From positions 939-64,938 of the forward strand of contig JBAYIC010000004.1 in assembly GCA_041665845.1 (NCBI GenBank): 64,000 bases of DNA, in the 5' to 3' direction. This document shows, piece after piece, positions 1 to 64,000 of this stretch. How positions within the stretch are numbered: the first letter of the stretch is position 1; each line of letters starts with the position of its first letter. The position numbers were made by a program, and so were the translations under genes. The notes under the pieces are model-generated. The model saw only the letters and a program-made list of their open reading frames with translations, made no database searches and was not told where the DNA came from. Source of the stretch: Patescibacteria group bacterium. GTDB taxonomy: Bacteria; Patescibacteriota; Patescibacteriia; Patescibacteriales; UBA12465.

Positions 1-1
1 A

Positions 2-29
2 ATTATAGCTTTTTTAAAAATTATGTCAA
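2..29 (-). promoter_or_regulatory. Sigma70-type promoter reading leftwards out of the window
   Basis: Minus strand TTGACA (29-24), 16-nt spacer, TATAAT (7-2). The target gene lies outside the window. Confidence 0.4.
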
Positions 30-107
30 GGGGGATAAATAATCAAAAAACAGCCTTATTTTAGCTGTTTTTTTAAATATCAAAATTGTTTAATGTTAGA
101 TAATTTT

Positions 108-1166
108 TTATTCTTCTAAACTAGCCTGATCTTCCATTTGCCCGAGCGCCGTCGCTCTTTCAATTAATCCGTCTTTATACAGTTGCCTAATATGTTTATC
201 AAGAGTAATCATCCCCATTGATGACCCGGTTTCAATTACGCTTTGTATTTGAGCGATCTTCCCTTCTCTAATTAAATTAGCAACCGCAGAATTATTTAGT
301 AATATTTCTCTAGCGGCAATTCTACCGCCGCCAATCTGTGGGAGTAGACGTTGAGAAATAATCGCTGATAAAACAAAAGATAATTGCGATTTAATTTGAT
401 TTTGTTGGTCGGCTGGGAAAATATCAATAATTCTATCAACTGTCTGCGCCGCGCTGTAAGTATGAAGAGTTGCTAAAACTAAATGGCCGGTTTCAGCTAG
501 CGTAATCGCCGTCGCAATTGTTTCTAAGTCTCTCATTTCACCCAACATAATAATATTAGGGTCTTGGCGCAAAACATGCTTTAAACCACTAGTAAAACTA
601 ATCATGTCCGTTCCTAATTGACGCTGAGAAATAATACTAGTTTTAGATTTAAAAATATATTCTATCGGATCTTCTAAGGTAACAATGTTGGCGCTTTTAG
701 TAGTGTTTATATAATTTATCATCGCCGCCAAAGTCGTCGACTTTCCACAGCCAGTTGGACCAGTTACTAAAATCAAGCCTTGATGCAAATTCAATAATTT
801 TTCAATAACCTCGGGCATGCCTAATTCTTTCAAAGTTGGCTCCTGATCTTTTATCACCCGACCGACTATTTTAATATGACCCTTTTCAAAAGAAAAATTT
901 AAACGATAACGATATTCCTCTAGTTGATAGCCAAGATCTAAATCGCGCTTATCAAAAAATCTTTTTTTCTGATCACGATCTAAAAGCGTATCGAGAAAAC
1001 CCTCTAAATCAGCTTCACTTAATTTAATAAAATTACCATCTTTAACAATTTGGTTAATGTTAAACAGCTCACCGTCTATTCTTAAAATCGGATTTTGTCC
1101 AAAAAGAAGATGAATATCTGAAGCTTGTTTTTCGGCGGCTAATTTTAATAAATTATTTATATCCAT
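108..1166 (-). CDS. pilT: Type IV pilus retraction ATPase PilT
   Basis: 352 aa. Walker A GPTGCGKST, Walker B region IIMLGEMRD, His-box-like ATLHT. Size and N-terminus are typical of PilT. Confidence 0.9.
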   Translation of the reverse strand: MDINNLLKLAAEKQASDIHLLFGQNPILRIDGELFNINQIVKDGNFIKLSEADLEGFLDTLLDRDQKKRFFDKRDLDLGYQLEEYRYRLNFSFEKGHIKIVGRVIKDQEPTLKELGMPEVIEKLLNLHQGLILVTGPTGCGKSTTLAAMINYINTTKSANIVTLEDPIEYIFKSKTSIISQRQLGTDMISFTSGLKHVLRQDPNIIMLGEMRDLETIATAITLAETGHLVLATLHTYSAAQTVDRIIDIFPADQQNQIKSQLSFVLSAIISQRLLPQIGGGRIAAREILLNNSAVANLIREGKIAQIQSVIETGSSMGMITLDKHIRQLYKDGLIERATALGQMEDQASLEE

Positions 1167-1179
1167 AATTAATTTAAAT

Positions 1180-1878
1180 TTACCAACTCATTTTTTTAAG
1201 TCCTTTAGCGGCGGCGGAAACTTGAGCCTCTTGTTTTGATGATCCTTCGCCATTGGTAACTAATTCTTCTCCTAAGTATAAACCGACCGTAAAAATTTTA
1301 GCGTGATCGGGTCCAGTCTCATCTAAAATTTGATAATGAGGAGTAATTCCTCTAACTTCTTGGGCTTTTTCTTGAAAACGTGATTTTGGATCAAGATATA
1401 AACGATTTTCTAAAATTCCATCTAACTTGCAAACAATATTTTTTAAAACAAATTTTTTAGCAACCGCGATTCCCTGATCTAAATAAATTGCGCCGATAAT
1501 CGCTTCGATGGCATTAGCTAAAATAAATTGACGTGATTTTTTATTTTTATCTTTTGATTCTCCTTTAGATAAATACAAAGCTTCTTCAATCCCTAGTTCT
1601 TGAGCAATTTCGTAAAGCATCTTAGCGTTCACCAAAGAGGCGCGCCAATTAGTTAAATCCCCCTCCGGAACATCAACAAATTTCAGAAATAAATATTCCG
1701 TAACGATTATTTCTAAAACAGCATCTCCTAAAAATTCTAAGCGCTCGTTATGTCCAATTTTAAAATCTGGATGTTCGTTGATATAAGAACGATGCACCAT
1801 TGCTTGGCGAATTAAGTTATCATCTTTAAAGGTAACGCCAATATTTTTCTGTAATTTTGCTAAACGAGCTTGTTCCAT
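1180..1878 (-). CDS. rnc: Ribonuclease III
   Basis: ERLEFLGDAVLE signature and a C-terminal dsRBD-like tail. The track start at 1887 is TTG; the first ATG is at 1878. Confidence 0.9.
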   Translation of the reverse strand: MEQARLAKLQKNIGVTFKDDNLIRQAMVHRSYINEHPDFKIGHNERLEFLGDAVLEIIVTEYLFLKFVDVPEGDLTNWRASLVNAKMLYEIAQELGIEEALYLSKGESKDKNKKSRQFILANAIEAIIGAIYLDQGIAVAKKFVLKNIVCKLDGILENRLYLDPKSRFQEKAQEVRGITPHYQILDETGPDHAKIFTVGLYLGEELVTNGEGSSKQEAQVSAAAKGLKKMSW

Positions 1879-1893
1879 ATAACACAAAGGGGG

Positions 1894-2445
1894 CTATAGA
1901 CTTAGCTCCCCTAATTTTAAATTATCTTCTTGCTTTTCTTGAGCTTCTTCCGCCTCCGCTTTTGCTTCCGTTTCCGCTTTCACTTCAGTCTGTTTAGCCG
2001 CCTCCGCTTCTTCTTTATTATCCCGTTTCTGAATTTCCGGTTCATCACTATAAAGAGCGCCTAAAACGCCGTTAACAAATTTACCGGAAGAATCACCGCC
2101 AAAACTTTTAGCGATTTCGATTGATTCATTAATTGCTACCCGTGGCGGGATAGCGGTATATAATAATTCATAAATACCGAGACGCAAAATATTTCTATCA
2201 ACAGCGGTAATTTGATCAAGCGGCCATTCCGTCGCGTACTTGATAATATGCTTATCAATAATATCTGTATGACCAGCAACGCCAGTAATTAAATCTTTTA
2301 CAAAACCGCCATCATCAAAATTAGGAGCAAAATTAGCAAAATTATCAACCATTATTTTTTCTAAATCACCATTTTTACGTCCATTAAAATCCCAAGCGAA
2401 TAAGGTTTGAAGAGCAATAGTCCTAGCAAGATGTCGATTAGACAT
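1894..2445 (-). CDS. nusB: Transcription antitermination factor NusB with acidic/Lys-rich C-terminal tail
   Basis: N-terminal [13 protein letters not shown] and FVNGVLG motifs typical of NusB. It sits in the rpmF-nusB-rnc gene string. Confidence 0.85.
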
Positions 2446-2448
2446 AAA

Positions 2449-2646
2449 TTATTTTTTTGGTTTGATTTTTGTTTTTGGTTTAATAACTTCCTTACCTTTA
2501 TAAGTACCGCAGAATGCACAAACAGTATGAGGTTTTCTCATCTCTCCGCATTTAGGGCATTTCTTAAGAGTAACTTTTTTTAGGGCTAAGTGAGCGCGAC
2601 CGGCATGGGTCTTACTATGGGTTTTCTTTTTCTTTGGATTAGGCAT
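2449..2646 (-). CDS. rpmF: 50S ribosomal protein L32
   Basis: 65 aa, very basic, zinc ribbon CPKC...CAFC. Promoter TTGACT-16-TATACT in 2660-2700. Confidence 0.85.
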   Translation of the reverse strand: MPNPKKKKTHSKTHAGRAHLALKKVTLKKCPKCGEMRKPHTVCAFCGTYKGKEVIKPKTKIKPKK

Positions 2647-2717
2647 ATAAATTTTAAATTATTACAATTTTAGTATAACGCAAAGTGGATATTAGTCAAT
2701 GAAGAATAGAAGTATTA

Positions 2718-4547
2718 TTAAGCCATCTTCGGCTTTGGCCCAACAATACTTTCAAATTCTGTTTTTTCTATAGTTTCTTTTTCTAGTAAGGCAGTAACAA
2801 TCGCTTCTAACTCTTTTCTTCTCTCATTAATTATTCTTTTAGCGACCTCTTCTCCTTGTTTAATAAATCCACTAATTTCTTCATCAATTCTTTCGGCAAC
2901 TTTTTCACTATAATCACGTTGTTCGTGAATCTCGCGACCCAAGAAAATCATTTCTTCTTTTTGACCATAAGTTCGTGGGCCAAGATGATCGCTCATACCG
3001 TAATCGGTAATTAAACTACGAGCAAGTGAAGTCGCCCGACGCAAATCGGAAGTTGCTCCCGTTGTTACTTCGGAAAAAATATCTTTTTCAACAATATGAC
3101 CAGCTAATAAAATCGCAATCTCGGAAATAAATTCAGATTTAGCATGCATATGGCGATCTTCAGATGGCGCTTTTAACGTATAGCCGCCGGCTGAACCACG
3201 AGAAATAATCGAGATTTTATGAACCGGATCAGCGTCTGGTAAAAAATGCGCAACTAAAGCATGGCCGGCTTCGTGATAAGCGGTGATCTTCTTTTCTTTA
3301 TCAGTTATCACTCGGCTTTTTCTTTCCGGGCCAATCATTACTTTTTCAATCGCTTCAAATAAATCTTCATTAAAAATCTCTTTCTTATTTTCACGCGCTG
3401 CTAAAATCGCCGCTTCATTTAAAATATTAGCGAGTTCCGCTCCAGAAAAACCAGAAGTACGTTCGGCAATTTTCTTTAAATCAACGCCAGTGTTGAGTGG
3501 TTTCTTGCGTGCATGAACTTTCAAAATTTCTTCCCGATCTTTTAAATCTGGAAGATCAATTGTTACTCTTCTATCAAAGCGTCCCGGGCGCAGAAGCGCT
3601 GGGTCTAAAACATCAGGGCGATTAGTAGCGGCAATAACAATAATATTTTGAGTCGCTTCAAACCCATCCATCTCAACTAAAATTTGGTTTAAAGTTTGTT
3701 CTCTTTCATCATGACTTCCGCCTAAACCAGAACCGCGACGACGTCCGACCGCATCAATTTCATCAATAAAGACGATACAAGGCGCACTCTTCTTAGCTTT
3801 TTCAAATAAAGAGCGTACACGTGAAGCTCCAACCCCAACAAACATTTCAACAAATTCTGAACCAGACATATGAAAAAATGGAACCTGTGCTTCACCGGCG
3901 ACTGAACGAGCTAACAAAGTTTTTCCTGTTCCTGGCGCTCCGAGCAATAACACACCGCGAGGAATTTTTGCACCAAGTTCATGGAATTTTTTTGGAAATC
4001 GTAAAAATTCAACAATTTCTTGTAATTCTTCTTTCGCTTCTTTCGCACCAGCAACATCTTTAAAAGTTGCTCTGTTTTTATCGTCCGGTTTAAAATCTTT
4101 AGCGGTTGATTGTCCAAAACTCATAGCGCGAGAATTAGCTCCTTGGACACCACGCATCATAAAGAAGATAAAACCGCCGACTAATATAAACGGTAATAAA
4201 AACGGAAGAATGTTTATCAAAAAATAATCCCAACCGCTTTCGTCTTTAACAGAAATTTTAATTCCATTTAATTTATTTTTATCAACTCCAAGATTATCAA
4301 GTAGGGCCGATAATGATTCCGCCGGTTCTTTGCTAATTACTTCTTTTTTACCATCTTTTAAAGTCGCAGTTATTTTATTCCCGCTCACTACTAATTCTGA
4401 GATTTCCGCTTGATTAATGCGACTGACTAAGGCTTCGATTCCGACTGTTTGGCTTTTTTCCGTATTTCCAGAAAAAGCGCTAAAAACAGCAGCGATTATC
4501 AAAAAGACGCCAAAAAAAAGTAAGAAATTTTTTATTAAATTTTTCAT
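2718..4547 (-). CDS. ftsH: ATP-dependent zinc metalloprotease FtsH
   Basis: Two N-terminal TM helices, Walker A GAPGTGKT, Walker [14 protein letters not shown] zinc motif. Confidence 0.95.
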
Positions 4548-4664
4548 TGTGTTTAATTTAAATGATTATCTCTATTATAAGAGGAAAATAGCCTTTTGTA
4601 AACGGAGGTCATTTAATAAAAATTCCTCGCTGATTGAGGAATTTTTATCTCGATATTTTTGAAT

Positions 4665-5882
4665 TTATTCAGCGGTTTTTTCCGTTTCTTCCTTCACTTT
4701 TTTAGTTGTCTTTTTCTTCTCCGGTTTTTTTCCTTCTTCAGTTTTTTCTTTCTTTTCACTTTCAGTTTTTTCTTCTTTTTCAGCCGTCGGCTTTTTCCCG
4801 TCAGCCAACTTTAAACCTAAACGATGTTCGGATGGAGAAACACTAACAACTTCGAAATCTTTAACTTCATCAGATTTAAATAAATCGGTAATTTTTTCTT
4901 TAGCACCTAAATTCAATTGGCTGATATGAGCTAAACCATGGATTTCTTCATCTAACTTAACAAATAGACCGAAAGGATTAACCTTCAAAATAATACCAGA
5001 AACAACTTGGCCGGATTGATATTTAGCACTCGCTTCAAGCCATGGATCCTTTAATAATTTTTTAGCACTTAAGAAAACTTTAGCACCATCAATAGAAATA
5101 ATTTCAGCCTTGATTTCATCGCCGACTTTATACATCTCGCTTGGAGAATCAATTCTCTGCCAAGCTAATTCAGAAATATGAATTAAGCCTTCAATCCCTT
5201 CACCAAAAGAAACAAAAACGCCGAAATTAGTAATCGCGGTAATTTTACCATCAACTCCCATTCCGATAGTATATTTATCAAGGGCTGGTTTTTGTCTTTT
5301 ATTCCAAACATCTTTTTCACTGAAAATAATTTTATTATCTTCTTCATTTAAAGTCATAACTGTAACTTCAAATTCTTGGCCGACAAAAGATTTTAATTTT
5401 TCTAAAATTCGACTCTTATCACCCCCAGAAATGCGAGGATAATTTTCAGGCGCTAACTGAGAAACTGGTAAGAAGCCATCGATTTGGCAATAACGGCTGA
5501 GTAGTCCGCCCTTATTAGCATCCATGATTTTAACTTTAACTGTAGTTTTATCTTTAATGGCTTGGCGTAAATTATTCCAAGCTTTTTCTTGTCCAACTAA
5601 ACGGAAAGAAAGTTCAAGCTCACCATTTTCGTTTTCTTCATCAACGACGGCCGCTTCAACTTCATCACCCGGTTTTAGTTCAGAAAATTCAGGAACTTCA
5701 TTATAAAGTTCCGGACCGCGAACAACGCCCATTAAAACACCAGCAACGTCTAACTTAACTTCAGCCTTAGAAGCAGAAACAACGGTTGCTTTGATTATAT
5801 CCCCGGCTTGAGGAATTTTGATATCATCCTTCTCTAATAATTTAGCGAAGTCTGCATCTTGGTCAACATTTTTGTCTTCCAT
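4665..5882 (-). CDS. rpsA: S1 RNA-binding domain protein (30S ribosomal protein S1-like) with K/E-rich tail
   Basis: Four S1/OB repeats (for example GDIIKATVV, VKVKIMDANKGGLL, GVDGKITAITNFGVFV, VSGIILKVNPFGLFV). The C-terminus is lysine/glutamate rich. Confidence 0.75.
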   Translation of the reverse strand: MEDKNVDQDADFAKLLEKDDIKIPQAGDIIKATVVSASKAEVKLDVAGVLMGVVRGPELYNEVPEFSELKPGDEVEAAVVDEENENGELELSFRLVGQEKAWNNLRQAIKDKTTVKVKIMDANKGGLLSRYCQIDGFLPVSQLAPENYPRISGGDKSRILEKLKSFVGQEFEVTVMTLNEEDNKIIFSEKDVWNKRQKPALDKYTIGMGVDGKITAITNFGVFVSFGEGIEGLIHISELAWQRIDSPSEMYKVGDEIKAEIISIDGAKVFLSAKKLLKDPWLEASAKYQSGQVVSGIILKVNPFGLFVKLDEEIHGLAHISQLNLGAKEKITDLFKSDEVKDFEVVSVSPSEHRLGLKLADGKKPTAEKEEKTESEKKEKTEEGKKPEKKKTTKKVKEETEKTAE

Positions 5883-6029
5883 ATTATTTAAAAGCCAACT
5901 CTTTTTATCTGCTTAGCAACAAAAAAAGCGTGCTGAACCCCGTCTAAACGGAGCTCTTCGGTCGCCTAGTAGAGCGTTTGCTGCTACCCGAAGATTTTAT
6001 TAAAGGCGAAATATTTAATTTGTACTTGT

Positions 6030-6058
6030 ATTCTATGGTAATTACTTAGTTTTGTCAA
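6030..6058 (-). promoter_or_regulatory. Promoter of the S1 gene
   Basis: Minus strand TTGACA (6058-6053), 17-nt spacer, TAGAAT (6035-6030). It leaves a roughly 140-nt comparatively GC-rich leader. Confidence 0.55.
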
Positions 6059-6116
6059 GAAAAAAGAGGTTCGCATTTCATCGCGAACCTCATTCTATTT
6101 TCAGCCATTAACTGTT

Positions 6117-7700
6117 CTATTTGATATAGCTTTTGGCTACAATTTGCAAACAACGGAGCTCCTCAGAGAGTGTTTTGCTGTCTAAAATCGCCTTTTGATG
6201 TGCCGGCATCACCAAAAATCCAGGATCCAATAATTTTTGTAATTCCACGGCCTGAGCTTCGTTAAGACCAAGTTCAATAGTTTTCTTGGCTAATCCATCA
6301 GCAAACTGTGCTTGATTAGCATAAGCGCCATCAGGATTGACGGCGATGTCCTGAATGGCGCGATAAGCGTCGCCCGGAATCCGCATTCTTTTCAAAACTG
6401 TTTGCAAGGCACTACCTGACATTCCAGGGTATTCTTGCAAAAAGGAATTAATTTTTTCCTGACAAGGAGCATAAGACTTCATCTCCCTGGTAATCCTATC
6501 AAGCGCGATAAAAATCGGCATCACGTCGGTTCCTAATTCCCGGAATAAAAACGAGCGTCCCATGTTACCGGCATTCGGATAGTTCGGCAATTCTTCAGCC
6601 AAAAAAGTTAAAGCGTTGCGTGATTTTTTGAGCATTACTACCGCCCCCTCCATGGCCCAAGCGTTTGATTTATTCGGCATGATAAATGATCCTTTGGCGC
6701 CTTTCTTTTTTTGTTTAACAAAAAGTTGCGCCGGACAGCTAGCCATGCGAATGAAATCTTCGGTCAATTTGATAACCTGAGTCAAAATATTGGCCACGAT
6801 TAAAAATTTTCCGGCTTCAATGGCATAAGAAACACATTGGTCAGTCCATGGTTCATACGTCAATTTATAATCTTCAATGTACTTCTTGGCAAAATCATGC
6901 CAGTCAAGTTCAGGATAAGCAGCATAATGACAAGTTAAGTTGCCGATAGCGCCTCCCATTTTTGCCGAGAAATCAGTAAATAATAAATCTTCCAATAAGC
7001 CTTGAATTGCGCTTATTCGAATTACCGATTTTATTCGGTGAGTTGTTGGTTCGGCTGCTTGAAGATGAGTTAATTCTGGCAGGATAAGCGGTCCGCCATT
7101 TATTGCTTCCTGTAAATGACAATAATCAAACAAGAAAAAACAAAAGTCCGCTAACCGGTTAGACAAATGTCCCAGAATAAGTTCGTTGGCAATCAAGCCA
7201 AAAACGATACTCATCGTATCCTCAGACGTTTCCGCAAAACCAACCGCTTCAACATACCTGGCTAAATGCGGCATTTTATTGGCAATTTTTAATTTAATAA
7301 AGTCGCCTGCGGCCGCCGTATCATGCTCAGTAAAGGCCTCAATCTTTTCGGCCTGAAAAATCTCATCCAGAGAGACACCGATAGTTTCCATAATAAAATC
7401 TTTATCTTCAAGGCTCAGCTTCCCAATAATCTTTTCCTCATCAGGAATCGACTGTTGCGCCAAAAAATCGCTCAGAGCAATTAAATATTGCTTGATTACA
7501 TAAAAGCGCTTCAAGCCGATGGCTTTTCCAGAAGTTATATCATTCATAAATTCAACGCTTTTACCATAGCGTCCCAAGAGAGAGGTTGGAGATGATAGAG
7601 TTTCTACCGTTTTCGTGTCTGCTCTTAAAGCAAACAATTCTTCTAAACTAGGAAATCCCGGACCGTAGCCGGCAATCATTCCCTGAACGATTTCATTCAT
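6117..7700 (-). CDS. Adenylosuccinate lyase family protein (fumarate-lyase superfamily), PurB-like, extended
   Basis: GSFIMPNKSNAW (compare GSSxMPxKxN), LTHLQAAEPTT (compare TH.Q.AqPTT), FTEHDTAA (compare HDV.A). At 527 aa it is longer than typical PurB. Confidence 0.7.
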   Translation of the reverse strand: MNEIVQGMIAGYGPGFPSLEELFALRADTKTVETLSSPTSLLGRYGKSVEFMNDITSGKAIGLKRFYVIKQYLIALSDFLAQQSIPDEEKIIGKLSLEDKDFIMETIGVSLDEIFQAEKIEAFTEHDTAAAGDFIKLKIANKMPHLARYVEAVGFAETSEDTMSIVFGLIANELILGHLSNRLADFCFFLFDYCHLQEAINGGPLILPELTHLQAAEPTTHRIKSVIRISAIQGLLEDLLFTDFSAKMGGAIGNLTCHYAAYPELDWHDFAKKYIEDYKLTYEPWTDQCVSYAIEAGKFLIVANILTQVIKLTEDFIRMASCPAQLFVKQKKKGAKGSFIMPNKSNAWAMEGAVVMLKKSRNALTFLAEELPNYPNAGNMGRSFLFRELGTDVMPIFIALDRITREMKSYAPCQEKINSFLQEYPGMSGSALQTVLKRMRIPGDAYRAIQDIAVNPDGAYANQAQFADGLAKKTIELGLNEAQAVELQKLLDPGFLVMPAHQKAILDSKTLSEELRCLQIVAKSYIK

Positions 7701-7765
7701 TGCCTAAAATTTAAGTTATTAATAGTTTTTAATAGTTTTTAACGAACTCTTGAAATTCTAGTAAG

Positions 7766-7792
7766 ATTATAATGAACCTTAAAATATGTCAA
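7766..7792 (-). promoter_or_regulatory. Promoter of the lyase-family gene
   Basis: Minus strand TTGACA (7792-7787), 15-nt spacer, TATAAT (7771-7766). It is preceded by a terminator hairpin at about 7797-7830. Confidence 0.5.
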
Positions 7793-7850
7793 CAAAAAAG
7801 CCTGACCAAAAAATCAGGTTGCTTTTACTTTTTAAAATATAAAATTCTTT

Positions 7851-8054
7851 TTAATCGAGCGATTTAAAATAATCACAATGACCCTCCGGAGAAATTTCGC
7901 CGTTTTTTTCTAATAGCTCTTCAAAAGTTTTATCATCTGAAGTAACACAAACACAAACATCCTCTTGATTATGAAAACTGCTGCAATTTTTACATTGGGT
8001 TACTTCATTCCCCCATTCGTTTACATATTCACTATCTAAACTTCTATCTGACAT
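7851..8054 (-). CDS. Small cysteine-rich protein, HiPIP-like Cys pattern (tentative)
   Basis: 67 aa with CKNCSSF...CVCV...GHCDYF, reminiscent of the CxNCxF...C...GxCxxF spacing of HiPIP. It has its own promoter and terminator. Confidence 0.45.
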   Translation of the reverse strand: MSDRSLDSEYVNEWGNEVTQCKNCSSFHNQEDVCVCVTSDDKTFEELLEKNGEISPEGHCDYFKSLD

Positions 8055-8128
8055 ATAATTTAAACTAAGTGTAATTAAAATTATTATATCATCTAATAAC
8101 GACGGTGCAAGTCGAAATCTAAACCCAA

Positions 8129-8158
8129 GAAAAAAAGCGCCGAATTTCTTCGACGCTT
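8129..8158 (-). terminator. Rho-independent terminator closing the paralog/fusion operon
   Basis: Minus strand AGCGTCGAA-GAAA-TTCGGCGCT followed by a T-run. Confidence 0.65.
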
Positions 8159-8181
8159 CACATATAAGTCTTTTTGACTTT

Positions 8182-9681
8182 TTATATTTCTTCCATTGCG
8201 GCTTTCAATTTGGCCCAATCTCCTTTAGGATCGGTGCTCAATTTGCCGGCGGTAATCAAATCAGCTACGGCCGGATCTTCCTGCTCATACTGATCAGAAG
8301 GCACAGAAATACCAGCGATAACTGGCAAGCCTTCCCACTCCTCAATATGATCTTTAGACCGATTGGCCACACAAGCAATTCCTACTGTAACAACTCCGAA
8401 GGCATTGAGGGCGTTAATTGCTTTTTGAGTAGTACCGAAATTATTGCACAAGTCCTCAAAAATAAGAGCGAACCAACCGACCTTAAGTGCTCCGGCATTC
8501 CGGCGCATGACCAAATTAAACTCTTCTTTGGCAGTTGCGGTTTTAATGGCTGTCACCTCTTTTTCCAAACGCAAGCCGGGGATACCCAGTAAACGCCCGA
8601 CTTCCTGAGCAATTTTAGTTCCGCCTTCGGGAGCGCCTATCAGGCAATCAACTTTATGGCCCCAGGCTTCTTCAAAGGTTCGGATTTTTTCGACCATCAA
8701 CTTGGCAAAGTAATTTAACCTTTGCGGATGGTCCTCTATCACGGCCAAATTAAAATAAACATCTCCGACATAATTCTTTTCACCAGTTGGTGAGGGATAC
8801 TTGCCACTATAAGCGACTAATGGCCCCAAAAACCTCCCTTCAGAATCCTGACGTGATTGATAATGAGCTTCAAAATTAATCAGTGTTTCTAAGGGCTGGC
8901 CCTTAATTAAACTTAAAGCGTCAGACTTTAATGCTTCCTTGATAGAAAGTCGGCGGCTTTCAGCGGCGCTGATTTTCCTTTCGGGGTTGCCTTTAAAAAG
9001 TTGGCCACCGAGAATTAAATTATCAGCCCCGGCGTCCAAAATATTCTTAACGCCATCAATGCGATCAGCCGATTGCTGACCAACTTCCATCCAATAATCA
9101 CGAACAGCCGGGATATACGTTTCAATGCAGTCCGGCAAAATCTGTTTCATAAACTTCAATTCTTTCGATCCACAAACTACAGAATCAAATAAATCATTGC
9201 CATACTCCAACAAATTCATAACATCATTAAGAATTGCCATTTCCGGAACGGCGCCACGGCGCATCCGACATTCATCGCGAGCAGTATCTGTTAACACTGA
9301 CACAATGGCAATCTTAACACCGGCAGGAATCAATTTTCGAACATCTCTTAAAGCGCGCAGAGAGGCTATACTGGAAACTGTCACAATATCACCGGGGCGC
9401 ATGAACGGAACATACTTCAACAAAATGTTTTTGTCAGTTCCATTTGTGTCCGGTAATTTTAAATCCCAAAAAATATACTTATCCGGATACAGACTGACAA
9501 TTTTTGCTAACACGCCATTCTCTCCTTTCATCCCTTCAAGATGTAGGGCATCATTAAACTTGAAATAGCTGATATAATCAACAATCTCGCTCGGTTCAGC
9601 AAAAGCTTCCGCAATACTGTCTAAAATTGCTTGGGCGCTTTCAACCCCGTCAAACCCCATCATAAATGGTTTTCTTTTCAT
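8182..9681 (-). CDS. Fusion protein: OMP-decarboxylase-like N-domain + type I phosphoribosyltransferase (OPRT-like) C-domain
   Basis: N-domain motifs: FWDLKLPDTNGT (DxKxxD), IVSVLTD, VVCGSKE, IPAVRD, GADNLILGGQLF. C-domain motifs: LIGAPEGGTKIA and PRPP loop ALIFEDLCNNFGTT. The track start at 9714 is TTG; the first ATG is at 9681. Confidence 0.65.
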   Translation of the reverse strand: MKRKPFMMGFDGVESAQAILDSIAEAFAEPSEIVDYISYFKFNDALHLEGMKGENGVLAKIVSLYPDKYIFWDLKLPDTNGTDKNILLKYVPFMRPGDIVTVSSIASLRALRDVRKLIPAGVKIAIVSVLTDTARDECRMRRGAVPEMAILNDVMNLLEYGNDLFDSVVCGSKELKFMKQILPDCIETYIPAVRDYWMEVGQQSADRIDGVKNILDAGADNLILGGQLFKGNPERKISAAESRRLSIKEALKSDALSLIKGQPLETLINFEAHYQSRQDSEGRFLGPLVAYSGKYPSPTGEKNYVGDVYFNLAVIEDHPQRLNYFAKLMVEKIRTFEEAWGHKVDCLIGAPEGGTKIAQEVGRLLGIPGLRLEKEVTAIKTATAKEEFNLVMRRNAGALKVGWFALIFEDLCNNFGTTQKAINALNAFGVVTVGIACVANRSKDHIEEWEGLPVIAGISVPSDQYEQEDPAVADLITAGKLSTDPKGDWAKLKAAMEEI

Positions 9682-9723
9682 TCTTTTTAATTTTTGGTTA
9701 TACAATAAATACAATTACTACAA

Positions 9724-10494
9724 TTACAATGCGACAAATTGCTCTTCCCGATCAAACAGAAAGGCTTTTATCTCGTCTCTTAAAAGAGTAACCGAGACAT
9801 TGCCCCAAAAAATATCATTCGGGAAAATTAATTTTTCACTTATTCGGTCAAAAACATTCTCCTTATCAGCCATAACTCTAAATAACTGGGTCGCTAAATT
9901 TTCTAATTCTTCTTTGCGTCCATCAATTAGGTTGCAGTTAGTAAAAATATGTTGCAGACATTTATTGAAATAAAATATTTTTTTATCAGCCTTAACGTCC
10001 TGCATTAAAAGAATCTTATTCAAAGTTTTAACATCAGAGTAATCGCCTATTTCAAGCTTAAGGTAGCAGGGGAAACAAACATTTCTACCCAGAACTTCAA
10101 CTTCAAGCACGACTTTGATACTATAGCTGATAACAATTTTCGCACTCCAATCTTTGGGAAAATAAATAATTTTATAGTAAAACTTTCCCCAAACTGGTTT
10201 CTGATATTTCTCCGGCGTAGTGCCATCGCGATAAATAATTACCACCTTGCCTGGATTAGACGAAAAACTGGTAACCTTTTTACTAATAACCCAAAGGTCA
10301 AGCGATAAAATTACAAGAATCAAACCAGCAATCCAAGTTGATGTTAGAGATTCCAGGGAAAGCCCCAGTATAGAAACCACTGCCAAGATATAGGCAATAG
10401 CACTTAAAAGAGCGGATACTACCAATACGTAAACCAGCTCACCAGCAGAAAACAAAATGATTTTTTTCATTTCATGATTTTTTTTATTATGCAT
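9724..10494 (-). CDS. Paralog 1 of 4: two-TM membrane protein of unknown function
   Basis: Two TM helices followed by a soluble domain with family motifs YQKPVWGK, YFPKDW, FYFNKCLQHIF, IFPNDIF. It overlaps paralog 2 by 8 nt. Confidence 0.7.
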   Translation of the reverse strand: MHNKKNHEMKKIILFSAGELVYVLVVSALLSAIAYILAVVSILGLSLESLTSTWIAGLILVILSLDLWVISKKVTSFSSNPGKVVIIYRDGTTPEKYQKPVWGKFYYKIIYFPKDWSAKIVISYSIKVVLEVEVLGRNVCFPCYLKLEIGDYSDVKTLNKILLMQDVKADKKIFYFNKCLQHIFTNCNLIDGRKEELENLATQLFRVMADKENVFDRISEKLIFPNDIFWGNVSVTLLRDEIKAFLFDREEQFVAL

Positions 10495-11251
10495 TTCTTA
10501 CTCCTAATGTTAACAACATTAACTTAGTTTTTGCTCCCAAAAACAAATCAGGAAAACTAGCCATCTCTTCAATTTCACTTAAAGCGTTAGCTCGCATTTT
10601 CATATTATTAGTAGTACAAATACTAGCCAACATTTTAAATCTAGTCTCTTTCTCTTCCGTCATGTTCGCGTGATAGAAAATATGTTCTAAACATTTTTTC
10701 AGAGAATATACGCTTTGATTAGTGCCTATATCTTGTCTGTCAATAATATATTTCCAATCTTTAGCATTTAATTGTCTATTGAATTTAAAGCTCAGGAGGA
10801 ACGGGAAAATTATCGTCGAACCTTCAACATCAACATAAAAGTCAATCTTCAAGATAAGACATTTATCAGTATCCCAGGGCCTTTCCCAATCCTGATCATC
10901 GGGAAGCTGAATTATCTGACAAAAGCATTTCCCCCAAAAAGGTTTCTGGTAAATAGACGGTTCATCCTCATCAATATTAGTTAAAATCACTTCTTTTTCA
11001 TTAAACTTGAAAACCGTAATCTTTGTCCTCACTATCACTAAATGAAGAATCACGAAAATCAAAATGTATAGAAGGAAAAAGCTCATGGCCTGATAAAAAC
11101 TATGTAAACCTTTTTCCGAAGGCCAATAAGGAGCAACAAAAAGAGCGAAATGCAAAGAAAATGCTATCAAGGCAATAAATACTCCAAAAGTAGCGGGTTT
11201 CTGAGCTGCCCTAACAAAATACTGTTTTAAGTATTCCTTAAATTGTTTCAT
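10487..11251 (-). CDS. Paralog 2 of 4: two-TM membrane protein of unknown function
   Basis: Motifs YLKQYFVRAAQKP, IYQKPFWGK, LPDDQDW, NAKDW, YSLKKCLEHIF, SFPDLF. It overlaps paralog 3 by 14 nt. Confidence 0.7.
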   Translation of the reverse strand: MKQFKEYLKQYFVRAAQKPATFGVFIALIAFSLHFALFVAPYWPSEKGLHSFYQAMSFFLLYILIFVILHLVIVRTKITVFKFNEKEVILTNIDEDEPSIYQKPFWGKCFCQIIQLPDDQDWERPWDTDKCLILKIDFYVDVEGSTIIFPFLLSFKFNRQLNAKDWKYIIDRQDIGTNQSVYSLKKCLEHIFYHANMTEEKETRFKMLASICTTNNMKMRANALSEIEEMASFPDLFLGAKTKLMLLTLGVRNA

Positions 11252-12065
11252 CTTCCAGATTTTTTACAGGTTTAAGTGGTTTTTCTAATAATTCATCATC
11301 AACAGAAATATTGTTAGATAATCTAATGTTCATAACAGTAAGAGTAGAAAAAAGGTCTCCAAACAAGAACCCCAATTTTACTAATTCTTGTTCTAATTTC
11401 TTTACCGTAATTTTTTCCTCTTTCCATTTGAGAAGTTGTTCTTTTACAACCGCTTCATTTTCCATCAAACTCGCAGTTACTATATTCTCTAAACATTTTT
11501 GGAAACTAAAAACTGTGCAATTTTTTCTATCAGCACCTTGTCTGTTAATCATTTCTTCAAGTTCTTTCGCTTGAAAATCCTTATAGAGATAGAGATCAAG
11601 ATAAAAGGCTAGGTAAGCCCAGTACTGGCCAATAACGTCATAGGGCAGAATTTCCAAACTTAGTTTCTTGTTCCTTAGGTCTAAATCATCGCTACTTAAA
11701 TCCCAATTTTCTGGAAAAACTATTTCAATAGCGATGGGTTCACCCCAAACTGGAAATTTATAAATCTCCGTCTCTTTTTTATCATCATAGCGCAAAAGGA
11801 TTATTTTGTTTTTCCGTTGCGGAAAAACGGTAATCCGAATATCTTTAACTGCTAGATGTAAAAACCAAAAGAAACAGACGCAGAGGAACAGAAATCCTAA
11901 AGTAATCTCCAGTGGAATTTCTAAGCACTTTTTTGAATCAACAAGCATGGCCGAGCCAAATACAATTAAAAACACAATCGTAGCGGCGTATAGAGCCCAG
12001 ACAAACGGGCTACCGGCCGCATACAAGAAATACTCTTTGATTAACCCCTTGATTAACTTTTTCAT
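11238..12065 (-). CDS. Paralog 3 of 4: two-TM membrane protein of unknown function
   Basis: Motifs LIKEYFLYAAGSP, IYKFPVWGE, FPENWDL, FQAKELEE, FSFQKCLENIV. ATGA overlap with paralog 4. Confidence 0.7.
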   Translation of the reverse strand: MKKLIKGLIKEYFLYAAGSPFVWALYAATIVFLIVFGSAMLVDSKKCLEIPLEITLGFLFLCVCFFWFLHLAVKDIRITVFPQRKNKIILLRYDDKKETEIYKFPVWGEPIAIEIVFPENWDLSSDDLDLRNKKLSLEILPYDVIGQYWAYLAFYLDLYLYKDFQAKELEEMINRQGADRKNCTVFSFQKCLENIVTASLMENEAVVKEQLLKWKEEKITVKKLEQELVKLGFLFGDLFSTLTVMNIRLSNNISVDDELLEKPLKPVKNLEDETI

Positions 12066-12844
12066 TTTTCTTCTTTTTTTGGATTGGTGTGTGAAAACTC
12101 CAGAGGCAAAAGCCTCATTTCAATAACTTCAATATTTGCAAAGAAGTTTTTAGGAAAAAGACTTAATGGCTCGAGCTCTTTGGTTAATTCCCAAGAAGTC
12201 ATTAGGTGCGCTTGGCATTTAAATAGATGAGGAATAATTTTCTCAATATTCTTAGCACAACGATTCGTAATAAGATTTTGCAAACAAGTTTGAAAATGAA
12301 AAACATGGTTATGCCTATCAATTTCTTTTTGTTCCTTAATTAAATCTTCTAAATCTTTGGCCTGAAAACTACCGCTAAAATTTAGCAAAAATACAAATGT
12401 TAGGTTCGCTAAATTTTTCTCATCAAGTGATATGGCTACTTCTAATCTGATTTCCCTCGCTATAGAGTCCTTATTTAAATCCCAAAATACCGGGAAATAA
12501 ATTCTAACATAAGGTACTTTGCCCCAAATTGGGTTTCTATAAATACGTGAAGAAGAATTCTTCGGCCTCAGCAGGACAATCATTCTTTCGTTAGAAAAGA
12601 AGTTAGTCATAAACCTCAAAGGAATAGCCAAGTTCAACAATAAAAAAGCAACCAAAATAGCCAAAAAACAAATATAAATATCCTGTTTAACGGCGTTGTA
12701 GACATCATTGTTTATTGCAACAATTTTAGCGGCTACAAGAGCTGGAATGAGAAAAACTAAAGCCACAACAAAAGCGGCTTTAAACGGACGATTAGCTGCC
12801 CATAAGAAATAACTTTGGATAAACTTTTCGATAATTTGTTTCAT
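12062..12844 (-). CDS. Paralog 4 of 4: two-TM membrane protein of unknown function (first gene of operon)
   Basis: Motifs FIQSYFLWAANRP, IYRNPIWGK, FPVFWDL, FQAKDLEDL, FHFQTCLQNLI, LFPKNFF. The TGA stop lies inside the ATGA overlap. Confidence 0.7.
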   Translation of the reverse strand: MKQIIEKFIQSYFLWAANRPFKAAFVVALVFLIPALVAAKIVAINNDVYNAVKQDIYICFLAILVAFLLLNLAIPLRFMTNFFSNERMIVLLRPKNSSSRIYRNPIWGKVPYVRIYFPVFWDLNKDSIAREIRLEVAISLDEKNLANLTFVFLLNFSGSFQAKDLEDLIKEQKEIDRHNHVFHFQTCLQNLITNRCAKNIEKIIPHLFKCQAHLMTSWELTKELEPLSLFPKNFFANIEVIEMRLLPLEFSHTNPKKEEK

Positions 12845-12961
12845 TGTAATTAGTATAAAGGTTAATATTAAGTTAATTATTCAGCCCACCTTATAATCAA
12901 GATAAACTCAATAATTAACCTAATCTTCCCCTTGTTTTTTAAAGATCTGATTTAACAGTTT

Positions 12962-12990
12962 ACATTAACATAGAAGCTAAATTGGGTCAA
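12962..12990 (-). promoter_or_regulatory. Promoter of the four-paralog/fusion operon
   Basis: Minus strand TTGACC (12990-12985), 17-nt spacer, TAATGT (12967-12962). About 110-nt leader. Confidence 0.5.
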
Positions 12991-13002
12991 CATGTAAAAA
13001 CC

Positions 13003-13034
13003 AAAAAGGCGAGACTTCTAAGTCCCGCCTTTTT
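13003..13034 (-). terminator. Terminator after the EEP-family gene
   Basis: Minus strand GGCGGGACTT-AGA-AGTCTCGCC hairpin followed by a T-run. Confidence 0.65.
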
Positions 13035-13052
13035 AAATAGAAATATCTTATT

Positions 13053-13823
13053 TTAGTCTAGCTTACATTTTACAAAAAGAGACCTGTGATCAGAAATATA
13101 CTTACCTAAGATAGCTTTCGAGGCTTTAAGGTCGCGCACAAAAAACCAATCTAGTTTCAAATGAAATATTTCCCATCTAATACTAAGTATAGACCAGGTT
13201 GTTTTGGAAATATCAGTCGCCTCCTTAAGCCCCTTCTGTTTAGCAATTTCTACAAAAGAATATCTCTCATCGTTAATCAACTCTTTTTCTCCTATCACAA
13301 GACTTTTATCTGGTACATTATGAAACCACTTCACAAATTTACGGCCAAAACCGTGAGCCGGGATAGTAGTGTTAAAATCTCCACAAATAATTGTTGACCC
13401 TTGATGATTTTTAGAATTAGCAATAACAAAGTTTAGCGCCCTAGCTCTTTCTCTAGGACCAATACCAATAATTTCAAAATGACAATTATAAATTTTTAAT
13501 ATTTTATTACCAATCTTAATCTTGGCCCAAAGCACTTCACCGGTAGATTTATCAAGGAATGACGGACAATTAATTTGGCCGTAAGCAATAATCTTAAACT
13601 TACTTAAAATAACATTGATACCGTCTTTATGCTCACATGAAAAAACATAATTATATTTTTGCGATTGCTTAAAATAATCTAACTTATCAATAATAGTATT
13701 TCCCTCTTGTAAACAAACAATATCGGCACCTATTTTTTCAAGCTCCGGTTTGATTTTTTTAAAACTAGTATGAGTATAATATTTTTTACCTTGGATGTTC
13801 CAATCTAAGACAGAAAAATTCAT
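13053..13823 (-). CDS. Endonuclease/exonuclease/phosphatase (EEP) family protein
   Basis: WNIQG, DIVCLQE, ICGDFN and SDHRSL motifs in the canonical EEP order. Confidence 0.8.
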   Translation of the reverse strand: MNFSVLDWNIQGKKYYTHTSFKKIKPELEKIGADIVCLQEGNTIIDKLDYFKQSQKYNYVFSCEHKDGINVILSKFKIIAYGQINCPSFLDKSTGEVLWAKIKIGNKILKIYNCHFEIIGIGPRERARALNFVIANSKNHQGSTIICGDFNTTIPAHGFGRKFVKWFHNVPDKSLVIGEKELINDERYSFVEIAKQKGLKEATDISKTTWSILSIRWEIFHLKLDWFFVRDLKASKAILGKYISDHRSLFVKCKLD

Positions 13824-13840
13824 TTTAATATTTTAATTCG

Positions 13841-14383
13841 TTAAGCTCTTTTTTTGTTTCCTACTATATAACTCCAAAGACTGCGGCGATTTAATTTTGT
13901 CTGTTCTAGAGGATGTGGTGTTGCTTGCGCCATTAAATTAGGCTCTAAGTCAGCTGATTTTGTATACTTAGCTTCCGGTTCATTTTTAATTTCACTTCTG
14001 ATCAAAGCTGAAACTTTTTTAGCTTCCTCTTTTTGATCTTCTTCACTTAACGACTCACGGTAAGCTAAGGCTGATTTTCTTACTTGAGTAATATCTAAAC
14101 CTTTCGGCATTTCTCCTATTCCATTTAAATAATCATTACTAATTTTTCCAAACGTTAAATTATTTTTATCTTCTTCCGGAGTAATGCGCTCATAAATCTT
14201 TTCTTCTGCACTCGAATCATCTTCTTCTCCATATAAACCAGCATTTTCAGAAATACTGGTCGCTGTTTTATAAGGCGAAGTTTCAAAACTTTTTGCGCTT
14301 AAATCGTTACCATAAAGACGCGTCATTTCCTCTTGCCCTTTATTACCATCATTATGCGAATTGAGTTCTTCAAATTTTGGCAT
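13841..14383 (-). CDS. Hypothetical acidic, low-complexity protein
   Basis: 180-aa ORF with its own promoter TTGACA-16-TAAAAT near 14420-14448. No recognisable domain. Confidence 0.5.
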   Translation of the reverse strand: MPKFEELNSHNDGNKGQEEMTRLYGNDLSAKSFETSPYKTATSISENAGLYGEEDDSSAEEKIYERITPEEDKNNLTFGKISNDYLNGIGEMPKGLDITQVRKSALAYRESLSEEDQKEEAKKVSALIRSEIKNEPEAKYTKSADLEPNLMAQATPHPLEQTKLNRRSLWSYIVGNKKRA

Positions 14384-14477
14384 ATAATTTTATTAATCTT
14401 AAATAAAGTCTAGCTATTCATAATTTTAAGCGGGAAGCTTTAATTTGTCAAAAAATTTTCCTAGAAAGGCTGGGATA

Positions 14478-14619
14478 AATTAAAAGACTCCATGAACATG
14501 AAGTCTTAAAGCCGGTTGCTGTCGGTGCAGATAGAAGATCATAATCTAAATATGGCTCACCATATAAGATTTTCGAACTCACCCAAAATCTAATAGCATA
14601 ATGATATGATTTATGAACT
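14478..14619 (-). ncRNA. Candidate small non-coding RNA (unclassified)
   Basis: Consensus promoter TTGACA (14654-14649), 17 nt, TATACT (14631-14626). A hairpin plus U-run terminator lies at 14507-14474. There is an internal 12-bp hairpin AAUCUUAUAUGG-UGAG-CCAUAUUUAGAUU, and no convincing ORF. Confidence 0.35.
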
Positions 14620-14699
14620 ATTGATAGTATAACACAGTTATAAATAATTGTCAAGACCTGGCTAATGGGTTATCGGTAAGCCCTTTTTACTGTGTAGAT

Positions 14700-15146
14700 T
14701 TAAGTTACTGACGAAATTTTCTTAACATAATTCTCCAAGATATCATTAGTCCCAGGAAATAGGGGCGATGGTAAAGCATTAATATCAAACCATTTCCACT
14801 CTTCGCATTTATCCGGCTCATTAACAATCGCATCTCCCTGTATATATTCTCCTTCAAGAATAATAGTAATATGACGAACAAATTGAGGTGGTAAACAATT
14901 ATCTCTCACGGCTATTATTTTATTTAGAATTTTAACTTCTAAATTATTACCCAATTCTTCTTTTATTTCTCGATGAGCAGCGGCCATAATTTCTTCTTCA
15001 TCTAAAATATGCCCACCGGGAAAACTCCAGGTTCCATGTCCAGCGCTATTTAATCTCTTGCCGAGTAAAACCTGGTAAGTACTATTAAAAATAGCGACAT
15101 CAACCGCTAGCGCAATTTTATTAGCTTTTGTTTTTTCCGCTTCCAT
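14700..15146 (-). CDS. NUDIX hydrolase
   Basis: Nudix box GGHILDEEEIMAAAHREIKEELG. The ATG at 15146 leaves a 4-nt gap to the upstream gene, whereas the longer track ORF would overlap it. Confidence 0.85.
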   Translation of the reverse strand: MEAEKTKANKIALAVDVAIFNSTYQVLLGKRLNSAGHGTWSFPGGHILDEEEIMAAAHREIKEELGNNLEVKILNKIIAVRDNCLPPQFVRHITIILEGEYIQGDAIVNEPDKCEEWKWFDINALPSPLFPGTNDILENYVKKISSVT

Positions 15147-15150
15147 ATAT

Positions 15151-16218
15151 TTATAGTTTTCTAATAATCCCCTTATTAGCATTAACTTCAATTAAATCCC
15201 CATCTTGGAAAAGTTTCGTAGCTACTTTTGTTCCAATAATACAAGGTTTTTTTAATTCTCTCGCGACGATAGCCGCATGGCAAGTTAAACCGCCCTCATC
15301 AGTAATAATAGCGGCTGCTTTTCTCATGGCTGATAAATACTCTGGCGACGTCATCGGCGTAACCAAAATTTCTCCGGATTTAAAAGCAGAAACGCCATAT
15401 GAGTTATAAATCTTTTTTACTTTACCTCTAATAATATCGCCACGGCAAGCAACAACGCCAGAAATGCTATTTGCATTGCTAGTTGGCTCTAAATTAGTAA
15501 TAGCTAATTTATTTTTAACTAGAAATTTATTAAAATTATCTGAGATAATTATTTTACCATTAATATAGATGTAACCCCGGGCTCTTTTTTCTAGAATGTT
15601 TTTACTTGGTAATTTTTTCTTTTCAATAAAATTTTTAATCTCTAAAACGGTTAACAACCGAACATATTCTGACGGATAATTATGTTTTTTGAGCATTGGT
15701 CCCAGCCAGGAACGTAAATGAAGGCCAACAATTTTCAGCAGCCCCTCACTTTGCTCACGGCTATGAAGTAAACGATTAAGAACTTCCTGTCCATCTTTTC
15801 CATGAATTTTTAAAAAGTCTTCCCGCCAAGGACCGGCAATAAAAATTCCTAATGGATAATAAGGATACATCTCTTTGAATAATTTAGTGATGATTGTAAG
15901 ATGTTTTTTATTATTTTTAATTTTAGAAATAGGTGAATTTATAGTTAAACGCAAGTCTTTAATCAACTTTAAAAAAGCATCCTGTTTAGTAATAGAAAAT
16001 ATTTCACTATCAATGGATTTATGTATTAAAAAGCTTTTAAGCTTCTCCATATCTTTTTGATAGCGGTACCAATAAAAAGTAACGCCATCAAAATGCACAA
16101 TTTGATCAGTTATTCCCTTGCCCCAAATTTTAGGAGCATCAATTACTAAAGAATCTCGGATAATGTTTTGTACCCATTGATCAAAATCACGTGTAAAAAT
16201 TAAATTTATCTTTTTCAT
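15151..16218 (-). CDS. PEP-utilising enzyme mobile (swivelling phosphohistidine) domain protein, stand-alone
   Basis: The C-terminus carries TDEGGLTCHAAIVARELKKPCI (PEP-utilising enzyme His signature). No ATP-grasp or PEP/pyruvate TIM-barrel domain is visible. Confidence 0.75.
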   Translation of the reverse strand: MKKINLIFTRDFDQWVQNIIRDSLVIDAPKIWGKGITDQIVHFDGVTFYWYRYQKDMEKLKSFLIHKSIDSEIFSITKQDAFLKLIKDLRLTINSPISKIKNNKKHLTIITKLFKEMYPYYPLGIFIAGPWREDFLKIHGKDGQEVLNRLLHSREQSEGLLKIVGLHLRSWLGPMLKKHNYPSEYVRLLTVLEIKNFIEKKKLPSKNILEKRARGYIYINGKIIISDNFNKFLVKNKLAITNLEPTSNANSISGVVACRGDIIRGKVKKIYNSYGVSAFKSGEILVTPMTSPEYLSAMRKAAAIITDEGGLTCHAAIVARELKKPCIIGTKVATKLFQDGDLIEVNANKGIIRKL

Positions 16219-16334
16219 ATGTTTAGCTTGTTCCTTAAAATCATTATACCATCAGACTAGTATCTTTAAAAATAAAAAAAGAAGGCGACATGATAATTAC
16301 ACGCGCCTTCGAGAATAAAATAACTTACTTTTAA

Positions 16335-16640
16335 TCAAGCAAATGGATTAATAACTTTCAGATCTTCCTCCCGAACGGGGAGGCCTTCTTTCCTGCAAAA
16401 TTCGGCAAGGAATTTGTAGAATTTTTGCTCTTCAGAAATATGTACAGTAACCTGAACGTGGTAGCCAAAAGGGTGAGAGTAATACCCATCAATGGCCTTT
16501 GGTTCTTCACTTGAGTGGATTTCTTTGACTTTAAACGCTTCTCCGAAAGCAAGGGCAAAGTCCCACACCTTGTCTTTAGGTATAACAACATCTAATTTCA
16601 GCTGTTTGCTATAAATAATTACTTCGTTGTCCTCTATCAT
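16335..16640 (-). CDS. Hypothetical protein (101 aa)
   Basis: ORF with an AAGGAG Shine-Dalgarno sequence 7 nt upstream. It is the last gene of a four-gene unit and is followed by a terminator at about 16273-16312. Confidence 0.55.
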   Translation of the reverse strand: MIEDNEVIIYSKQLKLDVVIPKDKVWDFALAFGEAFKVKEIHSSEEPKAIDGYYSHPFGYHVQVTVHISEEQKFYKFLAEFCRKEGLPVREEDLKVINPFA

Positions 16641-16693
16641 AACGCATTCTCCTTTTAATGTTTAAGTGTTTGTTTTGTTTGGTTTTAAGTAAC

Positions 16694-16969
16694 TTATTGG
16701 TTAATCGGTTGTTCTACAATCCCAAAACCATGCATCCTTAAGAAATCGATAATTTCAAGGGTTGTAATTTCAGGAATTAATATTTCTGAAAAACCTTCTT
16801 TTAATTCTGAGACACTTATAATTCCGCAGTAATATGTCCTTAATAGTTTTTCAATTTTGGCATACATTACATCGTCGTAGTTTATAAGCAAACGCAAGGC
16901 AAATCCTTTTGATTCATTAAAAGGAACCATTTCGGTTTTTACTAAAACTTCATTTACTAATAGGTTCAT
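16694..16969 (-). CDS. Hypothetical protein (91 aa)
   Basis: ORF in an operon context only. Confidence 0.45.
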   Translation of the reverse strand: MNLLVNEVLVKTEMVPFNESKGFALRLLINYDDVMYAKIEKLLRTYYCGIISVSELKEGFSEILIPEITTLEIIDFLRMHGFGIVEQPINQ

Positions 16970-17007
16970 GTTAACTTTTTTAGTGATGTTTTTCGGTATT
17001 ATTGTTA

Positions 17008-17265
17008 TTATTTCAATATCTTCTTGAACATACCGGCTAGAATAATGCCGGTAATTTCCAGAACTGAGATCGCAAAGGCAATGTTAACTGCTTGATTCAA
17101 AGTAAGCGGTTTAAAAATTATGCCTTCAATAGGAAGTTGAACTATTACATAGTTCCACGCGTAAAGAATAGCGACAGCCGTTACTATAACCGCTGCGACA
17201 AAAGCCAAAAGTAATTTTAAGAACATGACATAATAATTTTTACCATTTATCTGACCAATCTTCAA
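17008..17265 (-). CDS. Small membrane protein (85 aa, two predicted TM helices)
   Basis: Hydrophobic stretches LLLAFVAAVIVTAVAILYAW and AFAISVLEITGIILAGMF. It overlaps the upstream gene by 26 nt. Confidence 0.5.
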   Translation of the reverse strand: MKIGQINGKNYYVMFLKLLLAFVAAVIVTAVAILYAWNYVIVQLPIEGIIFKPLTLNQAVNIAFAISVLEITGIILAGMFKKILK

Positions 17266-17761
17266 TCTTTTCTCCCCAATTAGCGTTCAAATGAAATTTC
17301 TGATCGTGTTCCCCCCAGCCTGCACAAAAAAGTATTCTTTTATCATCCTTTTCAATGCTCATCACAGCTACCTCTGCGACAAACTCGTGCCCTTTTGGTA
17401 GACTATTGCGATTTAATCGTATCTTTCCTTTCGGACCGATAAAAGAGGCACACCCGGGAATGTGATCGAATCCAAGCAAAATAGCTTCTTCAAGGGTCTT
17501 GGCTGAGTACATTATCAGTACATGATCGGCCGGTTTTTTCCTTAAGACATTTTCAATAACACCAAAATCATCATCAATGGAATCGATTTGTTCAATCCTT
17601 TTTTTCCAAGCATCAATGATAATGTCATGATCCTCCGGAATTGTAGTAGCCTTGATCAGTTCAGCTAAAATTTTAAGGTCACCAACAAACCAGCAATTAA
17701 TTGCACTCACGACTGATTTGTGAAATGGTTTTCCTAATTCGTTTTTTTCCATTTTGTCCAT
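17240..17761 (-). CDS. Hypothetical protein (173 aa)
   Basis: ORF with an AGGAGAA Shine-Dalgarno sequence. Promoter TTGACA-17-GTATAT at about 17812-17840. Confidence 0.55.
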   Translation of the reverse strand: MDKMEKNELGKPFHKSVVSAINCWFVGDLKILAELIKATTIPEDHDIIIDAWKKRIEQIDSIDDDFGVIENVLRKKPADHVLIMYSAKTLEEAILLGFDHIPGCASFIGPKGKIRLNRNSLPKGHEFVAEVAVMSIEKDDKRILFCAGWGEHDQKFHLNANWGEKIEDWSDKW

Positions 17762-17912
17762 AACAACGGGTTCTCCTATAATTAGTGAATATTTGTAAAA
17801 GTTCTATAATAACTAAAAAATATACCTTAATATTCCTATTTTTGTCAATTATTTATAAATCCCATTACCATGCCCTTTATAAATACCAGAATATTTAATA
17901 TAATTGAGCTGT

Positions 17913-18755
17913 ATGATATTCTTAAACTTTACAACGATTTCAATAATTTCCGCCTTCTTTGCGGCTATTGCCAATATCATGGCGCGGACGATTTTAAAAG
18001 ACTTGAAGGCTAAGGATATTTTGGCTATTAACTTCTTCACCATGGGAGCGGTTCTTCTAATTTTATCACCTTTCTTTTATAAATTTACCCCCTCTCCTTT
18101 AAATCTCGGCCTGTTAGTGTTAATCGCTCTGATTGATACGGTAGCAAATTATTTTTACTTTCAAACTTTTGAAAAGACTTCAGCCAGCATTGCTTCCCCC
18201 TTGCTTTCACTAGCTCCCGGGTTTACATTTCTTTTCGGTTGGCTCTTACTAAGTGAACCGGTAAACCTGAGAACAATTTTATTATGCTTAATAATTTTAA
18301 TTCTAGTAATTTTATTCTCGGTAAGTCTCTCCGACTTTCGTCAATTTAAAAAGAATACCCTTTGGCCGGCATTATTATCATCATTATTATTTGGTCTATC
18401 AGCTATTCCTTCTAAATTTTTATTAGACTCAGCTCAAGCAGTTAACGCCCCAACCCTATACATGTTTCGGGCCTGCTTTATTGCTCTTTTCTCAGTATTA
18501 TTTTTCAAATTTACAATTCAGAATATTTCTATCAAACAATACCGAACAATATTTTTTCGAGGACTATTTGTTATTGCACAATGGATACTTCTTTATTGGG
18601 CCCTATCGAAAGGTAGCGCTGGAGTTACTTTGACGCTTGGAAATATAACGCCAATATTTGTTTTTATTTTAAGCATAATCTTTCTAAAAGAAAAACCGAC
18701 TTTAAAGAAATTGTTGGCCGCCGGTCTGGTTCTTGTCTTATCATTTTTAATTTGA
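17913..18755 (+). CDS. EamA/DMT-family transporter
   Basis: About ten hydrophobic helices in two EamA-like halves. The track start at 17904 is TTG; the first ATG is at 17913. Confidence 0.8.
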   Translation: MIFLNFTTISIISAFFAAIANIMARTILKDLKAKDILAINFFTMGAVLLILSPFFYKFTPSPLNLGLLVLIALIDTVANYFYFQTFEKTSASIASPLLSLAPGFTFLFGWLLLSEPVNLRTILLCLIILILVILFSVSLSDFRQFKKNTLWPALLSSLLFGLSAIPSKFLLDSAQAVNAPTLYMFRACFIALFSVLFFKFTIQNISIKQYRTIFFRGLFVIAQWILLYWALSKGSAGVTLTLGNITPIFVFILSIIFLKEKPTLKKLLAAGLVLVLSFLI

Positions 18756-18785
18756 TAGCCTTTATAATAATTGAACTATAAATAT

Positions 18786-19802
18786 ATGAGTAAAACCCTT
18801 CTTCTCTTCTGTGGCGGAACAATCTCAATGCATAAGAATAACGAAACAAAAGCCCTAGACGTTTCCCACGGTTATGACCAGTTATTGAAGTTGGAACCGC
18901 GCTTTTCTCAAATTTGTGAAGTTGATATTGAATTTATAGATAATATCGACAGTACAAATATGACTAGCGAACACTGGTCTAGAATTGCCGAGACTATTGG
19001 GAAAAAATATAATGATTACGATGGTTTTGTAATAACCATGGGGACAAATACGATGGCCTATTGTTCGGCCGCCCTTTCTTTTGCTTTACAAAATATTGGC
19101 AAACCAGTTGTTTTAACTGGGGCACAAATTCCTGCTGAATCACTTTCGACAGATGCCCGTAATAACTTTATCAATGCCTTAAGACTCTCAACCCTAGACT
19201 TGGCAGGTGTCTTTATTGTTTTTGGTAGTAAAATTATAAAAGGTTGTCGAGCGAAAAAAGTTAGTGAATCAGAGCTAGACGCTTTTAGGACTTTTAATCA
19301 AAAAGATTTTGGCGAAATAGGCGTTGGAACTATTTTTAACTTCAAACAACCTCGTCACCAAGAACCTCTAAAAGTGCAGAGCAAATTTACTGAACAAATA
19401 GTTTGTTTAACTTTAATTCCTGGACTACAATCTAATATTTTAAAGGGTTTAATTGATTCAGGAACTAGAGGTTTTGTTTTACGCGCTTATGGATCCGGTG
19501 ATATTCCCTATGATTTCGAAGAATCTTTGCTGTATGCTAAAAATAAAAAAATCCCAATTGTTGTGACGACTCAGTGTCCTGGCGGAGCTACCGTGATGGG
19601 AATAAACGATGTTGGTTTAAAAGCTCTCCAAACTGGCGTTATTCAAGCTTTTGATATGTGTATGGAGGCAATGAGTACAAAATTAATGTGGCTTCTTGGT
19701 CAAAAGACTCCTTATGAAAAAATTAAAGACTTAATGGAAACTAATTTAATTGGTGAGGTGGATTCGTCACGGGCAGCAGCAATTATGGGAGTCGGAAAAT
19801 AA
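18786..19802 (+). CDS. ansA: L-asparaginase, type I family
   Basis: LLFCGGTISM (catalytic Thr motif), ITMGTNTMAY, GAQIPA. The track start at 18771 is TTG; the ATG is at 18786. Confidence 0.85.
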   Translation: MSKTLLLFCGGTISMHKNNETKALDVSHGYDQLLKLEPRFSQICEVDIEFIDNIDSTNMTSEHWSRIAETIGKKYNDYDGFVITMGTNTMAYCSAALSFALQNIGKPVVLTGAQIPAESLSTDARNNFINALRLSTLDLAGVFIVFGSKIIKGCRAKKVSESELDAFRTFNQKDFGEIGVGTIFNFKQPRHQEPLKVQSKFTEQIVCLTLIPGLQSNILKGLIDSGTRGFVLRAYGSGDIPYDFEESLLYAKNKKIPIVVTTQCPGGATVMGINDVGLKALQTGVIQAFDMCMEAMSTKLMWLLGQKTPYEKIKDLMETNLIGEVDSSRAAAIMGVGK

Positions 19803-19828
19803 ACCTAAACAAATAGATTTAAAACTGA

Positions 19829-19899
19829 GTACTAAAAAATGCCTTAAAGTTAAGGCATTTTTTTATTAAGCTCTTTTTCGCGGGTTGGTTATAAATTTT
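19829..19899. repeat. R-element copy 1 (hairpin + conserved 30-nt core)
   Basis: Hairpin aatgccttaa/ttaaggcatt (19838-19859), then the core agctctttttcgcgggttggttataaatttt (19869-19899). Confidence 0.7.
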
Positions 19900-19964
19900 G
19901 GGAAATAAAAAATCCCGAGGTTAATCAGGATTTTTTTAATGTTTGTGTTGTTTATTATTTGAGT

Positions 19965-20498
19965 TCATTTGAGCTCAATCGTAAAACATTGATAGCTTGG
20001 CTTATCAGGAGCACCATCTGATTTTACAGATAATTTACAAAATCGTGATAAGATAATATTTATATCTTCTACAATTTTTTGTAAAGAATTGGGTTCACCA
20101 TTAAAAAGATCTATACCGAGATTCCTGATATGCATATCATCCACATAAATAAATGTCGTGGTTATATACATATTTGGGTTTTTCTCTGGGTGGATTTTGA
20201 TTGACTCGTTAATAAGCACTTGAAGTAGGGTTCCTTTTTCTTGATGGCTCATTATATTGCTTCCACCAACATAAGCATGTATATACGCTTTTAACTGCAA
20301 TAACTTTGCGCAGGGTCCTCCCGGCAGAAGCTTTATTAATTCTTCAGATAATCTACTCGCAATCGCTGTTTTCGATTTATAAACTTCTTTATTGCTTTCT
20401 TCAATCTTTTTAAGCAATGCTGTTTTTTTAACTTCATTGTTTTTTAACATTTCCTGAAGCTCGGAAATTCCATTTTTTAAAAAATCATTTTTCGCCAT
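19965..20498 (-). CDS. Hypothetical protein (177 aa), coiled-coil N-terminus
   Basis: ORF 25 nt downstream of the 257-aa gene. No recognisable domain. Confidence 0.5.
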   Translation of the reverse strand: MAKNDFLKNGISELQEMLKNNEVKKTALLKKIEESNKEVYKSKTAIASRLSEELIKLLPGGPCAKLLQLKAYIHAYVGGSNIMSHQEKGTLLQVLINESIKIHPEKNPNMYITTTFIYVDDMHIRNLGIDLFNGEPNSLQKIVEDINIILSRFCKLSVKSDGAPDKPSYQCFTIELK

Positions 20499-20523
20499 TT
20501 TGTCCTTTTTAGGATTATTAATT

Positions 20524-21297
20524 TTACGCTTGGTTGATTTTTTTCCAAGCAGCTACACCGTCGATGATTCTAAAATCGGTTTCACTTATTTTCCAATAAA
20601 AACCAATAAGTTCACCTGGTTTCGCGTAGATATTACCAAAAAAAACAACCTCGGCCTCAAGCATTTCACCGCTGGTAAAAATAACCGAATATTTTCTACC
20701 TTCATAATTTTTTGGTAATTTAAGGTAATGAGAGAGCCCCTCTATTCTCTGGCCATTAGATCTTTTCAATAAGTCAAAATACTCGTCCCATAAAGGACTC
20801 TGCTCTTCGCCGTTATCAATTATTTCTTTTAGCGCGGCGGCATTTTCTGCCTGATTTTTACTTAATTTATAAATCAGATAAGATTCTTGACCATCATCCG
20901 GTTCCATATACGGGAGCAGGGAGTTAATATTTTCTTTTAACTCATTCAAATAATAACCAGGGAACTCTTTGTGGATTTTCTCAACAACAGAAATTGAACT
21001 CTGAGTGACCAAGCAATGAAAAACGTTAATGTCAGATAGACCATAAGCCGTCAGCTTAGCTAACAATTCATTTTCGAATGAATACTGGTATTCCCAGAAG
21101 ATATTATTCGCGATAGGATCTTTTAAAACCAAAAATTTAGGGATACTGATATTTGTTTCGCGAAATTTGCAAACAGAAGCTACTAATGTATCTAAAGTTT
21201 GTAAAAAATATTTTTTGCACTCTTCATCGGTGCCCGGCATATAGCTTGATGGCAAAAACGAAGTATTTACCACATAAACAATTGGATGTTTTTTCAT
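20524..21297 (-). CDS. Hypothetical protein (257 aa)
   Basis: ORF with promoter TTGACA-17-GTATAT (about 21431-21460) and a long structured leader. Confidence 0.5.
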   Translation of the reverse strand: MKKHPIVYVVNTSFLPSSYMPGTDEECKKYFLQTLDTLVASVCKFRETNISIPKFLVLKDPIANNIFWEYQYSFENELLAKLTAYGLSDINVFHCLVTQSSISVVEKIHKEFPGYYLNELKENINSLLPYMEPDDGQESYLIYKLSKNQAENAAALKEIIDNGEEQSPLWDEYFDLLKRSNGQRIEGLSHYLKLPKNYEGRKYSVIFTSGEMLEAEVVFFGNIYAKPGELIGFYWKISETDFRIIDGVAAWKKINQA

Positions 21298-21332
21298 TTT
21301 TTCTCGTTTTAATGATTATTTGTTAATTATTT

Positions 21333-21385
21333 TTTATTTAGTTACCTAAACAACCTGAAACGAGTTGCTTGGATAACTAAATAAA
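21333..21385 (-). promoter_or_regulatory. Long imperfect hairpin in the 5' leader of the 257-aa gene
   Basis: Arms tttatttagttacc (21333-21346) and ggataactaaataaa (21371-21385), plus inner pairing aacaac/gttgct. Confidence 0.4.
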
Positions 21386-21490
21386 TATTAACAATAATCA
21401 TGCATGTTAAAGTTCAATAACAGAAAAATATACCACAATGGCTTCATTTTTGTCAATTATTTACAAAATCTGCGACAATGGTATTTTTCG

Positions 21491-21560
21491 GATACTAAAA
21501 ATTACCTTAATCTTAAGGTAATTTTTAAGTGAGCTCTTTTTGCAGTTTGGTTATAAATCT
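21491..21560. repeat. R-element copy 2
   Basis: gatactaaaa + hairpin attaccttaa-tc-ttaaggtaat + core gagctctttttgcagtttggttataaatct (21531-21560). Near-identical to copy 4. Confidence 0.8.
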
Positions 21561-21615
21561 AGGTAATAAAAAAGGCCTTATTTCTAAAGCCTGTAAATTC
21601 TGCCACTGGTGATTA

Positions 21616-21825
21616 TTAATCGGACACTTCAATTACCTCCTCATTATCAGCTATCTCTATTTCCAACGGAGTCCCGTTTACTTTACGGTATGCACTATTT
21701 TTATCACCACCGTCTTTTCTGAATACAGTTATTCTCTCCTTATCTCCAGCTAACGCCTTCATCACTTCATTTTTAAAAACGAAGCTGTAGGCTCCAGATA
21801 AATCTTTAAAATGTTGAATTGCCAT
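21616..21825 (-). CDS. Hypothetical protein (69 aa)
   Basis: ORF with a GGGAGG Shine-Dalgarno sequence, flanked by R-elements 2 and 3. Confidence 0.5.
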   Translation of the reverse strand: MAIQHFKDLSGAYSFVFKNEVMKALAGDKERITVFRKDGGDKNSAYRKVNGTPLEIEIADNEEVIEVSD

Positions 21826-21950
21826 TTTTAGTTTCCTCCCATATTTTAAATTAGTATTTAATTATTAAAGTAATAAAATAACTTAACATAACCAATGGTA
21901 AATATCAATGCTTTTCTATCCCGTTAGGAGTGAGCCTAAATCGAATGGCT

Positions 21951-22020
21951 AATACCAAAAAACGCCAATGAAATGGCGTTTCTCGTTTAGAGCTCCTTTT
22001 GCGGTTTGGTTATAAATTTA
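21951..22020. repeat. R-element copy 3
   Basis: aataccaaaa + hairpin aacgcca/tggcgtt + core gagctccttttgcggtttggttataaattta (21990-22020). Confidence 0.75.
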
Positions 22021-22113
22021 GGAAAATAAAAAAGAGCCCTAGAACTCTTTTAAAATTATAATCTGACCTAGCCGCCATTCTTTTAAATGGCCATCTAGGA
22101 CAAATATATGCCA

Positions 22114-22419
22114 TTACTTTCTGACTAATTTAATAGTTACTATTGGATATTCTTCTATAACTATGAATTCTTCTTCCGGTAATTGTGCGGTCGTAAGCGC
22201 TAACTTTAATTCAGACATCCATTCAGAATGGAGTTGATGTCCCGTACGTTCTACGGTATCAACTAACTGCACAGCCGGACAGCCACATCGCAAAAAATTA
22301 ATAGCTGCTATGACATTGTTTATATAAGAACTTTTCATGCCAATTATTGGCACTTGGTTATTGTAGGCTGATATAATGCCACATTCACCATTTTGCATAA
22401 TTACTTTTTTCTGTTTCAT
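22114..22419 (-). CDS. Hypothetical protein (101 aa)
   Basis: ORF between R-elements 3 and 4. Promoter TTGACA-17-ATAATT at about 22478-22508. Confidence 0.5.
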   Translation of the reverse strand: MKQKKVIMQNGECGIISAYNNQVPIIGMKSSYINNVIAAINFLRCGCPAVQLVDTVERTGHQLHSEWMSELKLALTTAQLPEEEFIVIEEYPIVTIKLVRK

Positions 22420-22554
22420 CTTGTGCGGTTTTTAATTTATAACTATTAATTTTTAATGTTCAATTTGTTTTATAGCTTAAATTATCACTTTTAATGCCAT
22501 TTTGTCAAGGAAAATATTCCATTATTTATAAACCTAACCAAAAGATTATTCTCT

Positions 22555-22626
22555 GGATACTAAAAATTACCTTAATCTTAAGGTAATTTTTAATGGAGCT
22601 CTTTTTGCAGTTTGGTTATAAATTTT
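22555..22626. repeat. R-element copy 4
   Basis: ggatactaaaa + hairpin attaccttaa-tc-ttaaggtaat + core gagctctttttgcagtttggttataaatttt (22596-22626). It abuts the stop codon at 22628. Confidence 0.8.
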
Positions 22627-22627
22627 A

Positions 22628-23053
22628 TTAATAGAGATATTTAATTATCTCTCCTCGCCAAAGGCAAATAATAATATCAATAATTACTCCTAATAAAACA
22701 AAGGATATAATATAAGTAAAATAACGCCATAGGAAATTTTTCTTTGGTAAGTCAATTTTTCCAACCATCTCCTCCATAGCCTTTTTTGATTCATTAATAG
22801 CAGAGTCATAATCAAAAATTGAGAATAGCAATGATGCTGGTATTAAAAATAATAATACCGAAAGAATCACTTTTATATTAGTAGTAATTTTTAATAAATC
22901 CGGATTAAAACTGGCTACTACTAGCACCATGGCTGATAACGAAGCAATGGCTGGAACTAAATTTGCTTTTTGAAGAAGGCAATTCTGAAAAAAGACTAAA
23001 TGGAGTTTTAATCTTTCAAGTTTTTCTTGTTGTTCTAAGGAGAGCTCTTGCAT
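22628..23053 (-). CDS. Hypothetical membrane protein (141 aa)
   Basis: Hydrophobic segments (AIASLSAMVLVVASF, VILSVLLFLIPASLLFSIF, FTYIISFVLLGVIIDIIICLW). Confidence 0.55.
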   Translation of the reverse strand: MQELSLEQQEKLERLKLHLVFFQNCLLQKANLVPAIASLSAMVLVVASFNPDLLKITTNIKVILSVLLFLIPASLLFSIFDYDSAINESKKAMEEMVGKIDLPKKNFLWRYFTYIISFVLLGVIIDIIICLWRGEIIKYLY

Positions 23054-23065
23054 ATATTTAAATTA

Positions 23066-23114
23066 AACAACAAAAACCCCCATTACGAGGGTTTTTATAA
23101 TCTGGGGATTATAA
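23066..23114. repeat. 49-nt direct repeat, left copy (terminator hairpin + ctggggattataaa)
   Basis: acaacaaaaacccccattacgagggtttttataatctggggattataaa. 46 of 49 positions match the copy at 24798-24846. Confidence 0.85.
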
Positions 23115-23148
23115 ATTTTTGAAAACATAAAATTAAAAAAATTGTAAT

Positions 23149-24756
23149 CTATTTTATTATCGTTTTTTTCTTTTCCGGGAATGCGGCGTCCATTGCCCCT
23201 GATTGAAAGCCATCTCCCCAAAATCCGCTAGACATCTTCGCGGCCTTTTGATCAAATTCTTCCAACAAATCCTCTAGCGGTCTAACAAAAACTTTTTTTA
23301 ACCACTCCTTATCATTCTTTAAAAACCGAGTAATTATAGGGGCACTTCCACTCATAAAAAGATAATTCCCTGCTGATGGAGTAGAAATCATGGGTTTTTG
23401 TGTATCTTTATCAATTACATCCATGGGGGACAAGCACAAGACATATTCACCAATATAAAATTCTCTCTCCTTATCTCTGATAGGATCATCAGTTATAAAA
23501 ATTTTATCAATTAACTGCTTTGTATATGAGGCGACTGGGTCAATCCATCTATTTTGAGGATATCCGCCATGCATGGGATGAAAAATTCCTTCTGCGCGGC
23601 GAATAAAAAAAAGTACATACGTAATAGGAAGTGGCTCATCATAGTGAGACCTGCTATTTAGTTCAAGCTTTAAAACTCTTTTTAATAATTTATCTTTTTT
23701 CTTCGCAACTGCAATTATAGAAATTAAATACAGAGAAATAAACAATGGATAATATCTTATGCTCTTGCCCCATTCTGTATAAGGGGTGCCATCTGGTGAT
23801 TCTATTTTTCTAGATAAATATGAGAGAACTTTTACTAAAACATCGTCGTAAACCCCCTTGTCATCCTTTGAAACTAAACTAATAATTGCCGACCAAAACT
23901 CCTGAGACGCCGACCCTATGTTAGATAATATTGCCGTACTCATCTCTTTATCTTCCTTGCCAATATCCCATGGAATTACATCTGAATCTAAAAAATTATT
24001 TATTTTATTAACTTCATCAAACATACCCTTCGATACGGCGTCTTCTTCTTTTGTTAATAGAGAATTTATCAACTCCGACACTGACCCTGCTGGTTCTATA
24101 ACTTCTGGAGATTTTACGGATTTTTTTTCCTCAGCAACTCCACTCACATCGCTAGGCCTAACTTTCAATTTTTTTAATTTAATATTTAAGTCCGATATCT
24201 GCCGTTGAACATCATATATCTTCTGTTGAGAATTGTATGTATGCTCTTCTAAACGTTGACTAAAAAATCTAGCAAAATCGCCCGGCTGAGCCTTACTTGT
24301 CGTCGTACCATTACGCACATAGATATCACCAACATACCGCTTATGAATATCCTTAATAAATACGTGAGGTGGTTCATTGGACGGCGGTATGACTAATACT
24401 CCCCATTGTTTGTCATCTTTTCCAAAAATAAATAGATGGGTCGTAATAAATTGACCAATATACTTTTTAACTAAGTCATCGATGGTAGCCTGGAGGTGAT
24501 CTTCGTTATCAGGGAATGTAGTATATAATATGCTATTAGCAGAAGCACCAAATATTATAAACCCGTGATTCTTATAATGATGACAATACGTGTTTGCTAT
24601 CGCAGAGATATCTTTTAAAAATTCTCCTTGATGTTGAATATCGGACATGTTAAAAGAACTTTTTAAATCAACCTTGCCGGCTTCGCCAGTAGAAATTATC
24701 TTTGGCAAAAAACCTTCCAATGTAGCTCTATCCCATGGTAAATGTAATTCTTCCAT
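23149..24756 (-). CDS. Schlafen/AlbA_2-like putative DNA-binding domain protein with uncharacterised C-terminal region
   Basis: The N-terminal roughly 130 aa (GKVDLKSSF...FLKDISAIANT...GFIIFGA...WGVLVIPPS...PHVF) resemble the AlbA_2 pattern. The remaining roughly 400 aa are unassigned. Confidence 0.55.
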   Translation of the reverse strand: MEELHLPWDRATLEGFLPKIISTGEAGKVDLKSSFNMSDIQHQGEFLKDISAIANTYCHHYKNHGFIIFGASANSILYTTFPDNEDHLQATIDDLVKKYIGQFITTHLFIFGKDDKQWGVLVIPPSNEPPHVFIKDIHKRYVGDIYVRNGTTTSKAQPGDFARFFSQRLEEHTYNSQQKIYDVQRQISDLNIKLKKLKVRPSDVSGVAEEKKSVKSPEVIEPAGSVSELINSLLTKEEDAVSKGMFDEVNKINNFLDSDVIPWDIGKEDKEMSTAILSNIGSASQEFWSAIISLVSKDDKGVYDDVLVKVLSYLSRKIESPDGTPYTEWGKSIRYYPLFISLYLISIIAVAKKKDKLLKRVLKLELNSRSHYDEPLPITYVLFFIRRAEGIFHPMHGGYPQNRWIDPVASYTKQLIDKIFITDDPIRDKEREFYIGEYVLCLSPMDVIDKDTQKPMISTPSAGNYLFMSGSAPIITRFLKNDKEWLKKVFVRPLEDLLEEFDQKAAKMSSGFWGDGFQSGAMDAAFPEKKKTIIK

Positions 24757-24797
24757 ATTTATTAAAAGTATATATAGCTATTTAAAAATAATAATAT

Positions 24798-24846
24798 ACA
24801 ACAAAAACCCCCATTACGAGGGTTCCTGTAATCTGGGGATTATAAA
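24798..24846. repeat. 49-nt direct repeat, right copy, 10 nt from the tRNA-Gly 3' end
   Basis: acaacaaaaacccccattacgagggttcctgtaatctggggattataaa. Confidence 0.85.
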
Positions 24847-24856
24847 CCCCCGTAAA

Positions 24857-24931
24857 TGGAGCGGGTAACGGGAATCGAACCCGTCTATCGTGCTTGGCAA
24901 GCACGTATAATAACCACTATACTATACCCGC
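24857..24931 (-). tRNA. tRNA-Gly (anticodon GCC), CCA encoded
   Basis: Hand-folded cloverleaf. Acceptor GCGGGTA/TACCCGC, anticodon arm CGTGC-TTGCCAA-GCACG, T arm ACGGG-TTCGATT-CCCGT. Confidence 0.9.
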
Positions 24932-24935
24932 TTAA

Positions 24936-25598
24936 TTAGAATTCTTTTCTAAACAAATCTAACCAAACTAAAATTTTCTTTTTTAAATACTTACTATGTA
25001 CAGAAACAATGCAAACTCCATATCCCAATTTTCTAGTTTTATGCCTACCTTTAATCACGGTTGATTTAAAAAATCTATCTTTTGCTATTTTAATTTCTTT
25101 GCTCCAAAACTCTAAACATTTTTCAGAATTTAAATCTGGATACAACAACATTCCAGCTCTAATATTTTCAACACTCACATTACAAACCTTTTGTAAAAAA
25201 TCATTAAAAACTTTTAAAACTTTTTCATCAACATTAGAAATTCTTACAATACCATTCTTAAAGATTTTATCACCCTCTCCCCAATATAAACTGATGGCGG
25301 TTATAAATAATGTTTCTTTTTTTAAATCTACAAATTCTTTAATAGCCTCTTGCTCGGCTTGAGCATAATGTTTATCTAATGCATTTCTTCTCTCAATATT
25401 TAAGTGCGTTAATCTTTTTCGACTACTTTCTTTTGATTTTTCAATTAATTGATTTTTTATATCTTGTGACCAATTAATATCTTTGAACCAAGCAGAAATT
25501 GTACTTTTACTTATTGCTAAAAGATTAGCAATTTCCTTATAACTTTTACCGCTCTTACGCAAACCAAGCGCTTGATTTTTTACTGCTTCTTTTTTCAT
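24936..25598 (-). CDS. HTH protein with possible LAGLIDADG-like homing-endonuclease C-domain
   Basis: N-terminal HTH KSYKEIANLLAISKSTISAWF. The C-domain motif AISLYWGEGDK resembles a single LAGLIDADG-type motif. The gene sits between tRNA-Leu and tRNA-Gly. Confidence 0.45.
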   Translation of the reverse strand: MKKEAVKNQALGLRKSGKSYKEIANLLAISKSTISAWFKDINWSQDIKNQLIEKSKESSRKRLTHLNIERRNALDKHYAQAEQEAIKEFVDLKKETLFITAISLYWGEGDKIFKNGIVRISNVDEKVLKVFNDFLQKVCNVSVENIRAGMLLYPDLNSEKCLEFWSKEIKIAKDRFFKSTVIKGRHKTRKLGYGVCIVSVHSKYLKKKILVWLDLFRKEF

Positions 25599-25652
25599 AA
25601 ACCCATGTTAATACCTTTCCATTATACTACACGGGTTCACTTTTGTCTAACG

Positions 25653-25735
25653 TGGTCCAGGTGGGAATCGAACCCACATACCTTTTGGGCACAGCATTTT
25701 AAGTGCTGCGTGTATACCAGTTCCACCACTGGACC
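25653..25735 (-). tRNA. tRNA-Leu (anticodon TAA), long variable arm, CCA not encoded
   Basis: Acceptor GGTCCAG/CTGGACC, anticodon arm CAGCA-CTTAAAA-TGCTG, variable arm TGCCCAAAAGGTAT, T arm GTGGG-TTCGATT-CCCAC. Confidence 0.9.
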
Positions 25736-25772
25736 AGTGCTATTTTGTTTAACCAAAAACCTCAGTAATCTG

Positions 25773-26152
25773 TGGAGATGATGGGAGTTGAACCCATGTC
25801 CAATCGGTTTTTCTAAATACATTTACAAAGTTATCCCGATTTGTTTTGTTTAACTTGAGCTATCGTAAACCGGACAAAAGCAGTTCAAGCGATCTTCCTA
25901 TTGTTTTGATATAACTTGGAAAGCGCAAATTTTATCTATCTCCATTTTAATGACACCGGCTAGCGGGTATGGAGACTCGCCGTAGTCCGATGGCTTTAGC
26001 TATTAAGCTAAAACAGGAGCGTAACTTGGAGTTAACCAAGTAAACGCTGTTGCCTTTTTGGCATTTGTGTTTTTTTAGCCATTTTAACGCGATTAACTAA
26101 GCGCGCTTTGAATATTTAGAAAAGAATCCAACTGTCGATTCCTTGCATCCCC
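25773..26152 (-). ncRNA. ssrA: tmRNA (SsrA)
   Basis: 5' GGGGATGCAAGGAATCGACAG and 3' GGACATGGGTTCAACTCCCATCATCTCCA form a tRNA-like domain. A candidate tag frame ends ...TPSYAPVLA followed by TAA TAG. It lies directly downstream of smpB. Confidence 0.9.
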
Positions 26153-26161
26153 TAATCTAAT

Positions 26162-26623
26162 TTATCTACTTCTTTTTGTTAACGACCTCAGATTTCTTTC
26201 CACTTCCCGCTTCTTAATCGATTCTCTTTTATCGTATTTCTTCTTACCCCTTCCAACGGCGAACTCAAGCTTCAGAAAACTATGTTTAGTATATATTTTG
26301 AGAGGTATTAGTGTCAAGCCCTCTTCCTTTTTTTTCCCTAAAAGTCGGCTAATTTCCTTATAATTCAATAATAACTTCCTTTCGCGCGCCTTATCATAAT
26401 CAGGCATTGGCCCAGAATATTTATATGGTGGAATTTGGCAACCGATTAAAAATAGTTCAGTTTTCCCGTCAGTCGTACGAATACTAATATAACTCCCCTT
26501 AAGGCCCGCCTGCCCCGCCCTCACCGATTTAACTTCATAACCAAACAAAACTAGACCTGCTTCGTATTTATCGAGCAGCTCATAATCAAAGCTAGCTTTT
26601 TTGTTTATCGCCAAAGTCGGCAT
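26162..26623 (-). CDS. smpB: SsrA-binding protein SmpB
   Basis: INKKASFDYELLDKYEAGLVLFGYEVKS and a basic C-terminal tail. Adjacent to the tmRNA. Confidence 0.9.
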   Translation of the reverse strand: MPTLAINKKASFDYELLDKYEAGLVLFGYEVKSVRAGQAGLKGSYISIRTTDGKTELFLIGCQIPPYKYSGPMPDYDKARERKLLLNYKEISRLLGKKKEEGLTLIPLKIYTKHSFLKLEFAVGRGKKKYDKRESIKKREVERNLRSLTKRSR

Positions 26624-27902
26624 AATTCCATTCTTTTAATTTCGCTAATACTTTTTCGTTAGTTAAAATATTATTTAAATAAGTTGCATAATTTTTTTCA
26701 GCAATCATCTTTAAAACATCTTGATTGCTAGCATACTGTTTTTTTAATTCATCAATTTTTTCGTTTATCTCTTTTTCCGTCGGAGCGATTTTTTCAATCA
26801 AAGCAATCTCTCTAATTATTAGTGCAGCTTTAACACGCTTGATTGCATTAGGCATTAATTCCAACATTAATTCTTCCTGTGTTTTTTTAAGATGACTTAA
26901 ATAATCAGCAAATTTACCGCCCTGTTTTACAACCGATTGTTCAAGCTCCATCATTAAATTCTTAGATTCACTTTCAATAATAACATCAGGGAAATCACCA
27001 AATTTAGTCTTATCACTTATTTTAGCGATTAATTCTGATTCATTTTTTAAATCAATATTATGTGATTTCTCATGAAGCAAACTTTCTTCTAAATTTTTCT
27101 TGAGTTCTTCCATATCTTTTAGTCGGAAAAAGCTGGCAAACTCATCATTTAATTCTGGTAGCTCTCTTTCATAAACTTCCTTTACAACCGCTGTAAAATC
27201 AACCATTTTGCCAGCTAAGTTTTTCTGATGATGATCATCTGGGTATGGTAAAGAAAATTTTCTCTCTTCTCCCTTTTTCATGCCTAAAATATTTTTATCA
27301 AACCCCGGAACAAAATAATTCTTTCCCATCATGATTGCTAAATCATGATGATGGCCATCTTCTAAAGGAACCTTATCTAAAAACATGTGGACAGTTGCGA
27401 TTACTTTATCGCTACCCATTACTTCACGTTCAACAATTTTTTCACTCGCTCTCATTTCTCTTAAGTCATTAAGAGCCCTATCTAATTCCTTGGTTTCAAT
27501 TTTTGCTATTTCCGGTTTTAAATTAAGATTTTTGTATTCTCCAAGAGCAATTGTTGGAAGTAAGGAAACAACAACTTTGTATTCTAAAGGATTTCCAGGG
27601 GCAAGTTTAGTAATTGTGATATTTGGTTGCCCAACCGGTTGGCGCCCCATAGTTTCTTGATCGAGAATTTCATCGACTGTTTTAGTAATAGCAATATGAG
27701 CAGCTTCTTCTAGAATGGTCATTTCACCGATTTTTTGTTTTAAGACATCAAATGGAACTTTTCCAGGACGAAAACCTTCAATTTTAACTTTTTCAGAAAC
27801 TTTTTGCGCTCCTTTTTCAATATAAGGGGTAAATTCTTCAACACTTAACTCAATATTTAGCTCAATTTGTGATTTTTCCAAATCTTTTTTATTTACTTGC
27901 AT
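26592..27902 (-). CDS. tig: Trigger factor
   Basis: N-terminal ribosome-binding region with GFRPGKVP, a central PPIase-like segment and a C-terminal arm domain. Confidence 0.9.
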   Translation of the reverse strand: MQVNKKDLEKSQIELNIELSVEEFTPYIEKGAQKVSEKVKIEGFRPGKVPFDVLKQKIGEMTILEEAAHIAITKTVDEILDQETMGRQPVGQPNITITKLAPGNPLEYKVVVSLLPTIALGEYKNLNLKPEIAKIETKELDRALNDLREMRASEKIVEREVMGSDKVIATVHMFLDKVPLEDGHHHDLAIMMGKNYFVPGFDKNILGMKKGEERKFSLPYPDDHHQKNLAGKMVDFTAVVKEVYERELPELNDEFASFFRLKDMEELKKNLEESLLHEKSHNIDLKNESELIAKISDKTKFGDFPDVIIESESKNLMMELEQSVVKQGGKFADYLSHLKKTQEELMLELMPNAIKRVKAALIIREIALIEKIAPTEKEINEKIDELKKQYASNQDVLKMIAEKNYATYLNNILTNEKVLAKLKEWNYADFGDKQKS

Positions 27903-28084
27903 ATTTTCTTAATATTTAATAAGCGGACTCATCGGCCGCTTAAATAATTCGTTAACAAGCTTATTGTAGCAAATTTTAAGGAAAAATCAAGCAAGGGCCT
28001 AACTTCTTTAATTTGACTTTTTTAGCAATAAGCTGTGAAATATTAACATAATCAGAAGCCGGCTGGTCCGGTAAAAGGAGGATC

Positions 28085-28534
28085 ATGAATTTCTTTTATT
28101 TCTTTAACAAGATTAAAAAGCTCCCTTCTTTCGCACATGCTGCGATATTAGATTATTGGCCGGGAGCAGTTTTAACGGTATTGGGATTTTTTATCCCCTG
28201 GTTAATCAACCAGAGTTTACCGATGGCAATCCTTTCGGGAGCCTTTTGGCTCTATGTTTATATCGGTTACGCTGTAACCGATAACGCAGATGAAACAACA
28301 ACTGAAAAATTTTTAGTTGTTTCTTCTCGAATTGGAATAGTTATGGTGCTTATCTCAATTTTCGAGATCGCTCTAAAAAATGCTGGAGTCCACCAAGGAC
28401 TTTTAGCAACGGCTCTTGCATGGCCATTGCTAAGTATGGGGATAGTAATATTCTTGCTTTACCTGATAGGCAAAATAAGTATAGAGCTTTCCCACTACAC
28501 TCAAGCTATGGAAATGCTTGAAGATTACTACTAA
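28085..28534 (+). CDS. Hypothetical membrane protein (149 aa, about 4 TM)
   Basis: AGGAGG Shine-Dalgarno sequence directly upstream, hydrophobic helices, terminator at 28553-28585. Confidence 0.55.
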   Translation: MNFFYFFNKIKKLPSFAHAAILDYWPGAVLTVLGFFIPWLINQSLPMAILSGAFWLYVYIGYAVTDNADETTTEKFLVVSSRIGIVMVLISIFEIALKNAGVHQGLLATALAWPLLSMGIVIFLLYLIGKISIELSHYTQAMEMLEDYY

Positions 28535-28681
28535 ATAACCACATCGTACGCTGTAAAAAAGGCTTGGACAAAATCCAGGCCTTTTTAATTTAAAATTAAC
28601 TACTTTTGACTAATTTTGGTAGATAAGGTAATATCAATTGAAAAATTAAATAGCTGTTTAACAATATATAAAAAAATATCT

Positions 28682-28876
28682 ATGGACGAAACGGTAAAAC
28701 AAAGTTTCTTGACTGAATATCGATTGGCCATGAAACAATCAAACAGAAAAGCAGAAGTAGCAAAAGTATATGACAAATATAAAGACTTTACTACTCACTT
28801 AACTGTTGCTGAAGCCTTAAGTCTGGGGGTTGAAATGAACCTCTGGATAGAAACAGATAAAATAAAATTGCAATAA
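28682..28876 (+). CDS. Small hypothetical protein, tandem paralog A
   Basis: From the internal ATG, MDETVKQSFLTEYRLAMKQSNRKAEVAKVY aligns with paralog B MDQELKEKFLADFKLAMTKPNKEEEAKKVF. Confidence 0.45.
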   Translation: MDETVKQSFLTEYRLAMKQSNRKAEVAKVYDKYKDFTTHLTVAEALSLGVEMNLWIETDKIKLQ

Positions 28877-28905
28877 AGATGAAACTCTAAAAAAACAAGA
28901 ACAAA

Positions 28906-29190
28906 ATGGACCAAGAACTAAAAGAAAAATTTCTCGCTGATTTCAAATTAGCGATGACTAAACCGAACAAAGAGGAAGAGGCAAAAAAAGTTTTTACCAA
29001 ACATGCAAGTTTCTTCGAATCTCTACAAGAAGAAGATATTGTTCCCCTTGAAACTGAAATAAGTTTTTTGATCCCCACTTCCTACACAATTGTAGAAGTG
29101 AAAACAGAAACTTCGGGGGATGCAAGAAAATTTCCTTTTCATAAAATTGTTGCAGAAACTTCTATGCCGCACATTAAACTCCCAGTTTAA
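28906..29190 (+). CDS. Small hypothetical protein, tandem paralog B
   Basis: Homologous N-terminal half to 28682-28876. Terminator at 29224-29254. Confidence 0.5.
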   Translation: MDQELKEKFLADFKLAMTKPNKEEEAKKVFTKHASFFESLQEEDIVPLETEISFLIPTSYTIVEVKTETSGDARKFPFHKIVAETSMPHIKLPV

Positions 29191-29278
29191 ATATAATGAT
29201 TAATTTAAACTAGAACTGCTTACAAAAAGGCGCCCCACGGGACGCCTTTTTTTCTTATAAAAATTTCAACAATTTCTT

Positions 29279-31273
29279 TTATAACAACAAACCAACAATC
29301 AGAAGAGCAACAATATTTAGAACTTTAATCATCGGATTAATCGCTGGACCAGCCGTATCTTTATAAGGATCACCAACTGTATCGCCAGTAACCGCCGCTT
29401 TATGAGCATCGGAACCCTTACCGCCAAAATGACCGGATTCAATATATTTTTTAGCATTATCCCAAGCACCACCACCAGAGGTCATCGAAATTGCAACAAA
29501 TAAACCAGTTATAATAGAACCAACTAATAATCCGCCTAAAACTTCAAGACCGTGTGATCTAAAAGCAAAACCAACAATAATTGGAACAAGAACTGGAATT
29601 AAAGCAGGAACAATCATTTCACGGATTGCCGCTTTAGTAACGATATCAACAGTACGACCATAATCAGGCTTTTCGGTATTCAACATGATTCCTGGTTTTT
29701 CTTTGAACTGTGCTCTTACATCTTCAACTACTGAACCAGCAGTTTTTCCAACTGCTTTCATAGCCATCGCACCAAATAAATATGGAAGTAGTCCGCCGAT
29801 AAATAGACCGATTAAAACATAAGGATTATCAATTAAAAATTGAGCATTACCGCCACCGTCTTTAATCTTCTGAGTAAAGTCTGCAAATAAAACTAAAGCT
29901 GCTAAAGCTGCAGAACCAATTGCATAGCCTTTAGTAACCGCCTTGGTAGTATTTCCAACTGCATCTAAAGGATCGGTAATATTTCTTACATCATCTCCAA
30001 GCTCAGCCATTTCCGCAATCCCACCGGCGTTATCAGTAATAGGGCCATAAGCATCAATGGTAACAATAATACCAGCCATTGATAACATGGCCATCGCCGC
30101 AATCGCAATTCCATACAACCCTGCTAAAGAATAAGCACCTAGAATTGCTAAACAAATAACAATGATTGGAGCCGCGGTTGATTTCATAGAAACCGCTAAC
30201 CCAGCAATTACGTTAGTTCCATGACCAGTATTAGAGGCTTCAGCAATTGACTTAACTGGAGAAAAAGCAGTTGAAGTATAATATTCAGTAATAATTACGA
30301 GTAATCCGGTAACTGCTAAACCAATTAAACTAGATAAAAAGATATTTAAAAAGTTTTCCGTAATAAACATTTTAGTTACAAAGTAGAAGGCGATAGCTGA
30401 TAAAACACCAGAAACGGCCAATCCTTTGTATAATGCTCTCATGATATTTTGTTTCTTGCCTAATCTAATAAAGAAAATACCAATGATAGAGGCAATAATA
30501 GAAACCGCTCCTAAAACAAGGGGAAATAAAATAATATTTTCATCACCCTTGAAAGTTAGATGGCCTAAAACCATAGTCGCGATAGAAGTAACGGCATAAG
30601 TTTCAAATAAATCAGCCGCCATACCAGCACAATCGCCAACATTATCTCCGACATTATCAGCAATAACTGCCGGATTTCTTGGATCATCTTCTGGAATACT
30701 GGCCTCAACTTTACCGACTAAATCAGCGCCGACATCAGCTGCTTTCGTATAAATCCCGCCGCCAAGTCTAGCAAAAATAGAAATAAGTGAAGAGCCGAAA
30801 GCAAAGCCGATTAAAGCATTTAAATCTTTAGTAATGAAATAAAAACCAGCTGTTCCAAGAAGTGCTAAGCCGACAACAAGCATCCCAGTTACGCTTCCGC
30901 CACGAACAGCAACCGTTAAAGCTTTTTGTAAACCACCGCGAGCCGCTTCAGTTGTTCTTACATTAGCCCGAACGCTAACAAACATTCCGATATAACCGGT
31001 TAAAGCAGATAAAACAGCACCACTTAAAAAAGCAATCGCTGTTATCCAACCTAAAGCTGGGACAAATCCGACTATCAAAAATAAAACAGCGGCTACAACA
31101 GCAACCGATTTATATTGACGATTTAGAAATGCCTTAGCTCCTGCTTGAATAGCAGCAGCAATCTCTTTCATTTTATCGTTACCGGCTGGTAAACGAAGAA
31201 TAGAGGCAATAACAATCGCACCATATATAATAGCGACAATTGCTCCTCCAAGAATGAATAATGTTGTCATCAT
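29279..31273 (-). CDS. hppA: Membrane-bound proton/sodium-translocating pyrophosphatase
   Basis: 664 aa, multi-TM, with [19 protein letters not shown] and [14 protein letters not shown] motifs. Confidence 0.95.
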
Positions 31274-31297
31274 AATTTTATTATACTAAATTTAATT

Positions 31298-32611
31298 TTA
31301 TTCTTTTTTTGCAAGTGAATCATCAACTTTATTAACATCATCAACGTTAGCTGCTAACTCATTTTCAAATACTTCAGCAGAAGATTCTTCACCTTCTAGA
31401 GGAACGCCTTCTTCGTCACTGCTTAAAACTTTCTTTTCTCCTTCTTCCGTTGATTCAATAATATCTATTTTCCAACCGCATAAACGAGCAGCTAAACGGA
31501 CATTTTGGCCATTCTTACCAATTGCCAGCGATAATTTATCTGAACTAACTTTAACAATTGCTTTATGTTCCGCTTCATCAAGCTCAATACTAGAAACTTT
31601 AGCTGGAGCAAGCGCGTTAGCAATAAATTTTGATTGATTTTCACTATATTCAATAATATCAATTTTTTCTCCGCCAAGTTCGCTGATAATTGTTTGAATT
31701 CTTGAACCACGTTGTCCAACGCAAGAACCAACTGGATCAACATTTTCTGATTCGGTATAAATTGCGACTTTTGATCTAGAACCGGCTTCACGCGCAACGC
31801 TCTTGATTTCTACTGTTCCATTAGCAATTTCCGGTATTTCTAAATAGAAAATCTTTTTTAAAATTTCTTCACTGCGACGAGATAAAATAATCTCTGGGCC
31901 TTTATGTCCTTCTCTGACTTCCTTAATAAATACTTTAACACGATCGCCAATATTATAACTCTCATTATAAATCTGCTCTTCGGCCGGTAATAAGCCAATT
32001 GCTTTACCAAGATCAATAAAGACGAAACGACCTTCACGACGTTGAACAACGCCAGAAACAACTTCACGTTCTTTACCTTTAAACTCACCGAATATCATAT
32101 CTCTCTCCATTTCTCTAAGTTTTTGGATGATAACCTGTTTAGCGGTTTGAGCAGCCATGCGGCCATAACTTTCCGGAATCGGTAAATCCGTAATTATTTC
32201 TTCGCCAATCTGCGCATCATGTTTTAAAATTCCCGCTTCTTTAACTTGAATATCGGTCTTAGGATTAAATTTTTTCTTACCATCTTCAGCTGTTTCATCT
32301 TCATGCAAGAATTCCGGACGAAATTCTTGGCGAAATTCTTCTTTTCTTAGTTCTTTTTGATTGGGGTTATAAAGATTTTGTAACATTTCCGCTTCTTCTT
32401 CGGCTGGTAGATTATCAACTACGGTTTTTACATCAAAAATTTCCGATTTTCCCGTTACAGAATCGAATTTTACTCTAATATTTTGATTTCTTTCACCGTA
32501 ATCTTTGCGATAAGCAGCCGCTAAGGCTAGTTCAATTGCAGAAATAACAGAGGCAAAATCAAGGTTTTTTTCGTCACAAAGCTGCTTTATAGCATTGCTT
32601 ATGTCAGACAT
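31298..32611 (-). CDS. nusA: Transcription termination/antitermination factor NusA
   Basis: N-terminal domain, S1 domain (VSGVVQRREGRFVFIDLG), two KH domains (GSCVGQRGSRIQ, AIGKNGQNVRLA), acidic tail. Confidence 0.9.
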   Translation of the reverse strand: MSDISNAIKQLCDEKNLDFASVISAIELALAAAYRKDYGERNQNIRVKFDSVTGKSEIFDVKTVVDNLPAEEEAEMLQNLYNPNQKELRKEEFRQEFRPEFLHEDETAEDGKKKFNPKTDIQVKEAGILKHDAQIGEEIITDLPIPESYGRMAAQTAKQVIIQKLREMERDMIFGEFKGKEREVVSGVVQRREGRFVFIDLGKAIGLLPAEEQIYNESYNIGDRVKVFIKEVREGHKGPEIILSRRSEEILKKIFYLEIPEIANGTVEIKSVAREAGSRSKVAIYTESENVDPVGSCVGQRGSRIQTIISELGGEKIDIIEYSENQSKFIANALAPAKVSSIELDEAEHKAIVKVSSDKLSLAIGKNGQNVRLAARLCGWKIDIIESTEEGEKKVLSSDEEGVPLEGEESSAEVFENELAANVDDVNKVDDSLAKKE

Positions 32612-32742
32612 AATATTATATTTAAGATTTTAAGACAAAAAGCTAATTGCGGTAAACAACTAGCTTTCATTGATATGATAACATATTTAAGATTTTTGTC
32701 AAAACCTGAGCCTCTCTCTAACCAATAATAATTAAGTTTAAA

Positions 32743-33183
32743 TTACATGCCCCTTGTCGGATAATAAGTCGGATCAGCGGAATTTTGTACCGCCCTATTA
32801 GTCATTACAATCACATATCGAGTAATCATCCAGGAGGCCATAATAATAATCAGGCCGATAACAGCATTTCTTAAAAGTTTAACCGCCTCATCAGTTTTAT
32901 CCTTGTTCCCGGCTGAAGTCATATATTTAAAACCAGCGAAGACTACCAAAACCAAGAATATAATTGCTAAAAAGGTTAGAATAATCAAAACAAAATCGAT
33001 AATTAAGGATCTAACATCTTTCTGGGCTTTCTCACCGCCAAAAACGCGGCCAACATCGGTAAAGCCTTCCTGACCTTCTATTAAAGTATTATCCGCTCGA
33101 ACCGGAAGAGCTAAAAAAGAGGTCGAGAAGACCGTTAACAACAAAAAAATAAAAGAAAAAATTTGCTTTTTAGTTATTTCCAT
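32743..33183 (-). CDS. Small membrane protein, TrbC/VirB2-type pilin-like (tentative)
   Basis: From the internal ATG at 33183: signal-like helix, two TM helices flanking FKYMTSAGNKDKTDEAVKLLRNAVIG. The longer track ORF would overlap the divergent flippase gene. Confidence 0.4.
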   Translation of the reverse strand: MEITKKQIFSFIFLLLTVFSTSFLALPVRADNTLIEGQEGFTDVGRVFGGEKAQKDVRSLIIDFVLIILTFLAIIFLVLVVFAGFKYMTSAGNKDKTDEAVKLLRNAVIGLIIIMASWMITRYVIVMTNRAVQNSADPTYYPTRGM

Positions 33184-33246
33184 AATAATGTTATAATTAA
33201 GTTGGATATTTACATTATATATAAGAAAGAACCAAAATACAAGAAA

Positions 33247-34722
33247 ATGAGTCTTGCTAAAAAAATTGCCCATAATACGTTAATTCAAATAATTGGTAAA
33301 GTTATCTCTACTGTCCTAGGGCTTTTGTCTTTGGCGCTTATTACGCGTTACCTTGGCCAAGCTGGTTTTGGAGAATATACTACCATCATTACCTTTCTAA
33401 CTATTTTTGCCGTTATTGCTGATTTTGGCCTTACTCTAGTTACCGTCCAAATGATAGGCGGCGTTAAAGAAAAAGATAGGGAAAATAAAATTTTAAATAA
33501 TTTATTTGGCTTTCGTTTAGTATCTATTGTTTTTCTCTTGATTCTAGCTCCCCTGGTTTTAATCTTCATGCCTTATAGCGCGGCCATAAAAATCGGCGTA
33601 TTAATCACTACTATTTATTTTATTTTCCCGGCCTTAAGTCAAATCATAATTGGCCTCTTGCAGAAAAAATTAAGTATGGATAGGGCGGCTTTAGCTGAAG
33701 TTTTAAGTCGCATAGTTTTGATACTAGCTATTTTCATTGTTTGGTTCTATGATTTAGGACTAAACGGAATTTTAATTGCAACAATTGCTTCCGGCGCTTC
33801 AAGTTTTATCTTCCATTATCTTTTTGCTGTTAAATTTATCGCCTTAAAACCGGAATGGGATTTAACTCTTTGGAAAGAAATATTTAGTCGTTCTTGGCCA
33901 TTAGCGATTACTATCATCTTAAATTTAATCTATTTAAGAACTGATATTATTTTTTTATCATTGTTTAAGAGCGCGGGCGAGGTTGGTTTATATGGCGCCG
34001 CCTATAAAGTAGTCGATGTTTTAACAACGCTACCGTTTATGTTCGCTGGTTTAATCTTACCAATTTTAACAGCGGCCTGGATTGATAAAAAACCAGAATA
34101 TTTTAAGAATGTTCTTCAAAAATCTTTTGATTTTATGGCTATTATCGCTATCCCCCTAATTATCGGTGGTCAATTTTTAGCGGGGCCAGTAATGAAAGTA
34201 GTGGCTGGCTCAGAATTTGATAAATCAGGAATAATTCTCCAATTTTTAATTATTGCTGTCGCCGCTATCTTCTTAGGAACGATGTTTTCTCATGCCGTTA
34301 TTGCCTTAAATAAACAAAAGAAACTAATCGGCTTTTACGCTTTCACGAGCATCAGTTCTTTAATCGCTTATTTTATTTTAATTCCTAAATTTTCTTATTT
34401 TGGAGCGGCGGCTGTTACTATTTATAGTGAAACCTTAATTGCCTTCTTCTCGGCTTATTGCGTTTTTAAATATAGCCGGTTTTTCCCAAATTTAAGAACA
34501 ATTATGAAAGCTATTATTGCGAGTCTTGGCATGGGAATATTTTTATATTTCTATCCAGATAATCTACAGCTGAGCGCTTTCTCAATAATATTAACCATTA
34601 TTATCGCTGTGATTATTTATTTTATTTTACTCTGTTTAATTGGTGGCGTTAAATTAGAAGATTTAAAAGCGATCTCCAGAAAATCAAGCGGTAGCCAACC
34701 CTATAATTCAAGCAACTTATAA
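33247..34722 (+). CDS. Polysaccharide/lipid-linked oligosaccharide flippase (MOP superfamily, Wzx/MurJ-like)
   Basis: About 14 TM helices with the typical N-terminus AKKIAHNTLIQIIGKVISTVLGLL. ATG at 33247. Confidence 0.75.
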   Translation: MSLAKKIAHNTLIQIIGKVISTVLGLLSLALITRYLGQAGFGEYTTIITFLTIFAVIADFGLTLVTVQMIGGVKEKDRENKILNNLFGFRLVSIVFLLILAPLVLIFMPYSAAIKIGVLITTIYFIFPALSQIIIGLLQKKLSMDRAALAEVLSRIVLILAIFIVWFYDLGLNGILIATIASGASSFIFHYLFAVKFIALKPEWDLTLWKEIFSRSWPLAITIILNLIYLRTDIIFLSLFKSAGEVGLYGAAYKVVDVLTTLPFMFAGLILPILTAAWIDKKPEYFKNVLQKSFDFMAIIAIPLIIGGQFLAGPVMKVVAGSEFDKSGIILQFLIIAVAAIFLGTMFSHAVIALNKQKKLIGFYAFTSISSLIAYFILIPKFSYFGAAAVTIYSETLIAFFSAYCVFKYSRFFPNLRTIMKAIIASLGMGIFLYFYPDNLQLSAFSIILTIIIAVIIYFILLCLIGGVKLEDLKAISRKSSGSQPYNSSNL

Positions 34723-34730
34723 TAATTAAT

Positions 34731-35504
34731 ATGGATTCTATTTATAAAAATTTTCCGGAAATAATTTTTGAGGATGATGATTTCTTAGTAATAAACAAAC
34801 CGGCCGGTTTAGCCGTTCATCACGGCGGAAATATTGAAGGAGAAACTTTAACTGATCTCCTCGTTAAACGCTATCCAAAAATAATTGAAGTTGGCGACGA
34901 TAAGGAAAGGCCGGGTATTGTTCATCGTCTAGATAAAGATGTTAGTGGTCTAATGGTAGTTGCTAAAAATAATAAAAGCTTCGAGAATTTAAAAGAACAA
35001 TTTAAAAAGCGTGAAATCAACAAACAATATTTAGCTCTTGTTTATGGTAAGATTGAAAATGATGCTGGCGAAATTTGCTTTCCTATTAAACGTTCAAAGG
35101 ACGGCTATCGGATGGCCGCTATGCCGCTTAATGCTAGCGACTTATTGGTTCGCCGCAGTCCAAAATCACGAGATAAGGGCAATATCTCAGGATTATTTAA
35201 AGCTAAGGAAGCAATTACTAGCTTTAAAGTATTAAAAAGATTTGTTAATTATACTTATTTAGAAGTTAAAATAAAAACCGGACGTACTCATCAAATTAGG
35301 GTTCATTTTTTTGCCTATGGCCATCCTTTAGTCGGCGATACTTTATACTTCACCAGAAAGACTAAAGCAAAGAACGAGAAGCTTAATTTTGGACGAGTAT
35401 TCTTAATGGCAAGTCGTTTATCATTTTTTAACCAAGCCGGAGAAAAGAAAGATTTCACCATAAATTTAGCCCCGGAGTTAGAATCTTTTCTACCAAAATT
35501 TTAG
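34731..35504 (+). CDS. RluA-family pseudouridine synthase
   Basis: Catalytic motif HRLDKDVSGLMVVAKN and GRTHQIRVH. Confidence 0.9.
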   Translation: MDSIYKNFPEIIFEDDDFLVINKPAGLAVHHGGNIEGETLTDLLVKRYPKIIEVGDDKERPGIVHRLDKDVSGLMVVAKNNKSFENLKEQFKKREINKQYLALVYGKIENDAGEICFPIKRSKDGYRMAAMPLNASDLLVRRSPKSRDKGNISGLFKAKEAITSFKVLKRFVNYTYLEVKIKTGRTHQIRVHFFAYGHPLVGDTLYFTRKTKAKNEKLNFGRVFLMASRLSFFNQAGEKKDFTINLAPELESFLPKF

Positions 35505-35617
35505 AGTTAATCGCGAAATAAAAAATGCTTTGACGCGCTCGTTTAATTTTAGTATAATGGCAGCTATAAAGGTCTATAAATAAATATAAATAAAAAAATA
35601 ATAATTTTATAAAACTT

Positions 35618-36670
35618 ATGAAAACACACCTCAAGCGCTTAGCGCAATCAAAAACGATGACCAAGGTAGTTTTACCAATTATTTTGGTTATAATTTTAGC
35701 TTTAATTGGTTATATGTCTTTTAAAAAGCCAGCTGGCGATAGTTCTAATACTGGTGCCAAAAATGGTATTTTTAATAGAGCAAAAAACCTAAATATCGAA
35801 GAAGCAAAAACAGCCGCCGAAACTTTCATTAATGGATTTTTGATGTCTGGAGCAAACAAAGCAACAATTAAAGAAATCACTGAATCATATGGACTTTACA
35901 AACTTAAAGTTGATATTGTAAGTGATGTTGTTGATTCATACATGACTAAGGACGGGAAATTCTTCTTCCCTCAAGCTTTCGATGTTGAACAAATGAGTGG
36001 ACAAGCCGCACCAGCTGCTGGAGCGAACGCTACTCCTACTCAACCAGTTGATTTACCAAAGAATGATAAACCAGTAGTTGAACTTTTTGTTATGAGCGAA
36101 TGTCCATATGGTACTCAAATTGAGAAAGGCATTGTACCGGTCGTAGAAGCTCTTGGTAAAAAGATTGACTTCCAATTAAAGTTCGTCGACTATGCGATGC
36201 ACGGCGAAGTCGAATTAAAAGAACAAATGGTTCAATATTGTATTAATACTGAGCAGAAAGATAAATTTCTTCCTTATTTGAAATGTTATCTAACTGCCGG
36301 AAAAAGCGCTGATTGTCTAAATTCAACCGGAGTTAACCAATCTAAGGTTGATTCTTGTGTTGCCGCTACTGATGCAAAATATAAAATAACCGATAACTTC
36401 AAAAATAAAGTTGGTTTCCAGGGAAGTTTCCCAGGCTTTGATATCCATAAGGCTGATAATACCAAATATGGTGTTGGCGGTTCTCCAACTTTAGTAATCA
36501 ATGGTAAGACGGCTGAATCCGGTCGCGACTCAGCTACTCTATTATCAACTATTTGCGCTGCCTTTAATAACCAACCAAAGGAATGCCAAACGACTTTATC
36601 TAGCGCTACTCCAGCGGCTGGGTTTGGAACTGGAACAACTGATGCTGCTGCTGCCGCAAGTTGTAATTAG
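35618..36670 (+). CDS. Membrane-anchored thioredoxin-fold (DsbA/GILT-like) protein
   Basis: N-terminal TM anchor, then FVMSECPYGTQ and GSPTLVINGK motifs of DsbA-like folds. It has CPYG rather than CxxC. Confidence 0.45.
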   Translation: MKTHLKRLAQSKTMTKVVLPIILVIILALIGYMSFKKPAGDSSNTGAKNGIFNRAKNLNIEEAKTAAETFINGFLMSGANKATIKEITESYGLYKLKVDIVSDVVDSYMTKDGKFFFPQAFDVEQMSGQAAPAAGANATPTQPVDLPKNDKPVVELFVMSECPYGTQIEKGIVPVVEALGKKIDFQLKFVDYAMHGEVELKEQMVQYCINTEQKDKFLPYLKCYLTAGKSADCLNSTGVNQSKVDSCVAATDAKYKITDNFKNKVGFQGSFPGFDIHKADNTKYGVGGSPTLVINGKTAESGRDSATLLSTICAAFNNQPKECQTTLSSATPAAGFGTGTTDAAAAASCN

Positions 36671-36782
36671 GTTGTAATTAAAAAGTTAATTAGTAGACTA
36701 TATAAAAAGGCTCGAGTATTCGAGCCTTTTTTATTATAAGTTTTAATGGCTAATGGTTGAGGTTGGATTTAAAATTGATCAG

Positions 36783-38018
36783 TTAAACACGTCCACGATA
36801 CTTCTCCGCCGCAATAATACGACTAATAGCTAAAGCGTAAGCCGCTTGGCGCAAAGTAGCCTTGCCGTTCCAAGAAGAATACTTATTGTAAACTCTCTCC
36901 CAATTAATTTTCATTTTTTTATCCAGCAATCCGCGTAAATATTCTTCATCTAAAATCTGCCCGGTTCGATTCTGTGCCCATTCAAAATAACTGGTAATTA
37001 CCCCTCCGGAATTAGCTAAAATATCAGGAACAATTATTTTTCCCAGTTCAAATAATATTTTATCAGCCTCGAAAGTAATCGGCCCATTAGCAAGTTCGAC
37101 GATATATTTTGCTTTTATCTTATGAGCATTATCAATCGTGATTTGATTCTCTAAAGCGGCTAAAATTAAAATATCAACTTCGCCCTCTAATAAATCAGCA
37201 TTTGAAATATTTAAAGTATTAGCGCCTTCAGTATAATTCTCTAGTTTTCCAGAAAGACGTTTAAACTCTGCCGCCGCCCTAACATCAAAACCGTCCGCCT
37301 TATATATTCCGCCTTTACTATCAGAAGCAGAGATTATTTTAAACCCATCATCAAACAGTTTTTCGGCAATAAAATAACCGGCATTACCAAAACCCTGAAT
37401 AGCAATTGTTAAATCTTTACGGCCATTTAAAAACTTATTGATTAGTTCTTTTATTACAACATAACCACCTTGAGCGGTCGCATCACCTCGCATTGCTATT
37501 CCGCCCAGCTCTACTGGTTTACCAGTAATCATACCCGGTTCATGATGCCCAACGGTTTTTTCAAATTCATCAAGCATCCAAGACATTATTTTCCCGTTAG
37601 TATAAACATCGGGCGCGGGAACATCCTTATCTTGGCCCAAATAATCAGCAAAAGTACGAGCATAGGCGCGACTAATTTTCTCTAACTCGGAATCATTAAA
37701 TTCTTTAGGATTAAATCTTATCCCTCCCTTAGCGCCACCATACGGGATATCAGCTAAAGAATTTTTTAAGGTCATCCAAAACGCTAAAGATTTAACTTCA
37801 TCCTCGTTAACGTCGGGATGAAATCTAATTCCCCCTTTTCCCGGGCCCAAGGCGCGATTATAAACTATTCTCCAGGCAGGATATTTTTTCCCATCTAACT
37901 CAATTTCTGCATATTTAGTCTGCACCGGTTCAAGAAGAACTTTTATATCTCGATCACTTATTCCTTCGAGTTCTTGAATTTCCTTGAGCCTATTTAAATT
38001 ATCATTAAATATACTCAT
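36783..38018 (-). CDS. gdhA: Glu/Leu/Phe/Val dehydrogenase family (glutamate dehydrogenase-like)
   Basis: GPGKGGIRFHP, PYGGAKGGI, Rossmann motif IQGFGNAG. Confidence 0.9.
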   Translation of the reverse strand: MSIFNDNLNRLKEIQELEGISDRDIKVLLEPVQTKYAEIELDGKKYPAWRIVYNRALGPGKGGIRFHPDVNEDEVKSLAFWMTLKNSLADIPYGGAKGGIRFNPKEFNDSELEKISRAYARTFADYLGQDKDVPAPDVYTNGKIMSWMLDEFEKTVGHHEPGMITGKPVELGGIAMRGDATAQGGYVVIKELINKFLNGRKDLTIAIQGFGNAGYFIAEKLFDDGFKIISASDSKGGIYKADGFDVRAAAEFKRLSGKLENYTEGANTLNISNADLLEGEVDILILAALENQITIDNAHKIKAKYIVELANGPITFEADKILFELGKIIVPDILANSGGVITSYFEWAQNRTGQILDEEYLRGLLDKKMKINWERVYNKYSSWNGKATLRQAAYALAISRIIAAEKYRGRV

Positions 38019-38032
38019 AACTTTTTATTTTA

Positions 38033-38362
38033 TTAAATTAAGCCCTCGATTTCCCCTTGCAGAGATTCTTTATTTCTCATACCAATAAATTCACCAATAA
38101 TTTTACCGCCCTTGAAAAGTTTCATATTAGGAATGCTCTGAATTTGATACTCCATCGCTAAATCTTGATTTTCACCATCTTCAGTATTCACCTTAGCAAT
38201 TTTAACTTTGCCAGCCATACTAACTGCTAATTCATCAAGAATCGGCGCCATCATTTGACAAGGCATACACCATGGAGCCCAAAAATCGACTAAAACCGGG
38301 AGATCGCTATTTAAAACTTCCGTTTGAAAATTACTCTTACTTAATTCCATTGCTTTTGACAT
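38033..38362 (-). CDS. trxA: Thioredoxin
   Basis: 109 aa, active site WAPWCMPCQ. Confidence 0.9.
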   Translation of the reverse strand: MSKAMELSKSNFQTEVLNSDLPVLVDFWAPWCMPCQMMAPILDELAVSMAGKVKIAKVNTEDGENQDLAMEYQIQSIPNMKLFKGGKIIGEFIGMRNKESLQGEIEGLI

Positions 38363-38372
38363 AAATTTATTT

Positions 38373-38615
38373 TTATTTGTTAATTAATTCTTTAAATATT
38401 TTTTCCATTCTTGCTTGGCTCTTATTTTTATCGCTTAGTAAACAATAATTAAATTCATCCGTAATGATTTTTTCCATTAAAGAAGACATGGCTGATTTAA
38501 TTGCTTTAAGTTGAATAATTAAATCGACGCAATCTTTCGGACTGTTAGCAAGCATTTTTTTAATCCCCTCGAGTTGCCCAATAATATTATTAATTCTTTG
38601 TTCACTTGTTTTCAT
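38373..38615 (-). CDS. CsoR/RcnR-family metal- or thiol-responsive repressor (Cys-x-Cys type)
   Basis: RINNIIGQLEGIKKML...DCVDLIIQLKAIKSA pattern of DUF156/CsoR. The track start is GTG at 38636, inside the promoter; the ATG is at 38615. Confidence 0.8.
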   Translation of the reverse strand: MKTSEQRINNIIGQLEGIKKMLANSPKDCVDLIIQLKAIKSAMSSLMEKIITDEFNYCLLSDKNKSQARMEKIFKELINK

Positions 38616-38622
38616 ATCTTTT

Positions 38623-38652
38623 ATATTAGCATACACCCCCCAGGGGTGTCAA
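38623..38652 (-). promoter_or_regulatory. Promoter with embedded CsoR-type operator
   Basis: TTGACA (38652-38647), 18 nt, TAATAT (38628-38623). The GC-rich inverted repeat ACACCCC-cca-GGGGTGT (38633-38649) spans the spacer and the -35 box. The ATG is 7 nt after the -10 box. Confidence 0.6.
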
Positions 38653-38686
38653 GAAGATAAAAAAAATAAGACTTATTATGATTTTT

Positions 38687-39391
38687 TTAGTTTAAAGTTA
38701 GCCAATAATTATACTTGTCTTTTTTAATTTTAATATTTTTAAAACCGGCTTGTTTAGAAATACTTATCAACTCTTTTTTAGTAAAGGCGTGATAATAACG
38801 GCTGCTTATTTCTTGGCCTTCCTTGTTTTTCCAGGGGAAAATAATATCGCCAAAATCTATCTCGCTGCGGCCAATAATTTTTTTCCAGGCTTGTTTTAAA
38901 ATTAAATTGCGATGGCGACTAGCCCAAAGATTCCAATTACTAATTATGATCTTCCCGTTCGGCGCTAGAAATGCACGTAAATTTTCTAGTAGCCTAACCC
39001 TTAAGCTTTGGCTGGGAATATGCTGCAAAACGGCTAAACAAAAAATGTAATTAAATTTTTCTTTACCAAACTTTTCTAAATCAGTGAAAGATAATTCTGT
39101 AAGCTCGGCTTCTAAAAATTTATAATCTGGATAATTTTTTTGAGCCAACGCGATAAGTTCTGCGCTATTATCTATTCCTAAATAATTAATTTCTTTGGTT
39201 TTTAGCGTCTCTAATAAGCGCCCATTACCGCAACCAGCATCTAGTATTTTATCTTCATCTAAAACTTGCTCAGTAAAATTTCTAATCTCCGGCCAAATTT
39301 CTTTTTTTCTAGTTACATCAAAATCGGCCGCGATTTTATCATAGCTATTTTTTGATAATTCTAATAAATTTTTAGTGGTTTTTTTATCCAT
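38687..39391 (-). CDS. Class I SAM-dependent methyltransferase
   Basis: Motif I ILDAGCGNGR. TAATG overlap with the recQ stop. Confidence 0.8.
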   Translation of the reverse strand: MDKKTTKNLLELSKNSYDKIAADFDVTRKKEIWPEIRNFTEQVLDEDKILDAGCGNGRLLETLKTKEINYLGIDNSAELIALAQKNYPDYKFLEAELTELSFTDLEKFGKEKFNYIFCLAVLQHIPSQSLRVRLLENLRAFLAPNGKIIISNWNLWASRHRNLILKQAWKKIIGRSEIDFGDIIFPWKNKEGQEISSRYYHAFTKKELISISKQAGFKNIKIKKDKYNYWLTLN

Positions 39392-41166
39392 TATTCACTA
39401 ATTAAATATTCTCGTTTGTCTCCACCTGTTTGTTTGAGCTTTTGCAGTCTTGAGCAACTATCACATTTTCCGCATGGCCGCGCATTCATATCGCCAAAAT
39501 AATTCAAAATATATTCTTGGCGGCAACCGGTATGATACACATAAGCCTCCATCTCATCTAGTTTCTCATAAGCTCGAGCGGATTTTTCTTTTAATGCTTT
39601 AAAATCTAAATTAATATCCTCTGGCTCAACAATTTTTAAAACTTTGATTTCCGTCCCTCTAAAAGGCGGCCGATATTCAACTAAATCTTTTTCCGCTAAT
39701 TTTTTCACCGCCCTAGTAAGAGAATCTTTCTTGATTTTTAAAACAACGGATACTTCTTCTGGACTAAATTCCCAGCCCGTCTCTAATTCCCGGCTATACT
39801 TTTCGGCTAATTTTCCCCAGACTTCTTTTTGAGATTTTGATCTTTTGCTAATTGAAGCATCTATTTCTATTAGTGGTTTTTTTGCTTTCAAAAACGAACT
39901 GGAAGTTTTTTCATTTGGCCGGGAAATATAACCGCCTTTTTCTAATAATTTTAGAGCTGTGCCAATCGCCATTTCCGGAGTCGATTCCGATAAATTTTGT
40001 GCTATTTCGGCATAAGTAACTAAAATTGAGCTCATCGGATCAATTTCTAGTTCAGCGCGTCTTAAAATAAAATCAAAAATTTCAATTACTATTCTTGGTT
40101 CCGGATTATCGCCTTTAATAAAAAATTCCCGCAAATATCTATCTTGTTGATGATAGAATAAGAGACAAAAACTATCAATTCCATCTCGACCTGCTCGGCC
40201 CGCTTCTTGATAATAGGCTTCAACGGTACCAGGCAAATCATGGTGAATAACAAAACGAATATCTTTCTTATTAATCCCTAATCCAAAAGCATTAGTTGCA
40301 ACGACAACTTGCGCTTCACCGCGCATAAATTGTTCTTGCACCCAATCGCGGCTACTAGCATCCATACCAGCATGATAAACAACCGCCTTAACATCATTAT
40401 CAATTAATAGTTCAACAATTTCATCGGCTTTCGATCTCGTTCCCGCGTAAATTATTCCCGAACCTAAATCAGGATTAGTAATTAAAAAATTTAAAATATG
40501 TTCTAGTTTTTGACCGTTTTGTGAAGGAATGACCGCTAATTGTAAATTAGGACGAGCAAAACCAGTTAAAACTACTTCTGGGTCTTTTAAATTAAGTTGT
40601 TTTATAATATCGTCTCTCACTTCTGGCGTCGCAGTTGCCGTTAAGGCTACGACCGGCGGCTTACCAACAAACTTAATTGCTTCTTTAAGCCTTAAATAGC
40701 TGGGACGAAAATCATGCCCCCATTGGCTTACGCAATGCGCCTCATCAACGGCAAATAATGAAACTTTAATATTTTTAAGTTCTGTTAAGAATTGTTGATT
40801 ATAAAAACGCTCCGGCGCGATATAAACTATTTTATAAAAACCTGATTTAATTTTTACTAAACGCGCCGCAGTTTCATCCGGTGAAATAGAAGAATTGATA
40901 AAAGTTGCCGGAATACCAACTTTATCTAAAGAATCTACCTGATCTTTCATAAGAGCAATCAGTGGTGAAATAACAATCGTTACCCCCTCAAGAACTAGAG
41001 CTGGAAGTTGAAAAATTAAAGATTTACCGGCTCCGGTCGGTAAAATAACCATCGTATCTTGGCCTTTTAAAATATTATCAATCGCTCTTTCTTGCCCAGG
41101 CCGAAAAGAATCATAACCGAAATGAATTTTCAAAAGCTCTAGTAATTGTTGTTTTTTATGCATCAT
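39391..41166 (-). CDS. recQ: ATP-dependent DNA helicase RecQ
   Basis: [44 protein letters not shown]-terminal Zn-binding CRQ...CGKCDSC. Confidence 0.9.
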
Positions 41167-41244
41167 TGACAGAAATCGTTAAAGGTTGTACACTTATTTA
41201 GTTAGTTATTAGTATAGTTCATTTTAAAAACCAAAAAAATCGCG

Positions 41245-41607
41245 ATGAAAAGAAAATTATTTTTAATGCTCGCTACACCTATTGCTGACTTGTTTGACGC
41301 AACCATGACATTTTTCGATAGTATTATCGATGGTATAATGTTGTTCTTGCACAACGCAGTCGCCTTTTTCCGGGAGTCCCCGCTGAGCAGAGGGAGGTTT
41401 ATTCTCCATATTCTCGCTATGGGGCTTCTCTCTGTGGTGTTTATCTGGGGAGGAATTCATTTATTCCAAACCCAAGATTTCTCTGGGTTAGTGTTTGTTC
41501 TTGTTGGTTTGCTAGCTTTTCTTGCTAGCATTGGAGGAATTAATCGCCCAGCCGCCCAAAAATGGTGGGACAAAAAGTTCCCGCCAACTCCTCAAACTAA
41601 CGACTAA
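41245..41607 (+). CDS. Hypothetical membrane protein (120 aa)
   Basis: ORF with two or three hydrophobic helices. Confidence 0.45.
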   Translation: MKRKLFLMLATPIADLFDATMTFFDSIIDGIMLFLHNAVAFFRESPLSRGRFILHILAMGLLSVVFIWGGIHLFQTQDFSGLVFVLVGLLAFLASIGGINRPAAQKWWDKKFPPTPQTND

Positions 41608-41665
41608 TTCTAACCAAAATAGTTTTTAGTTCTTTTAAATCATCTTCCCTGGGAGGTGATTTTTT

Positions 41666-42472
41666 TTATTCTTTTATTAGTCCAAAACGACGACTAAATA
41701 TCTCTAGAACATTTTTAAATAAAAAAGCAACCGTCATCGGACCAATGCCGCCAGGAACCGGAGTTATATAAGAAGCTTTATTTTTTACATCTTCATAATC
41801 CGTATCACCATACACAATATCGCCGACTTTAGAAATACCAATATCAATTATCACCGCGTCCTCTTTTATCATTTCTTTTTTAATTTTATTAGGTTCACCA
41901 AGCGCGGTAACAATTAAGTCTGCTTGCTTTAAATTTTCTCGTTTGCAAATTTTAAACCCGGCCGCTAAAACTGTTTCTTCAAGTCCTTGTCCAAAAATAT
42001 CAGAATTATAAAGAGCACAGGCCGTCTTTCCCTGACCCGACATTTTTATTTCTTCCAAACAGGCACTAACCGAAGCTAAAACCGGAGAAAGAATATAATC
42101 AGGATGTTGCGGATGAAAACCATCAACGTCTTTATTGGGATCGAGAGCAGAAATAATTTTATCAGTTTCAAACTTCGCCGGCAAAGGTAATTGTACTAAA
42201 ATTCCGTCTATTGTTTCATCCTTATTTAAGAATTCAATCACCGCTAATAATTCTTTTTCTGAAGTATTGGCATCAAGCTGATATAAATGAGTATCAACTC
42301 CGACCTTCTTACCTTCTTTTTGTTTTAAGGCAACATAAATTTTAGAGTCCTCACGTTCTCCCACTAAAATAATGGCCAAGTTTGGTCTTGGTCCATTAAG
42401 TTTATGTATTGTATAGGCGACTTCGTCTTTTATTCTTTCCGCAATCGCTCGTCCATCTATTAATTTAACCAT
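41666..42472 (-). CDS. folD: Bifunctional methylenetetrahydrofolate dehydrogenase/cyclohydrolase
   Basis: LIDGRAIA N-terminus, ILVQLPLP, PVPGGIGPMT. Confidence 0.9.
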   Translation of the reverse strand: MVKLIDGRAIAERIKDEVAYTIHKLNGPRPNLAIILVGEREDSKIYVALKQKEGKKVGVDTHLYQLDANTSEKELLAVIEFLNKDETIDGILVQLPLPAKFETDKIISALDPNKDVDGFHPQHPDYILSPVLASVSACLEEIKMSGQGKTACALYNSDIFGQGLEETVLAAGFKICKRENLKQADLIVTALGEPNKIKKEMIKEDAVIIDIGISKVGDIVYGDTDYEDVKNKASYITPVPGGIGPMTVAFLFKNVLEIFSRRFGLIKE

Positions 42473-42480
42473 AATGCTTT

Positions 42481-43725
42481 TTATTTAGTCGGAATGGGAA
42501 ATTTAGCGCATAAGTTTTTAATTGTTTCTTTAATCGCAGCTAATTTATTTTCATCTTCTTTATTCATTAAGGCTTCATCCATTAAAGCAACAATTAATTT
42601 CATCTCATTTTCTTTCATTCCTCTGGTCGTAATGGCTGGAGTTCCTAATCTAACACCGGAAGGATTCATCGGTGGATTTGGATCATTAGGAATTGTTGAA
42701 CGAGAAACAGAAATCCCAATTTTTTCCCAAGTAGTTTCCGCTTCCTTTCCGGCTAAACCCTTGCTGCTTAAATCAACCACCATTAAATGATTATCCGTTC
42801 CGCCGGAAACTATTTTATAACCGAGATTTATAAATTCTTCTGCCATCGTTTTAGCATTACTAATTATTTGGCGAGAATATTCGATAAATTCCGGTTTTAG
42901 AGCTTCACCAAAAGCAACGGCTTTAGCGGCGGTAATATGATCATGAGGTCCGCCCTGCATTCCCGGAAAAACCGCGCTATTTACCTGCTTAGCAAATTTT
43001 TCTTTGCACATGATAATTGCTCCGCGCGGACCTCTTAAGGTTTTATGAGTTGTAGTTGAAACAACATCAAAAATCGGAACCGGATTTTTCAATTGTTTTC
43101 CGGCAATCAGTCCAGCAATATGAGCAATATCGGCAAAAGTATAGGCTCCAACTTCATCAGCAATATCTTTAAATTTTTGCCAATCAATTTCTCTTGAATA
43201 GGCGCTAAAACCAGCAACTATCATTTTTGGTTTTTCCCGCAGGGCAATTTCCCTTACTTCATCCATATCAATAATTCCAGTTTCTAAGTTAACGCCATAT
43301 TGAACGAAGTTATACAAACGTCCGGAGAAATTAACTTTATGGCCATGTGATAAATGTCCACCATGATCTAATCTTAAGCCCAAAACTTTATCTCCCGGAT
43401 TCAAAAAAGCCATATAAACAGCGGCGTTAGCCGGTGAACCGGATAGCGGTTGAACATTAACGTGTTCGGCCTCAAATAATTTTTTGACTCTTTCAATCGC
43501 TAAATCTTCAATATCATCAATAATATAATTTCCGCCATAATATCTATGTCCGGAATAGCCTTCGCTGTATTTATTGGTTAAAACTGTTGCCATCGCCTCC
43601 AAAACAGCCGGAGAAACATAGTTTTCTGAGGCAATTAATTCTAACTCCTCGTTTTGTCTTGTTTCTTCTCGTTCTATAATCTCAAAAACTGTTGGATCTT
43701 GATTTTTTAGATGGTCGTATTGCAT
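42481..43725 (-). CDS. glyA: Serine hydroxymethyltransferase
   Basis: SENYVSPAV, YSEGYSGHRYYGG, TTTHKTLRGPRG. The track TTG start at 43779 is the -35 TTGACA of the gene's own promoter; the ATG is at 43725. Confidence 0.95.
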   Translation of the reverse strand: MQYDHLKNQDPTVFEIIEREETRQNEELELIASENYVSPAVLEAMATVLTNKYSEGYSGHRYYGGNYIIDDIEDLAIERVKKLFEAEHVNVQPLSGSPANAAVYMAFLNPGDKVLGLRLDHGGHLSHGHKVNFSGRLYNFVQYGVNLETGIIDMDEVREIALREKPKMIVAGFSAYSREIDWQKFKDIADEVGAYTFADIAHIAGLIAGKQLKNPVPIFDVVSTTTHKTLRGPRGAIIMCKEKFAKQVNSAVFPGMQGGPHDHITAAKAVAFGEALKPEFIEYSRQIISNAKTMAEEFINLGYKIVSGGTDNHLMVVDLSSKGLAGKEAETTWEKIGISVSRSTIPNDPNPPMNPSGVRLGTPAITTRGMKENEMKLIVALMDEALMNKEDENKLAAIKETIKNLCAKFPIPTK

Positions 43726-43789
43726 ATTTTTGTAATTATTAACTACTTTTATCTTATCTCTGCAGTTTGATTTTGTCAAAAATCTTTTT

Positions 43790-44488
43790 TTATTTTATTT
43801 GACGAAATAATGGCCCATACATATCCTCTTTAATATCAATTTTTAGCTCATTTTTATTGATACGCTCAGTATATTCTACCGGAGCTTCTTTAATTAAAGC
43901 TAACGGCTTTTGTTCATTCCCTTCTCCCATGCAAAATACGGCCGCCGTTGCTAAACTATCAACCACATCTACTCGTTCATAAACAAAGGGCCGCTTGAAT
44001 ATATCGCGTTTACCATAATATTTTTTTAATCCCTTGAATCCGGCATAACCGGTTGCGACGCCAACAACGCCGGCCCGCAAAGGTAAACAACGACTATCGG
44101 TTATAATAACGCCTAATTCTTTTAGCTTATATTTAGCACAAAAATATTTTCTAATTTTTACGGCCGATTTAAAACTATCAAGCGGTAAAAGAATTAGATT
44201 CCCATTAGCATTGCTTTCGTCAATTCCGGCGTTAGCCATCGCCTCTCCATTTTTAATCGTTAAAAAAACGTATTTAGTCTTTAATGTAAATTCACTTTCC
44301 GCTTTAATGATTCTTTCTTTATCTTTTTTATTAGTATACTTCACAAAACGACCCTCCGCTAAAGCAACAATTTTTGAAGTAACTATCAAAATACTTCTTT
44401 CGGAAATTTTTGGTAAATATTGTTCAATAAAAGAAATTAAATTTTCGTTTGGTTTAAATATTTTTGTTTTGAATGCTTTTATTTTCAT
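43790..44488 (-). CDS. CofE-family (F420-0:gamma-glutamyl ligase-like) protein
   Basis: SKIVALAEGR and ANAGIDESNA motifs of the CofE fold. It lies directly upstream of glyA-folD. Confidence 0.7.
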   Translation of the reverse strand: MKIKAFKTKIFKPNENLISFIEQYLPKISERSILIVTSKIVALAEGRFVKYTNKKDKERIIKAESEFTLKTKYVFLTIKNGEAMANAGIDESNANGNLILLPLDSFKSAVKIRKYFCAKYKLKELGVIITDSRCLPLRAGVVGVATGYAGFKGLKKYYGKRDIFKRPFVYERVDVVDSLATAAVFCMGEGNEQKPLALIKEAPVEYTERINKNELKIDIKEDMYGPLFRQIK

Positions 44489-45110
44489 ATTTTAAGAAAT
44501 AAATACCTAGATAAGATAGGGGCGTATACAAAAATCCGATGGCGATTTTATACAAGTACCAAGGAATGCTCATCAAAATTAGGGTTTTGAGTGAATAAAC
44601 TCCTAAGAAAGCAATCGCCATGAAAACTACGGTATCTAATAATTGTGACCAGAGATTTGATAAATTAGACTGCAACCAAAAGGCTTTATTATTTAATTTT
44701 TTCTTAAAAAAGAAAAAAGCATAAACATCTTGATACTCAGCAATTAAATAAGCAAACAGCGAAGCAACCGACATCCTCAGTGAAATTCCAAATATCGTAT
44801 TAAAACTATCTTTAAACTTTAAGCCGCTTTCTGCCCAAGGTAAGGCCAAGGAAACAAGCGAATATATCATAAATAAACAAATACTGATAAACCCCGCTAA
44901 AACGAAAGTTTTAGCCATTTCTTTTCCATAAACTTGTCCGATTACATCAGTTGTTAAAAATACAAAGGGAAAAAAGAAAACCGCAACTGATAAATGCGTT
45001 CCAAAAATGAAAGGCATTATTTTCAAACCGAGAGTATTGGCGGCGAGCAGTGAAACAAGATAAAAAACTAAGGCGATAATAATCTTAAAGTTTATTTTTT
45101 CTAAAATCAT
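44454..45110 (-). CDS. YhhQ/VUT-family queuosine-precursor transporter-like membrane protein
   Basis: FPFVFLTTDV, ASLFAYLIAEYQDVYAF and LWSQLLDTVVFMAIAF align with the FPFIFLATDL / ASFMAYALGQILDVHVF / LFGNVSDTLAFFFIAF regions of E. coli YhhQ as I recall them. Confidence 0.75.
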   Translation of the reverse strand: MILEKINFKIIIALVFYLVSLLAANTLGLKIMPFIFGTHLSVAVFFFPFVFLTTDVIGQVYGKEMAKTFVLAGFISICLFMIYSLVSLALPWAESGLKFKDSFNTIFGISLRMSVASLFAYLIAEYQDVYAFFFFKKKLNNKAFWLQSNLSNLWSQLLDTVVFMAIAFLGVYSLKTLILMSIPWYLYKIAIGFLYTPLSYLGIYFLKYENKSIQNKNI

Positions 45111-45125
45111 AGATATAAGTAATTA

Positions 45126-45182
45126 AATAAATAAAAACGCCCCGGAAGGACGCTTTAAGAAAAATCAAAAAGTTCTCCGGGC
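45126..45182 (-). promoter_or_regulatory. Terminator-like hairpin in the leader of the YhhQ-like gene (candidate attenuator)
   Basis: Minus strand GCCCGGAGAAC (45182-45172), 20-nt loop, GUCCUUCCGGGGC (45151-45139), then a U-run. It sits about 30 nt before the ATG. Confidence 0.35.
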
Positions 45183-45302
45183 TAAAAAACTGAACGGATT
45201 GAAACAAACCCCGACCAAGTTGTGATATTTCTGGTAATCAACATATGAGTATTATTATTGCATACTTGTTTAAATATAACAAATAGAGGCTCGGCTCGTC
45301 AT

Positions 45303-46310
45303 TTAGTACTTTCCCAGTGCTTTTAAAACTTCAAGATACATATTTTCAACAATTTTTTCTTGATTTTTACCAATCTTTAAATAATGATCCAAGCCTGGAG
45401 ATGAATTAATCTCAATTATCCAGTATTTTTTTATTTTCTCGCTTATCTCTCCCTGAACCATTAAATCTACTCCACATAAGCGCAGACCCATATCTCTAGT
45501 AAGTTGAATCGCTAATTTTTTAAACTCCGGATGAATTATATTTGTAATATCAAGAGCGTCTCCGCCTGATGATAAATTAGCATTATTTAACAAGTAAATT
45601 TTTTCGTCTTTCTTTAAAACCGATTTTAGATTTAATTTTTGTCTTTTTAAATTTTGTAAAATTCTTTGATCGCTTATTTTAATATTAACCGGACGATTTA
45701 AATCGGCTAAAGTTTTTATTTTTTTAACTATCAGCCGTTCAATATCATTTTTTGCATCTCCAACAATACAAAAAGGTAATCTTTGATAAGCGGAGATAAT
45801 TTTATCATCAAGCACTACAATTCGATAATCATTACCGGTAATAAACTTCTGAATTAAAGCAATATTATCTTTAGGGAAGATATAATCTAAAGCTTGTTGT
45901 AATTCTTTTTGATTATAGACCATAAAAACTCCATTGCCGTGACTACCGCTATTTGGCTTAACAATAATTGGGTAACCGATTTGATGGGCAAAATCATAAA
46001 CCTCTTTTTTTGTTTGTTTTGCACCGATTGTTTTAGCCCAATCGGATGAAAGAAAAGCTTTTCCCTTAATAGTCGAGTAGCCCATTTTTTTCATAAAAAA
46101 ATTGGCATAATCTTTATCAATAGAAACAACAGAAGATCCGTGCGGATTTAAATCAAGGCTAGAAAAACGAAAATATCTTTTTTTACCACCTAAAAAATTA
46201 ATCTGGCCAACCACTCCCCAGCGCGGTTCAATCATAACTTTGGCTCCAATTTTTTCCGCAACTCTTTTTAAAATCCGGCCCGCTCCAGAATGTATTTTCT
46301 TATCATTCAT
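45303..46310 (-). CDS. ATP-grasp family ligase (RimK/GshB/cyanophycin-synthetase-like)
   Basis: DKDYANFFMKKMGY, YPIIVKPNSGSHGNGV, YRIVVLD and WIIEINSSPG follow the ATP-grasp motif order. Confidence 0.7.
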   Translation of the reverse strand: MNDKKIHSGAGRILKRVAEKIGAKVMIEPRWGVVGQINFLGGKKRYFRFSSLDLNPHGSSVVSIDKDYANFFMKKMGYSTIKGKAFLSSDWAKTIGAKQTKKEVYDFAHQIGYPIIVKPNSGSHGNGVFMVYNQKELQQALDYIFPKDNIALIQKFITGNDYRIVVLDDKIISAYQRLPFCIVGDAKNDIERLIVKKIKTLADLNRPVNIKISDQRILQNLKRQKLNLKSVLKKDEKIYLLNNANLSSGGDALDITNIIHPEFKKLAIQLTRDMGLRLCGVDLMVQGEISEKIKKYWIIEINSSPGLDHYLKIGKNQEKIVENMYLEVLKALGKY

Positions 46311-46323
46311 AAAAATATAAATG

Positions 46324-47943
46324 CTAGATGGTTTTAACCATATAAGTATTTTTTAATCTGTAACCAAATTTTTTATAATATCCCCTTACACCTACTCCAG
46401 AAATTATTGAAATATTAGCTAAATTATTAGCTTTAACAATTTTTTCTGCTTCTGCTAATAATTTTCGTCCCAAGCCACTATGTTGGATTCTTTTTTCGCC
46501 GCCAACGGAAACCAATTCTCCGTAAACATGAAGTTCTCGAATTATCGCCGAGGCGACTTTACTATTTTTATTTATACGCAAACGGCAAAATCCATACAAA
46601 GTCTCTTTATTCTCACTATCGGCACTAATAAAATATTCTTTCCCTCCAGAAGAAGCGTATTCCATAATATTTATTTTGGGCGCAATTATTTTTCCATCCT
46701 TAACCTCACGACAACGGATACAACGACATTTTACCCCTCGATCTTTCATGACTTGTCTTAAATTTGTAATCTTGTTTCCAGCAATAATTGATTCACCTGG
46801 AATATCTCGTATTAAGCGAATAATGCGGACATATTCTGGAACCGCTTCTTTGCATTTTACAATTAAAGCCTGCAAGACTTTATCGGAATATGGTTTATAT
46901 TTTCCTTGTTTATACCATCTATAGAGCAAACTCCCCTTAGTAACAACTGTGGGGTAAAATTTTATTTGGTCGGGCTGAAAAGATTCATCAGAAAATAGTT
47001 TTTTAAATAATTCTAAATCTTTTTTCGGTGTTGCTCCCGGTAAAGCCGGCATCAGATGATACGTTATTTTAAAGCCGTATTGTTTTAGTAATTTAGTCGC
47101 TTCAACAATTTCTTTAACGCCGTGGCCGCGCTTATTTAATTTTAAAATTGCATCATCGGCCGCTTGCACACCTATCTCTACTCTAGTACAACCAAGTTCG
47201 CGCATTTCTATTAATTCAGCCTCATTAATATAATCGGGGCGAGTTTCTAAAGTTAAACCAATAATTTTATATCGCGCTTTCTCATTTTTCTTTTGTTCAA
47301 GTAATAATATCTCATGTAAACGAGTTAAACTTAAATTCTGTTTATAATAGGCCTTTAAATTTGCATTGAAACTGCTTTCTTCTTTTAGGCTAGCAAGTTT
47401 TTTTAAGCGTAATTTACTATAATCATTGGCCGCTCTAAAACAATTAGCGATATACCAATATTTATAGCGTTTTGGTAGATAGCTCCAGGTTCCGCCAATC
47501 ACAATAATTTCAATTTTCTCTGGTTCATGGCCATTATTCTCTAGAGCCTTTAATCTTAAGGCAACTTGTTTATACGGATCATATTGGCAACGAATAGCTC
47601 TCATTACGGCCGGCTCATTCGCTAAATAGCTTACGGGAACATCTTTTTGATGTGGACAATAAGCACAGGTTCCGGGACAAGGATAGGATTTAGTCAAAAC
47701 GGCAACTGGAGCAATGCCCGACATCGTTCGAACGCTTCGTTTCCTAAGCAACATTTCAAATGATTCAGATCTGGTTAATAAACCAGCGGCAACTAAAAGA
47801 CGATATTCTTTCAAAACCTCCGAATTCGATATTGAAGATAATTTAAACTCTTTACAAAAACGACGTTTTATATCCTCGAGTTGGTCCCTAGTTTTAATCT
47901 TTAAAACATTATCTAATATTAAATTTTTTATTGCTTCTGCCAT
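46324..47943 (-). CDS. Elp3-like radical SAM + GNAT acetyltransferase (tRNA U34 modification family)
   Basis: Radical SAM cluster motif CPGTCAYC, central Elp3 region, C-terminal GNAT (QHSGLGRKLLAEAEKI). Confidence 0.85.
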   Translation of the reverse strand: MAEAIKNLILDNVLKIKTRDQLEDIKRRFCKEFKLSSISNSEVLKEYRLLVAAGLLTRSESFEMLLRKRSVRTMSGIAPVAVLTKSYPCPGTCAYCPHQKDVPVSYLANEPAVMRAIRCQYDPYKQVALRLKALENNGHEPEKIEIIVIGGTWSYLPKRYKYWYIANCFRAANDYSKLRLKKLASLKEESSFNANLKAYYKQNLSLTRLHEILLLEQKKNEKARYKIIGLTLETRPDYINEAELIEMRELGCTRVEIGVQAADDAILKLNKRGHGVKEIVEATKLLKQYGFKITYHLMPALPGATPKKDLELFKKLFSDESFQPDQIKFYPTVVTKGSLLYRWYKQGKYKPYSDKVLQALIVKCKEAVPEYVRIIRLIRDIPGESIIAGNKITNLRQVMKDRGVKCRCIRCREVKDGKIIAPKINIMEYASSGGKEYFISADSENKETLYGFCRLRINKNSKVASAIIRELHVYGELVSVGGEKRIQHSGLGRKLLAEAEKIVKANNLANISIISGVGVRGYYKKFGYRLKNTYMVKTI

Positions 47944-48013
47944 TTTTTTAGAGTATAATCAAGATATAATCTAATTAACAATACATTATTTTTTTAAATT
48001 AAACAAGGATTTT

Positions 48014-49153
48014 ATGAACATAAAACCTATAAAAATCATTATCTTCTTAGCGGTACTAATTTGGCCGCTTTCTGGACTAAAAGCGGCGGAAACAAATGCC
48101 GGCCAAGCAGTTTTCGTTGCTCAAAACGAAGTCATAACTGGAAATTTATTTGCAGCTGGCGATACAATTACTGTTGACGGAGTCATTAGCGGCGATTTAA
48201 TTGCAGCTGCTAAATCAATTACCGTTAACGGGAGAATTGAGGGTGATATCATTGCGGTTGCTCAGAATATCCACGTTAACGGAGAAATCGGAGGAAACGT
48301 TCGCATTTTTGGTAATTCTTTAATAATTAATGGTTCAGTTGCTAGAAATGTAAATGCTCTAGGATCTGAAATAACTATCGGCGAAAAAGCAAGAATAGGT
48401 TGGGACACTCTCATTATGGCCTCTAATACTCAGATAAAAGGCGTTATTGATGGCGCCTTAAATGTTTATTGCAAACAAGCAATTATCTCAGGAAAAATTG
48501 GTAAGACTGCGACCTTTAAAGTTTATGATGAAAACCAAGCACAAAGCATAATTATTTCTAAGGGAGCAATTATAAACGGCGATTTAAATTATACCGCAAA
48601 AAATAAAGTTGATATTAAAGAGGGCGCTGAAATATCAGGACAAACAAATTATAAGATGCCTCAAATTAAAACAAAAAATAATGTTGCAACTTGGGCCTGG
48701 GAAAGACTGTTTTCAATTCTTTCTATAATTTTAATTGGTTTAATATTTATTTTTGTTACTCCACAAAATACCAGAAAACTACTTATAGAAATGAGAGCGA
48801 AATTTGGCAAATTAATGTTAATTGGATTAATTGTGTTCTTGATAGTTCCTCCTTTAGCGATAGTTTTAGTAATTACTATTATTGGGATTCCTTTAGCGGC
48901 CATACTCTTAGCTATTTGGCTCGCTTTAATCTTGTTAGCAAAAACCTTAGTTGCTATTTTAGTCGGCGAGTTAATTATTAAAGATTTAATAAAATTTCAA
49001 ACAAATTTTTTCTGGACATTACTTGTAGGTTCAATCGTTATATCGTTATTATTTTCGCTACCTTTTATTGGCTGGATAATTAAATTAATAATTATTTGTC
49101 TAGGATTAGGAAGCCTTTCATTTTATGTTACCAATCAATCCAAAAATATTTAA
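48014..49153 (+). CDS. Bactofilin-like repeat (polymer-forming) protein with C-terminal multi-TM region
   Basis: Signal peptide, then repeated I.G.(I/L)....I.V.G units and a hydrophobic C-terminal third. Confidence 0.6.
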   Translation: MNIKPIKIIIFLAVLIWPLSGLKAAETNAGQAVFVAQNEVITGNLFAAGDTITVDGVISGDLIAAAKSITVNGRIEGDIIAVAQNIHVNGEIGGNVRIFGNSLIINGSVARNVNALGSEITIGEKARIGWDTLIMASNTQIKGVIDGALNVYCKQAIISGKIGKTATFKVYDENQAQSIIISKGAIINGDLNYTAKNKVDIKEGAEISGQTNYKMPQIKTKNNVATWAWERLFSILSIILIGLIFIFVTPQNTRKLLIEMRAKFGKLMLIGLIVFLIVPPLAIVLVITIIGIPLAAILLAIWLALILLAKTLVAILVGELIIKDLIKFQTNFFWTLLVGSIVISLLFSLPFIGWIIKLIIICLGLGSLSFYVTNQSKNI

Positions 49154-50498
49154 AGCTTACGATATTAGAGGAATATACGGCGTAGACTTTGATGATGAGT
49201 TTGCTTATCTTTTAGGTTTAGCTTTTACCGAATTAAGAAAAGCTGATCCTGACTATGAGAAAGATAAAATATTAAAAATAGCCGTTGGCTGTGATATGCG
49301 CCTATCATCTCCGCGCTTAAAGTCTAATCTGATACGTGGCTTATTGGCTAGCGGGGTTGATGTTATAGATATTGGCCTAGTTTCAACGCCCACCTTATAT
49401 TTTGCTGTTGGAAAAAATAATTATGATGGAGGAATAATGGTTTCTGCTTCCCATAATCCAAAAGAATGGAATGGTTTTAAGATTGTAAGAAGCAAGGGTG
49501 TGCCGGTAAGCGGTGAAACTGGAATAGAATTTCTTAAAGATAGGGTGTTAGAAAATAAATTTATCACAAGCAAAATTTCCGGTACAGAAACTCAATTAAA
49601 CAATATTTTAGAAGATGAAATAGCTTATGCCTTTAGTCGGGTTAATATTAGTGAAATAAAACCATTAACTATCGTGATGGATTCTGCAAACGGCATGGGC
49701 GCTTTGTACTTAAATAAACTAGCGGAAAAATTACCAATCAAACTTATTTCTCTTAACTTTACTCTAGATGGAACGTTCCCTGCTCATGAAGCCGATCCAT
49801 TAAAAGAAGAAAACCTTATTCAAATAAAAGAAGCCGTATTAAATAATAAGGCGGACCTAGGAATAACTACTGATGGTGATGGTGATAGAATTTTCTTTGT
49901 TGATAATGAAGGAAAAACTATTAATCCAGCCATCGTTAGAGGCCTGCTAGCTAAACTTTTCCTTCAAGAAAAACCAGGAGCAAGTATTGGTTATGACGCC
50001 AGACCAGGGAAAATTACTGTAGATTTTATTGTAGAAAATGGTGGCAATCCCGTAATGACTAGAGTGGGACATTCTTTAATTAAAGAACAAATGATTAAAG
50101 AAGATATATATTTTGCCGCTGAGTCATCTGGCCATTTTTTTCTAAATACTGAACTCGGCTGTTTTGAATATCCTAGTATTATAATCTTGAAACTATTAAG
50201 CGAATTTGCTAAATTTCCAAAAATGATTGCAAGTTATGTTGCCCAATATGAAAAGTATTTTCACTCAGGAGAAATAAATCGTGATGTTAAAGATAAAAAT
50301 TTGGTTTTAGAAAAAATAGAGAAAGCTTTCCCAGACGGGAAAATTGATAGATTAGACGGGGTATCTATTACTTATCCTGATTTTTGGTTTAACGTTAGAG
50401 GCTCTAACACTGAAGACAAAATAAGATTAAATCTAGAAGCTATTACCCCAGAAATAATGAAAAATAAAACTGACGAAGTTTTAAAGTTTATTGCTTAA
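49125..50498 (+). CDS. Phosphomannomutase/phosphoglucomutase
   Basis: Active-site loop SASHNPKEWNGFK, metal loop TDGDGDRIF, AAESSGH. Confidence 0.9.
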   Translation: MLPINPKIFKAYDIRGIYGVDFDDEFAYLLGLAFTELRKADPDYEKDKILKIAVGCDMRLSSPRLKSNLIRGLLASGVDVIDIGLVSTPTLYFAVGKNNYDGGIMVSASHNPKEWNGFKIVRSKGVPVSGETGIEFLKDRVLENKFITSKISGTETQLNNILEDEIAYAFSRVNISEIKPLTIVMDSANGMGALYLNKLAEKLPIKLISLNFTLDGTFPAHEADPLKEENLIQIKEAVLNNKADLGITTDGDGDRIFFVDNEGKTINPAIVRGLLAKLFLQEKPGASIGYDARPGKITVDFIVENGGNPVMTRVGHSLIKEQMIKEDIYFAAESSGHFFLNTELGCFEYPSIIILKLLSEFAKFPKMIASYVAQYEKYFHSGEINRDVKDKNLVLEKIEKAFPDGKIDRLDGVSITYPDFWFNVRGSNTEDKIRLNLEAITPEIMKNKTDEVLKFIA

Positions 50499-50556
50499 AA
50501 TATCAAACAAAAAAGAGACTATTACGATAGCCTCTTTTTTAATACAAACTTTTAAT

Positions 50557-50835
50557 TTATTTTCTTTCAACCTCAATCGTCCCTTTGTTAAGTAGGGCCG
50601 CTAAAGCACCAATAGCCGCTAACATCGGAGCTAACACGGCGCCAATAACTGCGAAGGTAACCGGTATTTCCATCAACACTTTGCCTTTTTCATTCTTAAT
50701 AATGATGCGGCGGACATTTCCTTCTTTAATTAATTTTTTTACTTTTTCCAAAATTTCATGTCCATAAACATTGAATTGCTCTTTGGCTGATTTTTCCTTG
50801 GTTGTTTGTTTTTTGTTGTTTGCTTTTGTAGGCAT
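50557..50835 (-). CDS. DUF4342-like small protein
   Basis: KLIKEGNVRRIIIKNEKGKVLMEIPVTFAVIGAVLAPMLAAIGALAAL matches my recollection of the DUF4342 pattern. Confidence 0.55.
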   Translation of the reverse strand: MPTKANNKKQTTKEKSAKEQFNVYGHEILEKVKKLIKEGNVRRIIIKNEKGKVLMEIPVTFAVIGAVLAPMLAAIGALAALLNKGTIEVERK

Positions 50836-50876
50836 ATTATTTTTTATTAATTATTTAAATTATTTAACTTTAAAAT

Positions 50877-52187
50877 TTAACCTAAAGAAAATTTTTCAAA
50901 ATAAATATTTTTTTTATTTACTCCTAGAATTATCAATAATTTAATTATGTTTTTCATAAACATTGCCGGACCACAAAGATAGAAACTTCTTTCTAAATAA
51001 TCAGGAACCAGTCTTTTTATTTTTTCTTTATCCAAGCGACCTTTTTCTCCATCCCAAGAATTATCTTGACTCGCAATAAGATGAAGGGCGGAAACATTTT
51101 TTAAAGCCGCGAGACTATTGTTAAAAATAAAATCTTTTTTTAAGGCAACCGAATATAAAATTACAATATCTTTTTCTTGTGCACTCTCCGCGATTGAGAC
51201 CATTGGCGTTATTCCTACACCACCAGCAATTAGTGCTATTTTTTTATTATTAGTTCTAGAGGATGTAAAAATTCCATGCGGTCCATCAATAAAAACCTTG
51301 GTTCCAATTTTTAATTTATTTAAAGTAACCGAAGTAAAATCACCAAGGCCTTTGATAGAAATTCTTATATCCCTATTATTTTTAGCTTGAGAAAAGGAAA
51401 AGGGGTGAGCCTCTAAGGCTATTCTACCATCTAAGAACCGAAAGGTCGCGAATTGTCCGGCTAAAAAATTAAAACTTTCCATTTGATTTCCGGAAATATA
51501 AATTGAAACTACGCTTTCATTTTCTTTCTCTATTTTAGAAATATAAAATTGATGCTTAAAAAATAATCTTCCCGGTACAAAGAATTTAAAATAAATAAAT
51601 AAGCCGATTACTACCCAATATAATACTTGCCAATAAATATAAAAAACTTGATTTTGTAAAGTATTCCCAAATTCTAATTGATGATTAAAAGCTAAGATAA
51701 TAGCTAAATAGGTAAATAAATGAATAAAATACCAAGTCTCATAACGAAGTTTTTTCTTGATAGCAATTACAGAAGTAACAATAACAACCATAAAAATTAT
51801 TACCGCTAGAATTGCACCCAACATTCCCTCCCAATGAAATAAAAATTCGTTCGTTTGTTGCCAAAAACTGACTTCATTAGCTAACTTGTAACCTAAAATT
51901 ATAAATAACGGATGCAAAAAAATAAAAATCCAAGAAATGAGTCCATTGATATGGTGGACGATAGCTAGTTTATCATGGCCAAAAACTTTTTCTATAAATT
52001 TGATCCGGCCAATCAAAACTAATTGCCAAAGAACAAGGTAAACGGCTAACAAACCAAAAATTCTACCAAGAGCAATTATTAGTCCAGTTTGTCCGAAACT
52101 AAGCAGTGAACCTGAACGATCAAACCAAAAATACAAAATAATTATTAGGTTAACAATAAATAATCCTAGAAATAATACTTTTTTCAT
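50877..52187 (-). CDS. Ferric-reductase-domain / FNR-like flavoprotein (bacterial NOX-like)
   Basis: Six-TM domain with His pairs (HHINGL...FLHPLF; IHLFTY...FNHQ), FAD motif HPFSFS, NAD(P)H motif GGVGITP, C-terminal CGP. Confidence 0.75.
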   Translation of the reverse strand: MKKVLFLGLFIVNLIIILYFWFDRSGSLLSFGQTGLIIALGRIFGLLAVYLVLWQLVLIGRIKFIEKVFGHDKLAIVHHINGLISWIFIFLHPLFIILGYKLANEVSFWQQTNEFLFHWEGMLGAILAVIIFMVVIVTSVIAIKKKLRYETWYFIHLFTYLAIILAFNHQLEFGNTLQNQVFYIYWQVLYWVVIGLFIYFKFFVPGRLFFKHQFYISKIEKENESVVSIYISGNQMESFNFLAGQFATFRFLDGRIALEAHPFSFSQAKNNRDIRISIKGLGDFTSVTLNKLKIGTKVFIDGPHGIFTSSRTNNKKIALIAGGVGITPMVSIAESAQEKDIVILYSVALKKDFIFNNSLAALKNVSALHLIASQDNSWDGEKGRLDKEKIKRLVPDYLERSFYLCGPAMFMKNIIKLLIILGVNKKNIYFEKFSLG

Positions 52188-52192
52188 ACTAT

Positions 52193-53866
52193 TTATAAAT
52201 AAGCATCTTGAGCATATTCCCTCAAAACCCTTTCGGTATTAAAAAAGGAAGCATTAACGCCGATAGTAAAACGCATTATTTCTCGCCAAGCTTCGAAATC
52301 TTTGTAATAAAGAGGCATTATTTCTTGCTCTAATAAATTATACAAACTAATAGCATCTTTTTTTTCTAAACTATCTTCACCTATAATATGCTCACCTCTT
52401 ATCGTCCAGCCCGTTTTATCTCTAATATAACCCTCTTTCCACCAACCATCATACGAACTTAATTGTGGGACTCCATTATGAGCCGCTTTCATCCCGCTTG
52501 TTCCTGACGCTTCGTTTGGAGGAAGAGGAGTATTAACCCAAAGATCAACACCAGCAATTATTATTTTAGCTAAATCCATTTCATAGCCTTCTAAGAAAAC
52601 AATTTTTATTTTATCCTTATATTTTTTAATAATATGATTTACACTTTCAATAATTAATTGCCCCTTTTCATCAGCCGGATGTGCTTTACCGCCATAAACT
52701 ATCTGAATTTTTCCAATTTTTTCTTGAATACCAAGCAAACGCTCCATATCATACAAAAGAAGTTCTGGGCGTTTATAGGCAGTAAAACGACGAGCAAAAC
52801 CAATCGTAAAGACTTTTTCATCAAAATCTAAATCAGATTTTTCTTTAATAATTTTTATTAAATATTTCTTAGCCGATTGATGTGCTTCCCAAATTTCGTC
52901 TAACGGAATAACAAAAGCATTACGCAAAGATAAACTCGAAAAGCGCCAATTAGGAATATGCTTATCAAATAAGAGTTGAAATTCTGGTGAAGTCCAGGTT
53001 AGTGAATGGACACCATTAGTTATGGAATGGATTGGATACTCAGGAAACATCTGACTAGAAATTTGTTGGTTGCTTAAAGCAACGCCATTTATATAATCAC
53101 TAAAATAAAGAGCGACTTTAGTCATATTTACCTCTCCTTCAATCACCAAATTGGGAAGTTTGGAGGGAAAATCTGGTTGATATTTAAGAACTAAGTCTAA
53201 GGGGAAAATATCTTGAGCCATTTTAATCGGAGTATGAGTAGTGAAAATACATTTTTTTCTAGTATCAGCAATTTTAGCGGCAATATTTTTTTTATTGGAA
53301 TTTAAGAATTGAGTGATGGCTACAAAACTACCATGGCCCTCGTTAATGTGAAATTTATTAATATTATAACCAAGTGATTTTAAAATCTGATAACCACCGC
53401 AGCCTAAAACTATTTCTTGTAATAGTCGATATTCTTTATCTCGACCATAAAGTCTTCCAGTCAAACTCTTATATTCCTCCTTATTATCAACCATATTTGT
53501 ATCCAGTAAATAAATCGGAATAGCAAAACCATCTATATTTTTAATTAAATACTGCCAAACAGCGACTTTAACTTTATCGTTTCCAATTTTAATTACGGCT
53601 ACTGTTTTTAATTTTTTTAATTTAGAAAAATCATAACTAATAGTCGGGAGAGCTTCTTGCTGACCATTAATATTTATTTTTTGATCAAAATATCCTTGAT
53701 CACTAAGAAGTGTAATCCCAACCATCGGTAGCTTTAAATCAGCGGCGGAACGCAAAATGTCACCGGCTAAAATTCCTAAGCCTCCAGAATAAGTTTTTAT
53801 ACTGCTTTCAAGAGCAATTTCCATGCTAAAATAAGCAACTTTAAAATCATTTTTATTTGTTTCCAT
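52193..53866 (-). CDS. glgP: Alpha-glucan phosphorylase (GT35, short form)
   Basis: YSGGLGILAGD near the N-terminus and the PLP-lysine region EASGTSGMKAAHNG. Confidence 0.85.
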   Translation of the reverse strand: METNKNDFKVAYFSMEIALESSIKTYSGGLGILAGDILRSAADLKLPMVGITLLSDQGYFDQKININGQQEALPTISYDFSKLKKLKTVAVIKIGNDKVKVAVWQYLIKNIDGFAIPIYLLDTNMVDNKEEYKSLTGRLYGRDKEYRLLQEIVLGCGGYQILKSLGYNINKFHINEGHGSFVAITQFLNSNKKNIAAKIADTRKKCIFTTHTPIKMAQDIFPLDLVLKYQPDFPSKLPNLVIEGEVNMTKVALYFSDYINGVALSNQQISSQMFPEYPIHSITNGVHSLTWTSPEFQLLFDKHIPNWRFSSLSLRNAFVIPLDEIWEAHQSAKKYLIKIIKEKSDLDFDEKVFTIGFARRFTAYKRPELLLYDMERLLGIQEKIGKIQIVYGGKAHPADEKGQLIIESVNHIIKKYKDKIKIVFLEGYEMDLAKIIIAGVDLWVNTPLPPNEASGTSGMKAAHNGVPQLSSYDGWWKEGYIRDKTGWTIRGEHIIGEDSLEKKDAISLYNLLEQEIMPLYYKDFEAWREIMRFTIGVNASFFNTERVLREYAQDAYL

Positions 53867-53905
53867 ATCTAAAATAATTACCGTTGTTTAATTATACCAA
53901 AGTTA

Positions 53906-54955
53906 CTATTTTTTAGCACATCGTCTTATTGGCTGTTCGATAAACTTAAAAGATAACCAAGAAATAAGAATTAACAAAATAAAAAATCCTAAAAAATTAA
54001 AATTAGGATACCCAGCTAAATAACGATTGAAAAAGGCGCTCCACCAAGCATTAATTGGTATTTGTAAAATATAAATTCCATAACTAATTTCACCAAGCAA
54101 AACCAAGGGGCGGCTGGATAAAAGTTTAGTTAACCAAGTTTTATCGCTCGCTAAACCAATCAAAAAGACGGCAAACAGCGGAGCCAAAAGGCCGTTGTTA
54201 TAATAATGTAGTATCGGATGATGGCTAATAACTAAAATAAAAATGATAACTAATGGCGCTAATATTAATATTAGAGATTTACTAACTGAAAGCGGTTTTT
54301 TAAAACGTTTAAATATGAGCCCACTAATTATACCGAGAATAAAAGAATTTAGATGTAATAACGGATTATAGTTAAACAAATGGTGAAAATAGCTAGAGGT
54401 ATTTATTGGAGAATTATTAAGCCCATAATAATATAAGCTAAAACTTATAAACCAAAACAGTAGTCCGATGATAATTAGCAACCAATCTTTTTTAATTTTT
54501 CTAAGACCGATAAGTAAAAAAGGGAAAATGACATAAAAGAACATTTCAACTGAAAGCGACCAACTAGGAATATTCAAGGCTACAGAAAAATTAGGAAACC
54601 AAGCTTGTAACAATATTATTTGTAAAAATAATGCCCTTAAATCAATTATTTGTTTTGTGAGTAAAAGAAAAGTTATTAAGATGATTAAGGCTAAAATATA
54701 TAAGGGATAGATACGAAAAAACCTAGCAATAAAATATTTCTTTTTATTTATTAACTCTTTTTCTCCTTTATTATAAACTAGGGTTAAAATAAATCCGGAC
54801 AATAAAAAGAAATAACTCACTCCGGCTGGCGCTAGTCCTATCCAATCAGCAAGCATCGGTTGATTGAACGGCGAAACATTGCGACCAAAATGAAAAACAA
54901 CGATAAAAAAAGCGGCAATAAATCGAGTAAAAGTTAGTTGCGGTAATTTCATCAT
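53906..54955 (-). CDS. Acyltransferase family 3 membrane protein
   Basis: LTFTRFIAAFFIVVFHF N-terminus, about 10 TM helices. Extended -10 promoter TGGTATAAT at about 54973-54981. Confidence 0.8.
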   Translation of the reverse strand: MMKLPQLTFTRFIAAFFIVVFHFGRNVSPFNQPMLADWIGLAPAGVSYFFLLSGFILTLVYNKGEKELINKKKYFIARFFRIYPLYILALIILITFLLLTKQIIDLRALFLQIILLQAWFPNFSVALNIPSWSLSVEMFFYVIFPFLLIGLRKIKKDWLLIIIGLLFWFISFSLYYYGLNNSPINTSSYFHHLFNYNPLLHLNSFILGIISGLIFKRFKKPLSVSKSLILILAPLVIIFILVISHHPILHYYNNGLLAPLFAVFLIGLASDKTWLTKLLSSRPLVLLGEISYGIYILQIPINAWWSAFFNRYLAGYPNFNFLGFFILLILISWLSFKFIEQPIRRCAKK

Positions 54956-55134
54956 AAATTAATATACAAAGATATTATACCATATAAAAAAGGCAACCCG
55001 ACTGAGCTGCCTTTTCACTATCCACCACCATTGATATTTCAAAAAAACCTTTTATAGGTAATTATGAATCTCACCATATTTTTCAACTGAGTACGTTGAG
55101 CGCTCAGTTTGTACGAGCCAAAAATTGGTCGATT

Positions 55135-55833
55135 TTAAAATTTTGATTTATTTTCCACTGATTCATAGTCGGTCGGTAAAATTAATTGATTCGTTTCAGG
55201 ATTGAACATCACATATAAAAATGCAAAGTTAATACTTTCAAAACAAATCATTACTTTTCCGCCAACCTTCTTCACTGAAATTGGTAAATAAGCTACCGAA
55301 CCTTTAGCTATAATGTATTGAGAAACAATGTTCCCATTTACATACAGTCCACCATAATAACCATGGAAGTCACAGGCTTCCCCTATAATCACAAAACTAT
55401 TTCCATTTATTGTTGTCTCAGAAATAGAGAAGCGAATAGGAAATGAATCACAATTAATTCCCAGATTACGACTGCTTTGATAAAAGGGCTTGTTTTTATA
55501 ACACACTCTTACAACACCCCCCAAAGTAGAGATATTGACTCCCTGATATTTTCCAGCCGCTAAATAGTAAGTGCTATCCGCACTTGTCTCAGATCCACTA
55601 TTAGCAATATGAATTCTTTTGTCAGATGCGGGAATCGAAATGTCCTTATCACCATCATAATTGGTAACCGTATAGTCGGTTGAACTGAAACCCATAATAT
55701 GAGTTTGGCTTCGGTAGATTTCTTCCGCTTGGGCATTAGTAAACACTCTTTCCTGGAGACGCCCCCAGATAATCAACATCACCACAGAAACGATAACCAC
55801 GGTGATTGTGGTAACTTTAATAAATGATTTCAT
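55135..55833 (-). CDS. Hypothetical exported/anchored protein (232 aa)
   Basis: N-terminal TM/signal helix ITVVIVSVVMLIIW. The rest is predicted beta-rich with no recognised domain. Confidence 0.5.
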   Translation of the reverse strand: MKSFIKVTTITVVIVSVVMLIIWGRLQERVFTNAQAEEIYRSQTHIMGFSSTDYTVTNYDGDKDISIPASDKRIHIANSGSETSADSTYYLAAGKYQGVNISTLGGVVRVCYKNKPFYQSSRNLGINCDSFPIRFSISETTINGNSFVIIGEACDFHGYYGGLYVNGNIVSQYIIAKGSVAYLPISVKKVGGKVMICFESINFAFLYVMFNPETNQLILPTDYESVENKSKF

Positions 55834-55867
55834 TTTTCTATTTTAAAGGTTAAATACATTTTTTTTA

Positions 55868-55915
55868 AACTAATCACTAAAACTACCAAGATACAGATAA
55901 TCTTAGTGATTAGTT
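55868..55915 (-). promoter_or_regulatory. Perfect 13-bp inverted repeat in the leader of the 232-aa gene
   Basis: aactaatcactaa (55868-55880) and ttagtgattagtt (55903-55915) with a 22-nt spacer. It lies downstream of promoter TTGACA-17-TAAGGT (about 55953-55983). Confidence 0.45.
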
Positions 55916-56073
55916 CAAATAACCTTATTTGTTAAGCTACAAAACAACCGTTTACCTTAATACGTTTATTAATTTATGTCAACTGTTGAAAAACAAAAAC
56001 CGCCCTTACATTTTTTAGATTTAAGGGCGGCTTATACAAGCGTAGATCTAGCTGTTAAATAAACTTATTAACA

Positions 56074-56775
56074 TTATTCTTCGTCATTTAGATCATCTTC
56101 ATCTTCAATATCAGAATTATTAGTAAAGCGCCTTTGTTCATGACTTTGATTTAAATATTCTAACATCAACCCCATCATTAAATTTTGTACTTCAGGATGC
56201 GAATTATAATAAATATCTTTTTTCACTAACTCGCCTCGAAAATATGATAAAACATCTTTACCTATTTCTATCTTATGCCAACTTGGCATCTTTTTTAATG
56301 TTTCGGCTAAATCTTCGGTAATAGCTAAAATAGATGGTATTGTATCACTGTCGCCCAGCGCCTTAAGCAATTCGTAACCACCGCGCAATGTTTTAGGAGC
56401 GAAGTGGCTTGGAATAAAAACGCCAAATTTTTGAAACCCAAGTAAATATCCTTTTTCTGAATCGCCATAAGAAAAGGTTTCATTAAAACCCTCTCTTTCA
56501 AAAAAATGACATTTAAAAGAATCCTCACTTAGCGGTTTACGTCCTTCACGCCTTTGTATGGCCGTAGAATACCAAGAGTATAAATCATCAGATGAGACTT
56601 CGTTTAATAATTCTTTAGTCGGTTGAAAATTAAAATGATTGTTCTCATTTTTTTCCGGCTTATAGTCATCTAAGTGGTCCTCCATATCTTTACCATCGTT
56701 TTCTAAAATATCATTTTCAATTTGTTTTTTCACTTGCATCGGATTAGGATGGTTGCGAAATTTTTCTAAATACAT
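56074..56775 (-). CDS. Hypothetical protein (233 aa), acidic termini
   Basis: ORF with an extended -10 promoter TGTTATAAT at about 56804-56812. No recognised domain. Confidence 0.5.
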   Translation of the reverse strand: MYLEKFRNHPNPMQVKKQIENDILENDGKDMEDHLDDYKPEKNENNHFNFQPTKELLNEVSSDDLYSWYSTAIQRREGRKPLSEDSFKCHFFEREGFNETFSYGDSEKGYLLGFQKFGVFIPSHFAPKTLRGGYELLKALGDSDTIPSILAITEDLAETLKKMPSWHKIEIGKDVLSYFRGELVKKDIYYNSHPEVQNLMMGLMLEYLNQSHEQRRFTNNSDIEDEDDLNDEE

Positions 56776-56803
56776 ATAAAAAATAATTAATTATCTTAGT
56801 CAT

Positions 56804-56860
56804 ATTATAACACAAAAACGAGCCCAAAGGCTCGTTTTTTCTACTTTGGGTGGCTAATCG
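56804..56860. repeat. Direct repeat copy A: promoter/terminator junction plus a tRNA-His 3'-end fragment
   Basis: attataacacaaaaacgagc...gctcgttttttctactttgggtgGctaaTcg matches 57212-57269, including the last roughly 13 nt of tRNA-His with 2 mismatches. Confidence 0.75.
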
Positions 56861-56952
56861 TAAAGCTTGGAAAACTTTCTTGGTGGAATATTTAGTAAAT
56901 TAAAAAAACCCAGTATCTTATACTAGGCCTTTGTTTTTCACCAAAAAATTAA

Positions 56953-57102
56953 TTAATCAATTGGCGCTCCATTTTCATCGTACTCTTCATAATAGTCTAC
57001 GTGACAATACATTGCCATTTCATACTGCGACATCCCAGTTTTTTGAGATTCATTCTGAGTCTCATCAACTTGGCTCGGCTGGTCATCTTGATTTTTTGCC
57101 AT
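56953..57102 (-). CDS. Small acidic ORF (49 aa) below the track threshold
   Basis: MAKNQDDQPSQVDETQNESQKTGMSQYEMAMYCHVDYYEEYDENGAPID. Consensus promoter TTGACA (57168-57163), 17 nt, TATAAT (57145-57140). Hairpin plus T-run downstream at about 56905-56935. Confidence 0.4.
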   Translation of the reverse strand: MAKNQDDQPSQVDETQNESQKTGMSQYEMAMYCHVDYYEEYDENGAPID

Positions 57103-57211
57103 GACTTATAATTTAAGATGTTTTTATTGAACTAAATTAATTATATCATATTAACTTAATATTGTCAACTAAGTTATTTGAATTTAACCTGGTAAACCAA
57201 GTTTATTGCTT

Positions 57212-57269
57212 TATATAACAGAAAAAACGAGCTTTTAAACTCGTTTTTTCTACTTTGGGTGCCTAACCG
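57212..57269. repeat. Direct repeat copy B (native tRNA-His 3' end + terminator + extended -10 like box)
   Basis: tatataacagaaaaaacgag...ctcgttttttctactttgggtgcctaaccg. Confidence 0.75.
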
Positions 57270-57329
57270 GATTTGAACCGGTGATGACAGGACCACAACC
57301 TGCTGTGTTACCACTACACCATAGGCACC
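57256..57329 (-). tRNA. tRNA-His (anticodon GTG) with encoded G-1
   Basis: G-1 + acceptor GTGCCTA/TAGGCAC, anticodon arm GCAGG-TTGTGGT-CCTGT, T arm ACCGG-TTCAAAT-CCGGT, discriminator C. Confidence 0.85.
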
Positions 57330-57351
57330 ATACTTGTTTTGTTGTAAAACG

Positions 57352-57423
57352 TACGCCCGGGGGGAATCGAACCCTCATAACCAGCTTAGAAGGCTGGTGT
57401 TCTATCCATTGAACTACGGGCGC
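57352..57423 (-). tRNA. tRNA-Arg (anticodon TCT)
   Basis: Acceptor GCGCCCG/CGGGCGT (G-U closing pair), anticodon arm CCAGC-CTTCTAA-GCTGG, T loop TTCGATT. Promoter TTGACA at about 57464-57469. Confidence 0.85.
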
Positions 57424-57483
57424 TCATTGATTAATCTTGTCTTATAATAATAGAAATATGAAACCTTGTCAAACTGAGTATTT

Positions 57484-58272
57484 TTAACTAATATTCCTTT
57501 GTCTAATCGCTTCAAAAACAATTATTGCAGCCGAAACGGAAACGTTCAAGGAATCCATGCCATCCTTCATTGGTATTAATATTCTTTCATTAGCTGATTT
57601 TAACCATTGTGCGCTAAGACCATCTGATTCAGAGCCAAATACTAAAGCAATTGGCTCTGTTAAATCAACTTCTAGATAATTATTGCTTTTTTTGGTTGCA
57701 GCCGCTAAGCTTTTAATTCCATTCTTCTTTAACCAAGTAGCCGTTTCAGAAACAGAAGCGACAACAACCTGGTTATTAAAAATGTGTCCCTCACTAGCCC
57801 TTATAATATTAGGGTTGAATATATCCGTTTGATTATCATTAATTATTATTGCATCAACTCCGGCCGCGTAAGCCGTTCTCATAATCGCCCCGATATTACC
57901 GGGTTTTTCTACTGATTCTAAAATAATAATTAAAGGATTTGCGCTTAACTTTACATCATCTAAACAATAATTCTGATAGCTAGCAATAGCTAAAAATCCA
58001 TCAGGACTTTCTTTATAAGAAATTTTTTGAAATACTAATTTTGAAACAATAATTAGTTTATTCTCAGGAACTTTTTTTAAAAGACTAGGATATTCTGGAC
58101 TAAAGTCGGGACAATAAAAAATTTCTTGAATATCTACCCCAGACTTAAAAGCTAATTCTATCTCTCTTTTTCCATCAATTAAAAAAACTCCCTTATCTTT
58201 CCTGGTTCCTGCTTTTCTAAGTTTAACAATTTCTTTTATTTTTTTATTTTCTAAACTGTTTATATTTGTCAT
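57484..58272 (-). CDS. TrmH/SpoU-family RNA 2'-O-methyltransferase
   Basis: SpoU motifs NIGAIMRTA, LVFGSESDGLS, IPMKDGMDSLNVSVSAAI. The track start at 58293 is TTG; the ATG is at 58272. Confidence 0.85.
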   Translation of the reverse strand: MTNINSLENKKIKEIVKLRKAGTRKDKGVFLIDGKREIELAFKSGVDIQEIFYCPDFSPEYPSLLKKVPENKLIIVSKLVFQKISYKESPDGFLAIASYQNYCLDDVKLSANPLIIILESVEKPGNIGAIMRTAYAAGVDAIIINDNQTDIFNPNIIRASEGHIFNNQVVVASVSETATWLKKNGIKSLAAATKKSNNYLEVDLTEPIALVFGSESDGLSAQWLKSANERILIPMKDGMDSLNVSVSAAIIVFEAIRQRNIS

Positions 58273-58354
58273 AATAAATATATTATAAAACAAAAGTTGA
58301 CAAAATCATACTATAAAAAGGATAATATTACTATAACACATAAAAACTAAACAT

Positions 58355-61213
58355 ATGCCAATCCCACAGCTGAAAAAACCGTCTGGAGATAGTTGGAAAA
58401 ACCAAATATTAAAAACCCAGTCGCAGAGTAAAAACACTAACTCTAAAAGATACAAAAAATCATGGAAAAAAAGGTTTTTTTCAGGTATTTTAAGTTTGGG
58501 CGCGGCGCTTTTTGTAATTATAATAATTTATGTCGCCTGGATTTCTCGTGATTTACCAAATCCAAACCAACTGATAAACCGCGAAGTGGCTCAAAGCACA
58601 AAAATTTATGATAGAACGGGAGAAAATATCTTATATGAAATTCATGGCGATCAAAAGAGAACTTTGATTGCCTTAAAAGATTTGCCTGAGTATGTAAAGA
58701 AGGCTCCAATCTCTATTGAGGATAAAAATTTTTATAATCATGGCGGTTTTAGTCTTTGGGCAATGTTTAGAACTGCAATTACTAATGTCCTTTACGGGCA
58801 AACTGCTGGCGGCTCTACTCTTACTCAACAATTTATTAAAAATGCAATTCTAACTCCTGAAAAAAAAATAACCAGAAAAATAAAAGAGTTAGTTTTATCT
58901 TACCGTCTAGAACAAAAGTTTTCTAAAGATGAAATTCTACAAATGTATCTAAACGAAATTCCCTATGGTTCAAATGCCTACGGCATAGAAGCGGCTAGCC
59001 AGAAATATTTTAACAAACATGCAAAAGATATCAGCCTAGCTGAGGCGGCTCTCTTAGCGGCCCTTACACAGGCTCCTAGTAGATACTCACCATACGGACC
59101 GAATAAAGATTTACTCCTTGGAAGGAAAGATTATGTTTTAAAATTAATGAATGAACAAGGATATATTTCTGAACAGGAAAAAATAGCCGCTCAACAAGAA
59201 GTTATAAAGTTTATGGAACCGGAAACTAATATCACTGCTCCTCATTTTGTAATGTATATCAAGGATATTCTAGCAGAAAAGTATGGCGAAAAAATGGTTG
59301 AACAAGAGGGTTTAAAAATATACACCACCTTAGACTTATACAAACAAAAAATAGCCGAAGATGTTATCAAAGAAAAAACAATAAACTACCAAGAAAACTA
59401 TAACGCCAATAATGCCGCCTTAGTTTCTATTGATCCTAAAACTGGACAAATTTTAGCGATGGTCGGATCTAAAGACTATTTTGATAACACTATAGATGGT
59501 CAAGTAAACATTGCTACTCGCTTAAGACAACCAGGCTCATCAATGAAACCAATCGCCTATGCGGAGTTATTTATAAAAGGTTATTCTCCTGATACCATTT
59601 TATATGATGTAAATACCAATTTTTCTAGTGATCCGGCTAATCCTTACGAACCTAAAAATTATAATTTAAAAGAAAATGGCCCTGTTAGTGTTAGAAAAGC
59701 TTTATCAGGATCTTTAAATATCCCGGCCGTTAAAGCTTTATATTTAGCGGGAATAAACAATGTAATTGATTTAGCCGAGAGTATGGGATATACAACTTTA
59801 ACTCAACGAGAACGTTTCGGATTAGCCTTTGTTCTTGGTGGCGCAGAAGTAAAACTTCTTGAACATGTTAACGCTTACAGTGCTTTTGCAAGAGATGGAA
59901 AAATGAGTCCGATTGTTAGTATTTTAAAAATTGAAGATAAAAACGGAAAAATAATTGAGGAATATAAGCCTGAGGAAAAACAGGTGTTTGACTCTAAAAT
60001 TGCAAGAATGATTAACAGTATTTTATCTGATAATAATGCTCGATCTTTTATTTTTGGAACAAAAAATTATTTAACTTTAGGAGATAGGCCGGTTGCTGCT
60101 AAGACCGGAACTACAAATGATTACCACGATGCCTGGACTATTGGTTATACCCCTTCAATTGTAACTGGAGTTTGGGTGGGTAATAGTAATAATGAAAAAA
60201 TGAAAGGAACGGCTGATGGTAGTGTTTTAGCCGCTCCAATTTGGAATGCTTTTATGTCCAGTGTTCTTGGTAATACACCGATAGAGAGCTTTAAGACCCC
60301 GGATGATTATAAAACCAGTAAAGCAATTATAGATGGCCAAATACCATCACAATTAATAAAAATTGATACCACAACCGGTCAACCAGCAAACAGTTTTACT
60401 CCACTAGAACTGGTTTCAGAAATATCGGTTCCCGAGGCTCATTCCATTCTCTTTTATATAGATAAAGAAAACCCGCTTGGACCCCAGCCAGAAAACCCAG
60501 CGAAAGATCCTCAATTTTTAGCCTGGGAAAAAGGAGTTACCACTTGGGCAGAAAAGAACGCTAGTTCATCACTATTACTTAAAGATTATTCTGAATTACA
60601 TAAACCGGAAAATAAGCCCCAAATAGCAATCACTAATCCCAAGGAAGGAGATACAATAACAGATAAAAATTTAATTGTTGAAGTCTTAGCTTCGGCACCC
60701 AGAGGAATTAGTTATATTAATTTTTATATAAACGGAAATCTTTGGAAAACAAAAACTGGCAATAATCCTTACTTAAGCGAACTTCTTCCAAACTTAGTTA
60801 ATGGTTACCAATCGTTAACAGTAAAGGCTTGTGATGATGTTGATAATTGTTCCGAAAGTAGTTTGAACTTTAATTTAAAACTAAACAATAATAATATAAC
60901 CAAACAAAGTCATTCTATTTCTATCACTTCGCCAACAAATGGCTGGGCGGTAAGCGCAATAGATTTTCCGTTAAAAATATCCTTAACTACTTTTGGTTAT
61001 AGTGATATTTCTAAAATACTTGTTTTTTCTAAAGAAGACTCTAACCAAAAAACAACTTTAATAAAAGAAATTAATCTTCTTAACAGTGACAATACCGAGG
61101 TCGCTTGGAATAAACCTTTAAATACTGGTTCCTACAGCCTGTACGCCGAAATTAAAACTTGGGATGGGGAGATTAAAAAAAGTGCTGAAGTAAAAATAAA
61201 TATCACTAATTAG
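58355..61213 (+). CDS. Class A penicillin-binding protein (PBP1A-type transglycosylase/transpeptidase) with two C-terminal beta-sandwich-like domains
   Basis: GT51 motifs EDKNFYNHGG, GGSTLTQQ, RKIKE. Transpeptidase motifs SSMKP, SLN, KTGTT. There is a roughly 230-aa C-terminal extension. Promoter TTGACA-18-GATAAT at 58296-58326. Confidence 0.9.
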   Translation: MPIPQLKKPSGDSWKNQILKTQSQSKNTNSKRYKKSWKKRFFSGILSLGAALFVIIIIYVAWISRDLPNPNQLINREVAQSTKIYDRTGENILYEIHGDQKRTLIALKDLPEYVKKAPISIEDKNFYNHGGFSLWAMFRTAITNVLYGQTAGGSTLTQQFIKNAILTPEKKITRKIKELVLSYRLEQKFSKDEILQMYLNEIPYGSNAYGIEAASQKYFNKHAKDISLAEAALLAALTQAPSRYSPYGPNKDLLLGRKDYVLKLMNEQGYISEQEKIAAQQEVIKFMEPETNITAPHFVMYIKDILAEKYGEKMVEQEGLKIYTTLDLYKQKIAEDVIKEKTINYQENYNANNAALVSIDPKTGQILAMVGSKDYFDNTIDGQVNIATRLRQPGSSMKPIAYAELFIKGYSPDTILYDVNTNFSSDPANPYEPKNYNLKENGPVSVRKALSGSLNIPAVKALYLAGINNVIDLAESMGYTTLTQRERFGLAFVLGGAEVKLLEHVNAYSAFARDGKMSPIVSILKIEDKNGKIIEEYKPEEKQVFDSKIARMINSILSDNNARSFIFGTKNYLTLGDRPVAAKTGTTNDYHDAWTIGYTPSIVTGVWVGNSNNEKMKGTADGSVLAAPIWNAFMSSVLGNTPIESFKTPDDYKTSKAIIDGQIPSQLIKIDTTTGQPANSFTPLELVSEISVPEAHSILFYIDKENPLGPQPENPAKDPQFLAWEKGVTTWAEKNASSSLLLKDYSELHKPENKPQIAITNPKEGDTITDKNLIVEVLASAPRGISYINFYINGNLWKTKTGNNPYLSELLPNLVNGYQSLTVKACDDVDNCSESSLNFNLKLNNNNITKQSHSISITSPTNGWAVSAIDFPLKISLTTFGYSDISKILVFSKEDSNQKTTLIKEINLLNSDNTEVAWNKPLNTGSYSLYAEIKTWDGEIKKSAEVKINITN

Positions 61214-61224
61214 GAAAAAAGTCT

Positions 61225-61258
61225 AACAAAAAAATAAGCCCCGATTGGCTTATTTTTT
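61225..61258. terminator. Bidirectional terminator between the PBP gene and dnaN
   Basis: A-run, stem ataagcc/ggcttat (61234-61253), T-run. Confidence 0.65.
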
Positions 61259-61261
61259 GTT

Positions 61262-62392
61262 TTATTGACGAATAGGCATCACAATATATAAATAATTATC
61301 CTCCTTATCCGGCTTTATAACACATGGTGTTGTGTTATTTAATAAGCTTAACAAAATCTTATCACTACTAATATTGTTAAGTCCGTCCAAAAGATAGCGA
61401 TAATTAATAGTTATTTCGTTATCAATACCGTTTACTTCAGCCTCTACTTCTGCCTGGCTCTCGCCACTAGCGCCAGAAAAAGCTGAAACAATAATTTTTT
61501 TCTTAGAAAATAATAGTGTAGTATCATTTATTCCTGTTTTAGAAAATAAAGCAGCCGCTTTTACCGCCCTAATTAATTCTAGACGACCAACTTTCACCTC
61601 AGTTTGACTTTTATTGGGAATGATCTGTTTATAATCAGGATATCTTCCATTTATTGTCCGAGAAATAAGACTAACTGAATCAAAAATAAATAATATTTGA
61701 TTATCTGATAAACATATTTTTATTTCACTAGCTTCATCAGACACATCAGTCGTCTCAAGATTATTTAATATTCTTAAGAGTTCTTGGACTGTTTTAGACG
61801 GAACAATTATCCTTTGCTCTTGACCCTCTTTATTGTTATTTTTTACTTTTATTTCCTTTTCCGCTAACCGATAACTATCAGTTGCCGCTAAACTTAAGGT
61901 ATTATTAATAAAATTAAAAAGAACTCCAGTTAGTTCAACTCTATTTTCACTATTGGAAACCGCAAAAACTACAGACGCCAGAGCCTTTTTAAAATCATTT
62001 ATATCGCAGATATAATTGTTATCTTCATTGATGGTCGGTATTAGAGGAAATTCTTTAGCTTGTTCCCCTTTTATTCTAGTTTTATAATTTCCCGACTCCA
62101 CTTTAAGTTCTCCATCCTTTTCTTCTATTTTAACTTTTTCTCCATTACTCAATAAACCTACATATTCCGATACTAGCCTTGAGTCAACAGTAAACTCGCC
62201 ATCAGATTCCACCTTTCCTCTTAGTTGGTGTTTAATCCCAATTTCTAAGTTAGTACCAGTGAACTCTATATTTCCATTTTCCACTTTTATTAAAATATTA
62301 TTTAGAATGGGAAGATTAACATTTTTAGTGGTTGCATGTCCAACAATGTTTAATCCTCTTTTAAGATTCTCTTGTAGACTGATAAATTTCAT
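61262..62392 (-). CDS. dnaN: DNA polymerase III beta sliding clamp
   Basis: 376 aa with a three-domain clamp pattern (MKFISLQENLKRGL..., ATDSYRLAE, PIRQ C-terminus). Downstream of dnaA. Confidence 0.9.
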   Translation of the reverse strand: MKFISLQENLKRGLNIVGHATTKNVNLPILNNILIKVENGNIEFTGTNLEIGIKHQLRGKVESDGEFTVDSRLVSEYVGLLSNGEKVKIEEKDGELKVESGNYKTRIKGEQAKEFPLIPTINEDNNYICDINDFKKALASVVFAVSNSENRVELTGVLFNFINNTLSLAATDSYRLAEKEIKVKNNNKEGQEQRIIVPSKTVQELLRILNNLETTDVSDEASEIKICLSDNQILFIFDSVSLISRTINGRYPDYKQIIPNKSQTEVKVGRLELIRAVKAAALFSKTGINDTTLLFSKKKIIVSAFSGASGESQAEVEAEVNGIDNEITINYRYLLDGLNNISSDKILLSLLNNTTPCVIKPDKEDNYLYIVMPIRQ

Positions 62393-62657
62393 ATTTTTGT
62401 TTATCTATTATTATATTATTATATATATAATATATTAATTAATAGTAATAATAAGGGAGGGGATAACTTTAATAATTTTAATATAATTGATTTTTATTTG
62501 ATGTTTTTTGAGATTTAACGGTTGATAACCTTATGGACTAGGGGTGTTTTATTTTTAATGGTTTGTTAATAAGTTGAGATAGTGAATTTTTATACACAAC
62601 TTGTTAAAAGTAATTAATAAATTATACCGGAGTTATTAACAGACTAGTCCACAGAAA
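62393..62657. other. Candidate oriC (dnaA-dnaN intergenic)
   Basis: Nearly pure A/T stretch at 62401-62455 (possible DUE). DnaA-box-like 9-mers: TTATACACA 62590-62598 (8/9), TAGTCCACA 62645-62653 (7/9), aggGGATAA 62458-62466 (7/9), ggTTGATAA 62520-62528 (7/9), TTATTAACA 62633-62641 (7/9). Confidence 0.6.
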
Positions 62658-64000
62658 TTAGTAATTTTGGTTGAAAAGTTGTTTGACGGATTCTATTTCT
62701 TGTTTTATTTTCTCGTTCCCATTATCTTTAACCTCATGAGAAATTTTATTGTAGGCATGCATCGCGGTTGTATGATCTCGACCACCGAGCTCGTTACCGA
62801 TTGTTGGATAGGAGGTATTTAATTCTTCTCTTATTAAATAAATAGCGATTTGTCTTGGCCAAACTAATTCTTTTTTACGGCTATTACCAATAATATCTTT
62901 ACTACTAATTCCATAAAACTTACTTACAGCCTCAATTATATCTTTAGGCGACATAGAACGGGACTTAATATTTGAAATAAAGTCTCCTAAAACGTCTTTA
63001 ACGGTTTTTATGGTTGGTTCTAATCCCTTAAGTTGATGGAAAGCGATTACTTTATTCAGTGCCCCCTCTAGTTCCCTGATATTATTTTGGACTTGATCGG
63101 CAATATAAACTAATACTTCGCGGTTAAGGTTAAGGCCTTTCTCTAAAGCCTTTTTTTCGAGAATAACAATTTTTGTTTCAACGTCTGGCTTACCAACATC
63201 AGCTACCATTCCGGATTCGAACCGAGAAATCAATCTTTTTTCAATAGCCGGGATTGATTTGGGTGCTCTATCAGAAGTCATAACAATTTGCTTATCATTT
63301 TGTTGAAGTTCATTAAAAGTATGAAAGAATTCTTCTTGGGTTCCATCTTTCCCACCCATAAATTGGATATCATCAATTAACAGCAAATCAACATTACGAT
63401 AAAGATTTTTAAACTCTTTTGCCTTTCCTCCAGTAACTGCTTGAATGTAATTATTGGTAAACTTCTCGCTAGTAGTATAAAGAATTTTATCTGTTCTTTT
63501 AGCAACTTCATTTCCGATTGCCTGAAGAAGATGTGTTTTTCCTAATCCCACTCCGCCATAAATAAATAAAGGATTATAAGATTTACCTAAATTATTAGTA
63601 ACCGCTAAACAGGCGGCATGAGCTAGTTCATTCCCCTTCCCAACTACAAAATTTTCAAAAACATATCTAGGATTTAAGCCAAAACGATTGATATTTGATG
63701 TAGTTTGAGCAGTATTATTTGTTTGAGGTTTTTGCGTAGAAGTTATTTGAGGTTCATCCTCTTTATTTTCAGAAAGATTTATTTGAAAAGAGGAAGTATT
63801 CTTTTTAAGTTCTATTTTATAAATTACTTCAACAACTTCTTGTCGAGTAACGTTTTGTAAAGCGCTTAAAATATTTTTATGATATTTTTCTTCCAACCAT
63901 TTTTTTACAAAAGCATTTGGGACACAGATTACTACTCGGTTGTTTTCAAAAGAAGAAATAAAGGTATCTTTAAACCAAGTAACAAAATTAGCACGAGAAA
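62658..64000 (-). CDS. dnaA: Chromosomal replication initiator DnaA (5' end beyond window)
   Basis: AAA+ GGVGLGKTHLL, LLIDDIQF, C-terminal DNA-binding DHTT. The frame stays open upstream of the track TTG start (…SRANFVTWFKDTF…VPNAFVKKWLEEKY), so the gene is truncated by the window edge. Confidence 0.95.
   Translation of the reverse strand, partial: SRANFVTWFKDTFISSFENNRVVICVPNAFVKKWLEEKYHKNILSALQNVTRQEVVEVIYKIELKKNTSSFQINLSENKEDEPQITSTQKPQTNNTAQTTSNINRFGLNPRYVFENFVVGKGNELAHAACLAVTNNLGKSYNPLFIYGGVGLGKTHLLQAIGNEVAKRTDKILYTTSEKFTNNYIQAVTGGKAKEFKNLYRNVDLLLIDDIQFMGGKDGTQEEFFHTFNELQQNDKQIVMTSDRAPKSIPAIEKRLISRFESGMVADVGKPDVETKIVILEKKALEKGLNLNREVLVYIADQVQNNIRELEGALNKVIAFHQLKGLEPTIKTVKDVLGDFISNIKSRSMSPKDIIEAVSKFYGISSKDIIGNSRKKELVWPRQIAIYLIREELNTSYPTIGNELGGRDHTTAMHAYNKISHEVKDNGNEKIKQEIESVKQLFNQNY

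What the first reader, a model, noticed from the sequence alone, without database searches (positions are those of the whole stretch)
8182..9714. Reverse-order UMP-synthase-like fusion (OMP-decarboxylase-like + PRTase) as terminal gene of the membrane-paralog operon
Seen in sequence: the N-terminal half has the OMP-decarboxylase motif series.
- FWDLKLPDTNGT, containing the DxKxxD catalytic triad pattern.
- IVSVLTD, VVCGSKE and IPAVRD.
- GADNLILGGQLF, where the usual phosphate-binding GR is GG.

The C-terminal half has a type I PRTase core (LIGAPEGGTKIAQEVGRLLGIP and the PRPP loop ALIFEDLCNNFGTT) that resembles OPRT.

Established knowledge: eukaryotic UMP synthase is OPRT followed by OMPDC. The opposite order is known from kinetoplastids, and most bacteria encode the two enzymes separately. 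No other pyr gene is in this window.

Inference: either a compact orotate-to-UMP salvage module or an enzyme pair acting on a non-canonical base. The altered phosphate-gripper residue and the operon link to four membrane proteins argue for looking closer.
Basis: partly seen in the sequence, partly recalled or inferred. Interest (0 to 1): 0.55.

Follow-up and report, generated by a model that had tools for sequence, protein, structure and literature searches.

The report
Divergent fused PyrF-PyrE UMP synthase
This gene of a tiny-genome (Patescibacteria) bacterium is a real fusion of the last two enzymes of UMP synthesis, built from very divergent versions of both. The function is probably ordinary, but the genome shows no way to make the two substrates, orotate and PRPP.

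Summary
Window 8182-9714(-) is one intact ORF with every quoted motif. Homologue N-termini put the likely start at the ATG at 9681 (499 aa).

Both halves are real but very divergent. The N-half folds as an OMP decarboxylase (OMPDC) and keeps its catalytic residues. The C-half belongs to a distinct phosphoribosyltransferase (PRTase) clade marked by the loop ED[VL][CIM]NNFxT.

That clade always sits just after a genuine PyrF of one of three subtypes. It is the only PyrE-like gene in 6/6 Patescibacteria genomes and 6/6 free-living proteobacterial genomes that carry it. I therefore read it as an uncatalogued orotate PRTase (OPRT) type and the gene as a PyrF-PyrE UMP synthase (about 0.8).

Three things are not routine:
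- The phosphate-gripper arginine (E. coli R222, yeast R235) is replaced throughout this OMPDC subfamily.
- The genome shows no PyrB, PyrD, uracil PRTase, uridine kinase or PRPP synthase. The gene would be the only recognisable route to UMP, fed by imported orotate and an unknown PRPP source.
- It is under strong purifying selection (dN/dS 0.05-0.12).

Co-transcription with the four membrane paralogues is plausible, but the linkage is not conserved beyond close relatives.

This scan has noted the same kind of fusion in several other Patescibacteria genomes. I rate it a new variant of a known kind, of modest interest.

The parts
8182..9681 (-). PyrF-PyrE fusion gene (499 aa plus stop). The longest ORF reaches a TTG at 9714; a gene caller on record used the ATG at 9663 (493 aa, P0002).
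   Evidence: ORF list and translation. Homologue N-termini begin MKRKPF. Start region read. dN/dS against four orthologues is 0.05-0.12.
8914..9663 (-). OMP-decarboxylase-like TIM-barrel domain. Residues kept (493-aa numbering): Asp5, Lys35, Asp67-x-Lys69-x-x-Asp72, Thr125, Pro185, Arg188. The gripper Arg is Gly220.
   Evidence: NF001273 E=4.7e-8. Profile against solved OMPDCs E=4.8e-14, with residue alignment to E. coli 1eix. Foldseek 1dbt TM 0.81. Invariant columns.
9448..9465 (-). DLKLPD, the catalytic D-x-K-x-x-D motif.
   Evidence: Aligns with E. coli D71/K73/D76. Invariant in 26 homologues. Coordinates.
8983..9012 (-). LGGQLFKGNP. This is the position of the canonical 'GR' phosphate-gripper arginine, here Gly, followed by an invariant Gln and the KGNP motif.
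   Evidence: Alignments to 1eix and 3ldv. All members of the PGIRDxWM subfamily have G[AGS]Q, while partners of canonical type keep GR.
8185..8901 (-). Type I phosphoribosyltransferase domain of a distinct OPRT-like clade.
   Evidence: TIGR01367 E=7.6e-9. Clade profile against OPRT 4paw E=3e-12. The clade is monophyletic with SH-aLRT 99. Genomic evidence that it stands in for PyrE.
8428..8460 (-). FEDLCNNFGTT, the PRPP-binding loop and hallmark of the clade (ED[VL][CIM]NNFxT).
   Evidence: This pattern retrieved 111 related places in genome contigs. Coordinates.
8134..8159 (-). Terminator-like hairpin (11 pairs followed by a T-run), 23 nt after the stop codon.
9724..12844 (-). Four paralogous membrane-protein genes directly upstream. 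They are probably co-transcribed with the fusion gene; no functional link is shown.
   Evidence: ORFs. No Pfam match. The 42-nt gap has no terminator. Adjacency is variable in relatives.
6117..7700 (-). Divergent, oversized PurB-like adenylosuccinate lyase. It is a separate transcription unit downstream and a neighbour in nucleotide metabolism.
   Evidence: NF006764 144 bits against a cut-off of 446. A more canonical PurB-like lyase (PF00206, PF08328) lies next to the fusion in L008, L012, L017, L040 and L043.

Best explanation
The gene encodes a bifunctional UMP synthase in the order OMP decarboxylase then orotate phosphoribosyltransferase. The C-terminal domain condenses orotate with PRPP to give OMP, and the N-terminal TIM-barrel domain decarboxylates OMP to UMP.

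The genome has no recognisable PyrB, PyrD, uracil PRTase or uridine kinase. The enzyme therefore works as an orotate-salvage module and would be the only recognisable route to UMP. CTP synthase is present to continue from there.

Shown here: the fold, the conserved catalytic residues, the family relationships, the genomic stand-in for PyrE, and purifying selection.

Inferred: the substrates, that orotate and PRPP come from outside or from unrecognised enzymes, and that the lost gripper arginine is compensated.
For: Fold and sequence
- AlphaFold2 model: pLDDT 91, pTM 0.83.
- Foldseek best matches: Leishmania UMP synthase 3qw4, B. subtilis OMPDC 1dbt (TM 0.81) and OPRT 4paw.
- Profile hits to solved OMPDCs at 4.8e-14 and to OPRT at 4e-9 to 3e-12, ahead of adenine PRTases.
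- 25 of 26 homologues hit PF00215.

Catalytic residues
- Lys35, Asp67, Lys69, Asp72 and Arg188 of PGIR are invariant; Asp5 is nearly so.

Genomic context of the PRTase clade
- It always follows a genuine PyrF. Examples are PF00215 hits of 74-152 bits in G114, G194, G185 and G044, and PyrF_sub2 at 236 bits in a Lichenihabitans locus.
- It is fused independently to an equivalog-level PyrF (P0058) and to a type-2 PyrF (P0055).
- PyrD lies adjacent in at least 10 loci and an ATCase in 6.
- In 6/6 Patescibacteria and 6/6 proteobacterial genomes (4-6 Mb) that carry the clade, no PRTase scores over either curated PyrE cut-off. Apart from an unidentified open frame of 186 aa or more in each proteobacterial genome (30-44 bits), the best matches are the clade PRTase itself.

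Selection
- dN/dS is 0.05-0.12. It is 0.067 between two genomes that both lack PyrD.

Own genome
- No PyrB, PyrD, upp or udk. PyrG is present.
Against: - The protein is below every curated threshold: PF00156 21 bits against 26.3, no PF00215 hit, NF001273 33 against 193, TIGR01367 35 against 150.
- The phosphate-gripper arginine is missing. The R235A change costs 19,000-fold in kcat/Km in the yeast enzyme (PMC12874384).
- No route to orotate and no PRPP synthase is detectable in this genome or in its closest relatives, including one complete chromosome.
- No biochemical data exist for any member of the family.
Confidence: 0.8

Rival explanations
1. The pair has changed substrate. Either the PRTase loads a base other than orotate (uracil or a modified pyrimidine carboxylate), or it uses another ribosyl donor. 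The altered decarboxylase domain, which lacks the gripper arginine, would then act on that product or be non-catalytic.
For: - The gripper Arg is lost in the whole subfamily.
- No PyrB, PyrD or PRPP synthase is found in this genome or its close relatives.
- No upp is found, so a uracil-accepting PRTase would fill a gap.
- HMM scores are far below the cut-offs.
Against: - The catalytic decarboxylase residues are invariant, which only makes sense for a 6-carboxylated nucleotide.
- The same PRTase clade partners fully canonical PyrF enzymes and replaces PyrE in genomes that have PyrD and ATCase.
- 26 of 79 PyrF-positive Patescibacteria in the sample lack PyrD and PyrB, and 8 of them have clear PyrE-model hits. 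A stand-alone last-two-steps module is therefore common in the phylum.
Confidence: 0.12
2. The gene is a decaying relic of a lost de novo pyrimidine pathway and has no present function.
For: - The upstream pathway is absent.
- This copy is the most divergent of 26 homologues, and the only one without a PF00215 hit.
- A relative (L010) keeps only a 119-aa PyrD-like fragment.
Against: - The ORF is intact.
- dN/dS is 0.05-0.12 against four orthologues.
- All catalytic and PRPP-loop residues are kept.
- The gene has its own terminator and operon position.
- The structure prediction is confident.
Confidence: 0.03
3. The N-domain is a HUMPS-type enzyme (hexulose-6-phosphate synthase or 3-keto-L-gulonate-6-phosphate decarboxylase) rather than an OMP decarboxylase.
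For: - PF00215 covers both groups.
- NCBI names a homologue 'OMP decarboxylase / HUMPS family protein'.
Against: - All solved-structure hits of the N-half are OMP decarboxylases; none is HPS or KGPDC.
- The second-strand residue is Lys35, as in OMPDC (from my own knowledge, the metal-dependent relatives have Glu there).
- The PGIR motif and the Gln loop follow the E. coli OMPDC pattern.
Confidence: 0.02

Closest known systems
Kinetoplastid UMP synthase (OMPDC-OPRT; Leishmania donovani, PDB 3qw4)
   Same: Same domain order and same two folds. It is the top Foldseek match over both domains. The same reverse order is also reported for oomycetes, diatoms and some cyanobacteria (PMC2705460).
   Different: Only 13-14% identity. 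The family profile reaches only its PRTase half, at E 3e-4 to 6e-6, so this is an independent fusion. Here the gripper arginine is Gly.
Bacterial bifunctional PyrF/PyrE, NCBIfam NF004034 (PRK05500)
   Same: A bacterial single polypeptide with the decarboxylase first and the OPRT second.
   Different: The window protein gives no hit to this model at E<=1. NF004034 is built on a type-2 PyrF and touches only the type-2 partners of this PRTase clade, far below its cut-off.
Type-1 OMP decarboxylase (E. coli 1eix, B. subtilis 1dbt; TIGR01740, NF001273)
   Same: TIM barrel (TM 0.81). Shares D-x-K-x-x-D, the second-strand Lys, the PGIR arginine and the Gln loop.
   Different: The GR arginine is replaced by G, A or S followed by an invariant Gln and KGNP. 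PGIR is extended to PGIRDxWM. The score is 33 bits against a cut-off of 193.
Thermus/Helicobacter-type OPRT (TIGR01367; H. pylori HP1257, PDB 4paw)
   Same: It is the best sequence and structure match of the C-domain. It shares the ED acidic pair of the PRPP loop and the NR motif after the last strand. It is the sister group in the tree.
   Different: The clade is separated by a long stem (2.3 changes per site, SH-aLRT 99). The PRPP loop reads CNNFSTT and has no glycine. The domain is about 40 residues longer at its N-terminal, hairpin-rich end. Scores are 30-68 bits against a cut-off of 150.

Membership tests
OMP decarboxylase (PyrF; PF00215, TIGR01740, NF001273) | (beta/alpha)8 barrel superimposable on solved OMPDCs | tested here: met
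   AF2 pLDDT 91. Foldseek 1dbt TM 0.81, 8cso 0.79, 1eix 0.75-0.77.
OMP decarboxylase (PyrF; PF00215, TIGR01740, NF001273) | Catalytic Lys on strand 2 plus Asp-x-Lys-x-x-Asp (E. coli K44, D71, K73, D76) | tested here: met
   K35, D67, K69 and D72 are invariant in 26 homologues. D71, K73 and D76 align residue by residue in the 1eix alignment. The K35-K44 equivalence rests on position and my recall of the numbering.
OMP decarboxylase (PyrF; PF00215, TIGR01740, NF001273) | Phosphodianion gripper arginine after strand 8 (E. coli R222, yeast R235) | tested here: not met
   Gly220 in this protein; A, G or S in all relatives of the PGIRDxWM type. The PGIR arginine (R188) and a Gln in the gripper loop are kept.
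OMP decarboxylase (PyrF; PF00215, TIGR01740, NF001273) | Score over the curated model cut-off | tested here: not met
   No PF00215 hit. NF001273 32.7 against 193; TIGR01740 21.3 against 92.3. 25 of 26 homologues do hit PF00215 at E<=1e-3.
OMP decarboxylase (PyrF; PF00215, TIGR01740, NF001273) | Decarboxylates OMP to UMP | not testable with these tools
   Needs an enzyme assay or complementation.
Orotate phosphoribosyltransferase (PyrE; TIGR00336, TIGR01367) | Type I PRTase fold with an acidic-pair PRPP loop | tested here: met
   PF00156 at E=2e-4, over residues 326-456 of the 510-residue ORF translation. The ED of FEDLCNNFGTT aligns with the ED/DD of solved OPRTs. Foldseek 4paw TM 0.65-0.71.
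Orotate phosphoribosyltransferase (PyrE; TIGR00336, TIGR01367) | Score over the curated model cut-off | tested here: not met
   TIGR01367 35.4 against 150.25; TIGR00336 gives no hit for this protein. Other clade members score 30-68 bits.
Orotate phosphoribosyltransferase (PyrE; TIGR00336, TIGR01367) | Occupies the PyrE role: encoded with pyrF, and no other PyrE in the genome | tested here: met
   The gene lies directly after PyrF in the unfused loci. No hit over either PyrE cut-off in 6/6 Patescibacteria and 6/6 proteobacterial carriers. PyrD or ATCase lies adjacent in many loci.
Orotate phosphoribosyltransferase (PyrE; TIGR00336, TIGR01367) | Orotate-binding residues and the flexible-loop lysine of solved OPRTs | tested here: inconclusive
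   An AEKK/LEKE loop (E367 and K368 nearly invariant) and an NRS motif (R435 invariant) align with the FTER and NRG of 4paw. The N-terminal hood region is not alignable by sequence.
Bifunctional PyrF/PyrE NF004034 (cyanobacterial type) | Match to the curated bifunctional model | tested here: not met
   No hit at E<=1.
HUMPS enzymes (hexulose-6-phosphate synthase, KGPDC) | Closest solved relatives are HPS or KGPDC, with metal-binding Glu on strand 2 | tested here: not met
   All N-domain hits are OMPDCs. The residue is Lys35.

The most novel reading that the evidence does not exclude
In this Falkowbacteria-like clade the fused enzyme may not be a plain copy of UMP synthase. It may be the cell's single entry point into pyrimidine nucleotides.

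Its decarboxylase would grip the nucleotide phosphate in a new way, without the 'essential' arginine. Its transferase would depend on host-derived orotate, and on PRPP or another ribosyl donor, because the genome has no PRPP synthase.

If so, it would be a natural experiment on OMPDC's phosphodianion activation. It would also mark an unrecognised metabolite dependency of these episymbionts.
Probability: 0.15. Interest if true: 0.6.

Novelty: new variant of a known kind. Interest (0 to 1): 0.3.

Why it matters
Three practical points follow.
- **Annotation.** An OPRT clade that every curated model misses will be left out of automated pathway reconstructions. Patescibacteria and some Rhizobiales would then be scored as lacking PyrE, which distorts auxotrophy calls for these organisms.
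- **Enzymology.** OMP decarboxylase is the textbook case of catalysis driven by phosphate binding. Here a whole natural subfamily lacks the arginine worth 5.6 kcal/mol in the yeast enzyme (PMC12874384). It is a ready-made test of how that energy can be supplied otherwise.
- **Physiology.** A conserved last-two-steps module sits in genomes with no route to orotate or PRPP. This points to specific metabolites that these ultra-small bacteria must take from hosts.

None of this changes the basic reading that the function is ordinary.

Tried and rejected
- **Paralogue in the same genome.** None was found by blastp or phmmer against all ORFs.
- **Three-enzyme pathway with the PurB-like neighbour.** Rejected. 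The lyase is a separate unit behind a terminator. It is the likely PurB of a scattered purine set noted elsewhere in the genome. Relatives carry a more canonical PurB-like lyase, in convergent orientation, at that position.
- **Functional link to the four membrane paralogues (for example orotate uptake).** Adjacency varies among close relatives and is absent in distant ones. An earlier follow-up read these proteins as SPFH-like scaffolds rather than transporters.
- **A hidden, divergent PyrD or ATCase in this genome.** tblastn with the PyrD-like and ATCase neighbours of relatives found nothing at E<=0.01.
- **Second specialised pathway in Proteobacteria.** Rejected, because those genomes have no hit over either PyrE cut-off.
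- **Literature on Patescibacteria pyrimidine or orotate metabolism.** The searches gave nothing specific.
- **Word-index protein search with the C-domain alone.** It returned only 8 hits and no useful names.
Full report
**1. Observation**

Window 8182-9714 (minus strand) is one uninterrupted ORF of 510 codons counted from a TTG.

Close homologues all begin MKRKPF[IV][LM]G[FL]DG. The same peptide starts at the ATG at 9681, so the real product is most likely 499 aa. A gene caller on record used the next ATG, giving 493 aa (P0002). Residue numbers below follow that 493-aa form.

A terminator-like hairpin lies 23 nt after the stop (8134-8159, minus strand). Only 42 nt with no terminator-like site separate the gene from the last of four upstream paralogues. 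'Terminal gene of the operon' is therefore structurally reasonable.

**2. The organism**

The window lies on contig 4 of a 1.04-Mb genome in 18 contigs, rated 97% complete. The nearest homologues come from Candidatus Falkowbacteria and other Patescibacteria.

**3. The two halves**

For this protein alone, Pfam gives only a sub-threshold PF00156 hit and no PF00215 hit. NCBIfam gives weak hits to both halves, far below the cut-offs:

| Model | E-value or bits | Cut-off |
|---|---|---|
| PyrF NF001273 | E=4.7e-8, 32.7 bits | 193 |
| pyrE_Therm TIGR01367 | E=7.6e-9, 35.4 bits | 150.25 |

The family as a whole is clear:
- 25 of 26 fused homologues hit PF00215 and 20 hit PF00156.
- Their profile finds solved OMP decarboxylases at E=4.8e-14 and an OPRT (H. 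pylori 4paw) at 4e-9.
- A profile of the PRTase domain alone, with stand-alone relatives added, finds OPRTs first (3e-12 and 2.5e-8) and adenine PRTases only after that.
- The AlphaFold2 model is confident, with pLDDT 91 and pTM 0.83.
- Its best Foldseek matches are Leishmania UMP synthase (same domain order), B. subtilis OMPDC (TM 0.81) and OPRTs.

**4. Active sites**

In the decarboxylase half, Lys35, Asp67, Lys69, Asp72, Thr125, Pro185 and Arg188 are invariant, and Asp5 nearly so. The alignment to E. coli OMPDC places D67, K69 and D72 on D71, K73 and D76. It also places the PGIR and Gln-loop motifs in register.

The one departure is the arginine of the canonical 'GR' after strand 8 (E. coli R222, yeast R235).
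- It is Gly here and Ala, Gly or Ser in every relative of this type. An invariant Gln and a KGNP motif always follow it.
- The same derived pattern (PGIRDxWM ... G[AGS]Q..KGNP) also occurs in stand-alone proteins of 250-275 aa. It therefore marks an OMPDC subfamily, not the fusion as such.
- Partners of canonical type keep GR, and so does an independent fusion, P0058.
- In yeast OMPDC the R235A change lowers kcat/Km 19,000-fold, or 5.6 kcal/mol (PMC12874384). Some compensation is therefore expected, but I could not inspect the model coordinates.

In the transferase half, the PRPP loop reads ED-[VL]-C-N-N-F-S/G-T-T. There is an E-K-K loop where OPRTs carry their flexible catalytic loop, and an invariant N-R-S where 4paw has N-R-G.

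**5. What the PRTase clade does elsewhere**

This is the decisive evidence.

*Size and spread of the family.* An exhaustive search found 441 clusters (50% identity) at E<=1e-3. They are fused forms of 480-536 aa and many stand-alone halves. The hallmark loop retrieved 111 places in species-representative genomes, of which 80 were kept as loci.

*Gene order.* In the unfused loci the order is always decarboxylase gene, then PRTase gene. The decarboxylase partner is a genuine PyrF of one of three kinds:
- Type 1, with GR kept and PF00215 scores of 74-152 bits.
- Type 2, with TIGR02127 at 236 bits in a Lichenihabitans locus.
- The derived subfamily seen here.

*Independent fusions.* Two other fusions exist. 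One joins an equivalog-level PyrF (P0058, NF001273 198.9 against a cut-off of 193). The other joins a type-2 PyrF (P0055).

*Neighbours.* A dihydroorotate dehydrogenase gene is adjacent in at least ten loci. An aspartate carbamoyltransferase gene is adjacent in six proteobacterial loci.

*No PyrE over the cut-offs in carriers.*
- In a 201-genome sample of the phylum, six genomes besides this one carry the clade. In these carriers no PRTase scores over the TIGR00336 or TIGR01367 cut-off. Where TIGR01367 matches at all, its best match is the clade PRTase itself at about 39 bits; G185, G086 and G044 have no match.
- The same holds for six free-living proteobacterial genomes of 4.3-5.9 Mb, which need an OPRT. 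Their only other weak hits are unidentified open frames of 186 aa or more (30-44 bits).

*Phylogeny.* In a tree the clade is one strongly supported group (SH-aLRT 99, stem 2.3 changes per site). It is sister to the Thermus/Helicobacter-type PyrE, and the proteobacterial sequences nest inside it.

I conclude that the clade is a third, uncatalogued sequence type of orotate phosphoribosyltransferase. The window gene is therefore a PyrF-PyrE UMP synthase.

**6. The pathway around it in this genome**

| Function (model) | Result |
|---|---|
| PyrD (PF01180) | not found |
| PyrB / OTCase (PF02729) | not found |
| Uracil PRTase (PF14681) | not found |
| Uridine kinase (PF00485) | not found |
| Bacterial UMP kinase (TIGR02075) | not found |
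| PRPP synthase (PF13793, TIGR01251) | not found |
| CTP synthase (PF06418) | present, 367 bits |

tblastn with the PyrD-like and ATCase neighbours of relatives also found nothing. A PurF-like amidophosphoribosyltransferase gene is present. Earlier notes of this scan list most other purine genes (I did not verify these).

Among the five closest fusion-bearing relatives (L007, L008, L009, L010 and L013):
- None has PyrB, three have a divergent PyrD and two have none.
- Four of the five (L007, L009, L010 and L013) lack PRPP synthase; L008 has it.
- L010, a complete 977-kb chromosome, lacks PyrB, PyrD and PRPP synthase.

The gene is nevertheless under strong purifying selection, with dN/dS 0.05-0.12. 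Between the two PyrD-less relatives the value is 0.067 at dS 0.64. For the more distant pairs dS is near saturation.

A 'last two steps only' arrangement is common in the phylum. Of 79 PyrF-positive genomes in the sample, 26 lack both PyrD and PyrB, and 18 have PyrD without PyrB. These tallies include one unpublished genome (G154), but no specific claim rests on it.

The most economical reading is orotate salvage from a host or the environment. The source of PRPP is unexplained.

**7. Surroundings**

- *The four upstream paralogues.* They have no Pfam family. An earlier follow-up of this scan read them as SPFH-like membrane scaffolds (not tested here). Their adjacency to the fusion varies among close relatives (three copies upstream in L008, one in L010, downstream in L007) and is absent in distant ones. 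I see synteny by descent, not a functional link.
- *The PurB-like lyase downstream.* The 527-aa lyase (6117-7700) is a separate unit. Relatives have a more canonical PurB-like lyase there.
- *Base composition.* The fusion gene and the lyase are GC-richer (43.5% and 41.5%) than the window (34.4%). This agrees with earlier notes that Patescibacteria pyrF/pyrE cassettes tend to be GC-rich.

**8. Comparison with what is known**

The OMPDC-OPRT order is known in kinetoplastids, oomycetes, diatoms and some cyanobacteria (PMC2705460). NCBIfam has a bacterial bifunctional model, NF004034, which this protein does not hit. Databases already label some homologues loosely as OMP decarboxylase/PRTase. This scan has described such Patescibacteria fusions in several other genomes.

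The following are not in the curated models or in the papers I could search:
- the OPRT clade as such;
- the arginine-less OMPDC subfamily;
- the combination with missing orotate and PRPP supply.

**9. Verdict**

I rate this a new variant of a known kind, with ordinary function and modest interest (0.3).

Rival readings and my estimates:
- changed substrate or donor: 0.12
- relic gene: 0.03
- HUMPS-type enzyme: 0.02

Noticed in passing
whole genome G000; relatives L007, L009, L010, L013: No recognisable PRPP synthase (PF13793, TIGR01251) in this 97%-complete genome or in four close relatives, one of them a complete 977-kb chromosome. Yet they encode two PRPP-using enzymes: PurF and the PyrF-PyrE fusion. 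Three more distant fusion-bearing genomes do have Prs.
   Followed up: partly
loci L051, L057, L058, L060, L068, L070, L072, L073, L075, L076, L082, L084: Free-living Rhizobiales (Lichenihabitans, Lichenibacterium) and other Proteobacteria carry the same PRTase clade after a type-2 PyrF, with PyrD and ATCase nearby. The six genomes searched have no hit over either curated PyrE cut-off. In the tree of four of these loci they nest inside the mostly Patescibacteria clade, which suggests transfer between phyla.
   Followed up: partly
window 6117-7700 (-): Oversized (527 aa), divergent PurB-like adenylosuccinate lyase (144 bits against a cut-off of 446). It is GC-richer than its surroundings (41.5% against 34.4%). 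Relatives have a more canonical PurB-like lyase (PF00206, PF08328) at this position.
   Followed up: partly
window 8182-9681 and 6117-7700: The two nucleotide-metabolism genes have GC3 of about 40%. Neighbouring genes have 25-33%.
   Followed up: no
window 7851-8054 (-): Small Cys-rich ORF (about 67 aa) between the fusion's terminator and the lyase, preceded by a TTGCAC...TATAAT promoter-like site.
   Followed up: no
L010:6787-7146 (+): The complete Falkowbacteria chromosome keeps only a 119-aa ORF that clusters with the PyrD-like neighbours of relatives. PF01180 finds no PyrD in that genome. This may be a remnant of a lost pyrD.
   Followed up: partly
whole genome G000: No bacterial-type UMP kinase (PyrH, TIGR02075) was found at E<=1. 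UMP phosphorylation would have to rely on another NMP kinase.
   Followed up: no
proteins P0055, P0058, P0081: Further independent PyrF-PyrE fusions exist in metagenomes: type-2 PyrF plus this PRTase clade (573 aa); equivalog-level type-1 PyrF plus this clade (532 aa); and a 523-aa form whose PRTase groups with Thermus-type PyrE.
   Followed up: partly
201-genome sample of the phylum: 26 of 79 PyrF-positive Patescibacteria genomes have neither PyrD nor PyrB/OTCase, and 18 have PyrD without PyrB. Truncated pyrimidine pathways are widespread in the phylum.
   Followed up: partly

Follow-up and report, generated by a model that had tools for sequence, protein, structure and literature searches.

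The interval between an asparaginase gene and a tRNA-Gly(GCC) gene on the Falkowbacteria-like chromosome of a small uncultured bacterium (Patescibacteria) holds small accessory genes separated by repeats, which raises the question of what these repeats are and how the genes came to lie between them. In a preliminary description of the 64-kb stretch of DNA analysed here (the window), a conserved core common to four of the repeats, R1-R4, was proposed to be either a recombination site that organises single-gene cassettes beside a tRNA/tmRNA cluster or a shared RNA element. The repeats R1-R4 are genuine and far above chance expectation. The locus is read here as an array of small gene cassettes at the 3' end of tRNA-Gly(GCC), punctuated by the repeats and enlarged by recombination-based accretion, a reading that, taken as a whole, we hold at about even chances; the cassette interpretation is supported by the evidence, whereas the recombination mechanism is something we infer.

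R1-R4 have in common a core of 28-31 nt, with the gene-strand sequence TAAATTTATAACCAAACYGCAAAARGAGCTC, at plus-strand positions 19869-19898, 21530-21561, 21990-22020 and 22595-22626. The sequence GAGCTCTTTTTGCRGTTTGGTTATAAAT was matched by three of the four copies with at most one mismatch, compared to 0.00 expected from shuffles, the R1 core being a degenerate copy with an indel, and no further matches were returned by an nhmmer core profile in the whole window. The near-identity reported for R2 and R4 amounts to 82% over 116 nt. Conservation begins sharply at ATTTATAA, directly after a TAA, and stops sharply after GAGCTC; of 27 copies, 17 have a stop codon immediately 5' of the core, TAA in 14 of them. 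The core is not symmetric in the manner of inverted half-sites, and what lies to the right of GCTC varies. On folding, the core was unpaired and without internal structure, and the hairpin found in every copy stands outside the 28 nt.

These hairpins are strong (-14 to -18.5 kcal/mol, z -3.3 to -4.7), and their GC-containing stem-loops, flanking A and T tracts and location at gene ends are those of intrinsic (bidirectional) terminators. Terminator identity covers the hairpins only, and the 28-nt core is left unexplained by it. The hairpin sequences do differ between copies, as first described, but not freely, as they sort into a few discrete families.

The array is anchored at tRNA-Gly(GCC) (24857-24931, minus strand; ARAGORN, Rfam tRNA 64 bits), which ends in ...GTTACCCGCTC(CA) and is 100% identical to the tRNA-Gly of locus L005; the tRNA-Leu and tmRNA genes previously described beside it were also recovered by ARAGORN and Rfam. 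From the tRNA outwards, and always on the minus strand, there follow the R6 trailer module (24795-24856), with a CATTTACGGGGGTTTATAATCCCC hairpin and a AACCCTCGTAATGGGGGTTTTTG terminator (fold -25.2 kcal/mol; terminator scan), and a defence-like cassette gene of 535 aa (23149-24756; Pfam SLFN_AlbA_2, E 1.3e-10; PADLOC candidate PDC-S65, E 5.6e-11). Beyond this gene lies R5 (23064-23115), where the R6 module occurs a second time, beginning at TTTATAA; R5 and R6 (24795-24846), already noted to share an element, form a 52-nt direct repeat of 92% identity on either side of the 535-aa gene. Next comes an orphan gene of 141 aa, probably encoding a membrane protein (22628-23053; ORF list, no significant family), and 1 nt past its stop codon the R4 core (AAAATTTATAACCAAACTGCAAAAAGAGCTCC; pattern and profile matches). 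The adjoining hp(d) terminator module (22481-22594; stem 22559-22594 by folding) includes a sigma-70-like promoter, TTGACA-16-GATAAT (22508-22481; promoter scan), for the following orphan gene of 101 aa (22114-22419; ORF list, family searches). A gene-proximal terminator (22030-22051) and the R3 core then occupy 21990-22051 (sequence, core matches), ahead of an hp(b) terminator module (21951-21989; stem 21956-21985, -18.5 kcal/mol) and an orphan gene of 69 aa (21616-21825; ORF list, Pfam). After another gene-proximal terminator (21573-21592) and the R2 core, together 21530-21592 (terminator scan, core matches), a second hp(d) module (21298-21529; scans, fold) combines a stem (21495-21528), a promoter, TTGACA-18-TATATT (21456-21427), and a conserved leader of about 130 nt, and it precedes a two-gene cassette encoding 257 aa and 177 aa (19965-21297; ORF list, homologue comparison). 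The core-bearing part ends distally at 19829-19937, with a gene-proximal terminator (about 19906-19937), the degenerate R1 core and an hp(a) terminator (19834-19863; alignment, profile, fold). The rest of the strain-variable segment (16219-19828, delimited by synteny BLAST against L049) contains four small minus-strand ORFs and, on the plus strand, EamA and asparaginase genes; a possible decayed core was seen at 16677-16695.

By ORF calling, the interval from the asparaginase gene to tRNA-Gly therefore has six genes, all on the minus strand (177, 257, 69, 101, 141 and 535 aa), and not the seven first counted. A unit consists of a locus-specific terminator module, often with promoter and leader, an accessory gene (one, occasionally two to four) and a core, within 0.3-3.5 kb. 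The cassettes are mostly single-gene, as had been proposed, co-oriented and mutually unrelated, with a repeat resembling a recombination site after each accessory gene, and most of them have their own promoter and terminator. The core is absent from some cassettes.

The same core was found in about 20 other Falkowbacteria-like loci, directly 3' of unrelated accessory genes, and all 36 distinct core junctions from the total of about 21 loci have a single orientation. Wherever the tRNA was visible (13 of 13 distinct loci), the core lay 0.3-5 kb downstream of tRNA-Gly in a tmRNA-tRNA-Leu-tRNA-Gly cluster. In a scan of GTDB species representatives, exact core matches occurred in five Patescibacteria genomes, each time within a single 8-kb block. 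The preliminary description had allowed for a core scattered over the genome at ordinary terminators, or for an identical, syntenic gene set in relatives. What was found is one locus per genome and extreme presence/absence polymorphism between relatives, with breakpoints at the repeats. Gene content is unrelated from genome to genome, and homologous genes stand in differing neighbourhoods; for example, a homologue of the 177-aa gene, terminator and core included, stands in another context in L043. The closest relative found, L049 (SmpB 90% identical, flanks 79-85% identical), has no counterpart of window positions 16219-24856 by synteny BLAST, and close relatives, among them L049, L059 and L063, contain variable genes at this place and no core. 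The minimal array, in L071, runs from the tRNA through a 59-aa ORF and a core to the S1 gene.

A further regularity concerns what follows GCTC, the terminus that the core shares with the tRNA-Gly 3' end, to which the identity between them is limited (GCTC(CA), 4-6 nt). The same five families of locus-specific terminator/promoter modules follow both, in register from the first base past GCTC: five sequence clusters take in 15 of the 16 distinct tRNA-Gly trailers, and every one of these clusters also contains post-core sequences, so that the tRNA end and the core are interchangeable on the left side of a module. Outside these positions, none of the module families was found in 214 kb of window plus flanks. 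R6 is one of the trailer modules of these families, following tRNA-Gly in L015, L025, L039, L044 and L066 and a core in L004/L041 and L043. Similarly, the hp(d) hairpin lies directly 3' of tRNA-Gly in L027/L030, the hp(b) module lies 3' of tRNA-Gly in L005 and 3' of cores in L005, L027, L038 and L043, and the core-hp(a) junction is also the final junction in L015 and L039. R5 is probably a core-R6 junction that lost 38 nt by deletion between two TTTATAA heptamers, judging from the undeleted junctions in L041 (at 11786) and L043 (at 5008).

In L044 the order is tRNA, R6 module, gene, core, hp(e) and an RNA element, whereas in L049, L034 and L058 the tRNA is followed directly by hp(e) and the RNA element, the pattern that would be expected if a module-gene-core unit had been inserted at the tRNA end. 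In L049, L034 and L044, repeats of the tRNA-Gly 3' end, 17-21 nt long, delimit the RNA-element unit. Modules can also be found upstream of unrelated genes, with breakpoints 13-20 nt 5' of the start codon; the module at 21298-21529 is 77% identical to one upstream of an unrelated ORF in L029. It follows that there is recombination elsewhere too, or an exchange of modules.

Among known systems, the tandem islands at ssrA in Dehalococcoides are each bounded by a short repeat of the target 3' end preceded by a conserved, element-derived motif, and some have no integration genes (PMC3146451); accretion of CIMEs and IMEs at tRNA genes is described in streptococci (PMC5704250). The present array shares with both the anchoring at the 3' end of a small stable-RNA gene, the head-to-tail units downstream, the many units without integration genes and the strong strain differences, and may share with them a distal boundary formed by an element-derived motif and then a short target 3'-end repeat (PMC3146451; PMC5704250). 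The scale is different: units of 0.3-3.5 kb with usually one gene and a target repeat of 4-6 nt, GCTC(CA), next to an element-end motif of 24-28 nt, compared to 5-50 kb and about 20 nt in tRNA/tmRNA tandem islands. Also unlike those islands, no intact integrase was present in the units of about 21 arrays, each unit has a terminator/promoter module from a small locus-specific repertoire, and the host is a CPR bacterium. As in chromosomal integrons and CALINs, single co-oriented unrelated genes are each followed by a repeat that abuts or provides the stop codon, and close relatives differ; in contrast to integrons, the repeat is conserved and unpaired where attC is structured with paired R''/R', a tRNA gene, not attI/intI, heads the array, IntI is missing and most cassettes bring their own promoter and terminator. 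Xer-exploiting elements such as the pdif modules of Acinetobacter plasmids are a further comparison. There, a host recombinase (XerC/D) working in trans shuffles small gene modules between replicons by means of the 28-bp sites at their ends. Short sites bounding small modules and a recombinase acting in trans, the latter proposed here, are features in common, but the core, inspected against the dif sites of E. coli and B. subtilis, has no two-arm palindromic architecture, and its copies are all direct repeats, whereas pdif sites alternate in orientation.

Exchange driven by homology, with no dedicated recombinase, deserves some weight, although it is rather improbable. The region from tRNA-Gly to the S1 gene would be a generic hot spot in naturally competent cells, with cores and modules as short portable homologies for RecA-mediated, homology-facilitated or microhomology-mediated swaps between strains. 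Breakpoints at several sites (at GCTC, at the core's left edge and immediately 5' of start codons), modules common to unrelated genes, the long conserved tmRNA/tRNA cluster as a strong one-sided anchor and the failure of the motif scan of window and arrays to find a recombinase are all in keeping with this, as is the private variant AAAAAGAGCT in three of the four window cores, which suggests intragenomic conversion. A ComEC-type competence gene was seen in a related Parcubacteria locus and would fit as well. However, tRNA-module and core-module junctions in register at GCTC for five module families go beyond homology alone, passive homology gives no obvious reason for a near-invariant 28-nt core in species with only about 70% identity between their flanking genes, and the strict core orientation and the abutment to stop codons are unaccounted for. 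Unlikely too, and slightly more so, is that selection keeps the core behind accessory genes as a cis-acting expression element, either a DNA site bound by a protein or part of the 3' UTR acting with the terminator, with no role in recombination and only incidental variability around it. Its constant position on the gene strand (gene end, core, terminator hairpin) fits, as do invariant blocks with variation tolerated at positions 15-16 and 22-23, which would suit a protein-binding site; the core itself also provides stop codons in two frames, its TTTATAA being the stop in L025. Yet a complete terminator precedes the core in at least seven copies, and most transcripts would therefore end before it, while in L028 the genes adjoining the core are on the opposite strand and its orientation to the tRNA is kept. 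Nor is the Shine-Dalgarno-like GGAG conserved. The core or core plus hairpin had no Rfam 15 covariance match at E<=1 (17000-27000), nor R4 alone at E<=10, which together with the position of terminators and the L028 arrangement tells against the structured RNA element first proposed. Confinement to one locus per genome would be unexpected of a general expression element, and the GCTC junction common to tRNA-Gly and core is left unexplained.

Two other readings are very improbable. One takes the repeats as attC sites of an integrase-less cluster (CALIN), as co-oriented single-gene cassettes with a repeat after every ORF might suggest, and R4 has, by happenstance, a GTTAGGT beyond its hairpin that fits GTTRRRY. 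Nevertheless, the degenerate inverted copies and composite palindrome reported earlier are not a feature of the family: over 26 copies, the best inverted core match beyond the hairpin scored 15.6, compared to 14.2 in shuffles, such matches being mostly AT-rich promoter sequence, and a paired RYYYAAC ... GTTRRRY around a variable centre was lacking. Conservation in attC concerns structure and not sequence, which makes a conserved 28 nt without pairing a poor fit, and the hairpins, with their A and T tracts, are canonical terminators. A complete integron was likewise rejected, as the array begins at tRNA-Gly without an adjacent attI or IntI-type recombinase, and the window has no IntI-type motif. 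The other, hardly credible either, takes them as non-autonomous dispersed transposons (MITE, REP, Correia-like or IS200/IS605-derived palindromes), for which the weak terminal inverted similarity of R4 and the IS200/IS605 TnpA genes inside the L035 and L038 arrays could be cited. Dispersal over the genome and general inverted ends, expected of MITEs or REPs, were not seen, the core having a single locus and a single orientation. Nor is the core an IS end: the same IS recurs core-free in four other genomes (L045-L048) with the right end ...GGTGGTAGTTTATT, and the IS in L035/L038 is a passenger that entered a terminator T-run.

If the cassette array did grow by recombination-based accretion, a cassette circle would carry the joined site core-GCTC-module and would recombine with the GCTC that terminates tRNA-Gly or with that of a resident core; therefore, the newest cassette would adjoin the tRNA and older ones would be displaced outward. 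The arriving module would serve as terminator of the tRNA operon and promoter of the new gene, and the pushed-out module as terminator of the new gene. What we infer comprises the circular intermediate, a crossover inside GCTC, the direction in which the array grows, that a recombinase exists at all and which class it belongs to. No circular or extrachromosomal copy was found in viral, plasmid and phage collections. The reported absence of an integrase is borne out for box II and HxLRH, the tyrosine-recombinase motifs covered by the six-frame scan of the 64-kb window. In the arrays these motifs turned up solely in L028, in a C-terminal tyrosine-recombinase remnant of 49 aa that lies 65 nt from a core, a trace that speaks for the accretion reading; neither the motif scan nor the Pfam listings showed an intact recombinase in the window or in about 21 arrays. 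The missing half-site symmetry and the variable right side of GCTC are atypical of tyrosine-recombinase core sites. Together with the missing circles and intact recombinase, these two features weigh against the accretion reading, as do the short identity with the tRNA, the breakpoints 5' of start codons, the cassettes that have no core and the close relatives with variable genes and no core. The enzyme would act in trans, coded outside the window, and the array looks like a simple gene-capture system served by a putative recombination enzyme.

The interval between the asparaginase gene (18771-19802, plus strand; an exact look-up of its protein gave no match) and tRNA-Gly (24857-24931, minus strand) contained, according to the ORF list, six minus-strand ORFs of 177, 257, 69, 101, 141 and 535 aa, and not the seven genes counted in the preliminary description. 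Recognisable families were found only in the 535-aa protein, which matched SLFN_AlbA_2 in Pfam (E 1.3e-10) and was also a PADLOC candidate defence protein, PDC-S65. The GC content of the islet (0.30-0.35) was like that of the rest of the window. On the gene strand, the order between genes was a gene stop, sometimes a first terminator, then TAAATTTATAACCAAACYGCAAAARGAGCTC and a strong hairpin lying between an A and a T tract. Two of the intergenic regions continued with a good promoter of sigma-70 type that would serve the following gene (TTGACA-18-TATATT, 21456-21427; TTGACA-16-GATAAT, 22508-22481; gene strand).

The core, a conserved 28-31-nt sequence at the gene ends, occurred three times in the window with up to 3 mismatches, against 0.00 expected, and four times (R1-R4) once the degenerate copy R1 was counted; a profile search revealed no further copies in the 64 kb. 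Two other repeat copies, R5 (23064-23115) and R6 (24795-24846/24856, the trailer module of tRNA-Gly), formed a 52-nt direct repeat of 92% identity bracketing the 535-aa gene. Judged from the sequence, R5 would most simply be a junction between a core and R6, such as that seen in the related locus L041, minus the 38 nt between two TTTATAA heptamers. A possible decayed core, TTAAAACCAAACAAAAC, stood at 16677-16695 (minus strand), where it immediately followed the stop codon of a 91-aa ORF and preceded the next start codon; if it is one, the array may formerly have reached further from the tRNA.

When one genome per GTDB species was scanned with the exact core pattern, true matches were confined to five Patescibacteria/Falkowbacteria MAGs, each with one 8-kb block of them, and a stricter pattern recovered 20 metagenome loci, all of them genuine. 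Assemblies with cores include LCGL01, JAPLVZ01, JAACPL01, JBAZOD01 and JBAZKO01, and Ga0172379, Ga0265297 and Ga0209587 are among the source metagenomes; cores are absent from the related loci L049 (ENA ERZ27313463 k141_1114495) and L063 (GCA_964483295.1). More copies were added by two loci with SmpB homologues (L066 and L071). De-duplication left 36 distinct core junctions, and these were uniformly oriented. The cores lay downstream of tRNA-Gly(GCC), in the tmRNA-tRNA-Leu-tRNA-Gly cluster, in 13 of the 13 distinct loci with visible RNA genes, and loci without a visible tRNA had a common downstream flank (for example, L036 and L041 with L018). Conservation began abruptly after TAA, with ATTTATAA, and stopped equally abruptly after GAGCTC; part of it was imposed by the search pattern itself, and the unconstrained positions 1, 16, 22, 23 and 28 were strongly conserved too. 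Among 27 copies, 17 had a stop codon immediately before the core; the core of L025 supplied the stop itself. The cores of the L043 array were individually diverged, and three of the four in the window had a private variant in common. Core-bearing sequences were absent from IMG/VR (chance matches or none), PLSDB and a phage collection, and the viral contigs carrying the tRNA-Gly 3' end belonged to unrelated phages, mostly of high GC.

The tRNA gene ended in GTTACCCGCTC(CA) and the core in AAAAGGAGCTC(C/A). The 45 nt following GCTC were clustered for 16 distinct tRNA-Gly genes and the 36 distinct cores; 15 of the 16 tRNA trailers fell into five clusters, each of which also held post-core sequences, in register from the first base. 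The R6-type module followed the tRNA in six genomes, including that of the window, and a core in L004/L041 and L043. Families of terminator-hairpin modules behaved likewise: hp(b) followed the tRNA in L005 and cores in the window (R3), L005, L027, L038 and L043; for hp(d), the tRNA example was in L027 and the core examples were in the window (R2 and R4) and L029; and hp(c) and hp(e) occurred in both positions as well. Generic terminators were rejected as an explanation of the modules, which in 214 kb of the window plus flanking housekeeping DNA were limited to this locus. Therefore, a single module repertoire takes either the tRNA end or the core as its left partner, with the join at GCTC.

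The order in L044 was tRNA, R6, gene, core, hp(e) and a GC-rich RNA element, whereas in L049, L034 and L058 the tRNA was followed directly by hp(e) and this element. Such a difference is expected if a module-gene-core unit was inserted at the tRNA end, and is not expected if it was inserted after the tRNA's terminator. The same module, including a leader of ~130 nt, preceded unrelated ORFs, with homology stopping 13-20 nt before the start codon (window R2 compared with L029); R6 preceded five unrelated genes, and the core had been lost from some units. Together with the variant patterns of the cores, this means that module exchange, decay and conversion take place in addition to whatever process inserts the units. 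The leader, located between promoter and start codon, contained a long hairpin (TTTAGTTATCC...GGTAACTAAA) and was seen at 21298-21426 of the window (minus strand), in L029 and at 2272-2400 of L043; as the same or a similar leader stood ahead of unrelated ORFs in different genomes, it is possibly a cis-regulatory element travelling with the promoter module.

The GC-rich structured element of ~160-175 nt (L049 11114-11276, and also L034, L058 and L044, outside the window) directly followed the junction of tRNA-Gly with hp(e) or, in L044, that of a core with hp(e). Its first bases, GGGAATCGAAC, are complementary to the T-loop and stem of the tRNA, and at its other end a stretch of 17-21 nt repeats the 3' end of tRNA-Gly (CGGAATTCCCGTTACCCGCTC), with another terminator behind it. 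For the four copies, RNAalifold predicted 45 pairs, with compensatory changes in 21 of them, and Rfam gave no match at E<=10. A novel RNA gene, a guide-like RNA and a remnant of the attachment site of some integrated element are all possible identities.

The surroundings of the arrays were conserved as tig-smpB-tmRNA-tRNA-Leu-tRNA-Gly-(variable part)-S1-FtsH-L32-NusB-RNase III, and the genes between tRNA-Gly and the cores were unrelated from one genome to another. Pfam identified Maf, Peptidase_S51, an AAA_22 ATPase with a Trypsin_2 protease, Hypoth_Ymh and, within a four-gene block, an OLD-like AAA_15/AAA_21 protein; by eye, isochorismatase, NUDIX, GNAT, cupin and methyltransferase proteins and many orphans were added. 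Homologous cassette genes were found in differing neighbourhoods: the 177-aa gene of the window, with its terminator and core, was the fifth unit of the seven-unit L043 array, and a gene common to L026 and L044 had different neighbours past the core. The variable part was ~0.6 kb in L071, with a single 59-aa ORF behind which a terminator and a variant of the core led straight into the S1 promoter region, and is probably ~19 kb in the window if ORFs 4665-5882 and 2718-4547 are taken from their sizes alone as S1 and FtsH. The closest relative found, L049 (SmpB 90% identical, flanks 79-85%), had no counterpart of window positions 16219-24856. Many metagenome contigs stopped just past the tRNA cluster, as expected of a strain-variable site.

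The preliminary description had proposed a cassette locus, as opposed to a core spread over the genome at ordinary terminators or a gene set identical among relatives. As the core is restricted to one locus and the cassettes are polymorphic, both points were decided in favour of the cassette locus.

Other features of the region were also recorded. Many metagenome contigs of related populations (L055-L058, L064, L065, L068-L070 and L075) ended no more than a few hundred bases past smpB, tmRNA or the tRNA cluster, consistent with assembly breaks from strain heterogeneity. At 9724-12844 of the window (minus strand), four tandem ORFs of 254-275 aa without a Pfam match, inside which a 28-nt repeat (CCCCAAACTGGTTTCTG...) recurred at 10187, 10932 and 11743, have the appearance of paralogues within the larger variable interval; two genes of this kind were seen in L049. 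Between tRNA-Leu and tRNA-Gly, which are adjacent in most relatives, the window encoded a 220-aa protein (24936-25598, minus strand) with an N-terminal HTH and an unassigned C-terminal domain with an LYWGEGD motif, and a 36%-identical homologue occupied the same place in L025. PDB and NCBIfam searches gave nothing beyond the HTH, and the single-sequence AlphaFold (AF2) model (pLDDT 49) was too poor for use; this could be a selfish gene of the homing type. A 404-aa protein encoded at the distal flank of the L044 array (43-1257, plus strand) resembled, by eye, an HTH plus rve/DDE (IS481/IS3-like) transposase.

Several readings of the core were rejected or weakened. The composite palindrome of the preliminary description was not a general feature of the copies, which removes attC-like and MITE-like readings; apart from this and the gene count, the repeat observation proved real. 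No Rfam family matched the repeat, and the core had no internal structure. A tRNA-like core, with T-arm and acceptor on the gene strand or acceptor and D-arm on the other, gave no Infernal tRNA match for the isolated core (E<=10), and its putative stem showed no covariation. As a Shine-Dalgarno element the core would have to keep the GG of AAGGAG, which varied (AG, TT, TG, AA, GT, GA); as a plus-strand promoter it matched the -35 and extended -10 poorly and had no conserved downstream product, and the plus-strand gene of L028 had its own promoter (TTGACA-17-TATGAT). Comparison by eye with E. coli dif gave 9 of 28 matching positions and no inverted arms, against a dif/Xer site. A role as a 3'-UTR fits poorly, with a terminator preceding the core in several copies, the core orientation kept in L028 though the neighbouring genes are inverted, and the Shine-Dalgarno-like GGAG not conserved.

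Regarding the enzyme, tyrosine-recombinase motifs were absent from the window and all arrays with the exception of L028, where a truncated gene (2537-2690, plus strand) kept only its last 49 codons (...VIQHFLGHSDIRTTMRYAHLSP...), 65 nt from a core. This remnant pointed away from the core and was followed by an isochorismatase gene on the same strand, opposite to that of normal cassette genes; a search with its 49 aa returned one uninformative 77-aa protein. IS200/IS605 TnpA genes (PF01797) lay within the arrays of L035 and L038, the element spanning 120-700 in L035 and 700-1330 and 1660-1827 in L038, and occurring also in L045-L048. The ends deduced from four other genomes (TTTTTTAT followed by AAGMATTAAAAACCACCCGC... 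on the left, ...GCCGGTGGTAGTTTATT on the right) place the core outside the IS, and TnpA was therefore rejected as the cassette enzyme. The left and right hairpins of the element (CCACCCGC and CCACCGGC) were similar, and insertion took place after TTTTTTAT in terminator T-runs, in the arrays in the T-run ahead of a core. L038 held two diverged copies in one array, and near-identical copies sat in unrelated genomic contexts of other Parcubacteria. Because the stretch shared by L035 and L038 consists of this IS and the conserved core, their split exactly after GAGCTCA was given less weight as a recent event.

Among known systems, tandem islands at tRNA or tmRNA genes come closest, and the present arrays follow their logic: in Dehalococcoides, islands are stacked downstream of ssrA, and some units without integration genes may be mobilisable in cis (PMC3146451), and accretion of CIMEs at tRNA genes has been reviewed (PMC5704250). 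In contrast to such islands, the present units are of integron-cassette size, the target repeat is only GCTC(CA), the element-end motif is longer (24-28 nt), portable expression modules are present and no integrase is encoded in cis. A literature search found no description of such arrays in CPR bacteria. We rate the arrays as belonging with tRNA-anchored accretion and cassette arrays. Comparative evidence supports the cassette interpretation; the recombination mechanism is one that we infer, and the main uncertainty is which enzyme, if any, recombines the cassettes. As a tentative reading, which we consider rather doubtful as a whole, Falkowbacteria-like CPR bacteria might own a previously undescribed minimal gene-capture system, mechanistically distinct from integrons, with the tRNA-Gly 3' end as attI, a GCTC-ending 28-nt unstructured sequence as attC, a terminator-promoter module for each cassette, and a recombinase, encoded elsewhere or brought by a transient element, that inserts and excises the cassettes.

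Few mobile elements have been recognised in CPR/Patescibacteria, whose genomes are tiny and for which genetic tools are lacking, and the routes by which accessory and defence genes pass between them are poorly understood. Here, a single sharply bounded locus stacks unrelated one-gene units behind a tRNA, each with an end tag and portable expression modules, and defence-like genes are among them (the Schlafen/AlbA_2 protein, the OLD-like ATPase, the pair of ATPase and trypsin-like protease, and Hypoth_Ymh). If a dedicated recombinase exists, the core and the tRNA end are its substrates, which makes the proposal testable. With many assemblies broken at precisely this point, the locus would be a metagenomic marker of differences between strains, and it would be a possible landing pad for engineering CPR organisms; the arrangement would be a compact model of gene capture without an integron.

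Follow-up and report, generated by a model that had tools for sequence, protein, structure and literature searches.

The tRNA-Gly locus and its two terminator repeats

In the window (the whole analysed stretch of 64,000 nucleotides, from an uncultured member of the Patescibacteria) a tRNA-Gly gene is followed by a 49-nt sequence, a single gene, a further copy of the 49-nt sequence, and a gene for a small membrane protein. All genes at this locus are encoded on the minus strand. Listed downstream from the tRNA, the features are:

24857-24931, minus strand: tRNA-Gly (GCC) with encoded CCA (ARAGORN; Rfam tRNA, 64.4 bits)
24835-24851, minus strand: hairpin HP1, GGGGGTT-TAT-AATCCCC (RNA folds of the window and of the related contigs L019 and L021 agree)
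24798-24846, minus strand: proximal 49-mer, composed of the heptamer O, the 3' arm of HP1, and the HP2 terminator (stem 24829-24801), with the end TTTTTGTTGT (pattern search, terminator prediction, RNA folds)
23149-24756, minus strand: gene of a 535-aa prokaryotic Schlafen (pSlfn), a candidate defence nuclease (Pfam PF04326, PADLOC PDLC05061, conserved motif, structure model)
23067-23115, minus strand: distal 49-mer, composed of O (23115-23109), the 3' arm of HP1, and HP2 (stem 23098-23070) (pattern search, terminator prediction, RNA folds)
22628-23053, minus strand: 141-aa predicted membrane protein, the next cassette gene (ORF list, homolog search)

The pattern search confirmed the identity of 46 of 49 positions that a preliminary description had obtained by hand (no mismatches at 23067-23115, three at 24798-24846). 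The right copy lies where it had been placed, whereas the left copy, formerly given as 23066-23114, has to be shifted by 1 nt rightward. Without gaps the repeat extends to 52 nt with 48 identities (23064-23115 against 24795-24846). Also correct were the distance of 10 nt between the CCA end of tRNA-Gly and the right, proximal copy (TTTACGGGGG, 24856-24847) and the bracketing of one gene, as exactly one ORF (24756-23149, 535 aa) is found between the copies. Each copy contains a 13-pair stem followed by TTTTTGTTGT and scores as an intrinsic terminator on the minus strand, in agreement with the hairpin per copy noted before, and RNA folding of the two copies gave minimum free energies of -25.2 and -15.9 kcal/mol (z-scores -2.8 and -2.4). 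The proximal copy is predicted to terminate transcription of tRNA-Gly and the distal copy, whose end is separated by 13 nt from the start codon (ATG) of the 141-aa gene, that of the pSlfn gene. The arrangement is not an assembly artefact, since both copies lie on a single Logan contig of 2277 bp (L001) and the left junction on an ENA contig (L002), each 100% identical to the window.

The preliminary description had named one case against its own reading, namely that the 49-mer is a common terminator module of the genome. This was rejected. The pattern search found no third copy in the 64 kb (0 of 100 shuffled sequences gave any match), viral contigs contained no match, and elsewhere in the JGI metagenome collection the 22-nt core of the 49-mer is present in only three contigs, every time at tRNA-Gly. 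Rfam searches with the 49-mer, and with the J3 motif described below, returned no family. On direct reading, arms and cores of both sequences misfit dif/Xer and attC sites.

A conserved module downstream of tRNA-Gly

The 49-mer represents the 3' four-fifths of a conserved module of about 60 nt, which is kept in a Patescibacteria clade 3' of tRNA-Gly(GCC) and consists of CCA-TTTAC, HP1 (GGGGG-TTTATAA-TCCCC), and HP2 with 12-13 bp and a U-run. Read as DNA, HP1 consists of the heptamer TTTATAA (O, 24846-24840) flanked by G/C arms of 5 bp. Three related metagenome contigs (L019, L020, and L021) carry the module once each, directly after tRNA-Gly(GCC) and followed by unrelated genes. Therefore, the tRNA-proximal copy is the native one and the distal copy is extra. 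The distal copy is a partial duplicate lacking the GGGGG 5' arm, and its HP1 3' arm has no pairing partner. It starts exactly with the HP1 loop heptamer and ends 5 nt past the U-run.

The changes in the HP1 arms of the three related contigs preserve the pairing, and each of the three mismatches between the 49-mers (24828, 24826, and 24825) is a transition in the HP2 stem that leaves the pairing intact. Conservation of the module reaches 92-96% even in species with tig regions of only about 68% nucleotide identity, and therefore the 94% identity of the two repeats is no proof of a recent duplication. Given this strong constraint and the pairing-preserving differences, the similarity is uninformative as to how or when the module was duplicated. 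The proximal copy deviates from the consensus of the relatives in one position and the distal copy in two. Both share the lineage-specific GTTGT; the corresponding sequence of the relatives is GTTAT or GTTTT.

The bracketed gene is a mobile Schlafen-type candidate nuclease

By sequence and structure model, the 535-aa gene belongs to the prokaryotic Schlafen-type candidate defence nucleases and has an intact E-x4-D-x-K motif. The N-terminal region (residues 25-156) matches SLFN_AlbA_2 (PF04326, E=1.3e-10, 42.2 bits against a gathering cutoff of 25.3). The catalytic motif, defined as Ex4(E/D)xK for pSlfn proteins (PMC13056530), reads E25-AGKV-D30-L-K32; across 33 homologs E25 and K32 never vary, and at least 90% of them have D30. 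The C-terminal domain is helical and PDC-S65-like by its match to PADLOC PDLC05061 (E=5.6e-11), a partial match of residues 247-481 to profile positions 330-552 of 592; a literature search on "PDC-S65" retrieved no papers. The model (pLDDT 81) resembles the tRNase/DNA-binding domain of SAMD9 (9o0d_A, probability 1.0, E=2e-3), and the all-helical C-terminal domain has no counterpart among solved structures. With this locus, the sparse defence repertoire known for the Patescibacteria gains a candidate nuclease of the Schlafen type that has a new C-terminal domain.

The gene is mobile defence cargo, which different lineages have acquired at their tRNA-Gly hotspots by horizontal transfer. Its nucleotide identity to the homolog on contig L004, from a relative, (85.1%) exceeds that of the housekeeping genes rpsA and ftsH (76%; other genes 70-74%), and this homolog, with 83% identity, occupies the last cargo position in an integrase island at tRNA-Gly. 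The island locus starts with genes for a tyrosine integrase, an HTH_17 protein, and a resolvase and ends in a displaced 21-nt fragment of the tRNA-Gly 3' end. On another contig, L014, an integrase abuts tRNA-Gly. The integrases of both contigs use the tRNA 3' end and not HP1. Beyond the ends of the ORF the window and L004 share no homology, and in this only close comparison the gene therefore did not travel together with the 49-mer. Co-travelling of repeat and gene was also rejected because the homolog loci on L004, L005, and L007 are without such flanking repeats.

A hypervariable hotspot with recurrent junctions

tRNA-Gly(GCC) anchors a variable hotspot that extends to the conserved rpsA-ftsH block. 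Its features in addition to those given above are:

5883-24856, no strand: variable region from tRNA-Gly as far as the conserved rpsA(S1)-ftsH block (synteny by tblastn against L008-L018; Pfam)
22596-22623, minus strand: J3 copy 1, ATTTATAACCAAACTGCAAAAAGAGCTC, then an A/T hairpin terminator
21990-22017, minus strand: J3 copy 2, with the 101-aa and the 69-aa gene on either side
21531-21558, minus strand: J3 copy 3, within a 116-nt module
19869-19896, minus strand: J3 copy 4, diverged, with a terminator

The region downstream of tRNA-Gly is a hypervariable hotspot: as far as rpsA it measures about 19 kb in the window and, in relatives, 2-5 kb. Its content is rich in defence genes and includes, besides pSlfn, AbiE, Shedu, MORC-like, and ATPase/protease genes. 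A homolog of the 141-aa protein with 49% identity sits within a serine-recombinase island at tRNA-Gly(TCC). The cassettes have their own promoter-like sites and are separated by J3, a second conserved motif of 28 nt that is common to several genera. About 90 nt downstream of J3 copy 1 is GGTTAGG-TTTATAA (22532-22526), whose arm is complementary to the CCAAACC with which J3 starts. The 116-nt module of J3 copy 3 is 82% identical to 22518-22633, and J3 copy 4 marks the last junction before a convergent asparaginase gene. Four J3 modules and the two 49-mers are found within 5 kb, and long-range pairing of the ends is predicted for two of six modules.

All 13 cassette junctions examined in six genomes start at TTTATAA (one in the variant form TTCATAA), followed by one of two unrelated types of downstream module. 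On direct reading the junctions begin with TTTATAA[C/T]C and have no closing GTTRRRY core. The heptamer occurs 2.1 times per kb in the hotspot, compared with 0.64 times per kb over the whole window; TTTATAA is a common word in this genome of 33% G+C. L019 contains a second copy of the 5' half of the module together with O (CGTTTTCGGGGGCTTATAAA, 17 of 20 positions; 0 of 200 shuffled sequences matched). The half-copies are hence reciprocal, the window having O with the 3' half (x-O-B') and L019 the 5' half with O. In L018 a terminator is duplicated too, a terminator of a different type that follows both tRNA-Gly and J3.

Several other assignments in this stretch were tried and discarded. J3 is not a decayed tRNA 3' fragment, as on direct reading the shared part is only the terminal GCTC. 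An Rfam hit to His_leader at 19831-19945 (29 bits, threshold 49) is due to chance. The invariant YWGEGD of the adjacent 220-aa HTH protein had suggested a LAGLIDADG homing endonuclease, but Pfam gave no hit. Against PDB sequences this protein had only weak (E>0.06) matches of the Pit-1 DNA-binding type, Foldseek gave no match with E<0.001, and hhalign against I-CreI yielded a probability of 0.6%.

Empty sites, circles, and recombinases

An empty site would read tRNA-Gly...TTTACGGGGG, a single 49-mer, and TTAATTTAAATATATGCAAGAG on the side of the 141-aa gene. A circle junction would read ...TTATGTTTTCAAAAA, the 49-mer, and ATATTATTATTTTTAAATAGC, or else ...TTTTCAAAAA/TTTATAATCCCC...GTTGT/ATATTATT.... 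Strain-level look-ups were done with exact matches of five proteins encoded in the window and of P0040. Among the near-identical contigs holding identical proteins, the empty site proposed in the preliminary description was not found; these contigs either have the same arrangement or end at the repeats. Excised circles were not seen in the assemblies holding identical proteins. Integrase, recombinase, and transposase domains were absent from the 45 scanned ORFs of the window and from the hot regions of L013, L018, L019, and L020. A second match to the tRNA-Gly 3' end was not found in the 64 kb, even when two to three mismatches were allowed. Because the distal repeat is without a tRNA fragment, the repeat pair does not correspond to a classical att pair of a tRNA gene.

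The attL/attR-type footprint of a one-gene insertion that had been suggested before is accordingly supported in part. The distinction of a native and an extra copy, the presence of only two copies of the repeat in the 64 kb, the mobile cargo, and the hotspot agree with it; empty site, recombinase, and tRNA fragment are missing, and the mechanism below is therefore inferred.

Origin of the duplicated terminator

The gene next to tRNA-Gly between two terminator copies resembles what the insertion of one gene would leave behind in a hotspot of gene swapping. We consider site-specific recombination at the TTTATAA loop, by which a cassette was inserted and the terminator duplicated, the leading explanation, with a probability of roughly 45%. 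The incoming DNA would have been a circular or otherwise mobilised one-gene cassette containing TTTATAA, the HP1 3' arm, and HP2, and might stem from a neighbouring array whose first cassette was excised by TTTATAA x TTTATAA recombination. Its partner would have been the chromosomal module, with the crossover at or just past the TTTATAA loop. Such an event of the Campbell/att type would leave the terminator of tRNA-Gly intact (attL-like) and place another terminator downstream of the new gene (attR-like), so that both transcription units remain insulated. The enzyme would most likely be a recombinase encoded elsewhere that acts on hairpins with a TTTATAA loop, and the same breakpoint would bound all other cassettes of the hotspot. 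In favour of cassette insertion are the single native copy in relatives, the sharp breakpoint, the reciprocal half-copies, the mobile cargo, the shared GTTGT, and the prediction of both copies as terminators. The points against it are the missing empty site or circle, the missing recombinase, the use of the tRNA 3' end by the integrases of relatives, the end of the homology at the ORF, the constraint on the 49-mer, and the commonness of TTTATAA. A far-reaching version of site-specific insertion, which we regard as rather unlikely, is that, in a clade of Patescibacteria, the flank of tRNA-Gly(GCC) constitutes a gene-capture platform resembling an integron without integron integrase. Single-gene units, defence genes in many cases, would move in and out of TTTATAA-loop hairpins by means of a recombinase that is encoded at another site and recognises both structure and core sequence, with the 60-nt module as entry site and J3 as cassette sites, and the 49-nt duplication would represent a re-integrated first-position cassette.

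Homology alone, without a dedicated recombinase, is the explanation we would turn to next, although we give it clearly less credit than site-specific cassette insertion. DNA from a related tRNA-Gly hotspot, acquired by transformation or as an excised circle, would have entered by a RecA-type single crossover in the 49-nt module and thereby duplicated it, TTTATAA being the end of homology or a point of microhomology or slippage. With 92-96% identity across species the module could serve as a portable homology anchor, and the lack of a recombinase among the scanned ORFs, the duplication of another terminator type in L018, and the GTTGT common to both window copies fit this scenario. However, 49 nt are near the lower limit for efficient homologous recombination, and neither the one heptamer that bounds two unrelated module families at 13 junctions in six genomes nor the reciprocal 5'-half and 3'-half copies are accounted for. 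If plain homologous recombination on a conserved terminator is the mechanism, the locus is an ordinary island scar. Improbable in our opinion is a decayed classical tRNA-Gly island, whose integrase and other cargo were deleted later and left pSlfn between attL/attR remnants. L004 and L014 carry such islands at tRNA-Gly, with the closest pSlfn homolog as last cargo gene in one of them, but the displaced tRNA 3' fragment that defines them is absent here, the distal repeat starts inside HP1, 10-17 nt beyond the CCA, and the deletion would have to end exactly at the TTTATAA common to the other junctions.

Slightly more doubtful still is that selection maintains both 49-mers for their function as a conserved terminator or RNA element, the pair being derived from local duplication or convergence, in which case the bracketing would reveal nothing about mobility. 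The strong conservation across species, the structure-preserving substitutions, and the location of each copy where a terminator is needed would be expected then. Ordinary terminators, however, need not retain their primary sequence or an unpaired HP1 3' arm, relatives have a single copy, and the gene in between shows identity at the level of horizontal transfer. That a genome-wide repeat (a REP, a MITE, or a terminator module) flanks the gene by chance, or that the region was misassembled across a repeat, is highly implausible and largely refuted. Short-read contigs do break at the tRNA-Gly and J3 modules, and the J3 modules have MITE-like terminal complementarity; the two copies in 64 kb, the exclusive location of the three JGI contigs at tRNA-Gly, and the lack of viral matches speak against the former, and the fully identical Logan and ENA contigs against the latter.

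Comparison with known systems

Williams is said to have described, in 2002, integration into tRNA and tmRNA genes by tyrosine integrases. Genomic islands located at such genes by the activity of these enzymes are the principle behind Islander (PMC4383910). The insert described here resembles these islands in adjoining a tRNA gene, in its flanking direct repeats, and in its defence cargo. In addition, the element brings along its own replacement for the sequence that it displaces, and the proximal copy restores the function of the target, HP1 and HP2 being as intact as in the single-copy relatives. True examples are present at the same tRNA-Gly in L004 and L014. In contrast to them, no part of the repeat falls within the tRNA gene, its start being 10 nt past the CCA, and the breakpoint is the loop of a non-tRNA hairpin instead of the anticodon loop, the T loop, or the acceptor junction. 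The insert consists of one gene in 1.7 kb without an integrase (the sole ORF encodes SLFN_AlbA_2), and the displaced tRNA fragment found at the distal end in L004 is absent in the window. The insertion strategy at this locus protects the terminator of the tRNA gene and not the tRNA itself.

MITEs and the Correia-type elements of Neisseria are small palindromic intergenic elements. The J3 modules are similar in having about 120 nt, complementary ends, an internal terminator, and TTTATAA on both sides, and in breaking short-read assemblies. However, the J3 copies are confined to a 3-kb stretch by tRNA-Gly, and the comparison leaves the 49-mer pair unexplained.

With integron arrays the locus shares a fixed entry point, and it may also share the tandem arrangement of mostly single-gene units separated by partly palindromic repeated sites that are conserved within the lineage. 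The newest unit would be expected beside the entry point, and the junction arms vary yet stay complementary. It differs from integrons in that an IntI/Phage_integrase domain is absent from the 45 scanned window ORFs, the junction core is TTTATAA and not GTTRRRY/RYYYAAC, the units have their own promoter-like sites and terminators, and the entry is a tRNA terminator and not attI.

Defence hotspots without identifiable means of mobilisation have been reported from Escherichia coli (PMC10121019), where the core defence hotspots of Pseudomonas aeruginosa are also cited. Here, too, conserved flanks (tRNA-Gly and rpsA-ftsH) enclose variable, defence-rich content, some occupants of which are without mobility genes. 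For the question of how defence genes move between islands lacking such genes, the locus provides nucleotide-precise junctions. A fixed hairpin-loop heptamer, reciprocal half-sites, and a second junction motif across genera lend themselves to specific tests. The bracketed protein itself resembles the anti-phage pSlfn nucleases (PMC13056530) in PF04326, Ex4(E/D)xK, the combination of a nuclease at the N-terminus with a putative sensor of variable type at the C-terminus, and the defence-island context, and differs from them by its all-helical, PDC-S65-related C-terminal domain, as far as sequence and model tell. In contrast to the hotspots of E. coli and P. aeruginosa, the present one belongs to the Patescibacteria and has nucleotide-level junction motifs, the 49-mer and J3, at its cassette boundaries; we know of no equivalent motifs in those two species.

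Two copies of a post-tRNA module

A pattern search across the 64-kb window places the left copy of the 49-nt repeat 1 nt to the right of where the preliminary description had put it, while its figure of 46 identical positions out of 49 is correct. Ungapped extension lengthens the pair to 52 nt (48/52 identical), the window holds no third copy, and none of 100 shuffled sequences matched. On the minus strand, tig, smpB, tmRNA, tRNA-Leu, and a 220-aa HTH gene are followed by tRNA-Gly(GCC), the right copy, a 535-aa gene, the left copy, and a 141-aa gene.

Features around tRNA-Gly in the window
24936-25598, minus strand: 220-aa gene, between tRNA-Leu and tRNA-Gly
24931-24857, minus strand: tRNA-Gly(GCC), 10 nt from the right copy
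24798-24846: right (tRNA-proximal) 49-nt copy
24756-23149, minus strand: 535-aa gene, between the two copies
23067-23115: left (distal) 49-nt copy
Minus strand, starting 13 nt past the left copy: 141-aa gene

The 535-aa gene is indeed the only one enclosed by the repeats, the 10-nt spacing to the tRNA was confirmed, and the terminator hairpin described for each copy agrees with positive scores of both as predicted intrinsic terminators on the transcribed strand. Because both copies lie on a single Logan contig (L001, 100% identical to the window) and the left junction is contained in an ENA contig (L002), the duplication is no assembly artefact.

With the 22-nt core of the repeat as query, JGI metagenome contigs yielded three matches from related organisms (L019, taken from a 473-kb contig, L020, and L021), each with one copy that invariably lies straight after tRNA-Gly(GCC). 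Their alignment consensus is CCA/CAA-TTTAC-GGGG[G/A]-TTTATAA-[T/A][T/C]CCC-AGATTACAGAAACCCTCGTAATGGGGGTTTTTGTT. The module folds into two hairpins, HP1 (GGGGGUU-UAU-AAUCCCC), in whose arms the substitutions in the three relatives preserve pairing, and HP2, a terminator stem of 12 bp followed by a U-run. A comparison of the window with L019 gives about 91% identity for the module against 68% for the tig-smpB-tmRNA region; in L021 even the tRNA is less conserved than the module. Because the relatives have a single post-tRNA copy and its identity exceeds that of the surrounding region, the tRNA-proximal copy is native and under strong constraint.

The distal copy duplicates part of this native module. 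Its first base is exactly the start of the HP1 loop heptamer TTTATAA, AAAAA occupies the position of the GGGGG arm, and its last bases are GTTGT, which both window copies share and for which the relatives carry GTTAT or GTTTT. The three mismatches between the copies are transitions in the 5' arm of HP2 that retain pairing with UUUUUGU; at these positions the relatives' consensus reads ACAGAA, with one departure in the proximal copy and two in the distal.

The bracketed gene

NCBI annotates the 535-aa protein as "MAG: ATP-binding protein [Patescibacteria group bacterium]". Its N-terminal part matches SLFN_AlbA_2 (Pfam PF04326, E=1.3e-10), and it contains E25-x4-D30-x-K32, which is conserved in 33 homologs; Ex4(E/D)xK is the catalytic motif of prokaryotic Schlafen (pSlfn) defence nucleases (PMC13056530). 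The AlphaFold model (pLDDT 81) matches the SAMD9 tRNase/DNA-binding domain. The C-terminal half is helical and matches the PADLOC candidate PDC-S65 (E=5.6e-11) but no solved structure. The protein is a previously undescribed addition to the pSlfn family and a candidate defence nuclease.

Homologs occur in defence contexts, namely beside Shedu and a MORC-like ATPase (L004), beside a methyltransferase and a DUF7380 protein near smpB (L005), and beside a deaminase and AbiE (L007); 49-mer-like flanking repeats surround none of the three. The L004 homolog is 83% identical in amino acids and 85.1% in nucleotides, and nucleotide identity stops at the ORF limits. Because this is more than for core genes of the same two genomes (rpsA 76.5%, ftsH 75.8%, three others 70-74%), the pSlfn gene must have moved between the lineages after their split.

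A recombination hotspot next to tRNA-Gly

Eleven loci were recovered, 10 of them from close relatives (Tig 63-83% identical). All 10 keep the order PPase-tig-smpB-tmRNA-tRNA-Leu, with tRNA-Gly next wherever the contig reaches. On longer contigs, 2-5 kb of unrelated genes follow tRNA-Gly before rpsA(S1)-ftsH; the corresponding stretch of the window measures about 19 kb. Among the occupants in relatives are an AbiE-like pair in L013, maf in L018, and an ATPase with a trypsin-like protease in L019. The site beside tRNA-Gly is a hotspot of recombination in which the same heptamer recurs as boundary.

The 19-kb stretch also contains four consecutive ORFs of 254-275 aa without Pfam match (9724-12844, minus strand). 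Near them lie an Exo_endo_phos protein (13053-13823) and a 510-aa PRTase-like protein (8182-9714), the latter with a homolog in the variable region of L011. All of these may be further island cargo. In L008 about 540 nt separate tmRNA and tRNA-Leu (12135-12675; 3-40 nt in other relatives), a further point of insertion within this RNA-gene cluster.

The 220-aa protein combines an HTH at its N-terminus with a long helix and an alpha/beta domain in which YWGEGD is invariant. More than 240 homologs are spread over Patescibacteria, many of them on contigs of about 1 kb. The gene occupies the same spot in L026-L029 and is absent from those L008-L019 loci that extend to tRNA-Gly. Its model is confident (pLDDT 94) but matched no PDB fold at E<0.001, and an assignment to LAGLIDADG found no support. 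A contig from the same sample as L002 (L030, ENA ERZ27247322 k141_129937) is 100% identical to window 26424-24965 and diverges at 24965, 29 nt before the stop of this gene, into IS630-like transposase sequence (HTH_23/28/29/32); either an IS has inserted in a strain variant or the contig is chimeric.

True tyrosine-integrase islands occupy the same tRNA-Gly in L004 (1-11800) and L014 (12373-13750). The L004 locus opens with integrase, HTH_17, and resolvase genes, and the cargo of the island includes the MORC-like ATPase, Shedu, and, as last gene, pSlfn. Next come TTCGATTCCCGTTACCCGCTC, a displaced 21-nt fragment from the tRNA-Gly 3' end, and a terminator, which makes a textbook attR as PMC4383910 uses the term. 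In L014 the genes directly adjoining the tRNA encode a 399-aa integrase, whose ORF runs through the post-tRNA terminator, and an excisionase-like protein. The closest homolog of the 141-aa protein (49% identical) is borne on an island in L022 (428-2015), at whose start a large serine recombinase (507 aa) overlaps a tRNA-Gly(TCC) at its 3' end.

Junction motifs and the TTTATAA breakpoint

Downstream of tRNA-Gly, a motif of 28 nt, J3 (ATTTATAACCAAACYGCAAAAGGAGCTC), lies between the remaining cassettes of the window.

Copies of J3
Window 19869-22633, minus strand: four copies within 3 kb
L010 14662-14689: one copy
L013 13678-13705: one copy
L018 13003-13030: one copy
L019 85-112, 1475-1502, and 2421-2448: three copies
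L020 1029-1056: one copy

J3 lies in this hotspot in every case, with no copy in the rest of the 64-kb window, and most copies have a terminator downstream. Genomes with Tig identity of only 63% still have it in conserved form, and it matched no Rfam family. The terminator after J3 in L018, L019, and L020 is of a conserved type (ACAAAGACAGYCCGAAAGGGCTGTTTTTGTTTT) that is also found directly 3' of tRNA-Gly in L009, L013, and L014 and at the L004 attR; the terminal GAGCTC of J3 is positioned like the tRNA's CCGCTC. In L018 a terminator of the conserved type, …AGCCCC-AAAGGGGCTGTTTTT, follows tRNA-Gly (12333-12375) and is repeated after J3 (13031-13070), with maf in between. This pair parallels the 49-nt duplication with a different terminator.

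All 13 junctions of both module types start at TTTATAA or a one-base variant. The partial copies are reciprocal, the window having heptamer plus 3' half and L019 a second 5' half plus heptamer (17/20 match; 0 of 200 shuffles). At window 22532, GGTTAGG-TTTATAA has an arm complementary to CCAAACC at the J3 start, and these module ends are predicted to pair in two of six folded modules. Cassettes may be bracketed by two halves of TTTATAA-loop hairpins or, equivalently, the spacers of about 120 nt may be palindromic units bounded by TTTATAA. In L010 (12355-12395), GGGGGA-TTTATAA-A-TTCATTA-TCCCCAG after tRNA-Gly has two tandem heptamer-like words between the HP1 arms, which may be the footprint of cassette loss or of a minimal insertion.

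Origin of the duplication

The distal 49-mer brackets one horizontally mobile candidate defence gene. We tentatively attribute the duplication to an insertion of att or Campbell type into the HP1 loop, with a probability of roughly 0.45. An incoming unit carrying the heptamer and the downstream 42 nt would insert at this loop, and heptamer-by-heptamer excision of a first-position cassette would yield exactly such a unit. tRNA-Gly would keep its intact terminator and the new gene would gain its own. Of the one-gene att-type insertion proposed in the preliminary description, the partial duplicate around a mobile gene stands, but integrase, tRNA fragment, and empty site are missing: the 45 window ORFs scanned include no recombinase, and the suggested check of related contigs revealed neither an empty site nor an alternative arrangement in those with identical proteins.

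Homologous recombination on the conserved 49 nt would produce the same outcome and is a somewhat unlikely source. A decayed integrase island is decidedly less probable, as no tRNA fragment is present, and it is similarly doubtful that selection maintained two terminator copies without any mobility. That the repeat is dispersed or an artefact is hardly credible: the preliminary description had considered a common module, but there are two copies in 64 kb, and the three metagenome matches to the core are all at tRNA-Gly.

Taken alone, the duplication is ordinary; what merits follow-up is the junction grammar in Patescibacteria, conserved and precise to the nucleotide. In how it works, the locus is like an integrative element that targets a tRNA, but two of the features that define this family, a displaced tRNA fragment and an integrase, are absent. 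Its layout is similar to an integron array, although IntI and attC core sites are absent. It belongs with those defence hotspots in which the occupants have no identifiable mobility functions (PMC10121019).
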